Numbered from the stretch's first letter, positions 1-64,000 are shown. The stretch is DNA of 64,000 nucleotides from an uncultured Candidatus Rokubacteria bacterium (GCA_963805625.1 CAWDVE010000010.1:1600001-1664000), one strand, 5' to 3'. The notes: generated by a model not told the origin, from the letters alone. A program made the numbers and translations.

Positions 1-2
1 AG

Positions 3-233
3 GGGGACACGAGCCTGGGGGGCCGGATCCCGGTCAACGTGTCCGGCGGGCTCAAGGCCAAGGGCCACCCCATCGGCGCGACGGGCGCGGCGCAAGTGGC
101 CGAGATCGCCACCCAGCTTCGCGGCGAGGCCGGACGGCGCCAGGTGGAGGGCGCCGCGGTCGGACTCGCTCACACGCTGGGGGGAAACACCGCGACCGTG
201 CTCGTGAGCGTGTTCGGCCGGGATCCCAGGTGA
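3..233 (+). CDS. Thiolase family protein (SCP-x type), C-terminal part, truncated by window start
   Basis: Frame reads GDTSLGGRIPVNVSGGLKAKGHPIGATG...AHTLGG, the thiolase C-terminal GHPxGATG motif; followed by overlapping DUF35 gene. Confidence 0.9.
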   Translation, partial: GDTSLGGRIPVNVSGGLKAKGHPIGATGAAQVAEIATQLRGEAGRRQVEGAAVGLAHTLGGNTATVLVSVFGRDPR

Positions 234-637
234 GCGCGCCAGCCGCGACGGCCGATGCGGCCCGCGGCATGACCATACGCGAGTTCTTCGACGGTGTGCG
301 GGAGGGACGCCTCGTCGTCCAGCGCTGTGAGGCCTGCGGAACGCTCGCCGTGCCCCCGAAGGCCGTCTGCCCGAGCTGCGAGAGCGTCCGCTGGGGCCGG
401 GCCACGCTTGGCGGCGACGGCGAGATCACTTCCTACACGGTGATCCGCGTCCCGCCAGCCCAGTTCGCCGCCGAGGCGCCCTACGTGGTGGCTGTCGCCC
501 GCATGACCGAGGGCGTGTCCTTCCTGGGCCGCCTGACCGGCACGCCGATCGACGGCGTGCAGGTGGGCATGCCCGTCCGGTTCGTCGGCTCATCCGCGGG
601 CGCGGACCCGCCCGTGATCGCCTTCCGTCCCCGCTAG
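230..637 (+). CDS. DUF35 Zn-ribbon/OB-fold protein (thiolase partner)
   Basis: CEAC...CPSC Zn ribbon, then SYTVI..PYVVA..VGMPV OB-fold; GTGA overlap with thiolase stop. Confidence 0.9.
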   Translation: MSAPAATADAARGMTIREFFDGVREGRLVVQRCEACGTLAVPPKAVCPSCESVRWGRATLGGDGEITSYTVIRVPPAQFAAEAPYVVAVARMTEGVSFLGRLTGTPIDGVQVGMPVRFVGSSAGADPPVIAFRPR

Positions 638-780
638 CTCGTCAGCGCTCCCCACTCGGGAGTGCGCCTCCGCTCCGCGCCGCCGCGCCGGGAACTCGCC
701 CCCTCCACGGCAGGTTGCATAATGGAGAGGAGCGTCGCGGAGCCGCGACAACCGCGACGCGGCGCTCCAGGAGGCCTAAC

Positions 781-1803
781 GTGCAGACGCCCCGCATCGT
801 CGCCACCGGCACGGCAGTGCCCGCTCGGCGCTTCACCCAGGAAGAGCTTGCCAACCTCTTCGGGTATGGCGACGGGCTCCAGCGCAGCTTCTTTCACAAC
901 AGCGCCATCGACGGACGACACCTCTACATCACCGCCGCCGAACCCCGGCGCGAGACCATCGACGAACTGTCGGCCCGCTTCGCCGAGGGCAGCGTGCGTC
1001 TGGGCGTCGAGGCCGTCGAGACCTGTCTCTCTCGGGCCGGACTGGACACGGCGGACGTCGACTTTCTCGTGACGACGACCTGCACGGGACGACTCGTCCC
1101 GAGCCTGGACGCGCACCTGATCGGAGCGCTGGGCCTTCGGACAGACGTGCAGCGCGTCCACGTGGGGGACACCGGCTGCGCGAGCGCGATGGTCGCCCTC
1201 CAGCAAGCGTGGAACTACCTCCGCGCCTTCCCGGAGCGTCGCGCGCTCGCCGTGTCGGTAGAGCTGTGCTCGACCACCTACTATCTGGACGACGAGGCCG
1301 AGACCGCGGTGGCGAATGCGATCTTCGCGGATGGCGCGGCCGCGGTGTTGCTCGGCACGAGCGGCGACGGGCCCGAGGTCCTCGGTCACCGGACGCTGAT
1401 CCGCCCGGAATATCTGGATCGCATGGGGTTCACCTTCCCCGGCGGTTCCTATCGCATTCGCCTGTCGCCCGAGGTGCGGCGGATCGCGCCGGCGATGATG
1501 GACGAGCTGACCGGCACGCTCCTGAAGGACCACGGGCTGACCACGGAGGATGTCGGTTTCTGGGTACTCCATTCCGCCGGCCGGCGGGTGATCGAGAACG
1601 CGCAGGCCCTGCTGGGCTTGTCCGACGCCGACGTCGCCTTCTCCCGGGACGTTCTCCGCCGGTACGGAAATCTCTCGTCCGCCACCGTGCTCTTCGTCCT
1701 CGACGCGGTCCTCCGGAGCGGGCGAGCGCGGCCGGGCGACATCGGCCTCATGGTGGCTCTCGGCCCCGGCTTCGCCGCCGAAGGCGCGCTGCTCCGCTTC
1801 TAG
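781..1803 (+). CDS. Type III polyketide synthase (chalcone/stilbene synthase family)
   Basis: Catalytic triad contexts DTGCAS (Cys), LHSAG (His), YGNLSSAT (Asn); VELCS and GPGF motifs; GTG at 781 preceded by AGGAGG. Confidence 0.92.
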   Translation: MQTPRIVATGTAVPARRFTQEELANLFGYGDGLQRSFFHNSAIDGRHLYITAAEPRRETIDELSARFAEGSVRLGVEAVETCLSRAGLDTADVDFLVTTTCTGRLVPSLDAHLIGALGLRTDVQRVHVGDTGCASAMVALQQAWNYLRAFPERRALAVSVELCSTTYYLDDEAETAVANAIFADGAAAVLLGTSGDGPEVLGHRTLIRPEYLDRMGFTFPGGSYRIRLSPEVRRIAPAMMDELTGTLLKDHGLTTEDVGFWVLHSAGRRVIENAQALLGLSDADVAFSRDVLRRYGNLSSATVLFVLDAVLRSGRARPGDIGLMVALGPGFAAEGALLRF

Positions 1804-2544
1804 GTGCTCATGCTGGCCCCGCTGCCCCGTGAAGCCTCGCGCGACGAGCTGATGGACCGGCTCGACGCGTCTCCCGCCGAGCTGACCCGGAGCCTCGCCG
1901 CTATCGCCCGGCTGAACCGGATCGGCGCCACGCGGACCATCCAGCGGCACGTCGCGCCGTTCCTCGCGCGACTACGGGCTGGCGAGACCCTCCGCGTCCT
2001 CGACGTGGGAACCGGGGCGGCGGACATCCCGCTGGCGCTCGCGCGGTGGGCGCGGCGCCACGGCCACCGGGTGCGGATCGTGGCGCTGGACGTCCATCCC
2101 ACAATCCTGCGATACGCGGCTCGAGCCGCGAACGGCACCCCCGAGGTGCAGGTCGTCGCGGGCAACGCGCTCGCGGCTCCCATCCGGCCGGGCTCGATCG
2201 ACGTGGCGCTCTGCTCGCTGGTCCTCCACCACCTGCCCGAGGAAGCTGTCGTCAGCCTGCTCGGACGGCTCGCCGAGCTGGCGCGACTGGGCTTCGTCGT
2301 GAGCGACTTCCGGAGAGGCCGGCTCGCGTGGGCCGCCGTCTGGCTCGCCACGCACGCGGTGTCCTGGAACCGGATGACCCGACACGACGGGCCCCTCTCG
2401 GTGCGGCGAGCGTACACGCCGGAGGAGCTCGCGGGCCTGGCAAGGCGCGCCGGGCTCCCCGACATCCACTGGCACCGTGCCCCCGCATTCCGCCAGGTCG
2501 GCGTCTGGACCCGTCCGGTCCCCAGGACCGCCCGTGCAGGCTGA
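1804..2544 (+). CDS. Class I SAM-dependent methyltransferase (PKS-associated)
   Basis: VLDVGTGAAD motif I, SLVLHH, HDGPLSVRRAYT; abuts PKS stop. Confidence 0.88.
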   Translation: MLMLAPLPREASRDELMDRLDASPAELTRSLAAIARLNRIGATRTIQRHVAPFLARLRAGETLRVLDVGTGAADIPLALARWARRHGHRVRIVALDVHPTILRYAARAANGTPEVQVVAGNALAAPIRPGSIDVALCSLVLHHLPEEAVVSLLGRLAELARLGFVVSDFRRGRLAWAAVWLATHAVSWNRMTRHDGPLSVRRAYTPEELAGLARRAGLPDIHWHRAPAFRQVGVWTRPVPRTARAG

Positions 2545-3799
2545 CGCGGTCGTCGTCGGCGCGGGACCGGCGGGCGCTGCAACGGCGATCCTTCTCGCCG
2601 AGCAGGGACTCTCCGTCGTCCTCCTCGACCGCGCGCGCTTTCCCCGTGACAAGATCTGCGGCGAGTACCTTTCGCCGGAGGGAAGCCGGATCCTGGACCG
2701 CCTCGACGTCCTCGCCAGGGTGGAGGCGCGGGGGGCGCGGCCGCTCCGGGGCATGCGTGTCCTCGCACCCGACGGCACCCTCCTCGTCGGTGACTACCCA
2801 GCCGATGGTCCATGGCACGGCCATCGGCCTCACGCCCTCGCCGTGCGCCGCCGGGTACTCGACCTGGCGCTCATCGAGCGCGCCCGCGAGGCCGGCGCCT
2901 CGGTCCGCGAGGGGATGCGCGTGGTCGACCTCCTCCGCGAGGGCAGACGGGTGACCGGCGTCGTCGCCGAGCCCACCAGGCCGGGGGCGCGGGCCGGATC
3001 GGCCGAGCGCCTCCCCGCGCGGCTGGTCATCGCCGCCGACGGCCGGGCGTCGCTGGTCGTCCAGCGGCTCGGGCTCCGGCGCCCGCACCGCTGGCTCCAT
3101 CGGCTCGCACTCGTCGCCGACGTGGAGGGGGCGTGTGGCGACCCCGAACGAGGCGAGATCGTGCTCGCCCCGCCCGCCTACTCGATCCTGAATCCGGTCG
3201 CCGCCGGTGTGGGGAACCTGAGCCTCGTGATCCCGGTGGAGGAGGCGCGGCGACGCAAGGCGGACCTCGCGGGCTACTTCGACGGGGTGACGCGTGAATT
3301 GCCCGGATTTCGTGAGCGACTCCGCGACGCCCGGCGCGTCGGACCGGTCCGCGCCCTGGGGCCTCTGGCCTACCATGTGGTCCCGCCGCGCGAAGACGGG
3401 GTCGTCCTGGTCGGGGACGCTGCCGGATTCCTCGATCCCTTCACGGGCGAGGGCATCTACGCGGCCCTCCGCTCCGCCGAGGTTGCGGCGGAGGTCGGGG
3501 CCCGGGCCGTGAAGACCGGCGACGTCTCCGCGGCCGCCCTGCGACCCGCCCACGTCCGACGCGCGGCGGAGTTCGCGGCGAAAACCCGGGTTACCCTCAT
3601 CCTCCAGCGTGTCATCGCTCGCCGGGCCCTCTCGGTCGTGGCAGCGCGGCTCCTGGCTGGCCGGCCGGCCCATCTGGCCCGGCTCATGGGTGTCCTCGGT
3701 GATTTCGTGCCGCCGCGCGCGCTCCTCGAACCGAAATTCCTCGCCGGTCTCCTTCCGCACCCGGGGTCCCGCCTGGTGCGGTCCCCGGAGATCCGCTAA
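2534..3799 (+). CDS. FAD-dependent oxidoreductase/monooxygenase (geranylgeranyl reductase-like)
   Basis: VVGAGPAG Rossmann, FPRDKICGE, ADGRAS, GDAAGFLDPFTGEGI; GTG at 2534 overlaps methyltransferase end. Confidence 0.88.
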   Translation: MQADAVVVGAGPAGAATAILLAEQGLSVVLLDRARFPRDKICGEYLSPEGSRILDRLDVLARVEARGARPLRGMRVLAPDGTLLVGDYPADGPWHGHRPHALAVRRRVLDLALIERAREAGASVREGMRVVDLLREGRRVTGVVAEPTRPGARAGSAERLPARLVIAADGRASLVVQRLGLRRPHRWLHRLALVADVEGACGDPERGEIVLAPPAYSILNPVAAGVGNLSLVIPVEEARRRKADLAGYFDGVTRELPGFRERLRDARRVGPVRALGPLAYHVVPPREDGVVLVGDAAGFLDPFTGEGIYAALRSAEVAAEVGARAVKTGDVSAAALRPAHVRRAAEFAAKTRVTLILQRVIARRALSVVAARLLAGRPAHLARLMGVLGDFVPPRALLEPKFLAGLLPHPGSRLVRSPEIR

Positions 3800-3812
3800 G
3801 CTCCGGACCGTC

Positions 3813-4637
3813 GTGGATCCGCGCAGCCGGCTCGTCGCGCTGGCCGGGACGGTCGATGCTCGCTCGCTGGCCGAGGGAGCGTTCTGGATCGCCGCCGAGG
3901 CTCATCCCGGTCTCGACGTCCAGCACTGGCTCGGACGGCTTGACGCGCTCGGCCACCGTGCGTCCGAGCGGCTCACGTCGGAGATGGACGTGGACCGGGC
4001 GGCCTCGGCCGTTGCCCGGTTCCTGTTCGAGGAGGAGGGGTTCCGGGGCAACACCGAGGACTACTACGACCCTCGAAACAGCTTCCTCAACGACGTGCTC
4101 GATCGCCGGCTCGGCATCCCGATCACCCTCTCCGTGGTGTACGTGGCCGTCGCAGCCCGGGCCGGGCTCAAGGCTGCCGGGGTCGGGTTGCCGGGCCACT
4201 TCGTCGTGCGGGCCGAGCGTCGAGGCCGCCACCGGCTCCTCGATCCCTTTCACGGCGGCGCGCTCCTCGACCGCGCCGCCTGCGAGACACTGGTCTCGCG
4301 GGTGCGCCCCGGCGGCGGCCCGCTTGACCCGCGGTGGCTCGAGCCGGTCACCACGCAGCAGATCTTCGTCCGGATGCTCAGCAACCTGAAGGCGGTGTAC
4401 TCGGCCCTGGGAGACTGGGCGCGCGCCCTGTCCGCCGTGGAGCGCATCCTCCTGCTCATTCCCGACACGCTGGAGGAGCTCCGCGACCGCGGCACGCTCC
4501 ACGCTCGTCTCGGCCAAGGGGCAGCGGCGGTGCGTGACTGGGAGACGTATCTCCAGCGTGCGCCCGAGGCGCCGGACGCCGGCCACGTGAAGGACCGCCT
4601 CCGGGCCCTGCGGCAGGCGCTGGCATCGCTGAACTGA
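3813..4637 (+). CDS. SirB1-like transglutaminase-like domain + TPR protein
   Basis: FRGNTEDYYDPRNSFLNDVLDRRLGIPITL, GLPGHF, DPF, RMLSNLK, RDRG TPR. Confidence 0.88.
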   Translation: MDPRSRLVALAGTVDARSLAEGAFWIAAEAHPGLDVQHWLGRLDALGHRASERLTSEMDVDRAASAVARFLFEEEGFRGNTEDYYDPRNSFLNDVLDRRLGIPITLSVVYVAVAARAGLKAAGVGLPGHFVVRAERRGRHRLLDPFHGGALLDRAACETLVSRVRPGGGPLDPRWLEPVTTQQIFVRMLSNLKAVYSALGDWARALSAVERILLLIPDTLEELRDRGTLHARLGQGAAAVRDWETYLQRAPEAPDAGHVKDRLRALRQALASLN

Positions 4638-4665
4638 TCGGGAGGGCCGCGGCGCTCGGATTCAC

Positions 4666-4685
4666 CCGAGGTCGGCGGACCTCGG
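4666..4685. terminator. Possible terminator hairpin between convergent genes
   Basis: CCGAGGTC-GGCG-GACCTCGG perfect 8-bp stem; no clear U-tract. Confidence 0.3.
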
Positions 4686-4735
4686 AGACCCAGGAACCGG
4701 GGATGGCCGAGGCGCGCGGGCAGGCGGGGCTGCGA

Positions 4736-4951
4736 CTAGTGGCTGACGAACCGGCGGAGGTTCTTCAGGTAGTATCCCATCGCGGCGGTGATCACTGCGG
4801 AGATGATGGCGATCATGAGGTGGCTCAGCTCGCGTGTCTCGCGATAGGCGAGGGCCTCCCACACCGTGTAGAAAACCCCGAAGCAGATCGCCGTCCCGAT
4901 CAGGAGCCGGTGCGCGATGATGATGAGCATCGGTTGGCCGCCCTCCGTCAT
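4736..4951 (-). CDS. Small two-TM membrane protein (hypothetical)
   Basis: MTEGGQPMLIIIAHRLLIGTAICFGVFYTVWE...IAIISAVITAAMGYYLKNLRRF; two hydrophobic helices; alternative start at 4930. Confidence 0.65.
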   Translation of the reverse strand: MTEGGQPMLIIIAHRLLIGTAICFGVFYTVWEALAYRETRELSHLMIAIISAVITAAMGYYLKNLRRFVSH

Positions 4952-5326
4952 GCGATCACCCAGCCTGCGTGAAAGGTGCCCGTCAGCACCACCTCGACAA
5001 CGTGGCGCCACACATCCTCGGTGGTCTCTTCGAGCGGGTCCCGGTGAACGATCCCTGCCGCGGTCACGAGGACGTCGAGGCGTCCCAGCGTCGTCACCAC
5101 ACGCTCGACCGCTGCACGGACCGCCTCGGCGTCGGTCACATCCAGGGTCAGGCCCATCCCGCGCCGCCCGGTCGCCGCCCGTGGGCAGGAGATCCGCCAC
5201 CGCCACGTCCGCGCCAGCCCGCGCCAAGGCCATGGCCGACGCACGACCGATCCCCCGGGCACCTCCGGTCACGAGCGCGACCTGGCCGCGAAGATCGCTC
5301 GGACCACTCGGCCCCGGCCCCGGCAT
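4948..5326 (-). pseudogene. Short-chain dehydrogenase (SDR) remnant, frameshifted and C-terminally truncated
   Basis: VALVTGGARGIG..VADL in one frame, switching near 5180 to LDVTD..GRLDVLVTAAGI..LTGTF; stops before the YxxxK catalytic motif. Confidence 0.8.
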
Positions 5327-5328
5327 CG

Positions 5329-7758
5329 TTACCCCGGCTCCCGCGGCGCCGCCGGCGCGCCCGGGGCGAATCCGAGGGCTGACATGAGAGGCGCCAGCAC
5401 CTCCCGATCGCCCGGGGATCCCTCGCGCCACAAACCGGCGACGGCGTTCTGGGGCCCCCAGAGATCCGGGGGCGCCTCGAGTGCGGTCCCGAGGGCCAAG
5501 AGCGCGAGCCCATCGGTCACGGCCGAAGCCGTCGCAGCAACCCGGAGCGCCTCGAGCACGCGCCCGAGGGCCGACTGGATTGCCGGCACCACCTGCTCGG
5601 CCGCGAGCCCCAGGGGGATCCCCAGCGACCGGGTCTCGGCGACGAGCTCACGGAGCCTGTGCGCCGAGGCCGTCACGGACCCGCCGGTGGCGAGCACGGC
5701 AAGCTCCTCCCTCGCCGCCCGAGCCACAAGGCGATCGGCCACGCTCGCGAGAGCTGGCGGGATGGGGCCTTCCACCAGGCGAAGCTCCTCCAGGAGCCGA
5801 CGGCTGCCGGCATCGGCCCACCCCGGGGCGCCCTCCGGAGTCGCCAGGGCGCGCTCGACGAGACGGGCCAGAAGGCGGCGGCGCTCGTCGGGAAACACGT
5901 CATCGGCACCGTACGCCCGGCCGCCGAAGTGCCGGTCGAGCGCCCGAGGCCACTCCGCCAGCCCTCGGCCCAGAAACTCCCGGAAGAGCGCGTCCCGAGC
6001 GGACGCGAGCGCCGCCCCATCGGATCCCGTCCGGACGCGACAGTGGACTTGGCCATCGCGGGCGTGCAGAACCGCCAGGTCCGCCTCCTCGTGCTCGGTC
6101 GTCAGGCGCGCGGTCACGCGCACGCGGCCGATCGCGAGCGACGCCTCGCCCGCGGCCACGCGGGCCCACCGGAGCCGCTCGACCCGGAACGCGTGGACGT
6201 CGGCCGGATCCCCATAACCCTCCGAGGGCCCCGCGATCGCGTAGTGCGCGGCCACGCGCGCGAGATCGGTGGCGGAGGGCGCCACGTGGCGCCGCCATAC
6301 CCCGGCGCCGTCCTGAAGCTCGGGGACGTTCGATGGAGCGGCCGCCAGACGCCGGACCAGCTCAGCCTCGAGCCCGGCGTCGCCACCGAGGACCCTCGCG
6401 ATCTGCAGCACTCGCGCCGCGTACCGGAGCACCTGGACCGTCTCGATTCCCGAGATCTCGTCGAAGAACCAGCCACACGACGTGTACATGAGCAGGCGAT
6501 GGCGCTGGAGCTCGAGGCACCGGAGCACCCGGACGCGGCCCGCCGCGTCCAGCGGACGGATCGCGTGGCGCTCGAGGAAGGCCTCCACAGACGCGGGGCT
6601 CCGGTCGAGGACCACCTCCACGTACGCATCGCGCGCGGCCCACGGATCCTTGACCAGCGCGCCTGCTCGCGCCTCGTAGAGCGCATCCACGACGTCGCGC
6701 AGCCAGTCGAGCGCCTCACGGAGGGGCGCCCGCCAGCGCTGCGTCCAGCCGGGGCGGTGCCCGGCCATGCATCCGCAGTCGCCGCGCCATCGCTCGACGC
6801 CATGCGCGCAGCTCCACGAGGACCCGTCGACCACCCGCGCTTCCATCACGGGGGGATGAGTCGCGAGGAAGGCCGCGTGGTTGGTCAGGCTCGCGGCGCC
6901 GCTCGCCTCGATCCGGGCGCAGGCCGCCGCCAGCGCCATCTCCCCGAAGCGGTGGTGGTGGCCGTAGCTCTCGCCGTCGGTCGCGACCTGAACGAGCTGA
7001 GCGTGTGCGTCCTCATCGAAGCCGGCCAGGAGGCGCGTCGCCATCGCATCACCCGAGCGAAGGAGTCCGCCGAAGGCGATCGCGTGGGAGATCGCCCCGT
7101 CGTAGAAGAAGAGCGCGAGCGCCCGGCCCTGCCCGCCTTCCCAGCGGTACGCCCGGCGCGGATCCAGCGCCTCGGCCCCCGGTCGCCAGTCTCCGTCCGG
7201 TTCCCGCACGCTGGCAGCCTGGCCTGGCGCCAGGAGCGTGAAGCCCACCCCCTCCTCGGCCAGTACCTCGAGGGTCTCGCGGTCCGCGGCGGTCTCGGGA
7301 AGCCACATTCCGGCCGCCTCGCGCCCGAACCGATGCCGGAAGTCAGCGAGACCCCATCGCACCTGGGTGACCTTGTCGCGCCGGCCGCAGAGCGGCAGGA
7401 TCGCGTGGCCATAGGCCTGCGCGATCGCGTTCCCGTGTCCCCGGGTCGCCCGGCTCGTGCGATCGGCTTCCAGGATCGCGCCGTAGACGTCGGGACGCTC
7501 CTGCTCGAACCACGTCATGAGCGTGGGGCCGACGTCGAAGGCGAGCGCGGCGAAGTTGTCGACTACGTCCAGGATCCGGTTCTGCGCGTCCACGCGCCGC
7601 GCGGCCGTGTTGGGCGCGTAGCATTCCTCGGTGACGCGCGCGTTCCAGTCATGATACGGGGCGGCGGAATCCTGGGCCTCGATGCGCTCGAGCCAGGGAC
7701 TCTCGCGGGGGGGCTGGTAGAAGTGACCGTGGATCGCGACGAACCGAGTTCGGTTCAC
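5329..7758 (-). CDS. Glycoside hydrolase family 57 protein with DUF3536 domain
   Basis: IHGHFYQPPRE, HAILPL, GMWLPETA (nucleophile), ATDGESYGHH, SWSCAHGVERW, MYTSCGWFFD. Confidence 0.9.
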   Translation of the reverse strand: MNRTRFVAIHGHFYQPPRESPWLERIEAQDSAAPYHDWNARVTEECYAPNTAARRVDAQNRILDVVDNFAALAFDVGPTLMTWFEQERPDVYGAILEADRTSRATRGHGNAIAQAYGHAILPLCGRRDKVTQVRWGLADFRHRFGREAAGMWLPETAADRETLEVLAEEGVGFTLLAPGQAASVREPDGDWRPGAEALDPRRAYRWEGGQGRALALFFYDGAISHAIAFGGLLRSGDAMATRLLAGFDEDAHAQLVQVATDGESYGHHHRFGEMALAAACARIEASGAASLTNHAAFLATHPPVMEARVVDGSSWSCAHGVERWRGDCGCMAGHRPGWTQRWRAPLREALDWLRDVVDALYEARAGALVKDPWAARDAYVEVVLDRSPASVEAFLERHAIRPLDAAGRVRVLRCLELQRHRLLMYTSCGWFFDEISGIETVQVLRYAARVLQIARVLGGDAGLEAELVRRLAAAPSNVPELQDGAGVWRRHVAPSATDLARVAAHYAIAGPSEGYGDPADVHAFRVERLRWARVAAGEASLAIGRVRVTARLTTEHEEADLAVLHARDGQVHCRVRTGSDGAALASARDALFREFLGRGLAEWPRALDRHFGGRAYGADDVFPDERRRLLARLVERALATPEGAPGWADAGSRRLLEELRLVEGPIPPALASVADRLVARAAREELAVLATGGSVTASAHRLRELVAETRSLGIPLGLAAEQVVPAIQSALGRVLEALRVAATASAVTDGLALLALGTALEAPPDLWGPQNAVAGLWREGSPGDREVLAPLMSALGFAPGAPAAPREPG

Positions 7759-7900
7759 GGAAGGAGGTACCGCTCAGCGTCCGCCCGGGCGCGTCGCGCG
7801 GGCCTCCGGCCGGCGAGGTGGCTCGCGCACGGCCGTGCCCAGCTGCCGGCCGGGACCCGTGCAGATCCGGCCAGGGCGGTCGAGGACGAGACCGCGAAAG

Positions 7901-8233
7901 CTACCAGCGTGGGGGCCGGCCCGAGCCTCCGCGTCCACCACCCATGCCCGGCCCGCCACGGCCGCCGCCACCGCCACCCCCTGCTCCCTGCGGGTTGGCG
8001 ACTTCCACCTTGATTGTGCGACCGTCCAGTCGCTGGCCGTTGTGCATGCTGACGGCCTTCTGGGCCTCCTCGTTGGTCGCCATCTCGACGAAGCCGAAGC
8101 CGCGCGACTGCCCCGAATACCGGTCGGTGATGACCGTGGCCGATTCCACCGTCCCGCACTGGGCGAAATGTTCGCGCAGAGCCTCGGAGGTGGTCGAGTA
8201 CGAGAGACCGCCCACATACAGCTTGACCGCCAT
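7901..8233 (-). CDS. RRM RNA-binding protein with Gly-rich tail
   Basis: KLYVGGL (RNP2), SRGFGFVEM (RNP1); GGAGG RBS upstream. Confidence 0.95.
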   Translation of the reverse strand: MAVKLYVGGLSYSTTSEALREHFAQCGTVESATVITDRYSGQSRGFGFVEMATNEEAQKAVSMHNGQRLDGRTIKVEVANPQGAGGGGGGGRGGPGMGGGRGGSGRPPRW

Positions 8234-8879
8234 GGGACCTCCTTTGGTGACGGATCGGAGCGTTCTTAGCCCCGCAGCATAGCATGGTCACCGGTCCCCG
8301 GGTCCGGGGCCTTGCACCCTCGGCCGGCACCTCCGACGACACGCGCCACCGACTGGATCGAAGCCACCGGAGCGCCCCGAGCGGGGCCAACTAGGGCCCC
8401 GGTCACCGACCACCACTCCCGGAACCTCGAGCGACCAGCACCGGTTCCCGTCGGCCAGGCTTCTCAGCCAGCGGTCAAGGCGATGCGGGCCGCCACGGTC
8501 CGGGTCTCCGCACCCAGCCGGGTATGGACCCGCCCCGTCGGAAACGAGCCGCACCACGAGCCGCGCCGCCCCTCCCGCACGACGAGCGTCTGGCCCGGGT
8601 GCGGCACGTCATCGACCGGCCGCAAGGCCTTCTCCTCGCGTCGCACCCACTGGCGTAGCGTCGATGGGGAGCTGACCGGGACCCGGCCGGCGTCCGGAAA
8701 AGGAGCGGCCGAGCCCATCGACGCCGTGGTCCAGCCCGAGGTCCCGGCGCAGCTCCGTCATCGCGTCCGCGGCCCGGTAGGCCTGGATCAGGTAGTGGCG
8801 GGGAGCCTGATCGACATCTGGTGCTCGAGCTCGAGCCGCCGTCGGGCCCCGAACGGACCCACGCAGAAGCCCGGAGCCG

Positions 8880-10253
8880 TTAGCCGAAGGGGAGGAGGAG
8901 CTTCGTCAGAGTCGCGCGAACCTCGTCAGGCGTCGTCACCCCGACGGCCTGCACGATGCCCTTCTTGTCGACCACGACGTTGTGGGGCACCCCACGGAGA
9001 CCGAGCCGGGTGATGTACTCCCCGGTCTCGTCGATGAGCACCGTGCCCTGGATGTTGTGGATCTTGCAGAAATGGAGGGCTTCCTGTCGTGGATTAACGT
9101 GTTCCCACACGTTGACCATGACGATTTCGAGCCCGAACTTCGCGGCCCGACGACGCACCTCCTCGAGTAGCGGAGCCTCCGCGTTGCAGGGTCCTCACCA
9201 GCTGGCGAAGAAGTTCAGGATGAACTTCTTTCCCCGATACTCCTCCGACGTGCGCGGTCGCCCGTCCACCATGTCTGGCAAGCTGAACGACGGGAGAGGC
9301 TTTCCGATCAGGGGATGCCGCCACTGGCTCGGAAGCTCGGCGGGCTCACCGTCCAGCCGATCCTGGAAGACGCTGACCGTGCTGGTGCCCGCGTCCGAGA
9401 CGTACACCGTGCCCGACTGCTGGTCGACCGCCAGGTCCCCGGGAGCCTTGCCGACCGGAACCCGCGCCCATTCCCGGCCGCTCTGGCGGTCGATCACGCT
9501 CACCCGCCCTGTCCCCCGGTTGGCCGCGTAGATGCGGTCGCCCTGGCGCCCCAGCCCCATGCCCACCGGGGCGCGCTCCACGGTGAGCGTCTCCACGACC
9601 TCCTGCTTGTCCAGGTCCACGACCGCCACCGTGCTGACCAGCGAGTTCGCGATGTAGGCGCGCCCCCGCACCGCGTCGACGGCGATCTTGCAGGGCGCGT
9701 AGTCCAGCTTGATCTCGCCGATGGGTTCGTTCGACTCGCCGTCGATGACGGTCATCGAGGCGTCGCCGAAGTTCACGCAGTAGACACGGTCCCGCACCGG
9801 GTCGGCACCGAGGCTGCCCGCCGCCATCTTGGCCGGAACGGTCGCGATGACCTCGAGCCGGTCGGCGTCGATGACGCTCACGGTGTTGTCGGCCGTGTTC
9901 CCCACGTAGACCTTGCGGCGCTCCGGATAGAAGCCCGCCCCGGCGGGGTAGTGCTGGACGGGGATCTGCTTGACCGTCTTGAGGGTCGCCGTGTCGATAA
10001 CCGATACGACGTCGGAGCGTGCGTCGGTCGTGAACACGTGGCCGCCCTGCTTGTCGTGCACGAGGCCAATCGGCTCACGGCCCACCGGCACCTGGGTCAC
10101 GACCTCGCGCGAGTCGAGGTCGAACACGGCGACGCTGTCGCTTCGCGCGCACGCCACGTACCCGCGCCGGCCATCGCCGTCGACGGCGATGCCCTCGGGG
10201 CCATAGCCGACGGGAATCGCGCCCTGCGCGGGGAAGCTATCCGACGTCCCCAT
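8880..10253 (-). CDS. YVTN/YncE-type 7-bladed beta-propeller fused to TlpA/redoxin domain; probable selenoprotein (UxxC)
   Basis: Seven IPVG..P.GIAV-like blades, then PSFSLPD..KFILNFFASW-TGA(9195-9197)-GPCNAEAP continuing in frame into ORF 8880..9158 (GVPHNVVVDKKG); ATG 10253 with GAGGAG RBS. Confidence 0.85.
9170..9182 (-). promoter_or_regulatory. Putative bacterial SECIS hairpin
   Basis: mRNA GCGG-AGGCU-CCGC beginning 12 nt after the in-frame UGA; G-containing apical loop. Confidence 0.55.
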
Positions 10254-10407
10254 GTGCTCTCCTCGCGAAACGAAACTGTCGATGCTAGGTGAAGAGTGCC
10301 GATGTTCCAGGCCCGGAGCCCGGCACACTATGCCCGATCACCCCTGGCATCGCAAGGTATTCCCCTCCACACCTCGCAGGGGGGACCCGGCGCGTGGCGG
10401 CCACCGG

Positions 10408-11388
10408 TCACGCCTGCCCCGTCCCGCCCGCAGAATCCGCAAGCGGGAGGCGACGACGACGGGCCAGGCCCCGCAGGCGCGTTGTCGCCTCGACCAGCCC
10501 GCCGGGAAGGAGGAGCACGATCGCGATGAACAGCACCCCGAAGATGAGCAGGTGCAGATCGACCCAGCGCAGCGCCAGGTACTCCCGCAGGAAAACGAAC
10601 AGGGCCGCGCCGAGGACCGGCCCGTGCACCGTACCCACTCCCCCGATGAAGGTGATCAGCACGGCGTCGAAGGTCCACGTCGGGCTGAACGCGTGCTGCG
10701 GGTAGTAGCTGATGTGATAGAAGGCGAACAGCCCCCCGGCGAGCCCGGCGAGGCCCGTGGACACGGCCACGGCGGCGAGCTTGACCCGGAAGGCCCCCAC
10801 GCCCGAAGCCTCGGCGGCCATCTCGTCTTCCCGGATGGCCTCCATGGCGAGCCCGAGCCGCGAGGCGGCCAGCCACGCCACGGCCAGCGTCGTCCCCACC
10901 GCGAGCGCGGCCGCGGCGTAGTAACGGTCCGAAAGTCGATAGGCCGCGATGGCCCCCGCCGGCAGCGTGGAGATCTCGGGGAGCACGTTGCCCACCGCGA
11001 TCCGGAGCACCTCGGCGAGTGCCAGGGTTCCGATCGCGAAGTAGGCGCCGCGCAGCCGGAACGCCGCGAGCCCCACGGCGACGCCCGCCACCGTGGCGAG
11101 CGCAACCCCCGCCGCCATCGCGATGGGGATCGTCACGCCACCCGTCCACAGATGGCGCGTCGCCAGGGCGCCGAGCCCGAAGAAGGCGGCGTGCCCGAGG
11201 TTCACCTGGCCCGCCTGCCCGCCCATGACGTTCCAGCTCTGGGCGAGCGCCACCAGGAGGAAGAACACCACTCCCAGGTTGAGCCAGTCCTCGCGGGCGA
11301 CAGCGAGCGGGGCGAGCCCGAGGAAAGCCAGCGCCACGGCCGTCCACACGGCGCGGCCGACCCCGACGCGGCGCCAACCGCCGATCAC
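10408..11388 (-). CDS. Branched-chain amino acid ABC transporter permease (LivM-like)
   Basis: WNVMGGQAGQVNLGHAAFFGLG, RLRGAYFAIGTLA, AIREDEMAAEASG, GGVGTVHGP. Confidence 0.92.
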   Translation of the reverse strand: MIGGWRRVGVGRAVWTAVALAFLGLAPLAVAREDWLNLGVVFFLLVALAQSWNVMGGQAGQVNLGHAAFFGLGALATRHLWTGGVTIPIAMAAGVALATVAGVAVGLAAFRLRGAYFAIGTLALAEVLRIAVGNVLPEISTLPAGAIAAYRLSDRYYAAAALAVGTTLAVAWLAASRLGLAMEAIREDEMAAEASGVGAFRVKLAAVAVSTGLAGLAGGLFAFYHISYYPQHAFSPTWTFDAVLITFIGGVGTVHGPVLGAALFVFLREYLALRWVDLHLLIFGVLFIAIVLLLPGGLVEATTRLRGLARRRRLPLADSAGGTGQA

Positions 11389-12107
11389 ACCCGCCCCCCG
11401 GCGAAGGCGCCGTCAGAAATCCGCCGCGGCGGCGCGGGGTCCGCGTGGCGGTGCAGGATCTTTCCGGCCGGCGTCACCCGCGGCGCCTGTCGCTCGACCT
11501 GCAAGAGCCCGAGACTCCGCCACTCGAGCTCCATGACCCGCTCCACCCCGGAGCCGCGTCCGAGCGCCGTCAGGAACGCATCGGCGACGCGGACGGGGTC
11601 GATGGGCCCAAGCCTCGGGTGCACCAGCAGCCGGAGACGAGGCTGCCCGTCCGACGCCTGGTCCTCGACGAGCTGATAGTCCGTCGGGGAGCCGCCGAAC
11701 CGGCCGGGTAGCACCTCCTCGAGCACCTGGATGACCTCCGAGTCCACGAAGTTCATGCCGCCCGCCGTCAGCTTCTCGTAGCTCCGGATCGTGCGCAGGT
11801 GCGTCGACCATCCGAAGGTCTCCATGGCGCAGCTACACGCCCGTCGCCTCAGGATGGCGCGGTCGCCCAGCGACACGTTCAAGACGACGAAGGGGGCCGT
11901 GGGGCGCAGCGCCGAGACGAGCAGCGCCCCGGGCGGAATCCCCGGCGCCCGCCCCTGGCCGGCCTGGACCAATGCGTGGAGATCGTCATAGAGGTGGGTG
12001 GGGTGGCGGAGAAGCCGGGGCACCTCCAGGAAGAAGCGCGTCCCGATGAGCGCCTCCGCGCGCAGGCCACCCACGGTCAGCTCGACGGGACCCCTGCCGC
12101 CGGTCAC
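11385..12107 (-). CDS. Phenylacetate-CoA ligase/CapK-like C-terminal domain protein, probably internally deleted
   Basis: LNVSLGD..RACSC..IRSYEKLTAGGM..YQLVE..TPAGKILH resemble the ANL/CapK C-terminus; only 240 aa; GTGA overlaps with both flanking permeases. Confidence 0.55.
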   Translation of the reverse strand: MTGGRGPVELTVGGLRAEALIGTRFFLEVPRLLRHPTHLYDDLHALVQAGQGRAPGIPPGALLVSALRPTAPFVVLNVSLGDRAILRRRACSCAMETFGWSTHLRTIRSYEKLTAGGMNFVDSEVIQVLEEVLPGRFGGSPTDYQLVEDQASDGQPRLRLLVHPRLGPIDPVRVADAFLTALGRGSGVERVMELEWRSLGLLQVERQAPRVTPAGKILHRHADPAPPRRISDGAFAGGRV

Positions 12108-12976
12108 GAACGTCCGAAGAGGCCCTGTGGACGCGCCACCAGGACGCAGAAGAAGAGAAGCAGGCCCACCACCTCGCGGTATGCCCCTCCGAACACCACG
12201 GCGCTGAGCGCCTCGGCACACCCGAGCACGACGCCGCCCACGAACGTGCCGAGGGCGGACCCGAGTCCGGCCAGCACGATCACGATCAGCGCCTTGAGGG
12301 TCCACTCGAGACCGATGGACGGGCTGATCGAATAGCCCAGGCTGACGAGGGTACCGGCCGCACCGGCCAGGGCGGTGCCGATGGCAAAGGCGAGCCCGTA
12401 GGCGCGGCGCACGTCGATCCCGAGCAGGCTCGCCGCTTCCCAGTCCTCGGCCGTCGCGCGGATCGCCTGCCCCCAGCGGGCCCATCGGAGGAAGGCGTGC
12501 AGGAGGGCGATCAGCGCGAGGGCGACGAGGAGACTCAGGAGGCGCCCCAGCGGCACCACGACGCCCCCGAGCGCGAGGGCGCGGCCGCGGTATGCGGTCG
12601 TGATCGACCGCTCATCCGCCGTGAACAGCCGGACGGCCAGCGCCTGGAGGGTGAGGGCAAGCCCGAAACCGACCAGGAGCGAGTTCTTGATCCGCGTCTC
12701 CTCGCCGTGGCGCACGATGAACCGGAACACACCGCCGTAGAGGAGGGCGCCCAGCCCCCCCGCCAGCGGGATGACCAGCAGCAGCGCCACGAATGGGTCC
12801 AGCCCGAGGATCGCGACCAGCCCGAATGCGGCGTATCCGCCCAGCATGATCAGCTCGCCGTGGGCCACGTTGAGGACTCGCAGGACGCCGAACACGAGCG
12901 AGAGCCCCGCAGCCGCCAGTCCGTAGAGCCCTCCCAGCAGAACGCCCAGGACCAGTTGCTGCGCGAGCGCGGTCAC
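12104..12976 (-). CDS. Branched-chain amino acid ABC transporter permease (LivH-like)
   Basis: GLSLVFGVLRVLNVAHGELIMLG, GQAIRATAED, RPQGLFG. Confidence 0.92.
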   Translation of the reverse strand: MTALAQQLVLGVLLGGLYGLAAAGLSLVFGVLRVLNVAHGELIMLGGYAAFGLVAILGLDPFVALLLVIPLAGGLGALLYGGVFRFIVRHGEETRIKNSLLVGFGLALTLQALAVRLFTADERSITTAYRGRALALGGVVVPLGRLLSLLVALALIALLHAFLRWARWGQAIRATAEDWEAASLLGIDVRRAYGLAFAIGTALAGAAGTLVSLGYSISPSIGLEWTLKALIVIVLAGLGSALGTFVGGVVLGCAEALSAVVFGGAYREVVGLLLFFCVLVARPQGLFGRS

Positions 12977-12989
12977 GCCGACCTCGCCG

Positions 12990-13709
12990 TCACGGCTCGA
13001 CCGCCAGCGGCCCGAGATAGGCCCGCCGAACCTCGGGATCGGCCAGGACCTCCGCGCCTCGGCCCTGCCCCACCACTCGACCGTGCTCGAGCAGGTAGGC
13101 GCGGTGCGCCAGGTCGAGCGCAGCCCTGACGTTCTGCTCGACGAGGAAGACCGCCACCCCCGCCCGGTTGATCTCCAGAAGCACGGCGAGCAGCGACTCC
13201 ACCACGCGCGGTGCGAGCCCGAGCGAGGGCTCGTCCAGCATCAGGAGGCTCGGCCGGGTCATGAGCGCCCGTCCGATGGCGACCATCTGCTGCTCGCCGC
13301 CCGACAGAGCGCCCGCCAGCTGGCGGCGTCGCTCGGCCAGCCGCGGGAAGATCTGGTAAACGCGCTCGAGCGTCGCCTGACGCTCGGGACGCGCCCGTGG
13401 AGTGAAGGCCCCGAGCGCGAGGTTCTCCTCGACTGTCATGTGGCCGAAGAGCCGCCGGCCCTCGGGCACCATCGCCACGCCGCGCTCGACCACCCGATGC
13501 GGCCCGAGCCCGCCGAGATCCTGGCCCTGCCAGAGGACGCGACCCGCGCGTGGCCGGGTCAGCCCGGCGATGCAGCGGAGGAGCGTGGTCTTCCCCGCGC
13601 CGTTGGACCCGACGAGCGCCACGATCTCGTCCGAGCCGACCTGGACGCCGACCCCGACGAGGGCGCGAAGCTCCCCGTATGCCGCGTCGAGATCCTGCAC
13701 CTCAAGCAT
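12990..13709 (-). CDS. ABC transporter ATP-binding protein (LivF-like)
   Basis: GSNGAGKTT, VPEGRRLF, LSGGEQQM, LDEPSLGLAP, VEQN. Confidence 0.95.
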   Translation of the reverse strand: MLEVQDLDAAYGELRALVGVGVQVGSDEIVALVGSNGAGKTTLLRCIAGLTRPRAGRVLWQGQDLGGLGPHRVVERGVAMVPEGRRLFGHMTVEENLALGAFTPRARPERQATLERVYQIFPRLAERRRQLAGALSGGEQQMVAIGRALMTRPSLLMLDEPSLGLAPRVVESLLAVLLEINRAGVAVFLVEQNVRAALDLAHRAYLLEHGRVVGQGRGAEVLADPEVRRAYLGPLAVEP

Positions 13710-14469
13710 CTGCCCGGCTCCCGGCGCCCTTCCCGCTTCCGCCGCCCCCCAGATAGGCGTCGATGACGGCCGGATCGACGGCGACGGCGGTCGGCGCCCC
13801 GTCGGCGATCTTCTCGCCCGCGCTCAGGACCACGATCCGGTCGGAGAGGTCGAGAAGGGCCCACACGATGTGCTCCACGATCAGGAGGGTCGTCCCCTCG
13901 CCGCGGACGCGCCGGATGACCGCCATCGCGTCGGCGGTCTCGGCAGGGGTCAGCCCGGCCATGAACTCATCGAGCAGGAGGAGCTCGGCTCCGGTAGCGA
14001 GCGCGCGGGCCAGCTCGAGCCGCCGCCGCTCGATGAGGCTCAGGCGCGTGGCCATGAGGTGCGCCTTCGCGTCGAGCCCAACCAGGGCCAGGAAGCGCGC
14101 GGCTGCGCGCTCGGAGTCGCGCCCGGTGGCTCGCAGGCGGCCATGCAAGAGACCCACGAGGACGTTGTCGATCACGCTGAGGCCCGGGAACGGACGCGAG
14201 TGCTGGAAGGTTCGCCCGACCCCGTGCGCGCAGCGCCGGTGCGGCGGCAGCCGGGTGACGTCCCGGCCCCGCAGGCGGATGCGTCCGCTGTCGGGACGGA
14301 ACATCCCCGCGATCAGGTTGAAGAGCGTCGTCTTGCCGGAGCCATTCGGCCCCATGATGCCGACGACGGTGCCCGCCGGGACGTCGAGGCTCACGCCCCA
14401 AACTGCCTGCACGCCCGCGAAGGCTTTCGAGACGCCTTCGAGGGCGAGCAGGGGCTCGGCGCGCGTCAC
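13702..14469 (-). CDS. ABC transporter ATP-binding protein (LivG-like)
   Basis: GPNGSGKTT, GRTFQ, LLLDE, VEH, VIDAYLG. Confidence 0.93.
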   Translation of the reverse strand: MTRAEPLLALEGVSKAFAGVQAVWGVSLDVPAGTVVGIMGPNGSGKTTLFNLIAGMFRPDSGRIRLRGRDVTRLPPHRRCAHGVGRTFQHSRPFPGLSVIDNVLVGLLHGRLRATGRDSERAAARFLALVGLDAKAHLMATRLSLIERRRLELARALATGAELLLLDEFMAGLTPAETADAMAVIRRVRGEGTTLLIVEHIVWALLDLSDRIVVLSAGEKIADGAPTAVAVDPAVIDAYLGGGGSGKGAGSRADA

Positions 14470-14494
14470 GCGCGGCTCAGTCGTCGGCCGCGGC

Positions 14495-15697
14495 TCAGCG
14501 CTTGGAATAGGGCGGGGCCGGGTAGGCCAGCGGCTGCGTGGCGAACTCCTTCGGCCAGACCAGCTCCTGCTGACCGTTGAGCCACTGAAGGAACGCTCCC
14601 TGCACGACCCCCGTACCGTCGGCACGGAACTTCACCGGCCCGACCACGGTCATCATGTCGGTGGCGGCGATGGCGTCTCGCACCTTCTCCCGGTCCAGGG
14701 CACCGGTCTTGGTGAGCGCCGCCGTCAGGATCTGTACGCACGCGTACGACGGGCCGGTGATCGGGTCCGAGGGGCGCCCGATCTTCTTGACGTGCGCCGC
14801 ATTCAGCTCGGTCACGCCCGGATACTTGAACGCGTGGTGCCAGCCCGGGGCGAACACGACATAGTCACCGTCCTTGCCGAGGTTCTTCGACCAAACGGGC
14901 GCATCGGGCGCCCGGATCATGAGCGCCAGCTTGGGGTTGAAATCGAGCTCGTGCATCTGCTTAACGATCGCCATGCCGTCCGGCGGGGTCGGGAGCGCGA
15001 AGACGGCGTCGGCTTGGGCCGCCTTGGCCTTGAGGATCAGATCCGAGTAATCCTTCGCGCCCGGCGCATACTCACCCTGAGCGACCACCTCATAGCCGGC
15101 GCCCTTCCCGGCCTCTGCCCACGCCCCGGCCATCTCCCGGCCCCAGTCGGTCTTCTCGAGGAAGAGCGCGACCTTCTTGGGGCGGTCGGAGGCCGGAATC
15201 GAGGTCAGCATCGGCACCAGTTGCTGGCCGATGTCCGGCGACTTCCAGAACGGGGAGAAGAGGTATCGGAACCCCTGCTGGTGGATCTTGTGAAGGGCGA
15301 AGGCCACGCCCAGATACGGGATCTTGTTCTTCTCGGCCGCCGAAGCCGCCGCCGCGTGGAGATCCGACCCGAACGTGCCCAGGTACGCCACGACGCCCTG
15401 CGTGGCTAGGCTCTCGTAGCGGGCCACCGTCTTCGTCGCGTCGGACTCGTCGTCCAGGATCACGAGCTCGAGCGGCATCTTCGCCCCGCCCACGGTGACG
15501 CCCCCCGCCCGGTTCACGTCCTCGATCGCGAGCTCGTAACCGACCCGCACTTGGGCGCCCGGGGCCGCGTACCGCCCCGTCAGCGGCACGACCGCTCCGA
15601 CCTTGATCGTCTGGGCGGCCGCCGCCGCCGGCCAGGCGAGCCAACCGGTCACGAGCATCGCCGCGAGCCCACTCAGGACCCATCCTCGTCGCGTCAT
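14495..15697 (-). CDS. Liv-type ABC transporter substrate-binding protein
   Basis: Signal peptide MTRRGWVL..AAAQ, IKVGAVVPLTGRYA, LDDESD, GPVKF. Confidence 0.92.
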   Translation of the reverse strand: MTRRGWVLSGLAAMLVTGWLAWPAAAAAQTIKVGAVVPLTGRYAAPGAQVRVGYELAIEDVNRAGGVTVGGAKMPLELVILDDESDATKTVARYESLATQGVVAYLGTFGSDLHAAAASAAEKNKIPYLGVAFALHKIHQQGFRYLFSPFWKSPDIGQQLVPMLTSIPASDRPKKVALFLEKTDWGREMAGAWAEAGKGAGYEVVAQGEYAPGAKDYSDLILKAKAAQADAVFALPTPPDGMAIVKQMHELDFNPKLALMIRAPDAPVWSKNLGKDGDYVVFAPGWHHAFKYPGVTELNAAHVKKIGRPSDPITGPSYACVQILTAALTKTGALDREKVRDAIAATDMMTVVGPVKFRADGTGVVQGAFLQWLNGQQELVWPKEFATQPLAYPAPPYSKR

Positions 15698-16359
15698 TGC
15701 GCCCCTCCCTTTCGATGAGAGCCCCTGGCCAAACGGCGCCGCACCGAGCGCCCGTGCGGCGGGCGCTCCGAGCCGACGCTGGCTCCCGGCTCGTCGGGCC
15801 GTGCCTCGTAGAAGGTGACGTTCAAGAAGCCCGGAGGCGTCCGGGCAACCAAGAGCCGGGCGACCTCGGGACCGTGATTCTCGATCCGGTGGGGCAAGCT
15901 GCCGTCCCAGTGGAAGCTGTCCCCGCGCGCCAGCACGAACCGCTGGTCTCCCTGGACGGCGGTGATGGTGCCCTCGAGCACCCAGTGACACTCCTCCCCC
16001 TCGTGCGAGTGCGTGCGTCCCCCCGCCGTGTAGCCCGACGGGATCTCGAGCAAGAGCATCTCGAGGCTCCGGTTCGGGGCCGAGAGGAAGAACACGAGCT
16101 TGTCCGGCTCCCCGAACGAGACGGCCCGGCGCTCGGCTCGACGGGTGACGTGGCATCCGAAGGCCTCCTCGAGGAAGAGGTACGTCAGCGGGACGCCCAG
16201 CGCCTGGGCGAGCTTCTGGACGGTCTGGAGCGAGGGCGAGGCCTTCCCCGTCTCCACCTGGCTGATGTAGGGCTTGGAGAGACCGCACTTGCGCGCAAGA
16301 TCCTCGATGATCATCCCGCGCCGGACTCGAAGCTCCCGCACCCTGCGCCCCACGTCCAC
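15694..16359 (-). CDS. XRE-family HTH + cupin transcriptional regulator
   Basis: LARKCGLSKPYISQVETGKASPSL HTH; HSHEGEE..GDSFHW..PHR cupin. Confidence 0.92.
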   Translation of the reverse strand: MDVGRRVRELRVRRGMIIEDLARKCGLSKPYISQVETGKASPSLQTVQKLAQALGVPLTYLFLEEAFGCHVTRRAERRAVSFGEPDKLVFFLSAPNRSLEMLLLEIPSGYTAGGRTHSHEGEECHWVLEGTITAVQGDQRFVLARGDSFHWDGSLPHRIENHGPEVARLLVARTPPGFLNVTFYEARPDEPGASVGSERPPHGRSVRRRLARGSHRKGGAQ

Positions 16360-16447
16360 CGCTCTTCCTCGCGCTCCTTTCGCCGGGCTATGCTGTGCGT
16401 CGAGCGTGAAGAAGGGCCCGACCGCTTGACAGATTCGACCGAATGGT

Positions 16448-16484
16448 GTTTGACACTAGCGAACCAAGCTTGCTGCTGTCAACA
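16448..16484. promoter_or_regulatory. Inverted repeat / divergent promoter-operator between XRE regulator and CMD-metE operon
   Basis: TTGACA(16450)ctAGCGA...TTGCTgcTGTCAA(16482): imperfect palindrome giving a -35 TTGACA on each strand; minus-strand TAGTGT 18 nt downstream. Confidence 0.5.
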
Positions 16485-16585
16485 CGCCCGCCGGGCGTCC
16501 CGGTCGGCCGGGTCCGCCGGATCGCCCGGACATCGGCGGCCTGCGCCGGCCCTGCCGGCCGTCTCCCCAGGGAGGATCGACGACC

Positions 16586-17026
16586 ATGCCCGCGCCGGAG
16601 CTGCCTGGATCGCTTCCACCGCACGCCATCTCCGAGGCCGAGCTGGCCGCCATGCGCGCCCCGTACGAGACCCTCATCGGCTTCGTCCCGCCCCGGATCA
16701 TGGCGCGGACGGACCTCCTGGCCCGGCTGGACCCGGATCTCCTCCGGCTCGAGGAGGCGGCCCGGCTCCGCGCCATGTACCCCACGTGCTTCGACGTGAA
16801 GACGTCGCAGCTCATGCTGTTCGGCATTCTCCTCGCCTTGATGGGGGACGCGGCGCGGCTCCACGCGATCGCCGCCCGGCGCGCAGGCGCCTCGTGGGAG
16901 GAGCTGTCGGCCGTCGTCAGCCTCGCGTTCCTCTTCCGGGGCCTCCCGGCCGCGAACCTCGGAGCCGAGATCATCCAGAAGCTGGCCGAGGCCGAGCGCG
17001 GCGCCCCGGCACCCTCGAAGCCGTGA
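16586..17026 (+). CDS. Carboxymuconolactone decarboxylase (CMD/AhpD-like) family protein
   Basis: DVKTSQLMLFGILL..HAIAARRAGASWEEL; no CxxC; GGAGG RBS. Confidence 0.8.
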   Translation: MPAPELPGSLPPHAISEAELAAMRAPYETLIGFVPPRIMARTDLLARLDPDLLRLEEAARLRAMYPTCFDVKTSQLMLFGILLALMGDAARLHAIAARRAGASWEELSAVVSLAFLFRGLPAANLGAEIIQKLAEAERGAPAPSKP

Positions 17027-17081
17027 CGGCGTGCGCGGGCCGAGCAGAGCTCCTCTCCGCGCGACGCCAGGAGGTCCCGCG

Positions 17082-18182
17082 ATGACCACGCCATACCGCG
17101 CCGATCAGGTCGGCAGCTTCCTCCGCCCAGCCGCACTCCTCCAGGCGCGGAGCGACCCCGCGACCCGGCCCGAGCACCTGCGAGAGCTGGAGGACCGGGC
17201 GATCCTCGAAGCCCTGACCCACCAGCGCGAGCTCGGGTTCGAGATCTTCACCGACGGGGAGCTCCGTCGCACGAACTTCATGAGCGACTTCTGGGACGCG
17301 GTGGCCGGCCTCGACCACGGCGACGCCGTCGCCCGGATGTGGCAGGTGGGCGGCACTGCATCGGCCCACGTGAGCAGCGTCACCGGCATCGTGACGCAGA
17401 AGCTGCGGCAGCTCCGACGGCTCACCGCGCACGAGCTCCCGTTCATGAAGCAGCACAGCCCCGGCGCGATCAAGGTCACCCTGCCCAGCGCGACCCAGTT
17501 CCCGGCGATCGCGTACAAGCGAGGCATCTCCGACCGCGTCTACGCGAGCCCCTCCGAGTTCCTCTGGGACGTCGTGGCGATCCTGAAGGCCGAGGTGCGG
17601 GCCCTCGTCGAGGAGGGCGTCTCGTACGTCCAGATCGATGCGCCGCGGTACAGCTACTACATGGACCCGAAGTGGCGCGACTGGATCCGCACCGAGATGG
17701 GGCAGGACCCGGACGCGGCGCTCGACGAGGCGGTCCGCGCGGACAACGCCTGCCTCGAAGGGGCGCGCCGGCCCGGCGTGACGCTGGCCATCCATCTCTG
17801 CCGCGGCAACAACCGGAGCCACTGGTATGCCGAGGGCGGCTACGACCCCATCGCCGAGAAGCTCTTCACCTCTCTCCAGGTGGACCGCTTCCTCCTCGAG
17901 TACGACGACGCACGCTCCGGGACCTTCGAGCCGCTCCGGTTCGTGCCCCGGGGGAAAGCGGTCGTGCTCGGCCTGGTCTCGAGCAAGCTGCCCGCGCTCG
18001 AGTCGCCCGCCGAGCTCCGCCAGCGCATCGAGGCCGCGGCGCGCCACGTCCCCCTGGACGACCTCGCGCTCTCGCCGCAGTGCGGCTTCGCCTCGACGAT
18101 GGAGGGCAATCTCCTCACTGAGGCCGACCAGTGGGCAAAGCTCGGCCTGGTCGTGCAGGTCGCCCGGAAGGTCTGGCGCTGA
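17082..18182 (+). CDS. Cobalamin-independent methionine synthase II family protein (MetE catalytic core only)
   Basis: RADQVGSFLRP, TDGELRR, QIDAP, Zn ligands HLCRGN / LEYD / SPQCGFAS; AGGAGG RBS. Confidence 0.9.
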   Translation: MTTPYRADQVGSFLRPAALLQARSDPATRPEHLRELEDRAILEALTHQRELGFEIFTDGELRRTNFMSDFWDAVAGLDHGDAVARMWQVGGTASAHVSSVTGIVTQKLRQLRRLTAHELPFMKQHSPGAIKVTLPSATQFPAIAYKRGISDRVYASPSEFLWDVVAILKAEVRALVEEGVSYVQIDAPRYSYYMDPKWRDWIRTEMGQDPDAALDEAVRADNACLEGARRPGVTLAIHLCRGNNRSHWYAEGGYDPIAEKLFTSLQVDRFLLEYDDARSGTFEPLRFVPRGKAVVLGLVSSKLPALESPAELRQRIEAAARHVPLDDLALSPQCGFASTMEGNLLTEADQWAKLGLVVQVARKVWR

Positions 18183-18355
18183 GCCGGCGCCCGGACAGTG
18201 ACGCCCGGAGACGCGGCGCGATCGGCGTGAGTGGCCTCCACGTTCGCGGGGCCCGGCGGGGAGCCCCTTCCCGCCATCGGGGCCTTGGTGCGAGGATGGA
18301 CGCGTAGGAGCCCATCGGGCTCCCGGGGGAGCCGCCTGACGCCGGCGCGACGACG

Positions 18356-19825
18356 ATGATCATCCACGTGAATCACATGGGACCCGGGGGATCCGGGCCC
18401 GCGGCCGTCGACGCGCGGGCCGCCGAGGTCGTCCGCACCCTCCTCGGGCTCGTCGCGGCCGGCCACGGGGATCCACGCCTCCTGCCAAGCCTCCGGGTCC
18501 ACCTGGACTGGATCCAGTACCGCGCCAACTTCCGCGAGCCGATCCTCGTCCGGCGGGCGGCCGACCGCTCCGGAGGACCGCTGGCGCTAGCGGAGCTCGC
18601 CGTGGATCTCCGCCGCGTCGACACTCACGCCCTGAGCGAGGCGCTCGCGCGGGCGCTCGGCGGAGTCGCCGACGCGCCGGAGAGCGGCCCGGACGGTGCG
18701 GCGGCTCTCGAGACGTGGACGCCCGTCCGCGACAGCGTGATCTGGCGGTTCAACCGGCTCTTCTGGCAGCGGGTCGCGGACTGGGAGGCCGCCTCGGGCC
18801 GCCGCTTCGAGGAGGCCCTCCCCAGCGGACGATCGGACGCCAGCCACCCCGAGGCGGTCGCGGACTCGGTCGCCGACTTCTGGACGCTCCTGCGCGACCT
18901 CGAGAAGAAGGGCCACCTCCCGCCCGAGATCTTCGCGCTCGAGATCGGCGTGGGCTCCGGCCAGCGCGCGGCGCTCTGGCTCGACCGGTTCCGCTCGCTC
19001 GACGAGGAGCGCGGGACGAGCTACTACCCTCGCCTCCGCTTCCTCCTGGGGGACTACTCCCTGCCCACCCTCGACCGGGCGATGGTCGCGGTCGCCGCGC
19101 ACCGGGACCTCGTGAGCGTGATCGCGCTCGACGCGCTCAACCCGCTCAAGACGCTCTCGTTCCTGCGCTACAAGATCCTCTCCATCCACCTCACGAACGT
19201 CTACGACAACCTGCCCCACGACGAGGTGGTGCGCCGCGACGGCCGGCTGTACCTGGTCGAGACCCGCGGGTACATGCCCCGCGACGCCGCGGCTCGCGTC
19301 GCCGCGATCGCCGGGTGCCCCGTCGGCGACCTCTCGCAGACCATCGAGCAGCTGCTCCGGGTCGGACCGGAGGCGCTCGGCGACCGCGCACGGGGCGTGG
19401 AGTTCTGGCGGGCCGCGTGGGACGCGCTGCGCCTGGAGGAGCGGCTGGTGGGGCTCGAGGACGTCTCCCAGGTGCCGCTGCCGCCGGGGCTCGATCAGAG
19501 CCATCTCGAGGACCTCCTGGCCGACGCGCCCGACGACGTGCGCTTTCACCTCTCGCGCGGCGCGGCCGAGAGCTTCGTCCACACCGTGCCGCTCCTGCAT
19601 CCGCGCGGATATCTGCAGGTGCAGGACATCTTCGTCGCCGACATGCACGAGTACCGGCAGGGGTTCCGGGGGCCAGGAAAGCTCGACGGCTCGGTGGTGA
19701 ACTGGGTCAACGGCGCCCTGCTGCGCGCCATCGGCGCGCGGACGGGGTTCGACGTGCACTTCGCGCCGTTCCGCTATCGCCCGGGGTCGCGGACGTCGAT
19801 CCTCTACACGACACCGCGTGAGTGA
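18356..19825 (+). CDS. Uncharacterised protein with MidA/NDUFAF7-like class I SAM methyltransferase fold
   Basis: FALEIGVGSG motif I, LLGDYS, LTNVYDNLP (cf. MidA NELFDALP); unassigned N-terminal ~110 aa. Confidence 0.65.
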   Translation: MIIHVNHMGPGGSGPAAVDARAAEVVRTLLGLVAAGHGDPRLLPSLRVHLDWIQYRANFREPILVRRAADRSGGPLALAELAVDLRRVDTHALSEALARALGGVADAPESGPDGAAALETWTPVRDSVIWRFNRLFWQRVADWEAASGRRFEEALPSGRSDASHPEAVADSVADFWTLLRDLEKKGHLPPEIFALEIGVGSGQRAALWLDRFRSLDEERGTSYYPRLRFLLGDYSLPTLDRAMVAVAAHRDLVSVIALDALNPLKTLSFLRYKILSIHLTNVYDNLPHDEVVRRDGRLYLVETRGYMPRDAAARVAAIAGCPVGDLSQTIEQLLRVGPEALGDRARGVEFWRAAWDALRLEERLVGLEDVSQVPLPPGLDQSHLEDLLADAPDDVRFHLSRGAAESFVHTVPLLHPRGYLQVQDIFVADMHEYRQGFRGPGKLDGSVVNWVNGALLRAIGARTGFDVHFAPFRYRPGSRTSILYTTPRE

Positions 19826-19837
19826 AAGGGGTCAGGT

Positions 19838-20893
19838 GTGACGTTGTCTTCGCCAGCGGACTCCCGGCATGGCCCCGCAGTCTCGAAGTCAAAGCCTGAC
19901 CCTCCCCTGCTCACCGCCGTTATCGGGAGCTACTCCATGTCCGGCTGGCTCGAGCGGGCCAAGAACGACTACCTCCACCGTCGCCTCTCCCGGCACGACC
20001 TCGAGGAGATCCACGACGCGGCGGTCAAGGCGGCGATCAAGGACCAGGAGGCGGCCGGGGTCGACATCGTCTCCGACGGGGAGCTGCGCCGGGACAACAT
20101 GATCGACCATTTCACGACGCGGCTGCCCGGCGTGCAGATCGACCAGACGTCGAAGAAGTTCTACTACGACTTCTACGACTGCGTGGTCCGGGGTCGGCTG
20201 CCGACCGGGTCGCTCGGCCTCGTCGAGGAGTTCCGGTTTCTCCGGCGCTTCACCGAGCACCGCACCAAGGTGTCCGTGACGGGGCCGCTCTCGCTCGTCA
20301 AGCGCATCCGGAACGAGTACTACCCGAGCGAGGAGGCGCTCGCCCTCGACATCGCGCGAGTCATGAACGTCGAGCTCCGCGAGCTGGTGCGCGCGGGCGC
20401 CACGGACATCCAGGTCGACGAGCCGTACTACTCGGGGTTCCCCGAGGACCTGTCCTGGGCGGTGCGGGCGCTCAACGCCCTCGTCGAGGGGGTGGGGGCG
20501 CGGCTGTCCCTCCACGTCTGCTACGGGAACCGATACGGGAAGCCGTCCTGGGAGGGCAGCTACCGCTACCTGTTCCCGGCGATCCTCGACGCCCGCATCC
20601 ACCAGCTGACGCTCGAGTTCGCCCGGCGGGGCGAGGACGACGTCCGGCTCTTCAAGGACTTCGACCCCCAGTTCACGCTCGGGCTCGGCGTCGTCGACGT
20701 CAAGAGCCACGACATCGAGACGCCGGCCGTCGTCGCCGAGCGCATTCGAGCCGCCCTCGAGCTCGTGCCCGCCAAGGGGCTCGCCGTCAACCCCGACTGC
20801 GGCCTGATGCACCTTCCGCGCGACGTCGCCTTCGCGAAGCTCAACGCGATGGTGGAGGGCACTCGACTCGTGCGGGCGGAGCTCGGCGCCTGA
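19838..20893 (+). CDS. Core (single-barrel) cobalamin-independent methionine synthase
   Basis: TAVIGSY, DIVSDGELRR, TGPLSL, IQVDEP, Zn ligands HVCYGN / LEFA / NPDCG. Confidence 0.88.
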   Translation: MTLSSPADSRHGPAVSKSKPDPPLLTAVIGSYSMSGWLERAKNDYLHRRLSRHDLEEIHDAAVKAAIKDQEAAGVDIVSDGELRRDNMIDHFTTRLPGVQIDQTSKKFYYDFYDCVVRGRLPTGSLGLVEEFRFLRRFTEHRTKVSVTGPLSLVKRIRNEYYPSEEALALDIARVMNVELRELVRAGATDIQVDEPYYSGFPEDLSWAVRALNALVEGVGARLSLHVCYGNRYGKPSWEGSYRYLFPAILDARIHQLTLEFARRGEDDVRLFKDFDPQFTLGLGVVDVKSHDIETPAVVAERIRAALELVPAKGLAVNPDCGLMHLPRDVAFAKLNAMVEGTRLVRAELGA

Positions 20894-20986
20894 GCCCACC
20901 CCCATCACAGGCAAGGGGCCGTCCGGTCAGAGCTGTGAGCCACACGCCGAAGGACGTCTGATCAACGAGTCGTCCGGCAGGGTGGC

Positions 20987-22540
20987 GTGGTGAGCCCCGC
21001 CCCGGCGACGCCCGGACCGCCCAACCCGCTCGCCGAGGCGCTCGGCTCCGGCCGCTTCTGCTACGTGGTCGAGCTGGTCGCCTCCGGGCTCCAGCGCGAG
21101 GCGAAGCTCCTCGAGGTGGCCTCGCGGCTGGCGCGGGTCCCGGATGTCGTCGCCGGCAGCATCACGAGCTACGCCGGCGGCGCGATGGGACACGATCCGA
21201 TGCGGGTGGGCACCGCCGCGCGGGCGCGGGGGCTCACGCCCAACGTCCACGTCACGTGCGTCGGACAGGACCGCGCGGGCATCCGGAAGACGCTGGAGGA
21301 CCTCCAGGCGCTCGGCATCGAGAACGTCTTCGCGCTCACCGGCGACTGGCCGCGGGCGCGGCCCGGCGGTCCCCCGCCCGAATCTCCCGTCTTCGACCTC
21401 GATTCCGTCCACCTGGTCCATCTGATCGACGAGCTGCGCCGGTCGGGCCGGCCCTTCCACGTCGCGGTCGCCGTGTCCCCGTTCAAGTACATGGAGGGCG
21501 ACTGCGTCTGGCAGTACGTGAAGCTCGAGAAGAAGGTCGCCGCCGGCGCCGACTGCGCGATCACGCAGGTGGGGTGGGACTCGGAGAAGTTCCGGGAGCT
21601 CAAGCGCTATCTCGAGGAGCGCGGTCTCCGGACCCCGGTGCTCGGCAACGTCTACGTCCTGGGTCCGCGCGCCGCCGAGCGGATGGCGCGAGGCGAGCCG
21701 CCGGGGTGCTGGGTGTCCCCGGAGCTTCTCCAGATCGTGCGGCAGGAAGCGCGGGGCAAGGACGGCGGGCTCCGGGCCCGCCTCGAGCGCGCCGCGCGCA
21801 CGGTCGCAGTGCTACGCGGGCTCGGGTACGCCGGCGCCTACCTCGGCGGCACGCACGACGCCGACCACGTCGCCTGGATCATCCGGCGAGCGCGGGACCT
21901 CGCGCCGAGGTGGGAGGAGCTGGCGGGGGAGCTCCGCTACGGCGCGGCGGGCGGCTTCTACCTCTACGGCCGGCCGCCGGCCCGGACCGTGGTCCCGGTG
22001 GACGGCGCTCGGCCGGCGTCGCCGGAGCCGGTCCCGGGCTCGAAGCGCCTGGCCGTCCCCACGGACGAGGAGGCAGCGTGGCGTCGCGGAATCGCCCGCC
22101 TGCTCGACGGCCTGGGCCGGCTGTTCCCGGTCACGCGAGATACGGTGCTCCGGCGGGTGCTCGCCGGCCTGGCCAGCTGGGCGGACCGACGTCCGGGCAT
22201 CGCTCAGGCCGTCGAGAAGCTCGAGCTGGCGGTCAAGCAGCCGCTCTTCGGGTGCCAGGCCTGCGGCAACTGCGTCCTGGGCCACCTCGAGTACGTGTGC
22301 CCGGAGACCTGCCCCAAGCACCTCCGGAACGGCCCCTGCGGCGGGACCTACCTCGGGCACTGCGAGGTGGTCGACCAGCCGTGTGTGTGGGTCGGCGTCC
22401 ACGCGCGCGCCCACGCCGCGGGTCGCGAGCGGGATCTCAGCGTCTACGTCCCGCCGCCTGACCGCACGCTCCGGGGCACCAGCTCCTGGATCAACTACCT
22501 CCTCGACCGCGACAGCCGTCCCCGCACGAAGCTTCTTTGA
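20987..22540 (+). CDS. metF: Methylenetetrahydrofolate reductase with C-terminal Cys-rich MTHFR_C (MetV-like) domain
   Basis: HVTCVGQDR, FALTGD, KLEKKVAAGADCAITQ; C-terminal CQACGNC..CPETCPKHLRNGPCGG..CEV..CVW. Confidence 0.85.
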   Translation: MVSPAPATPGPPNPLAEALGSGRFCYVVELVASGLQREAKLLEVASRLARVPDVVAGSITSYAGGAMGHDPMRVGTAARARGLTPNVHVTCVGQDRAGIRKTLEDLQALGIENVFALTGDWPRARPGGPPPESPVFDLDSVHLVHLIDELRRSGRPFHVAVAVSPFKYMEGDCVWQYVKLEKKVAAGADCAITQVGWDSEKFRELKRYLEERGLRTPVLGNVYVLGPRAAERMARGEPPGCWVSPELLQIVRQEARGKDGGLRARLERAARTVAVLRGLGYAGAYLGGTHDADHVAWIIRRARDLAPRWEELAGELRYGAAGGFYLYGRPPARTVVPVDGARPASPEPVPGSKRLAVPTDEEAAWRRGIARLLDGLGRLFPVTRDTVLRRVLAGLASWADRRPGIAQAVEKLELAVKQPLFGCQACGNCVLGHLEYVCPETCPKHLRNGPCGGTYLGHCEVVDQPCVWVGVHARAHAAGRERDLSVYVPPPDRTLRGTSSWINYLLDRDSRPRTKLL

Positions 22541-22552
22541 CGTGGAGGCGCG

Positions 22553-23260
22553 TCATTTGACGAACAGGGGGCTTCCGACCACAGTTACAGCCTCCGCGCG
22601 CGCCCTGGTCATGTCCGAGAAGGCCCTGTCGAGATCGGCGGGACCCCGCGCCTCAACGACTTGAAGTCGCACCCCCAGCGCCCGCGCCGCGACTTCTGCT
22701 TCCTTCAGCATGTCCTTCTCCGTGCGTTCGCCGGAGCCACCTGGCTGCCAGAGGACAGCAACCCGACTCACCCCCGGAACGGCCTGCCTGAGCAGGTCCA
22801 GAGACTTGCCGGGCAACCCCAGGGCGAGGTTGGACAACCCCGTGACATTGCCGCCCGGCCGCGCAAGGCTGGTGACGAGCCCGTCCGTAACCGGATCAAC
22901 AGCACCAGCGAAGACGATGGGGACGGTCCTGGTCGCGTGCTTGGCGGCCTGAGCGGCGACGGTACTTGGGGCCACAATGACATCAACCTCGAGGGCAACC
23001 AGTTCGGCTGCAAGAGCCGGGAGCCGCTCGGGCTTTCCCTCGGCATCTCGGTATTCGATCACGAGGTTGCGGCTCTCGACGTAGCCAAGGTCACGCAACC
23101 CTTGGACGAAGAAGGTCTCTAGCAGATCGCCACTAGCGGCCCGGTTTTGCGCCAGGACGCCGATTCGAGCGATCTTGGTCGCCCGCTGGGCCTCGACGGC
23201 AACTGGCGCCGCGAGGAGGCCGACACTCAGGGTGACGATGAGGATGAGTGAGGCCATCAT
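22553..23260 (-). pseudogene. ABC_sub_bind-type substrate-binding protein, C-terminally truncated
   Basis: GLRDLGYVE.RNLVIEYRDAEG, DPV..GLVTSLARPGGNVTG; ends at 235 aa just before the convergent metF end, lacking the usual last ~90 aa. Confidence 0.7.
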
Positions 23261-23520
23261 GGTTCCCCTCCGGTGCGATGCCGTGACGTCTCACCATAGC
23301 TCGGGTCCCCGCTGCCCAGCAGGCACGATTCCAGTCATCGCCCGGGAGGATTGATCTAGACTTCGGCGCGACGCGACGGCGCCGGGGGGAGCCCCCCGGG
23401 AACTTCAGCGTCTTGAACTGGGCCCACGAGAGCGGGGTGTCGTTGGAGACGTGAAGCCGGGCGCAGATCTTGGTCACGCCGAGGTCGTCCAGGAGTCTGT
23501 GGCCTCCCGGCGGGCTCGTG

Positions 23521-24612
23521 CTACGTCGCGCTACCGTCCTCGCCGACTTCCCGGGCGAACTCCCGCCGCTGCGCCTCTACCTCCGCCGGCCTCTCGGCGT
23601 AGACGTAGTCGAACATGTCGAGGGGGCGCGCCGCCTGCATGCGCGCCTCGGCGCGCTCGATGGCCGCGCGCACCTCGGCATCCACCTCCACCTCGAACCG
23701 GGCATGAAGCGCGTCATCGACGAGACCCTTCACCTCGAGATATCGGCGGAGGCGCGGGAGCGGCTCCCGCGCCTCCCACGCCTTGACCTCCGCCTCATCG
23801 CGGTACTTCTTCGGGTCGTCGGCCGTCGAGTGACCCGTCAGGCGGTACGTCACGGCCTCGATGAGCGTGGGCCCGCCGCCTTCGCGGGCGCGCGCCACCG
23901 CCTCGCGCGTGACCGCCACCATGGCCAGGAGGTCGTTCCCGTCCGCCTGCACGCCCGGGAAGCCGTAGGCGAGCGCGCGGTGCGCGAGCGTCCTCGCGCG
24001 AGTCTGCCGCGACCGCGGCATGGAGATCGCCCACTGATTATTGACGCACACGAAGACGATGGGCGCCTGGAAGACGCCCGCGAAGTTCATGGCCTCCTGG
24101 GTGATCCCCTCGGAGCTGGCCCCGTCGCCGAAGTAGCAGAGCACGACGCTGTCCTCCCGCCGGGCCCGGGCGGCACACGCCAGCCCGACCGCGTGAGGGA
24201 CGTGAGTGCCCATCGGAACGCAGACTGGGAGATCCCGGATGCCGGCGGGAACGGAAGTACCCTCCGTCAGACCCGCGTAGAGGAGGATGAGGTTCTCGAG
24301 CGGCCAGCCCCGCCAGACATAGGCGGCCCACTCGCGCCAGACGGGAACGAGCCAGTCGGTCGCGCGCAGAGGGTAGACGCTGCCGAGCACCGCAGCCTCG
24401 TGCCCGCGGGCCGGCAGGTAGGTGCCGATCCGGCCCTGTCGCTGGAGGAAGAGCATGCGCTCGTCGAACCGGCGCGCGAGGAGAAAGGTGCGGTAGAGCC
24501 GTCGCAGGTCGTCGGGGGGAATCAGCGGCTCGAGGTCACGGTCCAGCCGCCCCTCCTCGTCGAGGATCGAGAGGGCGTCGATCGGATCGAGGTCGATACG
24601 CTGGCGCGGCAT
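23521..24612 (-). CDS. pdhA: 2-oxoacid (pyruvate) dehydrogenase E1 alpha subunit
   Basis: LQRQGRIGTY, TPP motif GDGASSEG..NNQWAIS, DGND, TYRLTGHSTADDP. Confidence 0.88.
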   Translation of the reverse strand: MPRQRIDLDPIDALSILDEEGRLDRDLEPLIPPDDLRRLYRTFLLARRFDERMLFLQRQGRIGTYLPARGHEAAVLGSVYPLRATDWLVPVWREWAAYVWRGWPLENLILLYAGLTEGTSVPAGIRDLPVCVPMGTHVPHAVGLACAARARREDSVVLCYFGDGASSEGITQEAMNFAGVFQAPIVFVCVNNQWAISMPRSRQTRARTLAHRALAYGFPGVQADGNDLLAMVAVTREAVARAREGGGPTLIEAVTYRLTGHSTADDPKKYRDEAEVKAWEAREPLPRLRRYLEVKGLVDDALHARFEVEVDAEVRAAIERAEARMQAARPLDMFDYVYAERPAEVEAQRREFAREVGEDGSAT

Positions 24613-24615
24613 GCT

Positions 24616-25464
24616 CTACGGCTCGACGGGTACGTCGTCGCGACCACCCCACTCGGTCCAGGACCCGTCGTAGACGGCGACGTCCGGCCGGCCGACGAGA
24701 TCGAGCCCGAGGGCGAGGACGCAGGCCGTCACCCCGGAGCCGCACGACGTCACGATGGGCCGGTCGAGATCGACACGGGCCGCCTCGAACACCCTGCGGA
24801 GGTCGTCCCGCGGGAGCAACGTCCCGTCCGGCCGGAAGAGCCGATCGTAGGGCACGTTCAGGCTCCCGGGGATGTGCCCCCCGCGGAGGCCGGGACGCGG
24901 TTCGGGCTCGGTCCCCGCGAAGCGGCCGGCCGATCGGGCGTCCACGACCTGCGCGAGCCCTGTCGTGAGGTTTCTGCGCACGCCATCGAGGTCGGTCACC
25001 AGCTCTGGATGGAGGCGCGGCGTGAAGTGGCGGCGCACCGGGCTCGGCTCTCCCGCCTCGACAGGCCGGCCCTCCTCCCGCCATCGTGGGAAGCCACCGT
25101 CGAGGATGGCCACGCGCTCGTGTCCAAACACGCGGAAGGTCCACCACACGCGCGCCGAGGCGGACAGGTACTTCCCGGCGTAGACGACCACCCGGTCACC
25201 ATCACCGATCCCCAGGGCACCCACCGCCTGACCGAATGTGACCGCATCGGGCAGCATGTGGGGGAGCCCTGACGTCCGATCGGAGATCGCGTCGATGTCG
25301 AAGTAGACGGCGCCGGGGACGTGGGCCTGGCCGAACTCCGACCGCGCGTCGCGCTTGAGGGTGGGCAGGTACCAGGTCGCGTCAACGACCCGGAGGCCCG
25401 CCTCGCCGAGGTGCTCGGCGAGCCACGCCGTGCTCACCAGCGGGCCAAAGCTCGCGTCCATCAT
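24616..25464 (-). CDS. sseA: 3-mercaptopyruvate sulfurtransferase (tandem rhodanese)
   Basis: HVPGAVYFDID, LPHMLP, RVWW, RGGHIPGS, active site CGSGVTAC, YDGSWTEW. Confidence 0.92.
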   Translation of the reverse strand: MMDASFGPLVSTAWLAEHLGEAGLRVVDATWYLPTLKRDARSEFGQAHVPGAVYFDIDAISDRTSGLPHMLPDAVTFGQAVGALGIGDGDRVVVYAGKYLSASARVWWTFRVFGHERVAILDGGFPRWREEGRPVEAGEPSPVRRHFTPRLHPELVTDLDGVRRNLTTGLAQVVDARSAGRFAGTEPEPRPGLRGGHIPGSLNVPYDRLFRPDGTLLPRDDLRRVFEAARVDLDRPIVTSCGSGVTACVLALGLDLVGRPDVAVYDGSWTEWGGRDDVPVEP

Positions 25465-25561
25465 GGTCTACGTTTCCCGGCACGACGGGTCACGGTTCGA
25501 TTATGGCACGCTGCGCGGGTGCACCGGGGTTCCCGCGAGGCCGACGCGGACAACGGCAGCC

Positions 25562-26236
25562 CTACTCGGCCGGCTCGGCGTGGAGCAGGCCTCCAAACAT
25601 CCGGCGACCCAGCTCGAACGCCTCGGCGAGAACGAGCCCCGCCCCGTCACCGTCCGGCGTGTCGCGGCGCCACTCCGCGAGCTCCTCTTCCGACCGGAAG
25701 AAGTTGAGGCGGGTTCAGAGGAAGCTCGAGAGCCGGTCGCCACCCCATCGGCTCCGCTCGACCCACGTGAGGCTTCCGGAGGGCGCCCGGCAGGGACCGG
25801 CCACCGGATCGACGTCGAAGACCAGTGGCGCACCGCTCCGGTGGCAGCGCGACCGGAGCGTCACCGGGCTCCCCACCATCGGCGCCACGCCGAGGGCGTC
25901 GATCGCACAGCACGCGTAGCGCGCCCGGCCACCAGGAAGCACCACCTCGAAGTCGTTCCGCTCGGCGGTGAACGGGTACGCGAGCGTGACCTGGTCTCCG
26001 TCCAGCCCGATCAGGTCCGCGGCATCAAGCGCCGCCGCTCGCGCCCGGAGAGCTTCCGGCGTGAGTCCCGGGATGGCCCGCGACGCCGCCTCGAGGGCAA
26101 CCGGTCCGCCGGCCGCGACGAACTCCCGCCAGATGGCCCGGAGCAGCGGATCATCCCGTTGCGCCCGCCGAGCCGCCCACTCCCCCGCCCGCTCGGGCGT
26201 GAGGATCTCGGCAGCGGTCCGGATCTCGACTCTCAC
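25562..26236 (-). CDS. MerB-like organomercurial/organometallic lyase; probable selenoprotein
   Basis: AYPF..YACCAIDALG..SRCHRSG, then SSFL-TGA(25715-25717)-TRLNFFRSEEELAEW..EAFELGRRMFGGLL to TAG at 25562; GTGA overlap with anti-sigma stop. Confidence 0.82.
25684..25703 (-). promoter_or_regulatory. Putative bacterial SECIS hairpin
   Basis: mRNA CUUCUUCC-GGUC-GGAAGAGG, 8-bp stem starting 11 nt after UGA, GGU in loop; CCGC/GCGG can form a lower stem. Confidence 0.7.
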
Positions 26237-27864
26237 GCCCCCGAGCTTCGCACGGCTCCCACCGCCCGGGCGAGCCGCCCGGCGAGCGCTCCGGCGCCGA
26301 GGCACGCCACGGCGACCCAGATCGGGCCTCCCACGAGAGGCAGGGCCGTCGCGAGCGTGACGAGGACCAGGCCGACCACCAGCGCCCGCAGCGCATCGCG
26401 CCGCGGGTTGCCGCGCGGCCGGAGCAACGCCCGCCCGAGGGCGAGGGCGACCACGATCTTGGCCGCGTAGAGACCCAGGAGGTAGAGCCCCAGGAGGACG
26501 AGCGCGAGCGGCAGGCCGACAAGGGTCACGGCGAGGAGCAGGATCAGGACGGGGCCCCCGACGAGGGTTGCCACGCCCCACCCGAGGGATCGCTTCCAGC
26601 TCCGCACCCCGTCGGCGCTCCCCACGACCAGCCCGGGCACGAGCAGGAGCCCCGCCCAGCCGAGGAGCGCCGCACCGAAGAAGCTCGTCGCCGCCCAGAA
26701 CCATACGCGCGGCTCGCCGTACCACCCGGCACCGCGCGATGCCACGCGCGTGAGCACGGGGCCCGTCACGGTCGCCCCGCCGTCGACGGTCACGGCGGAC
26801 GGCCGGACGACGTCGGCCCGGACCGTTCCCTGGAGACGCGCCGGCGCCCGCACCGCGAGCCGGTCGCCACGGAAGCGGACGTCCCGGCCGACGCGACCGC
26901 TCACCTCGGCTTCGTGGGCCAGAATCGTCACGCCGCGTCCGATCTCACCGCCGAGCGACAGACTCCGGCCGACCAGCGTGAGGTCGCCCCCGACGCTTCC
27001 CCCGGGCTCGATCACCGTCGTGCGATCGGCGGCGTAAAGCCCCCGGCCGACGCGGCCGCGGAGGATCAAGGAGCCGGCGGCGACATACACGCTGCCCTCC
27101 ACCCTGCCGGCCACCTCCACCATCCGGGCCACGACCACGAGGTCGCCACGCACCGTCCCTCGCACGTCGACGTGCGCCGCGGCGACGATCAGATCGCCAT
27201 CGATCGTCCCGTCGACGCGGACGTTCTCGGCGGCGGCGACCAGCGTCCCGTCGAGCGTCTCGCTCACCCCGATCGCCACGTCCCTCCCGCTTCGTGTCTC
27301 GAGCGCGTCGACGGGTGACGGGGCAAGCCCCGCGGCCACTCCGAGGGTCAGCGCGAGCGCCGCGACCGCGCGCGAGGGAGTCCGCCCGAGATAGAGCCCG
27401 CCGGCAAGCGCCAGCCCCATCATCGTAGCGACCGCCAGGGTCGTGAGCGCCCGCTCCAGCGCGACGGCATTCGTCACGACGAAGAGGGCGCCCTCCACGG
27501 CGAGGCCGATCCAGTCACCCATCGGCCGGCCCGGAAGGTCTCCCCATCCGGCGAGGCGCGCAAGGCCCCCGGCGCCCGCCAGCACGGCCAGGGTGAGCCC
27601 CCACGCGCCGGCCCGACGCCCGTTCGTCGCCACGCCCAGGCGTCCGAGGATCGACGCGGGCCTCACCGCGCCCACGGGCGACGGCGCGAGGGCCGTCTGC
27701 TCGCCGAGTGCCGCGCTGAGCATCCGGTTCTCGTCCCGGAGCGCCGCGACCAGCGCCCGGCAGCGCGGACACTCAGCCAAGTGAACTTCGGTGGCCCGCG
27801 TCTCCTCCGGGGACAGCTCCCCGTCCGCGTACACCGCACAGGTGAGCTCGTTCAGGCACGTCAT
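26233..27864 (-). CDS. Zinc-finger (zf-HC2) anti-sigma factor with bactofilin-like beta-helix domain and multiple TM helices
   Basis: YADGEL..HLAECPRC (HxxxCxxC); repeats VDGTIDGDL/VRGTVRGDL/VAGRVEGSV; C-terminal TLVGLPLAL TM bundle. Confidence 0.82.
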   Translation of the reverse strand: MTCLNELTCAVYADGELSPEETRATEVHLAECPRCRALVAALRDENRMLSAALGEQTALAPSPVGAVRPASILGRLGVATNGRRAGAWGLTLAVLAGAGGLARLAGWGDLPGRPMGDWIGLAVEGALFVVTNAVALERALTTLAVATMMGLALAGGLYLGRTPSRAVAALALTLGVAAGLAPSPVDALETRSGRDVAIGVSETLDGTLVAAAENVRVDGTIDGDLIVAAAHVDVRGTVRGDLVVVARMVEVAGRVEGSVYVAAGSLILRGRVGRGLYAADRTTVIEPGGSVGGDLTLVGRSLSLGGEIGRGVTILAHEAEVSGRVGRDVRFRGDRLAVRAPARLQGTVRADVVRPSAVTVDGGATVTGPVLTRVASRGAGWYGEPRVWFWAATSFFGAALLGWAGLLLVPGLVVGSADGVRSWKRSLGWGVATLVGGPVLILLLAVTLVGLPLALVLLGLYLLGLYAAKIVVALALGRALLRPRGNPRRDALRALVVGLVLVTLATALPLVGGPIWVAVACLGAGALAGRLARAVGAVRSSGA

Positions 27865-27866
27865 CG

Positions 27867-28439
27867 TCAAGCCCTCTCATCCAGATCCGCGAGCAGCCGG
27901 CGCAGGACCTGCTTGCCGCGGAAGATCAGGATCGCCACGTGGTTGCGCGTCACTCCGAGCTGGCTCGCGATCTCCTCGTAGCCCAGCTCGCCGTAGTAGC
28001 GGAGAGCCAGCGAGACCCGGTACCGCTCGGGGAGACGCTGAAGGGCGGCGCGCACCCGCTCCTGCCCCTCGTCGGTCAGCACCGCCGCGAGAGGCGACGG
28101 TCCGGACTCGCTTCCCGTCGACGCGCCGTCGGTCTCGTCCCACTCCGCGGCGAACAGCCGGGATTCGAGACGGCGGCGCCGCAGCACGTCGAGGCAGTGG
28201 TGGCTCGTCACGCTCAGGAGCCAGCGGTCGAACGGGAGCGCCGGGTCGTACCGATCGATCGCGCGCGGCAGGCGGAGGAAGACGTCGCTCCGGGCGTCCT
28301 CGGCCGCATCCGGAGAGCCGAGGAGGTGGCGGCAGAGACCGAGCACGCGCCGGCCGAATTCCTGGTAGAGCTCGGCGAAGCCCTCCTGCTCACCGCGCCG
28401 GGCGCGCTCGACGGCCTCCGCCACCTCGATTGCGTTCAT
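27867..28439 (-). CDS. ECF RNA polymerase sigma factor
   Basis: AEDARSDVFL, FDRWLLSVTSHHCLD (region 2), LPERYR..GYEEIASQLG (region 4). Confidence 0.93.
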   Translation of the reverse strand: MNAIEVAEAVERARRGEQEGFAELYQEFGRRVLGLCRHLLGSPDAAEDARSDVFLRLPRAIDRYDPALPFDRWLLSVTSHHCLDVLRRRRLESRLFAAEWDETDGASTGSESGPSPLAAVLTDEGQERVRAALQRLPERYRVSLALRYYGELGYEEIASQLGVTRNHVAILIFRGKQVLRRLLADLDERA

Positions 28440-28456
28440 GGCCCTCCGACGAGTCC

Positions 28457-28482
28457 TACGAACCGACGCCCCCGGAGTTACA
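28457..28482 (-). promoter_or_regulatory. Putative ECF-dependent autoregulatory promoter
   Basis: Minus strand TGTAAC-N16-CGTA, 17 nt upstream of sigma ATG; fits AAC/CGT ECF consensus. Confidence 0.65.
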
Positions 28483-28535
28483 TCGCGCTCCGCCGCCCCG
28501 GTCCTCCCCCGCCCGCCGGCATCGGGCTCCCCGGA

Positions 28536-28561
28536 CGTAACGGGGCGGATGCTCGTCCGTA
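28536..28561 (+). promoter_or_regulatory. Putative ECF-dependent promoter of divergent desaturase operon
   Basis: CGTAAC-N16-CGTA on plus strand, same motif and spacing as the sigma promoter. Confidence 0.62.
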
Positions 28562-28619
28562 TTACTTTCCGAACCGCCCAACAAGGAACGAACTGGCCAA
28601 GTGGGAGGAGGAGACGCTC

Positions 28620-29447
28620 ATGTCAATCGAACGCATCCTGACGGACTACGGAGAGCCGCTGCAATACATCATCTATTTCGGCCTCTTGGCTGGACTGGGG
28701 GTGATGGAGGCCCTCGCGCCCCGCCGCGGTAACCCGGCGGGCCGCGGGCGGCGGTGGCCGTCGAATTTCGGGCTGACGGCGCTCAACATCGTGGTGCTGG
28801 GAGCCCTGCCGGTGAGCGGCCTGGCGGTGGCCGTCATCGCCCAGCAGCAGGGCTGGGGGCTCCTCCAGCGGTACCCCTTGTCTCTCGCCGCCACGCTGGG
28901 AGTGGCGCTCCTTGCGCGGAGCCTCGTCTCGTACGCGGTCCACGTGGCCATGCACAAGGTACCGGCCCTGTGGCGCGTGCATCGCGTCCACCACACGGAC
29001 GTCTTCATGGACGTGTCGACGACCGTCCGGTTCCATCCGCTGGAGTTCCTGATCCAGCTCGGGCCGACAGCCCTCGTCATCCTCGGGCTCGGCCTGCCGC
29101 CGTGGACCATCATGCTCTACGAGCTGGTCGACACGGCCACCAACCTGTTCATCCACGCGAACGCCCGGATGCCGGGCCGTCTCGACGCCTGGCTGCGCCT
29201 GCTCCTGGTCACCCCCGACATGCACCGGGTCCATCACTCGGCCCTCTGGCCCGAGACGGACTCTAACTACGGGGTGGTCGTGCCATGGTGGGATCGGCTC
29301 TTCGGCACCTACCGCGAGACCGTTGGTGACCCCCGGGAGACCCGGCTCGGGCTCGAGGAGTGCCAGGACCGGCGGGCGTCGTCCCTCGGCTGGCTCCTCG
29401 CGCTGCCGTTCCGGGGACGCCTGGAGCACCTGGCGGAGCGCTCCTGA
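28620..29447 (+). CDS. Sterol desaturase / fatty acid hydroxylase family protein
   Basis: His boxes HVAMH, HRVHH, FIHAN, HRVHH; SNYG..WDRLFGT; GGAGGAG RBS. Confidence 0.9.
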   Translation: MSIERILTDYGEPLQYIIYFGLLAGLGVMEALAPRRGNPAGRGRRWPSNFGLTALNIVVLGALPVSGLAVAVIAQQQGWGLLQRYPLSLAATLGVALLARSLVSYAVHVAMHKVPALWRVHRVHHTDVFMDVSTTVRFHPLEFLIQLGPTALVILGLGLPPWTIMLYELVDTATNLFIHANARMPGRLDAWLRLLLVTPDMHRVHHSALWPETDSNYGVVVPWWDRLFGTYRETVGDPRETRLGLEECQDRRASSLGWLLALPFRGRLEHLAERS

Positions 29448-29493
29448 GATGCGCCCGCAATCGACACCCCGTCACGCGACGTCGGGTCCCGAC

Positions 29494-30015
29494 ATGCTCC
29501 CTGACTCGAACGCTCGTGGGGCTGCGTCCACCGCGACGGGCGCCGCCCCTGACCATCCCAGCGTTATCGCGAGGCCGCCCCGGATCGCGTACCTGTTCCT
29601 CGGGATCGGGGCGATCCTGGGGTGGCTCTGGCCTCTCCCCCTTCTGCCGACAGGCTCGCCGGCGGCACTCCGCTTCGGCGGCGGCGGGGGGCTCGTCGTC
29701 CTCGGCCTGGTCGTCATGACCCTGGCGGTCCGCGCCTTCCGGGACGCGGGAACGAACGTCGAGACGCCGAAGCCGGCGATCGCGCTCGTGACCGGCGGGA
29801 TCTACGCCCGCTCGCGGAATCCGATGTACGTCGCCCTCGCGCTCCTCTTCGCGGGCATCGCCCTGCTCGCCGACAGCGGCTGGCTCGCGCTGCTCCTCGT
29901 ACCCTACGTCGCCGTGCTCCGGATCGGGGTGATCGCGCAGGAAGAGCGCTACCTCGAGCGGAAGTTCGGCGCGCCCTACCGTGTCTATCGGGCCCACGTC
30001 CGGCGATGGCTCTGA
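29494..30015 (+). CDS. Isoprenylcysteine carboxyl methyltransferase / PEMT family membrane protein
   Basis: LVTGGIYARSRNPMY, EERYLERKFGAPY..VRRWL; start uncertain (29449 or 29494). Confidence 0.85.
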   Translation: MLPDSNARGAASTATGAAPDHPSVIARPPRIAYLFLGIGAILGWLWPLPLLPTGSPAALRFGGGGGLVVLGLVVMTLAVRAFRDAGTNVETPKPAIALVTGGIYARSRNPMYVALALLFAGIALLADSGWLALLLVPYVAVLRIGVIAQEERYLERKFGAPYRVYRAHVRRWL

Positions 30016-30046
30016 GCGGCGCGGGCAGGACTAGAATGAGAGGGCG

Positions 30047-30511
30047 ATGCGCGAGTACCGCTACCGGGTCGACACCGAGGGCCGGGTCTTCCACGACGGG
30101 AGCGAGGTTCTCGACCCCCTGACGCTCCGCTTCTTTCTGCGCGCCATGACCCGCACACCCGAGGGAGGCTGGCTCGTGGTGTGCCAGGGTGAACGGAACT
30201 GGTTCGAGTCCGAGGGGACCCCCTTCGTCGTTCAACGGCTCCGACCCGTCCTCCGTGAGGGGGTGCTGGACGGTCTCGAGCTCGTCCTGGCCGGCGACCA
30301 CCGGGAGCCACTCGACCCGGCCACGCTCGAGAGCGAGGGGGGGCGGCTCTACTGCCGGGTCCGGCGCGGCGCGTTCCCGGCGCGGTTCAGCCGCCTCGCG
30401 CTCCAGCAGCTCGGCGCGCACCTCAGGGACGAGAACGGACGGCCCGCCCTCGTCCTGGGTGGGCGCCGCCATACCATCGTCGATCGCGAAAGGACTCCCG
30501 AGCTCACATGA
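30047..30511 (+). CDS. Hypothetical protein, DUF1285-like
   Basis: YRVDTEGRVFHDG, EGTPFVV, LYCRVRRG..ARFSR pattern. Confidence 0.6.
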   Translation: MREYRYRVDTEGRVFHDGSEVLDPLTLRFFLRAMTRTPEGGWLVVCQGERNWFESEGTPFVVQRLRPVLREGVLDGLELVLAGDHREPLDPATLESEGGRLYCRVRRGAFPARFSRLALQQLGAHLRDENGRPALVLGGRRHTIVDRERTPELT

Positions 30512-30610
30512 CGGACACATTGACCGACCCTGGCGACCCCGGCACCCCAGGCTATCCCCGAGCGCGGTAAGAAGGCGCGGACGGCGGGCGAGCCCTCACC
30601 CCCCGCCCGT

Positions 30611-31306
30611 GTGATGAGCATCCACGCCCACCCGGACGACCAGGAGTTCACCGTCGGCGGCACCCTGGCCAAGTGGGCGCGGGTAGGCACCGCCATCGTC
30701 ACCGTGTGCATCACGCGCGGCACCGGCGGATCGAACCGCTTCACGCCGCCGGACATGACCCGGGAGGCCCTCGGACCGATCCGCGAGGTCGAGCAACGAA
30801 GCGCGTGCCGGGTCCTCGGGATCGCGGACACGTGGTTCCTCGACTACGAGGACGGGATGCTCGAGGCCACCATCGCGCTCCGCCGGGACCTCACCCGCTT
30901 GATCCGGCGCTTCCGGCCCGACGCGGTCGTGTGCGGCGACCCCACCGTCCGCTACTACGGCTCCACGTACCTGAACCACCCCGACCACCGGGCGGCCGCC
31001 GACGCCGCACTCGATGCGGTCTTCCCTTCCGCCGGCACGCGGCTGATCTTCCCGGAGCTGCTCGCCGAGGGGCTCGAGCCCCACGAGGTCCGCCAGGTGT
31101 ACATCCACGGGGCCGAGCGGCCCGACACCTACGTCGACATCGCCGGCACGCTCGACGTCAAGCTGGCCGCCCTCCGCGAGCACCGGAGCCAGATGGGCGA
31201 GTGGGACCCCAAGGAGTTCCTCGTGGAGTGGGCGCGCGAGCAGGGCGTCAAGGTGGGCCTCGAGGCGGCGGAGGCCTATCGGCGGATGGTGCTGGAGGGG
31301 CCCTAG
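30611..31306 (+). CDS. PIG-L/LmbE family deacetylase
   Basis: AHPDDQE, REVEQRSA, HPDH, HRSQ; true start may lie slightly upstream. Confidence 0.9.
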   Translation: MMSIHAHPDDQEFTVGGTLAKWARVGTAIVTVCITRGTGGSNRFTPPDMTREALGPIREVEQRSACRVLGIADTWFLDYEDGMLEATIALRRDLTRLIRRFRPDAVVCGDPTVRYYGSTYLNHPDHRAAADAALDAVFPSAGTRLIFPELLAEGLEPHEVRQVYIHGAERPDTYVDIAGTLDVKLAALREHRSQMGEWDPKEFLVEWAREQGVKVGLEAAEAYRRMVLEGP

Positions 31307-31356
31307 GGGGACCCGCCGGCCGGCCCCTGGCGAGCCCGCCCGGAGCCGGCCGCCCC

Positions 31357-32430
31357 TCACCCGGTCGCGGGACCTTCCAGCACCAGGACCGCCTCCCGGG
31401 GAAAGCTCACCGTCACCGTCTGCCCCGGCTGGGGCGGGGGCGTGTTTGGGGTGTTGAAGGTGTCGAGCGACACCGCGTTCTCTCGAAATCGCACGCGAAT
31501 CCGCACGATCGACCCCAGGAAGTTGACGTCCTCCACGGTGCCCTGCATCCGGTTCCCGTCACCCGCCGGCTCGTGGAGGGACACGATCTCGGGGCGCAGG
31601 GCCACCGAGCGCACCTCGCCGACCCGCGCGCCCGCCAGGCCTTGCGAGGCCAGGATCTCCTGCCCGTCGATCGCGATCGCGCCGCGCCCGGGGTCCACCA
31701 CCTGCCCCCGCAGGATGCTGAGGGTGCCGACGAAGGACGCCACGAAGCCCGTTCGCGGAAAGTTGTAGATCTCGAACGGGGTGCCGATCTGCTCGATCCG
31801 TCCGTCCCGCATCACGACGATCCGGTCCGACAGGGACAGGGCCTCCTCCTGGTCGTGCGTGACGTAGATCGTGGTGATCCCCAGCTTCCGCTGGATGGCG
31901 CGGATCTCGTTCCGCAGGGACACGCGGATCTTCGCGTCGAGGGCCGACAGGGGTTCGTCGAGCAGCAGCACCTTCGGCTGGATCGCGAGGGCGCGCGCCA
32001 GCGCCACACGCTGCTGCTGGCCGCCCGAGAGCTGGTACGGATAGCGGCTCCCGAGCGCCGGCAGCTTGATGAGCTCCAGCATCTCCTGAACCCGGGGACC
32101 GATCTCCGCACTCGGCTTCCTGGCCACCTTCAGCCCGAAGCCCACGTTGTCGGCGACGGTCATGTTCGGGAACAGCGCGTAGGACTGGAACACCATCCCG
32201 ACGTTGCGCCGGTTTGGGGGGCGCCGGGTGATGTCCACCCCGTCGATCCGAATCGCGCCTGCGGAGGGAGTCTCGAAGCCCGCGATCATCCTGAGCGTCG
32301 TCGTCTTCCCGCAGCCGCTCGGCCCCAGGAAGGACACGAACTCGCCCCGCGCGACGTCCAGCTCGAAGTGCTCGACCGCCGTCGAGAGCGCGAACTTCTT
32401 CTGCAGGCCATGGATCTCCAGCAAGCCCAT
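31357..32430 (-). CDS. ABC transporter ATP-binding protein (PotA-like, TOBE domain)
   Basis: GPSGCGKTT, VFQSYALFP, LSGGQQQRVALARA, VTHDQEEA. Confidence 0.95.
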   Translation of the reverse strand: MGLLEIHGLQKKFALSTAVEHFELDVARGEFVSFLGPSGCGKTTTLRMIAGFETPSAGAIRIDGVDITRRPPNRRNVGMVFQSYALFPNMTVADNVGFGLKVARKPSAEIGPRVQEMLELIKLPALGSRYPYQLSGGQQQRVALARALAIQPKVLLLDEPLSALDAKIRVSLRNEIRAIQRKLGITTIYVTHDQEEALSLSDRIVVMRDGRIEQIGTPFEIYNFPRTGFVASFVGTLSILRGQVVDPGRGAIAIDGQEILASQGLAGARVGEVRSVALRPEIVSLHEPAGDGNRMQGTVEDVNFLGSIVRIRVRFRENAVSLDTFNTPNTPPPQPGQTVTVSFPREAVLVLEGPATG

Positions 32431-32438
32431 GCGTGTCC

Positions 32439-33230
32439 TCAGTGCGCCCCGGCGGTCTTGCCGGGGGCCCGGCGACCCAGAACCTGGATCAGTGCCATGC
32501 ACCCCCACGTGATCGCGAAGGTGATGACCGCCAGAGCCGCCGGCTCGTACGCACGATTCGCGCCAATGAGCTGGAGGTACGGGCCGAACGCGGGGCGGTC
32601 CAGTAAGCTCGCCATCGTGAACTCGCCGATGACGATGGCGAACGTCAGGAACGCACCACTCAGCACCGCCACCTGCACGTTGGGCAGGATCACCCGGAGG
32701 AGGATGGTCCCCCAGCTCGCGCCGAGGCTCTGGGCCGCCTCGGTCAAGGTCCGCACGTCGATCGCGCGCAGCCCGGCGTCGACGGCCCGGTACATGTACG
32801 GCATCGCCAGCGTGACGTAGCTGAACATCAGCAGCAGGTCGGTCGTCCGGTCGTTGGCCGTCATGGGGATGATCGACGAGCTGTTATAGATGCGTAGGTA
32901 GCCGAAGACCAGGACGATCGCCGGGATCACCAGCGGCAGGAGCGTGATGAACTCCACCGTCGGCCGGAGCCTCGGCAGGCGCAGCTCGATCCAGTAGGCG
33001 GTCGGCACGACCAGGAGGACTCCGACGACGATCGTGGCGAGCGCGAGGAGGGTCGAGTACAGGAACGTCTCGTGGAACCGCGGATCGCCGAGGACAATCC
33101 GGTACGCCTCGAAGCTGTAGACGCCCCGGCGGTATCGCAGCGAGAACTCGAAGGTCGCCAGCAGCGGCATGAAGAAGTACAGAATCCCGAGCGTCATCAC
33201 CACCCACGACCCGAACGTCCGCCGCGTCAT
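32439..33230 (-). CDS. ABC transporter permease (PotC-like)
   Basis: LPLVIPAIV, EAAQSLGAS EAA loop, GEFT. Confidence 0.9.
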   Translation of the reverse strand: MTRRTFGSWVVMTLGILYFFMPLLATFEFSLRYRRGVYSFEAYRIVLGDPRFHETFLYSTLLALATIVVGVLLVVPTAYWIELRLPRLRPTVEFITLLPLVIPAIVLVFGYLRIYNSSSIIPMTANDRTTDLLLMFSYVTLAMPYMYRAVDAGLRAIDVRTLTEAAQSLGASWGTILLRVILPNVQVAVLSGAFLTFAIVIGEFTMASLLDRPAFGPYLQLIGANRAYEPAALAVITFAITWGCMALIQVLGRRAPGKTAGAH

Positions 33231-34129
33231 TTCAGCCACCGCTCGCTGCGGGAGCGAAGCACGATGTAGGCGGTGTTCGACAGGCCGGTGATCAGGATCA
33301 TCCCTAGAGCCAGCGCGTAGCCGAGGTTCTGGTTGTGGAGGACGTCGCCGCGGATCTGCGCGTACAGCAGAATCGTGATGATGTTGAGAGAGCTGCCGGT
33401 GAGCGCGTACGCCGTCGCGATCGCGCCGAAGGCGTTGGCGAACAGGAGCAGGGTCGTGCCGAGGAGGGTCGGCCACAGCACGGGCAGCGCGATGTACCGC
33501 CAGTAGTCGACGGCGCTCCCGCCCAGGTTCGACGCCGCCTCGCGCCACTCGCGCTTCAGCCCGTCGATCGCCGGCGCCATGATCAGCACCATGAGCGGGA
33601 TCTGGAAGTACATGTACGTCAGCGCCAGGCCCCAGAAGCTCAGGAGGTTGAACCCCGTGCGGTAGATGTTGAAGTCGAAGAGGCTGACGAGAAGCACGGT
33701 CACCAGGCCAGTCCGCCCGAGGGTCGCGAGGAACGCGAAGGCGAGCGGCACGCCGGCGAAGTTCGAGGCCACGCCGGAGAACGTCAGGAGCGTGGGGCGG
33801 ACCCAGCGTGGCAGCCCGCCGGAGATCGCCGCATACGCCAGGAAGAAGCCGAGGATCGCGCCTCCGATCGCCGAGGCCGCGCTGACCTGGATGCTGATCC
33901 AGTACGCCTTGAGAATGGTGGGATGGAACAGGTCGCGGATGTTGGCGAGCGTGAACCGGCCCTCGGCGTCCTGGAACCCGCCCACGATCAGGAAGCTCGT
34001 CGGCAGGATGAGGAAGAAGAACGCGAAGAGGAAGAACGGGAGGACGCCGAGGAGCTCCCACGAGAATCGACCCGGCGGCGCCCCCAAGGCAACCGCGGGC
34101 CCGGTCGGGGCAGAGGCGGTGTGGCTCAC
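33227..34129 (-). CDS. ABC transporter permease (PotB-like)
   Basis: SNFAGVPLAFAF, YFQIPLM, WREAASNLG EAA loop. Confidence 0.9.
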   Translation of the reverse strand: MSHTASAPTGPAVALGAPPGRFSWELLGVLPFFLFAFFFLILPTSFLIVGGFQDAEGRFTLANIRDLFHPTILKAYWISIQVSAASAIGGAILGFFLAYAAISGGLPRWVRPTLLTFSGVASNFAGVPLAFAFLATLGRTGLVTVLLVSLFDFNIYRTGFNLLSFWGLALTYMYFQIPLMVLIMAPAIDGLKREWREAASNLGGSAVDYWRYIALPVLWPTLLGTTLLLFANAFGAIATAYALTGSSLNIITILLYAQIRGDVLHNQNLGYALALGMILITGLSNTAYIVLRSRSERWLK

Positions 34130-34338
34130 GCGGCGGCCCCTGGTGGGAGCGCTTCCGCCGCACGGCGGTCCCGGCGAGGAACGGTGGCGCTCGGCCCTTG
34201 GCTCATCGGAGGTTCCGCGCCCTCTTCCCCTCACCCCAGACCCGGCGGCGAGAGGAAGAGGGCCACGGCAACGATCACACCGGGCTCGGGCGGCTCCGCC
34301 ACGCGCGCTCGGTGCGATCCACGTTCACGGAGTGGGTG

Positions 34339-35445
34339 TTACTTGACGTTCGCGCCGACGACGGTGTCCCACTGCTTGGTGATGATCTCCTTCGCCTTCG
34401 CCTGCTGCTCGAGCGTCGGGAAAACCGCCTTGTCGTAGGACTCGGCCGGAGGCAGCTTGGCCAGGAGGTCGGCCGGCACCTTCTTGTTCTTCACGAGGTC
34501 CAGGAAGCGGATCGGATGGCAGTAGCCCTTCAGCCAGGCCACCTGTCCCTCGTCCGAATAGAGGTGCTCCATCCACAGCTTCGCGGCGTTCGGGTGCGGC
34601 GCATAGGCGCTGATCGCCTGGACGTACACGCCGGCCACGACCCCGTTTCGCGGGACGACCACGTCGACCTTCGGGTTGCCCTTGAGGGTGTCGCGATCCG
34701 CGAGCGCGTTGTAGTCCCAGCGGATGATGATCGGCGTCGCCCCCTGCGCGAGGGACGCCACCTTGCCGATCACCGGGACGAAATTGCCCGCCTTGTTGAG
34801 ATCCGCGAAGAACTTCAGACCCGCCTCCGCGGCCCGGTCCATGTTGCCGTTGGCCATGGCGAGGCCGGCGGCCAGGACGCCCTGGATGGCCTGGTTCGAG
34901 GTGCGTGGATCGCCGGCCAGCGCGACCGAGTTCTTGTACTCTGGCTTGAGGAGGTCCGCCCAGTCGCGAGGAGCGTTCTTGACGATGTCGGCGTTGATCT
35001 GGAAGGCGAGCACGCCGTAGTAGTCACCGTACCAGTAGCCTTCCGAGTCCTTCTGGTCGTTGGGAATCGAGGCCCACGTGGCGACCTTGTGCGGCAGGAG
35101 CAGACCTTCCTTCTTGGCCGATGGGCCGAAGGAGAGGCCGACGTCGATCACGTCCGGGGCCTGCGGGCCCTTGTTCCCCTTGTTCGCCTTGATGGCCTCG
35201 ATCTCGTCGCCGGAGCCGGCGTCGGGATTGAGCTCGTTGACCTTGATGCCGTACTTGGTCTTGTAGCTGCTGATGAGCTCCCCGTAGCCGCACCAGTCGT
35301 GCGGAAGGGCGATCGTGGTGAGCTGGCCCTCCTGCTTGGCGGCGGCGACCAGCTGGTCCATCCCGGTCTGGCCGACCGCGACTCCGATGGCCGCCAGGAC
35401 GACCAGGGTGGCGAGCGAGATCGTGCGGAGCGATCGGAGCTTCAT
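34339..35445 (-). CDS. ABC transporter substrate-binding protein (PotD/Fe(III)-SBP-like)
   Basis: Signal peptide, AAAKQEGQL, APDVIDVG, APHPNAAKLW; GAGGAGG RBS. Confidence 0.9.
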   Translation of the reverse strand: MKLRSLRTISLATLVVLAAIGVAVGQTGMDQLVAAAKQEGQLTTIALPHDWCGYGELISSYKTKYGIKVNELNPDAGSGDEIEAIKANKGNKGPQAPDVIDVGLSFGPSAKKEGLLLPHKVATWASIPNDQKDSEGYWYGDYYGVLAFQINADIVKNAPRDWADLLKPEYKNSVALAGDPRTSNQAIQGVLAAGLAMANGNMDRAAEAGLKFFADLNKAGNFVPVIGKVASLAQGATPIIIRWDYNALADRDTLKGNPKVDVVVPRNGVVAGVYVQAISAYAPHPNAAKLWMEHLYSDEGQVAWLKGYCHPIRFLDLVKNKKVPADLLAKLPPAESYDKAVFPTLEQQAKAKEIITKQWDTVVGANVK

Positions 35446-35541
35446 GTGTCCCTCCTCGGGTTCGGAACAGGGCTTCGTGGCGACGGCCTACCATCGGTCA
35501 CCGGTGGTGAGCTTGTCAAGGGTGGCGCCCCATCCCGGGCG

Positions 35542-36477
35542 TCACGGGGACCCTCCCTCGCGGGGGCGCGCGACGGCGTCGATCCAGCCGGGGAAATCCG
35601 GTGAGTCCATCGCCGTTTCGGCGCGCGTCCACCGTGCGGCACCGTAGGCCGAGAAGTCGAATGCAATTCGCGAGATCGCCGTCTGGATCGCCGCCCAGAG
35701 CGTCCAGCCAACGTCGGAGACGATCATGTGGAGCCTGACCCGCGCGACGAGGGACGCCGGCGCGCTGCCAAAATACGCCTGGCAGAGCTCGCGCACCCGG
35801 ACGTCGTCGTAGTCGAGCTCGCGGCACGTGTTGCCGAGCTCGAACGCCGGGTCGCCGTTGCCGCTGTATTCCCAGTCCACCAGGCGCAGCTGGTCGCCCT
35901 GCTCGATGTAGTTGTCGGCAAGGAGATCGTTGTGGCACGGCACGCTGGGAAGCGGGCGCGCCGCCAGCACGGCGCCGATCTCCCGGATGACGGGGCGCCG
36001 CGCCCGGTAGCCGGACGGCACCGGGAAGCCCCGGCGCTCGATCACGGCCTGGTACCCATCGGCGAGGCCAAGCATGTCGAAGTCCCGGAGGAACCGCGGC
36101 CCTCCGTGGAGCGCGCGAAGCGTCGCGGCGATTCGCCCGGGCATACCCGGCTCCTGGAGCGTGGCGTTGGTCATGGGCCGGCCGTGGAGGAACTCGATAA
36201 CGGTCGCGCCGCTATCCTGGAAGTGGTGGAGGACCGCTGGGCCGATACCGAGGGCGGCCGCGACGCGGGCGCTGTGGAGCTCGTTCGCACGGTCGATGGC
36301 CAGGAGCTCGGTGGACGCGCCCGGGATCCGCACGACGAACGCGCGGCCGTCCACGTCGACCCGGTAGTTCGCGTTGGTGAGCCCGTTCGTCAGGGGCCGA
36401 ATCGAGACGGGCCGGCCGCGCCAGGCGTCGATCCGGTCGATGATCTCTTCGACGGTGACCGCTCGACCGTTGCCCAT
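35542..36477 (-). CDS. Choline/ethanolamine kinase-like phosphotransferase
   Basis: GLTNANY, VVRIPG, Brenner motif CHNDLLADN, LVDWEYSG. Confidence 0.88.
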   Translation of the reverse strand: MGNGRAVTVEEIIDRIDAWRGRPVSIRPLTNGLTNANYRVDVDGRAFVVRIPGASTELLAIDRANELHSARVAAALGIGPAVLHHFQDSGATVIEFLHGRPMTNATLQEPGMPGRIAATLRALHGGPRFLRDFDMLGLADGYQAVIERRGFPVPSGYRARRPVIREIGAVLAARPLPSVPCHNDLLADNYIEQGDQLRLVDWEYSGNGDPAFELGNTCRELDYDDVRVRELCQAYFGSAPASLVARVRLHMIVSDVGWTLWAAIQTAISRIAFDFSAYGAARWTRAETAMDSPDFPGWIDAVARPREGGSP

Positions 36478-36618
36478 GGGACCCGCGCTCGCGGCTTCCT
36501 CGGCCCGATTCTAGCGCAGGCACGCGAGGGCCACTAGGGTCGCGAGGGCGCGGCACGGCGGCGTTGCGGGAGCCAGCCCCGACTCTGGCAATCGCCGGAA
36601 TTCCAGACCATCGCACCC

Positions 36619-36666
36619 AGGTGACGTGGCAGGTGACGTGCGAGGCGACGTGCCAGGCGACGTGAT
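36619..36666. repeat. Four tandem 12-bp repeats (AGGYGACGTGNN)
   Basis: AGGTGACGTGGC AGGTGACGTGCG AGGCGACGTGCC AGGCGACGTGAT. Confidence 0.8.
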
Positions 36667-36987
36667 GGTTGCGGCACCGTTGCGCTCGCTTCGAGCTCCG
36701 CGGCGTGGACCAGGGGGTCGCCGAGCGCCTGGTCGAGGCCTGGCGGGCGCGCCGACCCCTACCGCACCGTCGTGGCAGCGACCACCATGACGATCGAGGT
36801 GACCGGCCAGCCGGCTTGACGCCTTCGCGCGGCCGAATCGGTGCGCGCTACCCGGCCCGACAGTCCCTTCCACCCCCAAATCCGCAAGATCGCAGGCTTC
36901 CGCACGGCGGTGTCGGGAAAACCACGCATGCGTGGGGGCTTTCACTGCTACGCCTCGTCGCGCCCGAGACGTACGCTGGCGCGAAAC

Positions 36988-39876
36988 ATGCGCGCCACCG
37001 TCGACGCCCCTACCCGCCCCGGCGCCCTGACGGAGGCGCGCCCAGCCGGCCGCCTGTCGCATGGCGGCATCTTGACCGTAGCGGCGGGAGCGTTCCTCGC
37101 CGTCGTGTTCCTGGCGCTCCGGTATCGACTGGCGCTCACCCCTACTCTCGCCGAGACGTACTACGACGAGGCCCTCACCGGGCTCATGGCCTTCGCGATC
37201 CTTCACGGCACTCCACAGGTCTTCTACTGGGGGGAGCCGTACGGAGGCGCGATCGGTGACGCCTATCCCGCGGCGCTGGGGTTCTGGCTGTTTGGCCCGT
37301 CCGCCATCGTCCTTCGGATGACGTCGGCGGTCACCGCCGTCCTGTGGGCCTGGTCGGCCTGGTTCATCGCGCATCGGGCTGGTGCGGGGCCGTTCGCGTT
37401 CCTGGCGGGGCTCCTGGTCGCGGTGCCGCCCGTCTTTCTCAGCCACGCCCAGCTATCGACCCACGGGGAGAGCTCCGCGCTGGCCTTCGCTACGGTGGCC
37501 ATGGCCAGCGCCACGTACCTGGTCGATGCGCGCGCGACTCCGGCACGCGCCGTGGCCTGGGCGGCCCTCGGCGTGGCGTCCGGTCTCAGCTGGTGGTCGA
37601 GCCAGATCGGAAGCATGCTCCTGCTCCCCGGCGCCGTCCTCATCGTCGCGCGGCCGCGGGTCCTCCGCAGCGCCGGGCCCTACGCGGCCCTCGGGCTGTT
37701 CTTCCTCGCAAGCTGGCCCTTCTGGATGTGGAATGCACATCACGAGTGGGCCACGTTCCGGCATCTCGCGACGTGGGGCGGGCCGCTGCCGCCGTGGAGC
37801 ATTCGATTCCAGATCGTGGGAGAAACCCTCCTCGAGAGCCTGCGCGACTACTTCTGGGACGGGCGGGCGGTGCGGCTCTCGTCCTGGGCTAGGGCCTTGA
37901 GCTGGATCACGGTGCTGGGCGTGTACGCGCCGGGCCTGTGCGTCGCGATGGCTCGGGCGGTCGTGTGGAGCCAGCGGATCCGGCGGCGGGAGCGGCCGTG
38001 GCGGGACGCCCTGGACCTCGTGGTGGTGGCGTTCTGGGCCACCGTGGCGATCCACCTCCTGACCTGGTTTGGCACCTCCACGGTGCTTCGCTACGCGATG
38101 ACATTCCAGGGAACCCTGCCCGTGCTCTGCGCGCTGGCGCTGGCACGTCTGGCCGCGGTCGGAGGCACCCCCGTCGCGGGCCTGCTCGCGGCGGCGCTCC
38201 TCGGCTTCAATCTGGTCACCCACGTCGCGTTCGTGCGGGACGGAGAAGGCGCGCCCTGGCGCCCCGTTGACGCCGCCATCGCCCGGCTCGAGGCGCTCGG
38301 AATCCATTCCTGCTACGCGGACGGACGGGTCGCGCAGGTCGTCACGTTCGAGTCCAGCGAGCGAGTGCTCTGCACCGACTACGTCGGGTTCCGGAACTAT
38401 GAGTTCCTCCGCGCCGTCGACCGCGTGGATGATCCCTCGGCCGTGGCGATCGTCACGCATCGCGCCCTGCGACGGCCTCACCCCGATGTGATGGCCCAGG
38501 CGCTCGAGCTCGCCGGCGCCCGGTACAAGCGAGAGGATGTCGGCGACTATGCGATCTTCTACAGCTTCGGGGCGCCGGGACCCGTCAAGCCGATCGCCCC
38601 GGCTGGATGGGTCGCGCGGGCCTCGTCCCGGACCGAAGCCGCAGGCCTGGCTCTCGACCGTCGCGTGTGGACCCGATGGAGCGCGCCCAAGCAGCCCGGC
38701 CAGTGGTTCGAGTTGGACCTTGGGCAACTGTACTCCGTCGCGCAGCTGACGCTTGCCGCCGCGCCCTGGCCGAGCGAAGCACCGGTAGGGCTTCGCGTGG
38801 AGACCTCGGTCGACGGCTCGACGTGGCGGACGGTTGCGTCCGTCCGGGAGGTCCTGCCCGGGCTCCACTGGTGGAAGGGCCATCCCCGGATCGACGATAG
38901 CGGAAGGGTCATCGTCCGCATGGAGCCACAGCCCACTCGCTACGTGCGTCTCACCGAGACCGGGAAGGGGGAGCCCGGCGCGCTCTGGAGCATTGCCGAG
39001 CTGTTCGTCCACGAGGCGGCCACCACGCCGTGGGAACCCCCGTCGTCGGCCGCCGAGGCCGCGAGCGCCGCCGAGCGCGAGCTGGACCACTGGATGGACG
39101 ACCCCGAAGGTCCAAATCCGACCCGCGCTCCCGTCACGTACGAGCACCGGCGGGCGCAGGTCCCATGGAACGTGGTGTTCGCCGACGCGAACCGCGCCCT
39201 CATGCTCGCGCCGGAGTGGGAAGGCGCGCACCACGTCTACGGCCTGGCCCTCGCGCGCGCTGGCTGGTCGGACGCGTTCGATCACGACATCGAGCGGGCG
39301 GCGGCGGACCAGGCATGGGGGGAGGTCGTCCGCTGGGCCGAACAGGCGGACACCGTTCCCGAGGGTCTGTGGCGCCGCGGTCGTATGGAACGCTGGGCCG
39401 AGGCTCTCGAAAAGCTCGGTCGAGGTGACGCCGCCGCGGCGGTCAGACTACGATCAGCCCCGGCACCCGCCCTCCCCACCAAGATCCGATTCGGAGACGC
39501 CCTCGATCTGGTCGGTGTGGACCTTCCTGCCGAAGTTCGGCCGGGTGACACCGTGACCGTGCGCTACCACTGGCGGCTGGCGCAATCCCTCCGTCAGGAC
39601 TACTGGGCCTTCCTCCACGTCCGGGGCCTGAAGGACCCCGGCAACCAGGACCAGCAGATCGGGGCCTGGAACTTCGGCACCTCGAAGTGGTCCCCCGGAG
39701 AGGAGGTCCGGCAGAGCGTGACGCTTCGCGTGCCGGCCGACACGCCGCCCGGCCGCTACCCGCTCCACGCCGGTGTCTGGCTGCCCTGGACCGGCAAGCA
39801 GCTCCGGGCGAGCGCGGCCGACCTCCCCATCGTGCGCCGGGCCGTGGTGGTCGGGACCCTGACCGTCAGTCGCTAG
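36988..39876 (+). CDS. GT-C (ArnT/PMT-like) membrane glycosyltransferase with F5/8 type C discoidin domain
   Basis: YYDEA acidic motif after TM1, many TM helices; discoidin TRWS..WFELDLG..SVDGSTW..RYVRL..WSIAEL; C-terminal Ig-like RFGD..PGRYPL. Confidence 0.75.
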   Translation: MRATVDAPTRPGALTEARPAGRLSHGGILTVAAGAFLAVVFLALRYRLALTPTLAETYYDEALTGLMAFAILHGTPQVFYWGEPYGGAIGDAYPAALGFWLFGPSAIVLRMTSAVTAVLWAWSAWFIAHRAGAGPFAFLAGLLVAVPPVFLSHAQLSTHGESSALAFATVAMASATYLVDARATPARAVAWAALGVASGLSWWSSQIGSMLLLPGAVLIVARPRVLRSAGPYAALGLFFLASWPFWMWNAHHEWATFRHLATWGGPLPPWSIRFQIVGETLLESLRDYFWDGRAVRLSSWARALSWITVLGVYAPGLCVAMARAVVWSQRIRRRERPWRDALDLVVVAFWATVAIHLLTWFGTSTVLRYAMTFQGTLPVLCALALARLAAVGGTPVAGLLAAALLGFNLVTHVAFVRDGEGAPWRPVDAAIARLEALGIHSCYADGRVAQVVTFESSERVLCTDYVGFRNYEFLRAVDRVDDPSAVAIVTHRALRRPHPDVMAQALELAGARYKREDVGDYAIFYSFGAPGPVKPIAPAGWVARASSRTEAAGLALDRRVWTRWSAPKQPGQWFELDLGQLYSVAQLTLAAAPWPSEAPVGLRVETSVDGSTWRTVASVREVLPGLHWWKGHPRIDDSGRVIVRMEPQPTRYVRLTETGKGEPGALWSIAELFVHEAATTPWEPPSSAAEAASAAERELDHWMDDPEGPNPTRAPVTYEHRRAQVPWNVVFADANRALMLAPEWEGAHHVYGLALARAGWSDAFDHDIERAAADQAWGEVVRWAEQADTVPEGLWRRGRMERWAEALEKLGRGDAAAAVRLRSAPAPALPTKIRFGDALDLVGVDLPAEVRPGDTVTVRYHWRLAQSLRQDYWAFLHVRGLKDPGNQDQQIGAWNFGTSKWSPGEEVRQSVTLRVPADTPPGRYPLHAGVWLPWTGKQLRASAADLPIVRRAVVVGTLTVSR

Positions 39877-40081
39877 TCCGAGCGCCGCGGGCGCGCCCGA
39901 GCGCTGCAGGACCTGGCAGATCGCCTCATCGCAAACCCGAGGTGTCAAGCACGGGCGTCTGACCGTATCGACGACGGGCAAATCGCTGCCCTGGACTCGC
40001 GCCACACGGCGCGAGTCCTTCGCGACGTGACCTCGTGTGAGATCCGGATTCGGGCGAGCGGCGGCCCCTGTCCATCCGGGC

Positions 40082-41659
40082 TCAGAGATCGTTCCCCGAG
40101 TACGACTGGTTGAACGATTTGTTGCAGAGCGGGAAGTCGGGAACGATGTTCTTCAGGAGCGCGTACGACAGAGGCCGCCAGTTCAGGAACGATGGGTCGA
40201 AGATCTTAACGCGCTCGAGCCGGCCACTCCCATCGGTCATCAGCCAGTGAATGATCCGCCCCCGCCATCCCTCCACCAGGGCAAACGCGGGCTCGAAGGC
40301 CGGACATGGGCCCGGAGGCGACGCCAGCGGTCCCGACGGCAGCCCGCCGACCGCCTGCTCGATCAGCTCCTTCGATTCCCGCGCCTCCTGGACGCGGACG
40401 AGCGTGCGCGCTTTCACGTCGCCCGAGTCGAGCACGGGTACACCGAACGACAGCTCCCCGTACGCCGCGAATGGATGGTCGCGCCGCGCATCGACGTCCA
40501 GCCCGGAGGCGCGCGCCACGAAGCCGAGGACCCCGTGATCACGTGCGATCTGGGCCGTCAGCCGGCCGGTTCCTTCGAGCCGATCGGCCACCAGCGTGTT
40601 GCCGAGGCTCATCTCCACGATCTCGTCGAAGTCCGCCAGAGCCCCGCGCACCTCGGCGGCCACGTCCAGCCCGCCCGGCAGGTCCGTCCGGACACCGCCG
40701 GGACGGAGGGCGCCTCGCAGCAGCCGGTGCCCCGTCAGGCGCTTGTTCAGACGCAAGAGCCGCTCGCGGATCCGGAAGCAGTGCGAGTGGGCCACACCGA
40801 AGCCGGTGTCGTTGGCGATCATCCCGAAGTCACCGACGTGGTTGTAGAGGCGCTCGAGCTCGAGCAGGATCACGCGAAGGTACCGCGCCCGGGGCGGCAC
40901 GACGGTGCCGCTCAGCGCCTCCAACGCTTGGCAGTAGGCCAGCGCGTGCCCGACGCTCGTGTCCCCGGACACGCGCTCGGACAGCTCCACCCCGTCCTCC
41001 GGCATCCGACCCTCGAAGAGCTTCTCGGTCCCCTTGTGCGTGAAGTACAGCCGGGACTTCATGTCGATGATCGTTTCGCCCACGACGCTGAAGCGGAAGT
41101 GGCCGGGCTCGATGATACCCGCGTGCACCGGCCCCACCGGGATCTCGTACACCCCCTCGCCGCCGACTTGCCTGAAGGGAAAGGCCTGGCCGTCGTCACG
41201 GAAGTCCCGGGGTGCGGCGTCCTTGCGCAGTGGGAAGTAGTCCTCCGGCCAGAACGCGTGTCGCACGAGCGGCCGAGGATCCGGATGCCCGTGGGCCCCG
41301 ATACCGAGGAGATCGAAGATCTCGCGCTCGAATCGTGACGCCGGATAGTGGAACGTGGCCAGCGACGGAATCTCGGGCCGCTCGGCGGACACCGCCACCG
41401 TCACGTGGACGAACCAGTTCTCGCGACCCTGGCCGAACAGGTAGTGAACCTCGAACCCTCCGCGATCCCGCCGGCGGTCGGCCCCCACCATCAGGATCAA
41501 GTCGGCCCTGAAGCTCGTGCGCAGCCACCTCGCCAGCCCCGGCACGTCCCCGGCCGCGATCGTGCAGCGGAGCTCCCGCGCGCCGTGAAGCCGCACCCCG
41601 GCGACACGACCGTGAAGCTGCTGACTCAGGGCCGCGGGCAGGCTCTCGAAGGCCGTCAT
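40082..41659 (-). CDS. Ehr large subunit (HyfG/HycE/NuoCD-like) lacking NiFe-binding cysteines
   Basis: GPVHAGIIEPGHFRF, HKGTEKLFE, ERVSGDTSVGH in place of RxCxxC, C-terminal DFPLCNKSFNQSYSGNDL in place of DPCxxC. Confidence 0.9.
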   Translation of the reverse strand: MTAFESLPAALSQQLHGRVAGVRLHGARELRCTIAAGDVPGLARWLRTSFRADLILMVGADRRRDRGGFEVHYLFGQGRENWFVHVTVAVSAERPEIPSLATFHYPASRFEREIFDLLGIGAHGHPDPRPLVRHAFWPEDYFPLRKDAAPRDFRDDGQAFPFRQVGGEGVYEIPVGPVHAGIIEPGHFRFSVVGETIIDMKSRLYFTHKGTEKLFEGRMPEDGVELSERVSGDTSVGHALAYCQALEALSGTVVPPRARYLRVILLELERLYNHVGDFGMIANDTGFGVAHSHCFRIRERLLRLNKRLTGHRLLRGALRPGGVRTDLPGGLDVAAEVRGALADFDEIVEMSLGNTLVADRLEGTGRLTAQIARDHGVLGFVARASGLDVDARRDHPFAAYGELSFGVPVLDSGDVKARTLVRVQEARESKELIEQAVGGLPSGPLASPPGPCPAFEPAFALVEGWRGRIIHWLMTDGSGRLERVKIFDPSFLNWRPLSYALLKNIVPDFPLCNKSFNQSYSGNDL

Positions 41660-43104
41660 GGCCCCACGATCTCGACGATCTGCGCGAGGAGACTCGCCAC
41701 CGGCGCCGGCACGAAGAGTCCCAGGGTGACCAGCGCCGCCATGCACAGGGCAAGGGGGACAAGCCGCCAGCGGTCCTCCTTCCCGCGGACCACTCCGGCG
41801 GGCGGCGTCCCGTACAGCATCCGGTTCGTGTGGGTCACGAACCCGACGCAGGCCACGGTCAGGAGCGCCAGTACGATCGCCATGAGCCAGGGTCGCCCGA
41901 TCGCAAAGCCGGCCCGCAGCAGCGCGAACTCCGAGACGAACAGGCCGAACGGCGGCAGGCCCACCAGGGCCAGCGCCCCGGCCAGGAACAGCCAGCCCGT
42001 CCCGGGCATCGACTGGAGCAGACCCGACACGCGCGCGATGTCGGCCGTCCGGTATCGATGGAGGACTCGCCCGGCGAGCAGGAACATCGTAGACTTCGCC
42101 AGCGTGTGGTTCAGGAGGTGCAACATCGTCGCCACTGTGCCTAGCGGTCCCAGCGTCAGCCCGACGCACATGAGACCCATGTGCTCGATGCTCGAGTAGG
42201 CGAGCATCCGCTTGTAGTTCCGCTGCATCACGAGGCTGAAGGCCGCGATCGCGAGTGACAGGACACCCAGGACGACCAGGAGCCGGTTCGGAAAGGCGTC
42301 GCCGACGGTGATGCTCACCACCGCCTTCCAGCGGACGATCGCATAGAGCGCGACCACGAGGAGCACGCCCGACATCATGGCGGAGAGGGGCGCGGGCGCC
42401 TCGGCGTGGGCGTCGGGAAGCCACGTGTGCATCGGCGCCAGCCCCGCCTTCGTCCCGTAGCCCACCAGAATGAACACGAACGCCAGCTCCATGACCTCGG
42501 GGTGAAGCGCGGGAGCGGCGGCTCTCAGCACGGTCCAGTTCAGGACGGCTTCCTGCGGGTCGGCCCCCACGAAGTCGAAGTACGCGAGCACCGTGCCGGC
42601 GAAGGCAAGGGCGATGCCCACCGACCCCAGCAGCAGGTACTTCCAGGAAGCCTCGACGGATGCCTTGGTGACGTCGAGCGCGATCAGCATCGCGGACGCG
42701 ATCGTGGTGGCCTCGATCGCCACCCACATCAGCCCGACGTTGTTGGTCGTGACCGCGCAGAGCATCGCGAAGGCGAACAGGTTGACGAAGATCTGGAAGC
42801 GGCGGGTCCGCCGGGGCTCGTCGCTCCACTCGAGTCCCGGGCCGAGCCACGCCGCCAGCACGGTCACCACCGACACGCAAGCGGCCAGCAGCGCCGACAG
42901 GGCGTCCGCTCGCAGGAGATCCTGCCACCCGGCCACCACGACCTTGTCCGCCAGGACCTGGCGCCCCAGCACGAGGGCCGCTCCGAGCGAGACCAGGGAC
43001 AGGCCCGCGTTCGCCCAGCCGACGGCCCGCCGGAAGGGCACGGTGACCAGGGCGAGCAGCGCCGCCAGCAACGGCGGGCCGAGCAGGAACCCGAAGGTGC
43101 GCAC
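41656..43104 (-). CDS. HyfF-like proton-translocating antiporter subunit
   Basis: WVAIEATT, EASWKY, GYGTKAGLAPMHTWLPDAHAEAP, KRMLAYSSIEHMG. Confidence 0.9.
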   Translation of the reverse strand: MRTFGFLLGPPLLAALLALVTVPFRRAVGWANAGLSLVSLGAALVLGRQVLADKVVVAGWQDLLRADALSALLAACVSVVTVLAAWLGPGLEWSDEPRRTRRFQIFVNLFAFAMLCAVTTNNVGLMWVAIEATTIASAMLIALDVTKASVEASWKYLLLGSVGIALAFAGTVLAYFDFVGADPQEAVLNWTVLRAAAPALHPEVMELAFVFILVGYGTKAGLAPMHTWLPDAHAEAPAPLSAMMSGVLLVVALYAIVRWKAVVSITVGDAFPNRLLVVLGVLSLAIAAFSLVMQRNYKRMLAYSSIEHMGLMCVGLTLGPLGTVATMLHLLNHTLAKSTMFLLAGRVLHRYRTADIARVSGLLQSMPGTGWLFLAGALALVGLPPFGLFVSEFALLRAGFAIGRPWLMAIVLALLTVACVGFVTHTNRMLYGTPPAGVVRGKEDRWRLVPLALCMAALVTLGLFVPAPVASLLAQIVEIVGP

Positions 43105-43110
43105 CGTTCC

Positions 43111-43767
43111 TCAGTGCCTCAGCCGGCTCAGGCGCTCGACGTCCATGCTCTCGAACGTCTCGTGGATCTGATAGACGAAGATCTGCATGACCAGGAACCC
43201 GAGGAGGGCGTCCAGGAAGACGCCGAGCTCCACGATCAGGGGGATCCCGTAGGTGCCGAGAACGGCCAGGAGCGCCAGGCCGTTCTCCAGCATGAGGAAG
43301 CCGATGACCTGCGTGATCGCCTTCTTTCGGCTGACCAGGACGAACAGGCTGACTAGGATAAGTCCCATGGCGAGCGGCATCCCCGCCCGGGTCGGCAGGC
43401 GGCTGAGCGCCACCAGGGGGCGCGAGATCACGTAGCCCACGAGCACCAGCAGGCCGGCGATGACGAGCGACGTCGCCGTGTTCACGTAGGGCTCGAGCTC
43501 GCGCTCGGTGCGGAATCGCTGCTCCATGCGCCGGAGGAGCGATGGAATCGCGACTCCCTTGACGGCCAAGAGCAACGCGGCCACCCAGTACAGGTCAGGG
43601 CGCCGGCCATAGTACCCGACGACGGTCGTGACACCGGCGAGCACGGTCGACTGCCACGCGAAGGCGTTTACGTAGGCCGGCACCTCGCGCCGCCCCAGAA
43701 GGATGAACACGAACAACAGGATCAGGCTCGAGCCGAGGACGGCCAGCTGGGAGAACGTCGCCGTCAT
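43111..43767 (-). CDS. HyfE-like membrane subunit
   Basis: RKKAITQVIGFLMLENG, PLIVELGVFLD. Confidence 0.88.
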   Translation of the reverse strand: MTATFSQLAVLGSSLILLFVFILLGRREVPAYVNAFAWQSTVLAGVTTVVGYYGRRPDLYWVAALLLAVKGVAIPSLLRRMEQRFRTERELEPYVNTATSLVIAGLLVLVGYVISRPLVALSRLPTRAGMPLAMGLILVSLFVLVSRKKAITQVIGFLMLENGLALLAVLGTYGIPLIVELGVFLDALLGFLVMQIFVYQIHETFESMDVERLSRLRH

Positions 43768-43771
43768 CGGA

Positions 43772-44722
43772 TCACCGCAAGAGGAACGATGACGAGACCG
43801 CCAGGAGCGCCAGGACGAAGGAGACACTCAGAAGCTCAGGCACCCGGAAGAGCCGCAGCTTGGCGACGCATGTCTCGAACCCGGCGACGGTGGCCGCGAG
43901 GACCAGGAGCTTCAGCAGGAAGCTCCCCAGGGCCATCAGGAGCGCCTCCAGGGTCAGGGCGCTGGCCACGCCCCAGGGCACGAACAGATTGCCCAGCAGG
44001 GCGAAGAAGATGAGCAGCTTCGTCGCCGCCGCCCATTCGAGCAGGGCCAGGTAGCGCCCCGAGTACTCGAGGATCATGGCCTCGTGGATCATCGTGAGCT
44101 CGAGATGCGTCGCCGGATTGTCCACCGGCAGCCGCCCGGTCTCCGCCAGGGTGACGATGAAGAGCGCGGCGAACGCCAGCAGGTGCCCCGGGCTCACGGC
44201 CCGCGCTGGATCCGCCAGCGTGCTCACGACGATCCGTCCCAGGTTCGTGGAGCCCGCGCTCAGCGCCAGGGCGAACACCGCCAGGGCGACGGTCGGCTCG
44301 GCGAGGGCGGCGACCGTCACCTCGCGGCTCGCGCCCATTCCTCCGAACGCGGAGCCGGGATCGAGGCCGGCCAGCGCCAGGAAGAACGTGCCCAGGAGGA
44401 GCAGGTACACGAGGACGACCAAATCGCCCATCGCGTCGAACACCAGGGGCGCCGCCAGCACCGGCACCAGGGCCGTCATCGCCACCGTGCTGGCGAAGAT
44501 CACGAACGGCGCGGCCCGGAAGAGCCAGGAGGCGTTCCGGGAGACCACGACCTCCTTCCCGAAGAGCTTCCGCAGCTCGAGATACGGCTGCCAGAACGGC
44601 GCCCCGCGCCGGTTCTGCAGCCGCGCCTTCATCCAGCGAATCAGCCCCACCAGCCCGGGAGCGAGGAGCAGCGCCAGGGACGTCTGCCCGACGGCGACCA
44701 CGTAACGCATCAGCTCGGCCAT
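43772..44722 (-). CDS. HyfC/HycD (NuoH-like) membrane subunit
   Basis: KARLQNRRG..QPY, FGGMGASRE, AETGRLPVDNPATHLELTMIHEAMILEYSG. Confidence 0.92.
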   Translation of the reverse strand: MAELMRYVVAVGQTSLALLLAPGLVGLIRWMKARLQNRRGAPFWQPYLELRKLFGKEVVVSRNASWLFRAAPFVIFASTVAMTALVPVLAAPLVFDAMGDLVVLVYLLLLGTFFLALAGLDPGSAFGGMGASREVTVAALAEPTVALAVFALALSAGSTNLGRIVVSTLADPARAVSPGHLLAFAALFIVTLAETGRLPVDNPATHLELTMIHEAMILEYSGRYLALLEWAAATKLLIFFALLGNLFVPWGVASALTLEALLMALGSFLLKLLVLAATVAGFETCVAKLRLFRVPELLSVSFVLALLAVSSSFLLR

Positions 44723-46749
44723 CGGGACACCAGCAGCAGCATGATGAGCGCGAGGATCATGTAGAGCAGGTAGAGGTGAAGCGATCCCGCCTGGAGCCAC
44801 CGCACGCGGAAGGCCGTCCGGCGCAGGAACGACACGACGGGCGTGTAGAGGAGCCGCTCGATCCAGGGATGCACCTCGCTCCGGTACGCGATCGACTGGA
44901 CGAAGTATCTCGATTCCGGGTGGAAGTCGATCGAGAGATCCTCGGTCGGGCGGTAGAGCTCGGCGAAGACCCGCCGGAGCGGCTCCGCGAACGCGGTTGC
45001 CGTGTACTCCATCCGGGGCGTCTGGCCGATGCGGCCGCAGCCCCAGGTGTCCCCCATGCGAAGCCGCCGATCGGCGGCGCCGAACCGGAACGCCACGCCC
45101 ACGGCCACCGACACCAGCACGAGCCCGGCCGCCACGGCGGCCGGCGCGATCACGCCCGCGGTGCCGGGCACCTCGAGCGTCAGCCCGGGCATCTTGGTCG
45201 CGAGACCCGCGGGCAGCCCGCCGAGCCCGCCCACCGCCGAGGCAAGGACCGGCACGACGAACGAGGGCAAGACCCCGAGAGCCAGACAGGCGAGCGCGAG
45301 CACGCCCATCCCGAGCTGCATGGCCAGCGGAACCTCCCGCGCCCCGGCGGCGTGGACCGTGCGGGGCATGGCGAGAAACGTGATGCCGAAGGCCTTCACG
45401 AAGCAGGCCGCCGCGAGCCCGCTCGTGAGCGCGAGCATCGCCACCGCGAACGCCATGATCAGACCAAGCTCCGGTCGGGGCAGCTGCGGCCCGCCCAGGA
45501 GCGCCTGGAATACGAGCCACTCCGAGGCGAAGCCGTTCAGGGGCGGAAGTCCGGAGATGGCGGCCGCACCCACAAGGAAGCAGAAAGCGGTGCGCGGCAT
45601 GCGCTTGATGAGCCCGCCGAGCTCCTCCATGTTCCGCGTGTGCGTCGCGTGAAGCACCGCCCCCGAGCCGAGAAAGAGCAGTCCCTTGAAGCAGGCATGG
45701 TTGAGGGTGTGGTACAGCCCGGCCACGAGCCCCAGCAGCGCGAGGGCCGTGAGCCCGTAGCTCTGGAACATCAGACCCGCGCCGATGCCCAGGAAGATGA
45801 TCCCGATGTTCTCGACGGAGTGATAGGCCAGGAGTCGCTTGAGATCGTGCTCCATCAGCGCGTAGAGCACGCCCAGGAGCGCGGAGACGGCCCCCGCCGC
45901 CAGGATGGCCCCACCCCACCAGGGCGGGCCCCCGCCGAGCAGATCCAGGGCGACCCGCAGCAGCCCGTAAACGCCCATTTTGATCATGGCGCCGGACATG
46001 AGCGCCGACACGTGGCTCGGGGCGGCCGGGTGCGCGAGCGGAAGCCACACGTGAAGGGGGACCAGGCCGGCTTTCGACCCGAATCCAAGGAGCGCGAGCA
46101 GAAACACGGCATTGCGCGCATGGGCAGGCAGCGCCGACGCGGCTGTACGGAGGTCCGCGAATCCGGTGGACGGCGCGCTCGCCGCCATGAGCAGGAAAGC
46201 CGCCATCAGCAGCACGAGCCCCCCGTGGGCCATGGCCAGATACCAGAGGCCAGCCTGGCGGGTCTCCCGCTCATCGGATTCGGTCAGGACCAGGAAGTAG
46301 GAGGCGACCGACATCATTTCCCAGAGGAGCAGGAACGTGACGACGTTGTCGGCGAGCGGGACGAGACTCAGGGCGAGCAGGAAGAGATTCAGCATGGCCC
46401 CGAGCAGGGGCAGGGAGTGAGTCCCCTCGTAGACGCGGGAATAGGCCCCGCCAAAGAGCGCGCTGGGGATGGCAACGACCTCCACGACCAGGAGGAAGAA
46501 TGCGCCCAGGCGGTCGAGATGCAGGCTGACGCCGCCCGCAATAGCGAGCAGCTGCGGGATCTCGAGCCGGAACGGGGTACCCGAGATCAGCGTGTCGAGG
46601 CCCAGGACGAGCCCGGCAGCGCCGCCGACGATCGCCCCCAGCGTCGTGAGGCCGCGGGCGCCCGCGCGCGTCGGGGCAAGGAGAGCGCCGCCGGCCCCAG
46701 CGACATGGCCGAGGACCATGGCCAGGAAGAGCGGCAGGGTCAGCGACAT
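44710..46749 (-). CDS. HyfB/HycC-like proton-translocating subunit
   Basis: WEMMS, KAGLVPLHVWLPLAHPAAPSHVSALMSG, KRLLAYHSVENIG, WGCG. Confidence 0.92.
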   Translation of the reverse strand: MSLTLPLFLAMVLGHVAGAGGALLAPTRAGARGLTTLGAIVGGAAGLVLGLDTLISGTPFRLEIPQLLAIAGGVSLHLDRLGAFFLLVVEVVAIPSALFGGAYSRVYEGTHSLPLLGAMLNLFLLALSLVPLADNVVTFLLLWEMMSVASYFLVLTESDERETRQAGLWYLAMAHGGLVLLMAAFLLMAASAPSTGFADLRTAASALPAHARNAVFLLALLGFGSKAGLVPLHVWLPLAHPAAPSHVSALMSGAMIKMGVYGLLRVALDLLGGGPPWWGGAILAAGAVSALLGVLYALMEHDLKRLLAYHSVENIGIIFLGIGAGLMFQSYGLTALALLGLVAGLYHTLNHACFKGLLFLGSGAVLHATHTRNMEELGGLIKRMPRTAFCFLVGAAAISGLPPLNGFASEWLVFQALLGGPQLPRPELGLIMAFAVAMLALTSGLAAACFVKAFGITFLAMPRTVHAAGAREVPLAMQLGMGVLALACLALGVLPSFVVPVLASAVGGLGGLPAGLATKMPGLTLEVPGTAGVIAPAAVAAGLVLVSVAVGVAFRFGAADRRLRMGDTWGCGRIGQTPRMEYTATAFAEPLRRVFAELYRPTEDLSIDFHPESRYFVQSIAYRSEVHPWIERLLYTPVVSFLRRTAFRVRWLQAGSLHLYLLYMILALIMLLLVSRWPS

Positions 46750-46751
46750 GC

Positions 46752-47279
46752 CTATCGCCGCAAGGTGCGGGCCGACAGGCGGTCGAGCGCTGCCAGGATC
46801 CCCCGGAGGATGTCCGCCGGCTCGGGAGGGCACCCGGCCACGAAGACGTCCACGGGGACGATCTGGTCGACGCTGCCGGCGATGGCGTAACTCCCCCGGA
46901 AGACGCCGCAGGTCTTGGCGCAGTCGCCCACCGCGACCACCAGCTTGGGGTCGGGTGTCGCCTCGTACGTCTTCCGGAGCGGCACCTCCATGTTGCGCGT
47001 GACCGGGCCGGTGACCAGCAGCAAATCCGCGTGCCGGGGCGAGGCGACGAAGTGGACGCCGAAGCGCTCGACGTCGTAGACGGGACCCGTGAGACCGCTG
47101 ATCTCTAGCTCGCACCCGTTGCAGGATCCGGCATCGACTTCCCGGATCCCGATCGCCCGGCCGAGCAGGCGCCGCGTACTCGCCTCCACCTGCCGCACCA
47201 GCTCGACGGTGGCCGCATCGCCGGGCTCGAGCGGCTCGGTGGCGAGCCCGACCTTCAGGATCTTGGCGAGGAGAGACAC
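46752..47279 (-). CDS. Ehr small subunit (HyfI/NuoB-like Fe-S protein)
   Basis: DAGSCNGCE, SPRHAD, VGDCA, GCPP. Confidence 0.92.
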   Translation of the reverse strand: MSLLAKILKVGLATEPLEPGDAATVELVRQVEASTRRLLGRAIGIREVDAGSCNGCELEISGLTGPVYDVERFGVHFVASPRHADLLLVTGPVTRNMEVPLRKTYEATPDPKLVVAVGDCAKTCGVFRGSYAIAGSVDQIVPVDVFVAGCPPEPADILRGILAALDRLSARTLRR

Positions 47280-47280
47280 G

Positions 47281-47634
47281 TCAGCCCCGCCGGTGCTCGC
47301 GCTTGAGCTCGCGGAGCATGTCCTGCGTTCCGGTGAGCTGGCTGCTGAAGATCCGGCGCGCGACCCGGAGAAGGTCGTCAACCAGGGGGTCGCGCAGGGC
47401 GTACCGGACCGTGGTGCCTTGCTTGCGCGCCGTCACCACGTGGTTCGTGCGCAGCACCGCCAGGTGCTGGGACACGCTCGACTGGTCGAGCGTCAAGACG
47501 GTCTGGAGCTCCTGAACGGTTCGATCGCGCTCCACCAGCAGCTCGACGAGCCGGATCCGGATCGGGTGAGCGAGCGCCTTGAAGAATCGCGCCTTGAACG
47601 CCTGCAGCTCGCCGGTTGCCTGGCTAGCGCCCAC
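47281..47634 (-). CDS. ArsR/SmtB family transcriptional regulator
   Basis: FKALAHPIRIRLVE, VSQHLAVLR, RKQGTTVRY; GTG 47634 preferred over ATG 47655 because the promoter overlaps the latter. Confidence 0.9.
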   Translation of the reverse strand: MGASQATGELQAFKARFFKALAHPIRIRLVELLVERDRTVQELQTVLTLDQSSVSQHLAVLRTNHVVTARKQGTTVRYALRDPLVDDLLRVARRIFSSQLTGTQDMLRELKREHRRG

Positions 47635-47642
47635 GGAGCATG

Positions 47643-47676
47643 ATTGTATTGTCATAGTCTAATATGTCAACATAAT
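47643..47676. promoter_or_regulatory. Overlapping divergent sigma70 promoters in AT-rich patch
   Basis: Minus: TTGACA(47670-65)-N16-TACAAT(47648-43); plus: TTGTCA(47649-54)-N16-CATAAT(47671-76). Confidence 0.65.
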
Positions 47677-47898
47677 GCTGCATACGGAATGGAGACGTGA
47701 CGACTTGGCGGCAAATCGTGGCCCGGCGCCCCAGACGAGGGATGCTCGTGCCGGGCATGGACTGGTGCCATCGTGCGGCGCGTGACCCGCGGCGAGCGAG
47801 GGCGAATGCCATCGCTCCGACGCAGGCTAACGGCGCGAGGGATCTCTTGACCCACCGAGCCCGCTGTCCACGAAAGCCGTAGGCGCCAGGTATCCGTC

Positions 47899-48372
47899 GT
47901 GGGACTCCACTTTCCACGAACCGGTCGGAAGGCTGGGGACGATCTCAGGGCCTCCATCACCTGGTGCGAGTATGTGTCGGCACTGTCCGCGGCGACGGAT
48001 CCAGGCGACCTGGGGCGTGGACGGACGCACACCGTCACGTCAGGGCTGCCGTACCTGGGCGTCGGACCGAACGAGACCGCGGTCAGCGCACTCTCCGAGC
48101 AGGTGCGCCGAAGGCCAGAGGATGAGACCGCCCACCGCCTCCTAGGCCTGACGCAGCTCGCCCGGGGGCGGATTGGGCCGGCCGTCAAACACCTCGAGAT
48201 CGCTCTCCGTCTTGTCTCGCATCACGCGCGGCGAGCCGTGGGCTTGACGGACGCCTTGCACCTTCAATGCGAGGCGGCGACGCTGCGTCTGATGCTGATA
48301 CGGCTCTACATGCGGCTGGGGAACGTGGCTAGGGCGCGCTCGTTGGCCCGTGAAGCCCAGACCGTCCTCTGA
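47899..48372 (+). CDS. Hypothetical TPR-like protein
   Basis: PEDETAHRLLGLTQLARGRIGPAVKHLEIAL, LIRLYMRLGNVARA helical repeats; start uncertain. Confidence 0.45.
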   Translation: MGLHFPRTGRKAGDDLRASITWCEYVSALSAATDPGDLGRGRTHTVTSGLPYLGVGPNETAVSALSEQVRRRPEDETAHRLLGLTQLARGRIGPAVKHLEIALRLVSHHARRAVGLTDALHLQCEAATLRLMLIRLYMRLGNVARARSLAREAQTVL

Positions 48373-48381
48373 GCGTCGTGG

Positions 48382-50718
48382 TCAGGCACCGCCCTGGCCA
48401 GCACGCTGCTGACTTGCCACCAGCGCCATGGCGATCCGCTCGGGCGTGATGGGCAGCTCCGTGATCCGCGCGCCGGTCGCGTCGAAGACCGCGTTGGCGA
48501 TGGCCGCCGGCGCGGGCACGATAGGGGGCTCGCCGACGCCCCGGGCCCCGAAGGGCCCGGCCGGCGAGGGCACCTCGACGATGATCGTCTCGATCTTCGG
48601 GAGGTCGGCCGCGGTGAGCTTCCGGTAGTCGAGTAGGCTCGGATTCGTGAGCCGCCCCTTCTCGTCGAAGAGAAGGCCCTCCGTGAGGGCAAACCCGAGG
48701 CTCTGGACGGCCCCGCCCTGCATCTGGCCCTCGACGCCGAGCGGATTGATCGCCTTGCCGGCGTCCTGGACCACCACGAACTCGTGGAGCGTGAGCTCAC
48801 CCGTATCCGGGTCCACCTCGACCCTGGCGAGCTGGGCGGCGAAGGCGGGGGCCTGCACCGCGAACGCGATGTGGCTCACGCCGAGCACCGGCGGCACCTT
48901 TGACATGTAGAGATTACCCTTCTTCCCGATCTGGGCCAGCGTGATCGAGCGGCTGGGCACGCCGCGAACCGTCACCCGGCCGTCCTCGATCTCGAGGTCG
49001 TGGACGGCGGCCTCCATCTCGGACGCGGCGATCTCGAGCGTCTGACGGCGGGCATCCTCCGCCGCCTGCATCACCGCGGCGCCGACCGTGTAGATCGTCT
49101 TGCTGCCCGCGCTGAGCCCGGTGAGCGGCGCGCTGTCGGTATCCCCGGTCGTGATCCGGACGCGGTCGACGTCCACCCCGAAGGCGGACGCGGCGATCTG
49201 CGCCAGCCCGATGTTCGTGCCGGCGATGTCGACCTGGCCGGTGAGGACCTGCAGCGACCCATCCGGATTGAGCCGGACCGTGGCGCCCGTGGGCTGGAGC
49301 CCCGGGATCCAGCCCCCGACCGCCAGCCCTGTGCCGCGCAGCCCGTGTCCGTTCCTGCCGCCGCCGGCCGCCCACTCCCCGCGAGTCTTCCACAGCGGGT
49401 GCTCGGCGAGCCGGCGCAGCACCTCCTTCGCCCCGTTGCTCTGCCAGGACTGGCCGTTGGCCATGGGATCGCCCTCTTGCATGAGGTGCCGGAGCCGAAA
49501 CTCGACCGGATCGAGCTTCAGCCGGCGGGCGATCTCCTCCATGTGGGAGTCGATGGCGAAAACGGTCTGGGGCGCGGTGGGCGCCCGGTAGGCGGCGACG
49601 CTCGGCTTGTGCGTCAGCACCTCGAAGCCGCGGACGTCGAAACTGGGCCACTTGTACAGGCTCCCCAGGAACACCAAGCTCATCGTCAGGACGGTGCCCG
49701 AGATCGAGCCGGAGTCCAGGATGGTCTCCGCTTCCAGCGCCAAGAGGGTGCCGTCCCGCTTGACCCCGGTCTTGAGCCGGATGATGACCTGGGGCGCGGG
49801 CATGCCGGCCTCGAGCTCCTCCCGCCGCGTCATCACGTAACGGACCGGGCGGCCGGTGGCGCGAGCCAGGATCGCGGTGATGGGCTCGCACAGCGCGCGG
49901 ATCTTGCCGCCGAATCCACCGCCGCACTCCATCGGGATCACCCGGATCCGGTTCTCCGGGATGCCGAGCACGTCGGCGACCTCGGAGCGCGTGTTGAAGG
50001 ACCCCTGCGTGCTCGCCCAGATCGTGAGCAGCCCGTTGCTGTCCCACTGGGCCAGCACGGCATGGGCCTCCAGGTAGCCCTGGTGGACCATCGGCACCCG
50101 GTAGGTGTGCTCGAGCACGAGGTCGGACTCGGCGAAGCCCTTGGCCACGTCCCCCCGGTGGAGGTGGGCCTGCTGCGCCACGTTCACGGCGCGGGCCGGC
50201 TCGGCCTCGCCCTTGGCCGCCGCCACCCCGGAATGCGCCAGCGCCTCGCTCGTGTCCGCCTCGGTCCCCGCGTCGGCCACCGGCGGCGCCCCGGGCAGCA
50301 TCGACCGCAAGGGGTCGATCGCGACCGGCAGCACCTCGTACGCCACCTCGATCAGGTCGAGTGCCTCCTCCGCGATCGCCAGCTCGTCCGCCGCCACGGC
50401 AGCCACGGGCTGGCCGGAAAAGATCGCGCGGTCGATGGCGAGCACCGCGTGGGCGCGGGTTGGCGCCTTGCGCTTGAGCTCTGGGATGTCGGCCGCCGTC
50501 AGGACGGCCCGCACGCCGGGCAGCGCCCGCGCGCGGCTGGCGTCGATCCGGAGGATGCGGGCGTGGGCATGGGGGCTCCGCAGGAGCTTCGCGTGGAGGA
50601 GCCCGCGCGGCTTGAGATCGGCCACGTACTGGACCTGGCCCGTCACCTTCTCCGGTCCGTCCGGTCGCGGAATGGAGAGCCCGACCCCCTTCACCTCGCG
50701 CGTGGTCTTCATCGCCAT
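48382..50718 (-). CDS. Xanthine dehydrogenase family molybdopterin-binding subunit (CoxL/CutL-like)
   Basis: RSPHAHARI, GGGFGGK, AYRAPTAPQ, GQMQGG, GARGVGEPP. Confidence 0.93.
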   Translation of the reverse strand: MAMKTTREVKGVGLSIPRPDGPEKVTGQVQYVADLKPRGLLHAKLLRSPHAHARILRIDASRARALPGVRAVLTAADIPELKRKAPTRAHAVLAIDRAIFSGQPVAAVAADELAIAEEALDLIEVAYEVLPVAIDPLRSMLPGAPPVADAGTEADTSEALAHSGVAAAKGEAEPARAVNVAQQAHLHRGDVAKGFAESDLVLEHTYRVPMVHQGYLEAHAVLAQWDSNGLLTIWASTQGSFNTRSEVADVLGIPENRIRVIPMECGGGFGGKIRALCEPITAILARATGRPVRYVMTRREELEAGMPAPQVIIRLKTGVKRDGTLLALEAETILDSGSISGTVLTMSLVFLGSLYKWPSFDVRGFEVLTHKPSVAAYRAPTAPQTVFAIDSHMEEIARRLKLDPVEFRLRHLMQEGDPMANGQSWQSNGAKEVLRRLAEHPLWKTRGEWAAGGGRNGHGLRGTGLAVGGWIPGLQPTGATVRLNPDGSLQVLTGQVDIAGTNIGLAQIAASAFGVDVDRVRITTGDTDSAPLTGLSAGSKTIYTVGAAVMQAAEDARRQTLEIAASEMEAAVHDLEIEDGRVTVRGVPSRSITLAQIGKKGNLYMSKVPPVLGVSHIAFAVQAPAFAAQLARVEVDPDTGELTLHEFVVVQDAGKAINPLGVEGQMQGGAVQSLGFALTEGLLFDEKGRLTNPSLLDYRKLTAADLPKIETIIVEVPSPAGPFGARGVGEPPIVPAPAAIANAVFDATGARITELPITPERIAMALVASQQRAGQGGA

Positions 50719-50734
50719 GGTTCTTCAGCTCCCC

Positions 50735-51208
50735 TTACGTCCGCGTCGCGTGGGCGGCCTCGTCGATCGCGGCCAGCATCTTCGTGTAGCCGGTACACCG
50801 GCAGAGGTTGCCGGCGATACCGTACCGAATCTCGTCCTCCGTGGGGTGCGGCGTCTCGGCCAGGAGGGCCGCGGCCGCCATCAGGACGCCCGGAATGCAG
50901 AACCCGCACTGGGGCACGCCGTGGCGAACGAAGGCGTCCTGCAGCGGGTGGAGTGCCCCGTGCTTGCCAAGGCCCTCGATCGTCAGCACCGAGCGCCCGC
51001 GGGCTTGCATCGCCAGGATGAGGCAGCTCGCGACCGGCTGGCCATCCAGATGGACCGTGCACGCCCCGCAGTCGCCGGTCCCGCACCCCTCCTTGGGCCC
51101 GGTGAGACCGAGCCCCTCGCGGAGCGCGTCCAGGAGGGTCTCGTAAGGCTGGACGAGGACCTCCACCGACTCTCCGTTGACCGTGCAGCCGAGAACCTGC
51201 TTGGGCAC
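50735..51208 (-). CDS. [2Fe-2S] subunit (CoxS-like)
   Basis: GCGTGDCGACTV, QCGFCIPG, NLCRCTGY. Confidence 0.95.
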   Translation of the reverse strand: MPKQVLGCTVNGESVEVLVQPYETLLDALREGLGLTGPKEGCGTGDCGACTVHLDGQPVASCLILAMQARGRSVLTIEGLGKHGALHPLQDAFVRHGVPQCGFCIPGVLMAAAALLAETPHPTEDEIRYGIAGNLCRCTGYTKMLAAIDEAAHATRT

Positions 51209-51231
51209 GCGGCGGTTCCTCCCCGGGATCG

Positions 51232-52098
51232 TTAGCCGCCCGCGCGCGCGAGGGCCGTGGTGAGCGTGCGGCGGGTCAGGACCTGGACCAGGTGACGGCG
51301 AAAATCGGCGGACCCACGCTGGTCGCTGATCGGCCGGGCCGCCTCGACCGCGAGCACGGCGGCGCGCTCGATCAGCTCGGGGGTGACGGGCCGCCCCTCC
51401 AGCGCCTGCTCCGCCGCCGTGGCCCGGACGGGAGTTGGCGCCACCGCAGCGAGGGCGACTCGCGCCTTCGCGCAGACCCCGTTCGACAGCGTGAGCTGGG
51501 ACGCGACTCCCACGACAGCGATGTCCAGCTCGCGGCGAGGCGTGTGGCGCCGGTAGTTCCCACCGCTGCGCGGCCCGTGAGCGGGGACGACGATCTCGAC
51601 GAGCAGCTCGTCGGGCGCGAGCACCGTGCGGCGCACACCGACGAAGAACGAGGCGAACGGAACCCGGCGAGCTCCTCCGGGTCCCGCGATCACCGCCTCC
51701 GCATCCAGGGCCAGGAGGGGCGGTGCCATGTCGGCCGACGGGGCGGCGTTGCACAGATTGCCACCAAGCGTCGCGAGGTTCCGGATCTGGACGGATCCGA
51801 CCAGCGCGCCGCTCTCGGCAATCGCGGGGTAGACCGCCCGGACGCCGGGATCACGCTCGAGCGTGCGCGCGGTGACCGCGGCCCCGATCCGGAGACCGCC
51901 GCCGTCGGCGTGGGCGAGCTGCCGGAGCTGACCGACCCCGGACAGATCGACCACGCAACCGGCTCGTAGCATGGCATTCTTCAGCTGGGGGAGAAGGTCC
52001 GTCCCGCCGGCCACCAGCTTGGCGTCCGGTCCGCGGTCAGCCAGCGTCCGGACGCACTCATCCACGCTCTCCGGCATCACGAGGTCAAACCGTCGCAC
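51232..52098 (-). CDS. FAD-binding subunit (CoxM-like)
   Basis: AGGTDLL, QIRNLATLGGNLCNAAPSAD, ISDQRGSADFR. Confidence 0.93.
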   Translation of the reverse strand: MRRFDLVMPESVDECVRTLADRGPDAKLVAGGTDLLPQLKNAMLRAGCVVDLSGVGQLRQLAHADGGGLRIGAAVTARTLERDPGVRAVYPAIAESGALVGSVQIRNLATLGGNLCNAAPSADMAPPLLALDAEAVIAGPGGARRVPFASFFVGVRRTVLAPDELLVEIVVPAHGPRSGGNYRRHTPRRELDIAVVGVASQLTLSNGVCAKARVALAAVAPTPVRATAAEQALEGRPVTPELIERAAVLAVEAARPISDQRGSADFRRHLVQVLTRRTLTTALARAGG

Positions 52099-52353
52099 GC
52101 GTCTCCCCCTGGGGCATGCCGTCTTGGCGCAGCAGGCCGCCGCCCGATCCTATCAGATGCTCCGCCGGACCAAGCGGCCTCGTTCATCGCGCAAGCTCCA
52201 ACGCCCCCGTGGCCACCTCTGGACGTCCTGCCGTGTCAGACGCTCCTCCCGCGCGATGGGCCGCGCTCCCCCTGCCCGCCTGAGCCCCGGGTCTCCGCCG
52301 CCGGCGACCCGTGGGCTTGTCGGGACCGACGTGACGGCGGTAAGCTCGCCGGC

Positions 52354-53745
52354 GTGCCGACGCATTACACGTTGATCAACCCCGCCACCGAGGCGCCGCT
52401 CCGCGAGGTCTCCTACACCACTCCCTCGGAGCTCGCGGCCATCGCCGCGCGGGCTCGCGCGGCCCAGCGCGACTGGCGCCGGACGCCGGTCGCCGAGCGC
52501 GTGCGCTTCGTGGGCCAGATGGTCCCCGCTTTCCGGGCCATGGCCGACCAGGTGGCGCTCGACATCACCCGCCAGATGGGCAAGCCCCTCCAGCAGGCCA
52601 AGAACGAGATCGCGACCATGATCGATCGCGCGGAGACCATGTGCCGGCTGGCGGAAGGCTCCCTGGCCGACGAGCCGCTCCCGCCCAAGGCGGGGTTCGA
52701 GCGGTTCATCCGCCACGAGCCGCTGGGGGTCGTGCTGGACATCGCCGCCTGGAACTACCCGTTGCTGATCGCCGTCAACGTGATCGTGCCGGCGCTGCTC
52801 TCGGGGAACGCAGTGCTGGTCAAGCACGCCCGGCTGACGCCGCTGTGCGGCGGTCACTTTGCCGACGCCTTCGCCCGCACCGAGGTGCCGGCCGGCCTCG
52901 TCGCGGCGGTGACACTCGACCACGAGACGACCGCAGCGCTCATCCGCTCGGGACAGGTGGACTACGTCTCGTTCACCGGCTCGGTCGCGGGCGGCCGCGA
53001 GGTCTACGGCCAGGTCGCGCACCGCTTCATCGACGCGGGCCTCGAGCTCGGCGGGAAGGACCCCGCATACGTCTGCGAGGACGCCGACTTCGACTTCGCG
53101 GTGGAGAACGTGGTCGACGGCGCCTTCTACAACGCGGGGCAGAGTTGCTGCGGCATCGAACGCGTCTACGTCGCCCGGTCGCTCTATGACCGCTTCGTCG
53201 ACGCCGCCGTGACGCTCGTCCGGCAGTATCGAATGGGCGATCCGGAGGACCCCGCGACCACGCTCGGGCCGCTGGCCCACCGGAAGGGCGCCGCCCTGGT
53301 CGAGCAGCACGTGGCGGAAGCCCGCGCGGCCGGGGCCCGCGTCCTGACCGGAGGCACTCCCTGGCGGGGCCGCGGCTACTTCTGCGAGCCGACCGTCCTG
53401 ACCGAGGTGGACCACGGCATGAAGGTGATGCGGGAGGAGACCTTCGGACCCGTGGTGGGGATCATGCCGGTGCGCGACGATGCCGAAGCGGTACGCCTCA
53501 TGAACGATAGCCCCTACGGCCTGACCGCGTCCGTATGGACTCAGGACATGGACCGCGCCACCCGTGTGATGTCGGAGCTCGACGCCGGCACGGTCTACGC
53601 CAACCGCTGTGACTACCTCGATCCCCTCCTGCCCTGGGTGGGGGTCAAGGACAGCGGCAAGGGCTGCTCGCTCTCCCACCTGGGCTTCGGTCACCTGACG
53701 CGCCCGAAGAGCTTCCACCTGCGGACCCGCACGCGCCCGGCCTGA
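52354..53745 (+). CDS. Aldehyde dehydrogenase family protein
   Basis: AWNYP, FTGS, LELGGKDP, NAGQSCC, EETFGP. Confidence 0.95.
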   Translation: MPTHYTLINPATEAPLREVSYTTPSELAAIAARARAAQRDWRRTPVAERVRFVGQMVPAFRAMADQVALDITRQMGKPLQQAKNEIATMIDRAETMCRLAEGSLADEPLPPKAGFERFIRHEPLGVVLDIAAWNYPLLIAVNVIVPALLSGNAVLVKHARLTPLCGGHFADAFARTEVPAGLVAAVTLDHETTAALIRSGQVDYVSFTGSVAGGREVYGQVAHRFIDAGLELGGKDPAYVCEDADFDFAVENVVDGAFYNAGQSCCGIERVYVARSLYDRFVDAAVTLVRQYRMGDPEDPATTLGPLAHRKGAALVEQHVAEARAAGARVLTGGTPWRGRGYFCEPTVLTEVDHGMKVMREETFGPVVGIMPVRDDAEAVRLMNDSPYGLTASVWTQDMDRATRVMSELDAGTVYANRCDYLDPLLPWVGVKDSGKGCSLSHLGFGHLTRPKSFHLRTRTRPA

Positions 53746-53856
53746 CCGCCGCGGCCGGACGCTGCTTGACCGGCCTTCGTCGCCCCGCCTAGACTCGCTG
53801 TATCGTCGTTCGATCACCCCCACCACCTAGGGGAGGCGACATGACCGACCCACGTC

Positions 53857-54171
53857 TTGATCGACGGCGCCACGCGCTTCGGGGCGTTCCGGCGCGTGGT
53901 GCTCCCGCTGGCGGCCCCGGGCCTCCTGGCGGCAGCCCTCTACGCCTTCACCCAGGCCTGGAACGAGTTCCTCTACGCGCTGGTCTTCATCACCAACGTC
54001 AAGCTCCGGACGCTGCCGGTCGGCCTCTCGACGTTCATCACCGGCGACGTGTACGGATGGGGCTACCTCATGGCGGGCGCCGTCCTCACGACGCTGCCCG
54101 TGATCGCCGCCTACGTCTACCTCCAGCGCTACATGGTCGAGGGGCTCACCGCCGGCAGCGTGAAGGGGTAG
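53857..54171 (+). pseudogene. Carbohydrate ABC permease (MalG-like) C-terminal fragment
   Basis: IDGATRFGAF..AWNEFLYA..TLPVGL..QRYMVEGLTAGSVKG only; an RBS+ATG at 53841 is out of frame with it. Confidence 0.8.
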
Positions 54172-54233
54172 CGGGATCCTGGTGGACCGGAGGGCGAGGT
54201 CGTGGCGTTTCGAGCCGCTCCCGGAGGCCTCCG

Positions 54234-54298
54234 TTTATGCCGGCTTGACGACGCGCCCATCGGTCTTTGCGGTTTCTTGATGAGCCCTCCCCTATGCT
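54234..54298 (+). promoter_or_regulatory. Putative KdpE (OmpR/PhoB-type) boxes and -10 element
   Basis: TTTATG-N5-TTGACG, TTTGCG-N5-TTGATG, then N10-TATGCT. Confidence 0.55.
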
Positions 54299-54344
54299 CG
54301 TTGGCGAGAGGAATCCGCGGCGTCCCTGAGGAGCGGGGTGGACC

Positions 54345-55106
54345 ATGAGCCAGGATGACCGAGGGGCGGTGTGGTTCGTCATCGGCGTGGGAGGGGCCGT
54401 CGCGATCGGCGCGGCCCTGACGCCATTGCGGACGCTCGTGCCGGCGTCGACCCTCGCCTTCGTGTTCATCGCCCTGACCCTCGTGGTCGCCGAGATGGGC
54501 GGCCGGGGACCGGGGCTGGCCACGGCTGTCGTGTCCGCCATCAGCCTCAACTTCTTCCTGACCGAGCCGTATCTCTCGCTCGAGATCCACAAGCCCGGTG
54601 ATATCGCCGCGTTCGTCGCGCTCGCAGTGTGCGGCCTCATCGCGGCGGCTTTCGGGAAGCGGCGCGTGCGCACGGCGGAGCAGGTCAGCCGGACGCGGGG
54701 CGATCTGGAGGTGCTCGGACGGACCGCGGCCAGCCTCGCGGCGCGAGCGCCGATCGAGGACGTGCTGGAGGACCTTCGGCGCTTCTTCGGTCTCGGCGGC
54801 CTGGTGCTCCGGCGGGCTGACGAGCGCCTAATCGCGGCCGCGCCGCCGAGCCAGGCCGCGCTGCCGCCCCCCTCGACCCAGCTTGAAGCGTCGACGCTGG
54901 TCGCCAGCAACACGCGGGTGCACACGCTGGGCCGCACCGGGTTCCGCTTCCCTCAGGGAGGCGGGCGGCTCCCGCTCCAGGCCCGCGAGCCCCTGGTCCT
55001 CGATATCTGGGAAGGGAACACCGAGGGGCTCACCCTGGACGAGCGCCGGGCACTGGCCGTCGCGGCCCTCATGATCGCGCTCGCCGAGCCAGCCTCCCGC
55101 GCGTAG
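54345..55106 (+). CDS. Stand-alone DUF4118 (KdpD transmembrane) domain protein, copy 1
   Basis: 4 TM with SLNFFLTEPYLSL (KdpD NFFF.PP..-like); ~140 aa soluble C-terminus, no His-kinase motifs. Confidence 0.8.
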   Translation: MSQDDRGAVWFVIGVGGAVAIGAALTPLRTLVPASTLAFVFIALTLVVAEMGGRGPGLATAVVSAISLNFFLTEPYLSLEIHKPGDIAAFVALAVCGLIAAAFGKRRVRTAEQVSRTRGDLEVLGRTAASLAARAPIEDVLEDLRRFFGLGGLVLRRADERLIAAAPPSQAALPPPSTQLEASTLVASNTRVHTLGRTGFRFPQGGGRLPLQAREPLVLDIWEGNTEGLTLDERRALAVAALMIALAEPASRA

Positions 55107-55234
55107 CCGTCTCCTTCGCCCCCGGGGCGCGCCCCCAGACCGAGGCCACCCCCGGACCCACATCAACGCACGCTCTGCCTCCGGCTTCCGGCGACCCGCT
55201 CCCCTCCCCGTCCCCGCCCGATTCAACGCCCCTC

Positions 55235-55300
55235 TTTACGGATCCTTGATCCTTCCGGGGCCAGTCTCTAGCGCGCCTTGACGCCTTCCTCCGCTACGGT
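55235..55300 (+). promoter_or_regulatory. Putative KdpE boxes and -10 element of kdp operon
   Basis: TTTACG-N5-TTGATC, TTGACG at +43, then N11-TACGGT; same spacing as site at 54234. Confidence 0.55.
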
Positions 55301-55366
55301 TCTCGCCATGCAGCTCTCTCGCTGCGCGGCTTCGGTCTCACCTACGGAATCACCGGGAGGCTAGTC

Positions 55367-55450
55367 ATGCTGGACTTTCTCTACATCGGGCTCACCGTCG
55401 GGTTCCTGGCCCTGTCCTGGGGGCTGGTCGCGCTCTGCGACCGGCTGTAG
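55367..55450 (+). CDS. Small single-TM Kdp-associated peptide (27 aa)
   Basis: MLDFLYIGLTVGFLALSWGLVALCDRL with GGGAGG RBS, directly upstream of kdpF; absent from ORF track. Confidence 0.75.
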   Translation: MLDFLYIGLTVGFLALSWGLVALCDRL

Positions 55451-55462
55451 CGGGAGGCTGAC

Positions 55463-55555
55463 ATGCCCATTCTCTACGTGATCGGCGGCCTGCTCTCGGT
55501 GGGGCTCCTCGTGTACCTCGTGGTGGCGCTCCTGAAGCCGGAGGTGTTCTCGTGA
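55463..55555 (+). CDS. kdpF: K+-transporting ATPase subunit F
   Basis: [30 protein letters not shown] (YL..AL..PE.F motif), GGGAGG RBS, GTGA overlap with kdpA. Confidence 0.9.
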
Positions 55556-57360
55556 CCCCGAACGGGTACCTGCAGCTCGCGCTCTATCTGGTCGTCCTCA
55601 TCGGCCTGGCCAAGCCGCTCGGGCTCTACATGGCCCGCGTCTACGAGGGGCGCACGCCGGGGCTCGGACCCCTCCTGGGGTGGCTCGAGCGCCTCGTCTA
55701 CCGGCTATCGGGCGTCCGGCCCGACCGAGAGATGGGGTGGCAGACGTACGCCCTCGCGATGTTGCTCTTCAACTTCGCGGGCTTGCTGGTCGTGTACCTG
55801 CTCCAGCGCCTGCAGGGCGTCCTCCCGCTGAACCCGCAGGGCCTCGGCGCGGTGACGCCCGACTCGTCGTTCAACACCGCCGTCAGCTTCGCGACCAACA
55901 CGAACTGGCAGGGATACGGCGGCGAAACGACGATGAGCTACCTCACCCAGATGCTGGGGCTGACCGTGCAGAACTTCGTGTCGGCCGCGGCCGGCATGGC
56001 CACCCTGGCCGCGTTCCTCCGGGGCTTCTCCCGCCGCTCGGCCGAGACCATCGGCAACTTCTGGGTCGACCTGACGCGGTCGACGCTCTACATCCTGCTG
56101 CCCCTCTCGCTCGTGCTCGCGCTCATCCTGGTCTCCCAGGGCGTGGTCCAGACCTTCGGCGAGTCCGCGAAGGTCACGGTCGTCCAGCCCACCCGGTACG
56201 ACGTGCCGGAGACGGACAAAGACGGCAAGCCGGTCCTCGACGAGAAGGGTCAGCCCAAGATGACGAAGGCGACGCTGAAGGAGCAGATCCTGGCCGTGGG
56301 GCCCGCGGCGTCCCAGGTCGCCATCAAGCAGCTCGGGACGAACGGCGGCGGGTTCTTCAACGTGAACTCGGCGCACCCGTTCGAGAACGCGACGCCGCTC
56401 GCGAACTTCCTGGAGCTGCTCTCGATCCTCGTGATCTCTGCGGCCCTCTGTTACACGTTCGGCGCCATGGTCGGGGACACCCGACAGGGTTGGGCGATCC
56501 TGGCCGCGATGACGGTGCTCTTCGTGGTGCTGCTGGCCGTCTGCGTCGTGGCCGAGCAGCGTGGCTGGACGCTCGCGTCGCTCGGGGTCGACCACCAGGC
56601 CAGCGATCTCCAGGCGGGCGGGAACATGGAGGGCAAGGAGGTTCGGTTCGGGATCGCGAACTCCGCCCTCTGGGCGACCGCGACGACCGCCGCCTCCAAC
56701 GGCTCCGTGAACTCCATGCACGATTCCTACACGCCGATCGGCGGGCTCGTGCCGATGTGGCTCATCCAGCTCGGCGAGGTGATCTACGGCGGGGTGGGCT
56801 CCGGCCTGTACGGCATGCTCGTGTTCGCCATCATCGCCGTCTTCGTCGCCGGACTCATGGTCGGGCGGACTCCCGAGTACCTCGGCAAGAAGATCGAGGC
56901 CTACGAGATGAAGATGGCCTCGCTCGTGATCCTCATCCCGCCGGCGATCGTCACGATCGGGACCGCGATCGCCGTGGTGAGCCCCGGGGGCACCGCGACC
57001 ATCTTCAACCCGGGCCCCCACGGCTTCAGCGAGGTGCTCTACGCGTTCTCGTCCGCCGCCAACAACAACGGTAGCGCCTTCGCCGGGCTGGGCGCGAACA
57101 CGCCCTTCTACAACACGGCGCTCGGGTTCGCCATGCTGTTCGCCCGATACTGGCTGGCGATCCCGACCCTGGCGATCGCGGGGTCGCTCGCGCGCAAGAA
57201 GACGGTGCCGGTCGGGCCCGGCACCCTGCCCACGCACACCCCACTCTTCGTTGCGCTCCTGATCGGGGTGGTCGTCCTCGTGGGGGCGCTCACGTTCATC
57301 CCCGCGCTCGCGCTGGGACCGATCGTCGAGCACCTCATGATCACGGCCGTGAAACCGTAG
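55552..57360 (+). CDS. kdpA: K+-transporting ATPase subunit A
   Basis: [38 protein letters not shown]. Confidence 0.97.
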
Positions 57361-57378
57361 CGGCGGAGGTCGACTGTC

Positions 57379-59446
<2,068 letters not shown>

Positions 59447-59467
59447 CGAGAAGGAGATTCCCAAACC

Positions 59468-60043
59468 ATGGACCAGCTCAGACCGGCGGTCGTGATCCTG
59501 GTGCTGCTGACGCTCGTCACCGGCGTGGCCTACCCGCTCCTGGTGACGGGCATCGCCCAGGCCGTCTTCCCGAGTCAGGCGAACGGGAGCCTGGTCGTCC
59601 GGAACGGCAAGGTGGTGGGATCGAGCCTGATCGGGCAGCCATTCGACGATCCCAAGTACTTCTGGGGGCGCCTCTCGGCGACGGCGCCGTTCCCCTACAA
59701 CGCCGGTGCGTCCAGCGGGTCCAACTACGGCCCGCTCAACCCGGCGTTGTCGGCGGCGGCCAAGGGGCGGATCGACACGCTGCGCGAGGCCGATCCCAGC
59801 AACACGACGCCGATCCCCGTCGACCTGGTGACCGCCTCGGGGAGCGGGCTGGATCCGCACATCAGTCCGGCGGCCGCTTTCCATCAGGTCCCGCGGGTGG
59901 CCAAGGCGCGGGGGGTGGGTCCGGCGCAGGTGCGCCGCCTGGTCGAGCAGCACATCGAGGGCCGGCAGCTAGGCGTCCTCGGGGAACCTCGGGTCAACGT
60001 GCTGCAGCTGAATCTCGCGCTCGATGGCGCCCTTCAGGGATGA
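59468..60043 (+). CDS. kdpC: K+-transporting ATPase subunit C
   Basis: [38 protein letters not shown]. Confidence 0.97.
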
Positions 60044-60879
60044 CGATGATCCGCCGGGTTCTCGTCGCCATGGACGGCTCCGCTCACGGCGCGGCCGCGA
60101 CCGCACTCGCCATCGAGTGGGCGCGCCGCTTTGACGCCGAACTGATTGGGCTCGGCATCCTCGACAAGCCCTCCATCACGAGTCCCGAGCCTGTATCGTT
60201 CGGGGGCATGGCCTTCAAGCGCCAGCGCGACGAGGCCCGACTGGCGGACGCGCACCGGCAGGTCGTCCACCTCCTCGCGGACTTCCGCCAGCGCTGCGAC
60301 ACGGCGCAGGTGCGGTGCTCCGTGGTGGAAGACATCGGCGCGCCGCACGAACAGATCGTCGCGGAGGCGTACGCGTGCGACCTGGTCCTGCTCGGCCGGG
60401 AAACCCACTTCCAGTTCGAAACGCAGGATCACCCCGATTCAACGCTCGGCAAGGTGTTCCGCGAGAGCCCCCGCCCTGTCGTCGTCGTCCCCCGTGACCC
60501 CGCGCCGGGGGAGGGCGTCCTCGTGGCGTACGGGAGTGGCCGAGAGGTTGCCCGGACACTCCAGACGTTCACACTCCTCGGCCTAGCCGACGACGAGCCC
60601 GTCTGTCTCCTCGCCGTCGACCATGACCTGGCTCGGGCCGAGGCGCGGCTGCACCCGGCGGGCCAGTTCCTCACCGCTCACGGCCTGCGGGTCGCTCTCC
60701 AGCCGGTGGCGTCCAAGGCCCCGCGGGCAGCACTCATCCTTGACGAGGTCCGCCGTCAGCGACCGCGCATGGTGGTGATGGGCGCGCACGGACACCACGC
60801 CGTCCGCGACCTCTTCTTCACGTCGGTCACCCGCGCCGTGCTCAAGGAAGCACCTGTCCCGGTGTTGGTAGGCGCGTGA
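60040..60879 (+). CDS. Tandem-domain universal stress protein
   Basis: [42 protein letters not shown]; ATGA overlap with kdpC. Confidence 0.9.
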
Positions 60880-60944
60880 AACGCGAAGGGTATGCCGTGA
60901 AAGTGACGGGCCCCGGTAGCCCGAGCAACGTGGAGTCGTTCAGC

Positions 60945-61730
60945 ATGGCTCGTCAAGATTCGGAGTCCGTGTGGATTGCCATCGGCGCGCTCGGCGCAAT
61001 GGCGCTCGGGGTGGCCCTGATTCCCTTCCGGACACTCACGTCCGCGTCGAATCTCGCCTTCGCCTTCCTGGCGCTGACGATTGTCGTGGCCGAGGTCGGC
61101 GGGCGCGCCGCCGGGCTCGCAACGGCCATCACCTCAGCGCTCAGCCTCAACTTCTTCCTGACCGAGCCCTACTTGACGCTGACCATCAACCGACCCGACG
61201 ACATCGTCGCCTTCCTCGCTCTGGCCGCTTCCGGACTGATCGCCGCTGCGTTCGGGCGGCGACGGGCGCGTTCGTCCGAAATGCTGGGGCGGGCGCGTGA
61301 CGACATCGGGGCACTCGAGCGACTCGCCGGGAGCTTGACCCCGAACGCGTCGCTGGAGGCGGTGCTCGAGGATCTCCGGCGCGCGTTTCGTCTCGCGGCC
61401 ATCGTCCTCCGGCGCGCCGAGGATCGCGTGGTCGCTGCGACTCCCGCGGACTCTGCGGCCCGGCCAACGCCGGCCGCCCCGTTGAATCCGCGTACCTTCC
61501 TTAGCGACGAACGTCGCCATCGGCTCGGCCGACGGGGCTTTCGGCTACCAGAAGGCGGCGGGCGGCTCCGCCTCGCGGGAGAGCCGGAGCCGCTCTGGCT
61601 CGATCTCTGGGAAGGCGACGAGGAAGGGCTCAGCGGAGACGAACAGCGTGCGCTGGTCGTGGCGGCAGCGATACTCAGACTGGCCCTTCGGCCAGACCCG
61701 ACGCTCAGCGCGCGGGCCTCGGTGAGGTAG
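60945..61730 (+). CDS. Stand-alone DUF4118 (KdpD transmembrane) domain protein, copy 2
   Basis: Paralog of 54345..55106 (GGR..GLATA, SLNFFLTEPYL, GLIAAAFG, GFR.P.GGGRL). Confidence 0.8.
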   Translation: MARQDSESVWIAIGALGAMALGVALIPFRTLTSASNLAFAFLALTIVVAEVGGRAAGLATAITSALSLNFFLTEPYLTLTINRPDDIVAFLALAASGLIAAAFGRRRARSSEMLGRARDDIGALERLAGSLTPNASLEAVLEDLRRAFRLAAIVLRRAEDRVVAATPADSAARPTPAAPLNPRTFLSDERRHRLGRRGFRLPEGGGRLRLAGEPEPLWLDLWEGDEEGLSGDEQRALVVAAAILRLALRPDPTLSARASVR

Positions 61731-61738
61731 CGTCGCCC

Positions 61739-63629
61739 GTGTCGATGCACGCCGTCAAACGCGCCCTTCTGGGCCGACCCATCCCCACATCGCACGAGAT
61801 GCACGAGCGCCTTGGGCGAGCGACCGGCCTGGCCGTGTTCGCCTCGGACGCGCTCTCGTCCAGCGCATACGCCACGGAGGAGATCCTCCTGATCCTCGCG
61901 CTGGCCGGCGCCGGGGCGCTCCACGTCGGAGTACCGATCTCGCTGGGGATTGCGATGCTAATCGCCATCGTGGTGAGCTCCTACCGACAGACGATTCTCG
62001 CCTATCCGAGCGCTGGCGGCGCTTACATCGTCAGTCGGGAGAACCTCGGCACGTATCCCAGTCTCGTCGCGGGTGCCGCGTTGCTGACGGACTACGTGCT
62101 CACCGTCTCGGTGAGCGTCGCCGCGGGCATCGCCGCCGTCACGTCTGCCATACCGACCCTCTATCCGTATCGGGTCGAGCTCTGCCTCCTCGGGGTTTTC
62201 TTGATCACGGTCGCGAACCTGCGCGGCGTCCGCGAATCGGGGCGGTTGTTCGCAGTCCCGACATACGCCTTCATCGCGTCCTACGTTCTCATGATCGGCT
62301 GGGGTGCCATCGTCTGGGCGCGAGCGGGCGCGGGGGGTGAACTTGCCGCGTCAGCGATGCTCCCGCGAGACCGGTGCCCAGGAGCTGACGCTGTTCCTGA
62401 TCCTCCGTGCGTTCGCATCCGGTTGCGTCGCTCTCACGGGGATCGAGGCCGTTTCGAATGGGGTACCAGCCTTCCGACCGCCGGAGGCCCAGAATGCTCG
62501 GCAGGTGCTCGTGCTACTCGGAGCCGTGCTCATCGGCCTCTTCGTCGGGATCACGTTTCTCGCGAACGGCTTCGGACTGACACCGACCGCCCAGGAGACC
62601 ATCAACTCTCAGCTGGCTCGCCGCGTCTTCGGCGAAGGCAGCGTCCTCTACTACCTCGTACAGGCCCTGACTACGCTGATCCTGGTCATCGCCGCGAACA
62701 CGAGCTTCGCGGACTTTCCCAGGCTCTCGTCATTCATGGCGCGCGACCGGTTCATGCCGCGCCAGCTGGCCAGTCGAGGGGATCGATTGGCCTTCTCGAA
62801 CGGCATCATCATCCTGGCGGCGCTGAGCGCCCTCCTGCTCGTCGTCTTCCACGCGGAAACGCATGCGCTGATCCCCCTCTATGCCATCGGTGTCTTCGTG
62901 TCGTTCACGCTTTCCCAGGTCGGCATGGTGCGCTTCTGGTTCCGCGAGCGAGGGCCTCGCTGGCCGAGGCGGGCCGTGCTGAACGCGATGGGCGCGGCGG
63001 CGACCGGCGTCGTGACGCTGATCATCGCCACCACCAAGTTCACGCATGGTGCCTGGCTCGTGATCCTGCTGATCCCGCTGCTAGTGCTCCTCCTCGTGAC
63101 TATCCGGCGACACTACGACGACGTCGCGGACCAGCTCTCCCTCGAGGGGCTGGAGCCACAAGAGCTGCCTCCTGGACGCCATAACGTCCTCGTCCTGGTG
63201 GGTGACGTCCACCGTGGCGTGCTGGGGGCCATCCGCTACGCCCGGGCCATCTCACCGAATGCGCGCGCCATGTACGTCGAGATCGATGCCGAGAGCCGGC
63301 GAAGGCTCGAGCAACGCTGGACCAAGTGGGCGAACGGAATGCCTTTGGTGGTGTTGCGATCGCCGTATCGTTCCGTGGTCGGCCCACTCCTCGAGTACGT
63401 GGATCGCCTCCAGCGGGAGGCCCCGGACGCGCTGATCACCATCATCCTGCCCGAGTTCCTGCCGGTCCGTTGGTGGCAACAGCTGCTCCACAACCAGACG
63501 GCGCTGCTGATCAAGGGCGCGCTGCTGTTCCGCCGGGGTATCATCGTGACCGACGTCCCCTATCACCTTGCGGCGAAGGCTCAAGAGGCCAACGGGAAGA
63601 CCCACGGGCCGCCCTCCGCAACACGGTGA
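61739..63629 (+). CDS. KimA/YdaO-like APC-family K+ transporter, frameshifted near 62330-62370
   Basis: FASDALSSSAYATEE, SYRQ, GGAYIV, DYVLTV, NLRGVRESG; then second frame RAFASGCVALTGIEAVSNG, FADFPRL, LIPLYAIGVF, SPYRS, LHNQ. Confidence 0.88.
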
Positions 63630-63662
63630 GCCTCACTGGGCCTCGTCGGCTAGACTGCAGGC

Positions 63663-64000
63663 GTGAACGACCACCGCCCGGATCCTGACGCGCTCCTGAC
63701 TCGAGTCCGGGAGGAGCAGGCTCGCCAGGGTCGCGGGAAGCTCAAGGTCTTCTTCGGGGCCGCCGCCGGTGTCGGGAAGACCTACGCGATGCTGGAGGCC
63801 GCGCGCGCCCAGCAGGCCGCGGGCGTCGACGTGGCTATCGGCTGGGTGGAGACGCACGGCCGGGCCGAGACGGAGGCACTCCTCCCCGGGCTAGAGCGGC
63901 TGCCGCCGCGCGCGGTCGAGTACCGCGGCACGACCCTGCGTGAGTTCGATCTCGACGCGGCCCTGGCCCGGCGCCCCGCCCTCATTCTCGTCGACGAGCT
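63663..64000 (+). CDS. kdpD: Sensor histidine kinase KdpD, N-terminal part (runs off window)
   Basis: RPDPDALL, RGKLKVFFGAAAGVGKTYAML, VETHGR, EFDLDAALARRPALILVDE. Confidence 0.95.
   Translation, partial: MNDHRPDPDALLTRVREEQARQGRGKLKVFFGAAAGVGKTYAMLEAARAQQAAGVDVAIGWVETHGRAETEALLPGLERLPPRAVEYRGTTLREFDLDAALARRPALILVDE

Follow-up and report, generated by a model that had tools for sequence, protein, structure and literature searches.

A candidate autoregulated SigW/RsiW-type switch and a predicted Sec-MerB gene at a Candidatus Rokubacteria locus

Gene content of the locus

Here we describe a locus of an uncultured Candidatus Rokubacteria soil bacterium (genome G000), contained in a 64,000-nucleotide stretch of DNA referred to here as the window (GCA_963805625.1 CAWDVE010000010.1:1600001-1664000). 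Two gene sets diverge from a shared intergenic region (Table 1): an ECF sigma factor, an anti-sigma factor, a MerB-like protein, sseA, and pdhA on the minus strand, and fah, pemt, a DUF1285-like gene, and a PIG-L gene on the plus strand. An earlier note on this DNA had read these genes as one regulon. The families and order that it gave for sseA and E1-alpha are confirmed, as is, by Pfam, a zf-HC2 plus Bactofilin anti-sigma factor downstream of the sigma factor. On the plus strand, its order of desaturase, methyltransferase, DUF1285-like, and PIG-L genes stands for the FA_hydroxylase, PEMT, and PIG-L families; the DUF1285 assignment is weak, with no Pfam match at E<=0.1 in the 154-residue protein and an ESM Atlas feature match of 0.95 at a recognition value of 2174, under the tool's 2300 mark.

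Table 1. Genes and predicted elements of the locus, with positions counted from the first letter of the window
Feature	Position	Strand	Basis
Stand-alone pyruvate dehydrogenase E1-alpha paralog (pdhA), 363 aa	23521-24612	-	TIGR03181, 416 bits (cut-off 411)
sseA, 3-mercaptopyruvate sulfurtransferase, 282 aa	24616-25464	-	NF008557, 282 bits (cut-off 250)
One-mismatch GTGAC-N16-CGTA, judged a chance match	25469-25493	-	Ends 4 nt before sseA ATG
CGTGCCATAAT, predicted sigma-70-type extended -10 of sseA-pdhA	25500-25510	-	CGTGYCATAAT conservation
MerB-like gene, 224 aa, UGA read as Sec174	25562-26236	-	Residue alignment, structure model
SECIS-like stem-loop CTTCTTCC-GGTC-GGAAGAGG	25684-25703	-	Starts 14 nt past first UGA base
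In-frame UGA, predicted selenocysteine	25715-25717	-	Homolog codon comparison
Anti-sigma factor, 543 aa	26233-27864	-	Pfam zf-HC2 and Bactofilin, hydropathy, structure model
GTGCGAAGCT, predicted extended -10 of near-leaderless merB promoter	26244-26253	-	Inside last anti-sigma codons
Internal segment resembling a signal peptide, R161 to V-D-A187, with a predicted signal peptidase I site	27304-27384	-	Motif, alignment
ECF sigma factor, 190 aa	27867-28439	-	Pfam Sigma70_r2 and r4_2
Predicted autoregulatory ECF promoter, GTAAC-N16-CGTA	28457-28481	-	Exact match, ortholog conservation, genome-wide rank 1
Predicted divergent ECF promoter facing fah-pemt, GTAAC-N16-CGTA	28537-28561	+	Ortholog conservation, genome-wide rank 2
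Fatty acid hydroxylase/sterol desaturase family membrane enzyme (fah), 275 aa	28620-29447	+	PF04116, E 7e-30
PEMT/ICMT-family membrane methyltransferase (pemt), 173 aa	29494-30015	+	PF04191
TAGAAT, predicted sigma-70-type -10, 9 nt before DUF1285-like ATG	30032-30037	+	Conservation
DUF1285-like protein, 154 aa, weak family assignment	30047-30511	+	ESM Atlas features
PIG-L family deacetylase	30508-31306	+	PF02585, alignment with 13 relatives

The fah product scores 74 bits against the OlsE model (cut-off 475). Read from their family names, the products of fah and pemt probably alter a lipid, with putative substrates. The PIG-L gene has its true start at 30508, overlapping the upstream stop; the assembly carries a 5'-end frameshift relative to relatives, and the frame is open from 30611. 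Elsewhere in the genome, the DUF1285-like gene has a paralog (G000:C10:471585), and a 68.5% identical E1-alpha leads a gene run with ORFs that we read from their translations as E1-beta-, E2-, and E3-like (G000:C17:924497).

Promoters and conservation of the ECF module

The back-to-back GTAAC-N16-CGTA promoters described earlier are both present and exact, each one base shorter than first delimited; they are the only exact matches in the window (2 found, 0.09 expected). Among Rokubacteria ortholog loci, WAA[CG]-N16/17-CGTA faces the ECF gene in 12/13 and the divergent gene in 11/13, counts that are not independent for loci within the genus, which are close kin. The strict motif has no match in 432 kb of flanking strand-bases. 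When a matrix trained on 18 sites from relatives was run genome-wide, the two sites in the window ranked first and second, at 29.3 and 24.6 bits. A genome-wide scan for the exact string, in turn, gave no enrichment (8 matches for N16 vs 1 to 9 at spacers of 8 to 30). Four of these eight matches lie inside a block of ~50% GC at the contig start. Two relatives (G019 and G024) carry the form TGAAAC-N16/17-CGTA, which is the SigW consensus, and the window's genus carries the GTAAC form.

More distant conservation was surveyed in 80 metagenome ortholog loci, with denominators that vary by feature. The anti-sigma gene adjoins the ECF gene in 72/74 loci, and the self-promoter motif is found in 64/75, compared to 13/2449 control windows. 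The divergent promoter motif occurs in just 2/68; neither merB nor sseA was found near the pair in 37 loci, nor pemt or fah in 44, and the largest common neighbor cluster spans 3 loci. Distant pairs keep the self-promoter without merB, sseA, or the lipid genes, so what is conserved is an autoregulated pair of the SigW/RsiW kind. The proposed autoregulation thus holds as a prediction well beyond the genus, and the divergent ECF promoter as one conserved in relatives. Within Rokubacteria, pemt is the most conserved ECF cargo, also lying divergent from the ECF gene in G016 and G019; it is linked to this ECF in three genera and fah in one, and either gene is missing singly in several relatives. 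As judged from these sequence comparisons, fah and pemt are likely lineage-limited targets of the pair rather than parts of an integrated organometal regulon.

The sseA-pdhA genes had also been assigned to the ECF factor, on the basis of the one-mismatch copy before sseA. This string is present but does not rise above chance: among 10 upstream regions it occurs in G000 and G013 only, it scores 3.5 bits (compared to 29.3 and 24.6 at the real sites), and 7/8 ortholog loci score below 0. We therefore rejected it as an ECF site. What is conserved instead is a sigma-70-type element, CGTGYCATAAT, kept in 10/10 regions despite variable flanks. On the other side of the locus, TAGAAT precedes the DUF1285-like gene in 14/14 loci, among them three without ECF promoters, at a spacing that fits the genome's leaderless peak; TANNNT peaks genome-wide 6 to 9 nt before ATG (31, 22, 26, and 35 occurrences vs ~7).

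Architecture of the anti-sigma factor and comparison with known systems

The anti-sigma factor consists of an N-terminal ZAS domain (C3 plus H28xxxC32xxC35), membrane helices, an internal signal-peptide-like segment, a beta-helix (~188-374), and a C-terminal membrane helix bundle. Hydropathy gives 8 hydrophobic segments, and the C-terminal bundle appears in the structure model (pLDDT 79.8, with low confidence at residues 59-120 and 180-186). What is new here is the internal signal-peptidase-like site. Small residues occupy its -3 and -1 positions in 71/71 ZAS-fused orthologs, down to ~30% identity, with basic residues and a hydrophobic stretch directly before and the first beta-strand directly after. 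As a control, the small-x-small rule is satisfied at 100% by 2/523 alignment columns and at 90% or more by 9/523, the other high-scoring columns falling in the beta-helix or C-terminal helices. In addition, 7 stand-alone beta-helix proteins have N-terminal signals with which the segment aligns, and all 71 ZAS-bearing loci have a single fused frame that lacks a conserved internal RBS and start. From these features we infer that signal peptidase would split the protein in two at A187.

A tentative alternative is that the segment is a relic of gene fusion that persists as an uncleaved membrane helix, in a polytopic anti-sigma factor regulated in an RsiW-like manner by other proteases. Alignments rich in Ala, Gly, and Ser can meet the small-residue rule, as the nine columns at 90% or more illustrate; retention of the site in all 71 orthologs, placed between the hydrophobic stretch and the first beta-strand, argues for cleavage.

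Known groups were compared by means of their published descriptions. ECF245, which includes Bacillus subtilis SigW/RsiW, is the nearest: as described in PMC7826278, its +1 anti-sigma factors join a ZAS domain, a membrane anchor, and an extracytoplasmic bactofilin, SigW is autoregulated and also affects membrane fluidity, and its promoter is TGAAAC/CGTAT, matched by G019 and G024 and varied to TAAC in the window. Unlike the present locus, which has relatives titled Rokubacteria/Methylomirabilota and merB, sseA, and pdhA downstream, ECF245 is described there as Bacillales-only, in a disA/ybbR/glmM context, and with one membrane helix; the window's anti-sigma factor has more N-terminal helices, the internal segment, and the C-terminal bundle. 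SigW (NF007223) is also the best named model for the sigma factor, which scores 96.6 bits, under the cut-off of 209. ECF247 of Chloroflexi has a two-helix +1 anti-sigma factor and a +2 bactofilin (PMC7826278), and the window's protein looks like these two genes fused, with the signal peptide of the second retained. By the same description, the ECF247 genes are separate and their promoters reported as unconserved, whereas here one gene is accompanied by conserved promoters. The hallmark of ECF16 (SigF/NrsF), a six-helix DUF1109 anti-sigma factor with periplasmic cysteines, was sought without a DUF1109 match at E<=0.1.

Signal peptidase is described as the site-1 protease of an anti-sigma factor for RsiV/sigma-V (PMC4183432) and RsiP/sigma-P (PMC8844934); in the present family, the likeness consists of the recognition motif. 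RsiV differs in binding lysozyme (PMC4183432), and the site predicted here has a ZAS-membrane half on one side and a membrane-anchored beta-helix half on the other. Thiol-stress sensing through HxxxCxxC, as previously suggested, loses ground by analogy: RsiW, the closest architecture, is reported as insensitive to thiol oxidants, and in that account HxxxCxxC by itself does not settle redox sensing (PMC3177212).

Expression of merB

The GTG start of merB overlaps the anti-sigma TGA, as the earlier note had seen, and the overlap is kept in 11/13 loci having the anti-sigma 3' end, which fits real coupling; no terminator was found between the two genes. At the same time, an extended -10-like element precedes merB in 14/14 loci, even in G003, where the anti-sigma gene is missing. 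The upstream layout GTGCGATACT also occurs in L154 and L104, both without such an ECF. The first base of the element (GAAGCT) does not fit TANNNT, and in G008 and L071 the element lies ~60 nt from the start. No -35 element of merB was identified, and a consensus scan of positions 23000-32000 found no sigma-70 promoter.

Losses of the module are informative. G003 (98% complete, 4-Mb contig) lacks the ECF, anti-sigma, fah, and pemt genes, so that the DUF1285-like gene and merB are directly divergent, and G011 and G004 have deletions through the ECF module; all three retain merB, sseA, pdhA, the DUF1285-like gene, and PIG-L. The merB and DUF1285-like elements are kept even where the ECF gene is deleted.

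One reading of the overlap is co-option at the genus level, in which selection keeps merB in the ECF operon so that more of the Sec enzyme is made under envelope stress, with sseA-pdhA separate. Besides the coupling and the missing terminator, it draws on ECF-merB adjacency in all 9 genus relative loci with a full-length ECF match and on one distant merB locus with a fah homolog within 3.5 kb. We consider it unlikely: the GTGA junction and upstream element remain in G003, the three genomes without the ECF gene or its promoters retain merB with its UGA and hairpin, and an anti-sigma gene of this type lies near 0/52 other merB loci, just as distant ECF loci lack merB. The claim that merB is a dedicated ECF target is thus not borne out.

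Model for the locus

We consider it probable that the locus holds an autoregulated SigW/RsiW-type envelope-stress switch whose direct targets are only its own operon and fah-pemt, with merB, sseA-pdhA, and DUF1285-like/PIG-L on their own sigma-70-type promoters. The latter are likely older genes flanking the switch. In this model, the ZAS domain would hold the sigma factor at the membrane, and signal peptidase would cut at A187 to leave a ZAS-membrane inhibitor half and a beta-helix/membrane-bundle sensor half. An envelope signal would then lead to proteolysis of the inhibitor half, and the freed sigma factor would transcribe (G/T)TAAC-N16/17-CGTA promoters, amplifying itself and driving two membrane enzymes, an oxygenase and a methyltransferase, with a lipid as their probable target. 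Since no terminator was found, mRNA levels of merB and of DUF1285-like/PIG-L are probably also raised by read-through, a side effect of where these genes lie.

The earlier note had instead proposed one ECF regulon, sensed through ZAS thiols, that would counter lipophilic organometals or electrophiles by cleaving organometals, transferring sulfur, and remodeling the membrane. The window holds all of the genes side by side and genus relatives have most of them, the one-mismatch motif recurs in G013, and the heavy-metal ECF SigF of C. crescentus is described as using GTAACC-CGTA (PMC7826278). Even so, such a program is now quite improbable: a different element is conserved before sseA, the cargo is missing around distant ECF pairs, several relatives have lost fah or pemt individually, the SigF anti-sigma factor is a six-helix DUF1109 protein of another architecture (PMC7826278), and membrane ZAS proteins of the RsiW type are reported as redox-insensitive (PMC3177212). 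When motif and linkage were followed through orthologs, they failed for sseA and, outside the genus, for merB and fah; the link between the ECF gene and pemt held.

A MerB-like protein with a predicted selenocysteine

The reading of the MerB-like gene as Sec-MerB is upheld as very probable. Characterized MerB has the signature C96, D99, and C117 (PMC8261052), and residues C110, D113, C131, and U174 of the window's protein correspond to MerB C96, D99, C117, and C159, the first three unchanged in 26/26. U174 falls at the C159 register when counted from the FF motif and at C159 or C160 in pairwise alignments. Of 66 scored loci, 59 have TGA at this position and 7 have Cys. The SECIS-like stem averages -7.8 kcal/mol in the Sec loci and -1.9 in the Cys loci, and a GAA codon is used in 50/59 Sec loci (GAA makes up 8.9% of Glu codons in G000). 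The genome has selA and tRNA-Sec, with selB frameshifted in the assembly; selB is above cut-off in 5/5 relatives and full-length in 3. That the UGA is a true stop or pseudogene lesion—as the frameshifted selB and the database proteins, mostly called only to ~residue 173 among the 120 homologs listed, might suggest—is scarcely tenable given a codon shared by 59 loci at this position, Cys in 7, a conserved downstream frame, a hairpin under synonymous constraint that is lost in Cys forms, and the Sec machinery. The protein is thus very probably a selenoenzyme (C110/D113/U174) and most likely protonolyses a metal-carbon bond.

The structure model matches MerB chains at TM 0.65-0.68 (Foldseek E 1e-11), with pLDDT <50 in the loop ahead of Sec. 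Compared to MerB (PDB 3f0o, 3f2g, and 1s6l; PF03243), the family shares the fold and the C96, D99, and C117 equivalents, with Sec or Cys at the presumed C159 position. It differs in having Sec at the second metal ligand and ~24% identity; the window's protein is below the NF009710 and NF033555 cut-offs (MerB equivalog, 55.9 bits vs 193). Mer genes are absent from the window locus, the best MerA score in the genome is 390 (cut-off 454), and merR, merE, and merF have no match in G000.

SaoL (NF040728), a MerB-like selenoprotein encoded in the SAO locus, is described as carrying Sec where MerB has Cys159, ~50 residues ahead of the C-terminus, and as shortened in databases (bioRxiv 10.1101/2022.07.06.499078); the window's protein resembles it in both the predicted Sec position and the shortening. 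It differs in its CU motif, where the window's protein has LU and scores 38.4 bits against a cut-off of 140, and in its nine-gene locus; the window's merB adjoins the anti-sigma gene and sseA. Elsewhere, 20/52 copies of the MerB-like family adjoin mer genes (merR/T/P/E/F), often in selenoprotein-rich mer-type clusters.

A conserved two-promoter ECF module

The eight-gene stress regulon proposed in the earlier note, in which one ECF sigma factor would govern Sec-MerB, a sulfurtransferase (sseA) and membrane-lipid genes, is here cut down to a two-promoter module that is, from its sequence, small and well defined and whose anti-sigma factor is possibly split. The window carries two divergent copies of GTAAC-N16-CGTA (0.09 expected). 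A genome-wide scan, which had been suggested as a check, gave no excess over other spacers: 8 exact matches were found at N16 and 1 to 9 at the others. Without such enrichment of the exact motif, the question turned on conservation. The ECF was found in 13 of 61 genomes searched, and among 13 ortholog loci (12 relatives) WAA[CG]-N16/17-CGTA faces the sigma gene in 12; it faces the divergent gene in 11, so that both predicted promoters are conserved. The misses are G004, from which the module has been deleted, and G024, where only 139 nt of contig remain upstream; locus L031 was left out of the matrix analysis and entered as a miss from the motif survey. No strict match occurred in 432 kb of strand-bases of locus flanks. 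With a matrix trained on 18 sites of relatives, excluding the window's own genome (G000), the two window sites score 29.3 and 24.6 bits and rank first and second in the genome. Because a crude gene caller misplaced both true sites inside shadow ORFs, its intergenic filter was given no weight. A consensus promoter and terminator scan of the locus returned no sigma-70 promoter and a single weak hairpin, over the plus-strand ECF site; RNA run X1 (share 0.08) gave low-depth contigs only and was uninformative on starts, strand and level.

In other genera the -35 element is GAAAC, and the promoters of G019 and G024 read TGAAAC-N16/17-CGTA; TGAAAC/CGTA is the SigW consensus listed for ECF245 in the PMC7826278 supplement. 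The switch described here probably works like that of ECF245 (SigW/RsiW), from which it differs in helix number, context and taxon. A precise promoter consensus is now available for an ECF/anti-sigma pair of many soil and sediment contigs. The 80 metagenome ECF loci are mostly of 54-67% GC and therefore probably belong to other lineages; one protein match is named Acidobacteria. The anti-sigma gene follows the ECF in 72 of 74 of these loci, and 64 of 75 carry a predicted self-promoter, G[TAC]AA[CTG]-N16/17-CGTA, versus 13 of 2449 control windows.

Little else travels with the pair. The divergent promoter recurs in 2 of 68 metagenome loci (<70% GC only), and the most widely shared neighbour family covers just 3. 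Among loci below 70% GC, merB or sseA lies downstream of a distant ECF in 0 of 37 with 3 kb of downstream sequence, and none of the 44 with 1.2 kb of sequence on the other side has pemt or fah there, so that an integrated organometal, sulfur and lipid regulon is not supported. In related genomes, pemt is the shared divergent gene within Rokubacteria (the window's genus, G016 and G019; missing from G001 and G005); fah is confined to the window's genus and missing from G002, and the linkage of merB to the ECF fails outside the genus. A search at E<=1e-30 detected the anti-sigma factor itself in 13 of the phylum's 251 genomes. In G016 and G019, a VIT1-family protein and an AMP-binding enzyme replace merB after the anti-sigma gene.

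The ECF copy proposed ahead of sseA did not survive comparison. Apart from G000 (3.5 bits), it is seen in G013 alone, a 97% identical relative (8.1 bits); matrix scores are negative in the remaining 7 loci. CGTGYCATAAT, by contrast in its retention, is kept upstream of sseA in 10 of 10 regions of variable length; we take it to be a sigma-70-type extended -10 element. As for a distal regulon, motif counts in the genus did not exceed a reversed-pattern control save in G010 (+2), with an equal forward count in G006, and nothing emerged in the genus except one ambiguous site on contig C10. This site (also L258 and L259) is kept in a divergent intergenic region in G000, G009 and G004. Given that it overlaps TAGGAT/TACGAT, a -10-like hexamer, and that the ECF is lost from G004, it may belong to another promoter.

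Coordinates of the features discussed (window positions unless a contig or locus is given)
Feature	Location	Strand
Methionine cluster	17031-22540	
E1-alpha (pdhA)	23521-24612	-
sseA	24616-25464	-
merB	25562-26236	-
merB in-frame UGA (predicted Sec174)	25715-25717	-
Anti-sigma factor	26233-27864	-
ECF sigma factor	27867-28439	-
Predicted ECF promoter facing sigma	28457-28481	-
Predicted ECF promoter facing fah	28537-28561	+
fah (fatty acid hydroxylase)	28620-29447	+
pemt (PEMT/ICMT)	29494-30015	+
duf (DUF1285-like)	30047-30511	+
PIG-L	30508-31306	+
PIG-L N-terminal extension, out of frame	30508-30611	+
978-aa membrane protein	36940-39873	
Low-GC start of contig	G000:C10:1-140000	
Ambiguous GTAAC-N15/16-CGTA site	near G000:C10 1243663	-
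selB, split	L003:92-2004 (G000:C21)	
Sec flavoprotein reductase	G000:C14:196684-198012	
Sec glutaredoxin	G000:C13:454803-455030	
Sec glutaredoxin	G000:C10:725102-725326	
Genes replacing merB, G016	L029:4495-6854	
Genes replacing merB, G019	L030:4732-7100	
GTAAC facing duf, G003	L098:8391-8534	
Multi-UGA mer-like cluster	L101:4917-9260	
Multi-UGA mer-like cluster	L102:6177-11793	
Multi-UGA mer-like cluster	L103:5500-10300	

Probable separate promoter elements of merB and duf

Their upstream regions suggest that merB and the DUF1285-like gene can do without the ECF. In all 14 loci GTGCGAAGCT precedes merB, 12 of them with 7 nt between it and the GTG, and TAGAAT lies 9 nt before the duf start in all 14 as well. 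Both elements are retained in G003, G011 and G004: the first (98% complete, 4-Mb contig) is without sigma, anti-sigma, fah and pemt and has duf and merB head to head, while the other two carry deletions spanning the ECF module. In other genera without this ECF, merB has an equal layout with GTGCGATACT (L154, L104). The case for ECF control of merB is thus weakened, as the gene has its own conserved element, retained where the ECF is lost. Across the genome, TANNNT peaks 6-9 nt before ATG (31, 22, 26 and 35 of 1624 starts, versus ~7 elsewhere), which indicates that near-leaderless promoters are common in G000. The first base of the merB element, GAAGCT, is off-consensus, and no -35 element was found for merB.

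Co-induction of merB through read-through is nonetheless likely, since the consensus scan found no terminator between anti-sigma and merB and their stop/start overlap is preserved in 11 of 13 loci; this overlap is partly automatic, because the GTGA junction remains in G003 without the upstream gene. The selenoprotein adjoining the ECF module stands as real but probably separately promoted. In G003, GTAAC faces duf with CGCC instead of CGTA. The divergent promoter may have decayed to this remnant, in which case G003 represents loss and not the ancestral state.

A candidate two-piece anti-sigma factor

In the anti-sigma factor, a ZAS motif and membrane helices at the N-terminal end are followed by a beta-helix (about 188-374) and then by a helix bundle at the C-terminus. 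The stretch that joins the N-terminal helices to the beta-helix is built like a signal peptide: basic residues, a hydrophobic core and a helix breaker, with small residues at -3/-1. In 7 stand-alone beta-helix proteins it is the N-terminal signal peptide that aligns with this stretch. Small residues occupy -3/-1 in 71 of 71 ZAS-fused orthologs, at identities down to ~30%, and 2 of 523 columns reach 100% by this measure; the alignment (A1) excluded L035, L040, L042 and L061 owing to a frameshift, run-on frame or contig end. A nested gene beginning at this signal was considered and rejected, as the 71 sequences share no conserved RBS and start (scattered candidates occur in 13). We infer that signal peptidase cleaves the anti-sigma factor at this predicted internal site, whose conservation suggests a two-piece design. 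A whole-protein fold search gave nothing at E<=0.001, with weak beta-helix and ZAS matches only.

The predicted site recalls the signal-peptidase site-1 cleavage of RsiV (PMC4183432). In ECF247, according to the PMC7826278 supplement, a two-helix anti-sigma gene is followed by a bactofilin gene; the anti-sigma factor here looks like the two fused. Among the papers searched none dealt with an ECF/ZAS/bactofilin system, and that supplement may list the group. By analogy, a membrane-bound ZAS that carries an outer domain makes an envelope signal likelier than thiol stress; RsiW is reported as redox-insensitive and the ZAS motif alone as no predictor of sensitivity (PMC3177212).

Sec-MerB and its genomic contexts

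Read through its UGA, merB yields a 224-aa product, and its assignment as a selenoprotein with a SECIS-like stem-loop and a MerB fold is well supported. Position 174 is TGA in 59 and Cys in 7 of 66 scored loci (67 entered; L173 was dropped for want of a motif match). The stem-loop, 14 nt downstream of the UGA, averages -7.8 kcal/mol in Sec forms versus -1.9 in Cys forms; its codons in the 59 Sec loci are CGG (57), TCG (57) and GAA (50), although the last makes up just 8.9% of Glu codons in G000. This genome has selA and tRNA-Sec; its selB is split by a frameshift ~190 codons in, probably an assembly error given that selB is above cut-off in 5 of 5 relatives. All 26 aligned sequences share C110, D113 and C131, which correspond to MerB C96, D99 and C117; counting from the FF motif places U174 on MerB C159, give or take one residue. 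The predicted structure matches MerB at TM 0.65-0.68. MerB-like selenoproteins have already been published as SaoL (bioRxiv 10.1101/2022.07.06.499078); identity with SaoL was rejected (LU motif; 38 bits against a cut-off of 140).

Matches to the Sec-MerB profile occur in 105 of the phylum's 251 genomes, more distant Cys forms included. In a search of 50% representatives, many homologs end near profile position 172; with the family cut short in databases, surveys requiring the Cys159 signature would miss it. In a convenience sample of 52 merB loci away from the window-type locus, merR/T/P/E/F-like genes lie within 3.5 kb in 20 (23 with glutaredoxin or zinc-ribbon partners counted), whereas Haft and Gwadz report having found no selenoprotein in mercury resistance. 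Other neighbours were a MerA-like reductase (4) and a fah homolog (1); anti-sigma, sseA, pemt and E1-alpha were found near 0 of the 52. Sec forms of MerP/MerT-like proteins are already in reviews and NCBIfam; MerB is unmentioned in the main texts of PMC12013277 and PMC13326102.

Several mer-context partners have in-frame UGAs of their own (UxxU MerP-like, UxxC glutaredoxin, CxxU zinc ribbon, CxxxxU reductase). Mer-like clusters with multiple in-frame UGAs (L101, L102 and L103; also L138, L144, L148, L158 and L176) hold Sec-MerB, UxxU MerP/MerTP, UxxC glutaredoxin and CxxU zinc ribbon, as well as a CxxxxU flavoprotein reductase without the C-terminal Cys pair, merR, merE, merF and Cys-MerB. G000 itself has no MerA above cut-off and no merR, merE or merF match. 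Its Sec flavoprotein reductase (76% identical to the copy in a G017 mer-like cluster) and two Sec glutaredoxins lie dispersed, away from merB, and are possible partners of the MerB-like lyase.

A joint reading, which we regard as improbable, would unite a cross-lineage unclassified ECF group, an anti-sigma factor split by signal peptidase and, in one Rokubacteria genus, a Sec organometal lyase wired by read-through. Cut by signal peptidase, the anti-sigma precursor would give two pieces, an inhibitor with the zinc finger and a beta-helix sensor anchored in the membrane, which would remain paired until envelope damage separated them. The lyase would have been acquired from selenoprotein-rich mer clusters and wired in by read-through, so that membrane stress would pre-arm the cell against lipid-soluble organometals.

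Assembly and neighbouring genes

Contig C10, on which the window is located, belongs to a genome of 7.27 Mb. The gene families named in the earlier note were upheld apart from the DUF1285 label, which derives from language-model features only, and the PIG-L start, which is at 30508 and is followed by a frameshift in the G000 assembly: one extra base, probably an assembly error, puts the N-terminal extension out of frame relative to 13 relatives. The E1-alpha gene beside sseA is a lone paralog. The first 140 kb of C10 has ~50% GC versus 70% elsewhere, with a gradual climb at 140-144 kb, and is a foreign island or a chimeric join; it contains 4 of the genome's 8 exact GTAAC-N16-CGTA matches. Two full locus copies in G009 (L020 and L024; ECF identity to the window 89% and 82%) suggest a mixed bin. 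L071 is titled Actinomycetota, yet the entire locus is present on it, most genes being 72-95% identical and frameshifts numerous; it is probably a misbinned Rokubacteria contig.

The methionine cluster, conserved in the genus, consists of two cobalamin-independent methionine synthase catalytic-domain genes, a 489-aa ORF without a Pfam match and MTHFR with DUF5981. On the other side of the locus, a choline-kinase-like gene and an ABC transporter are preceded by the gene for a 978-aa membrane protein that combines a PMT_2-like region with an F5/8 type C domain.
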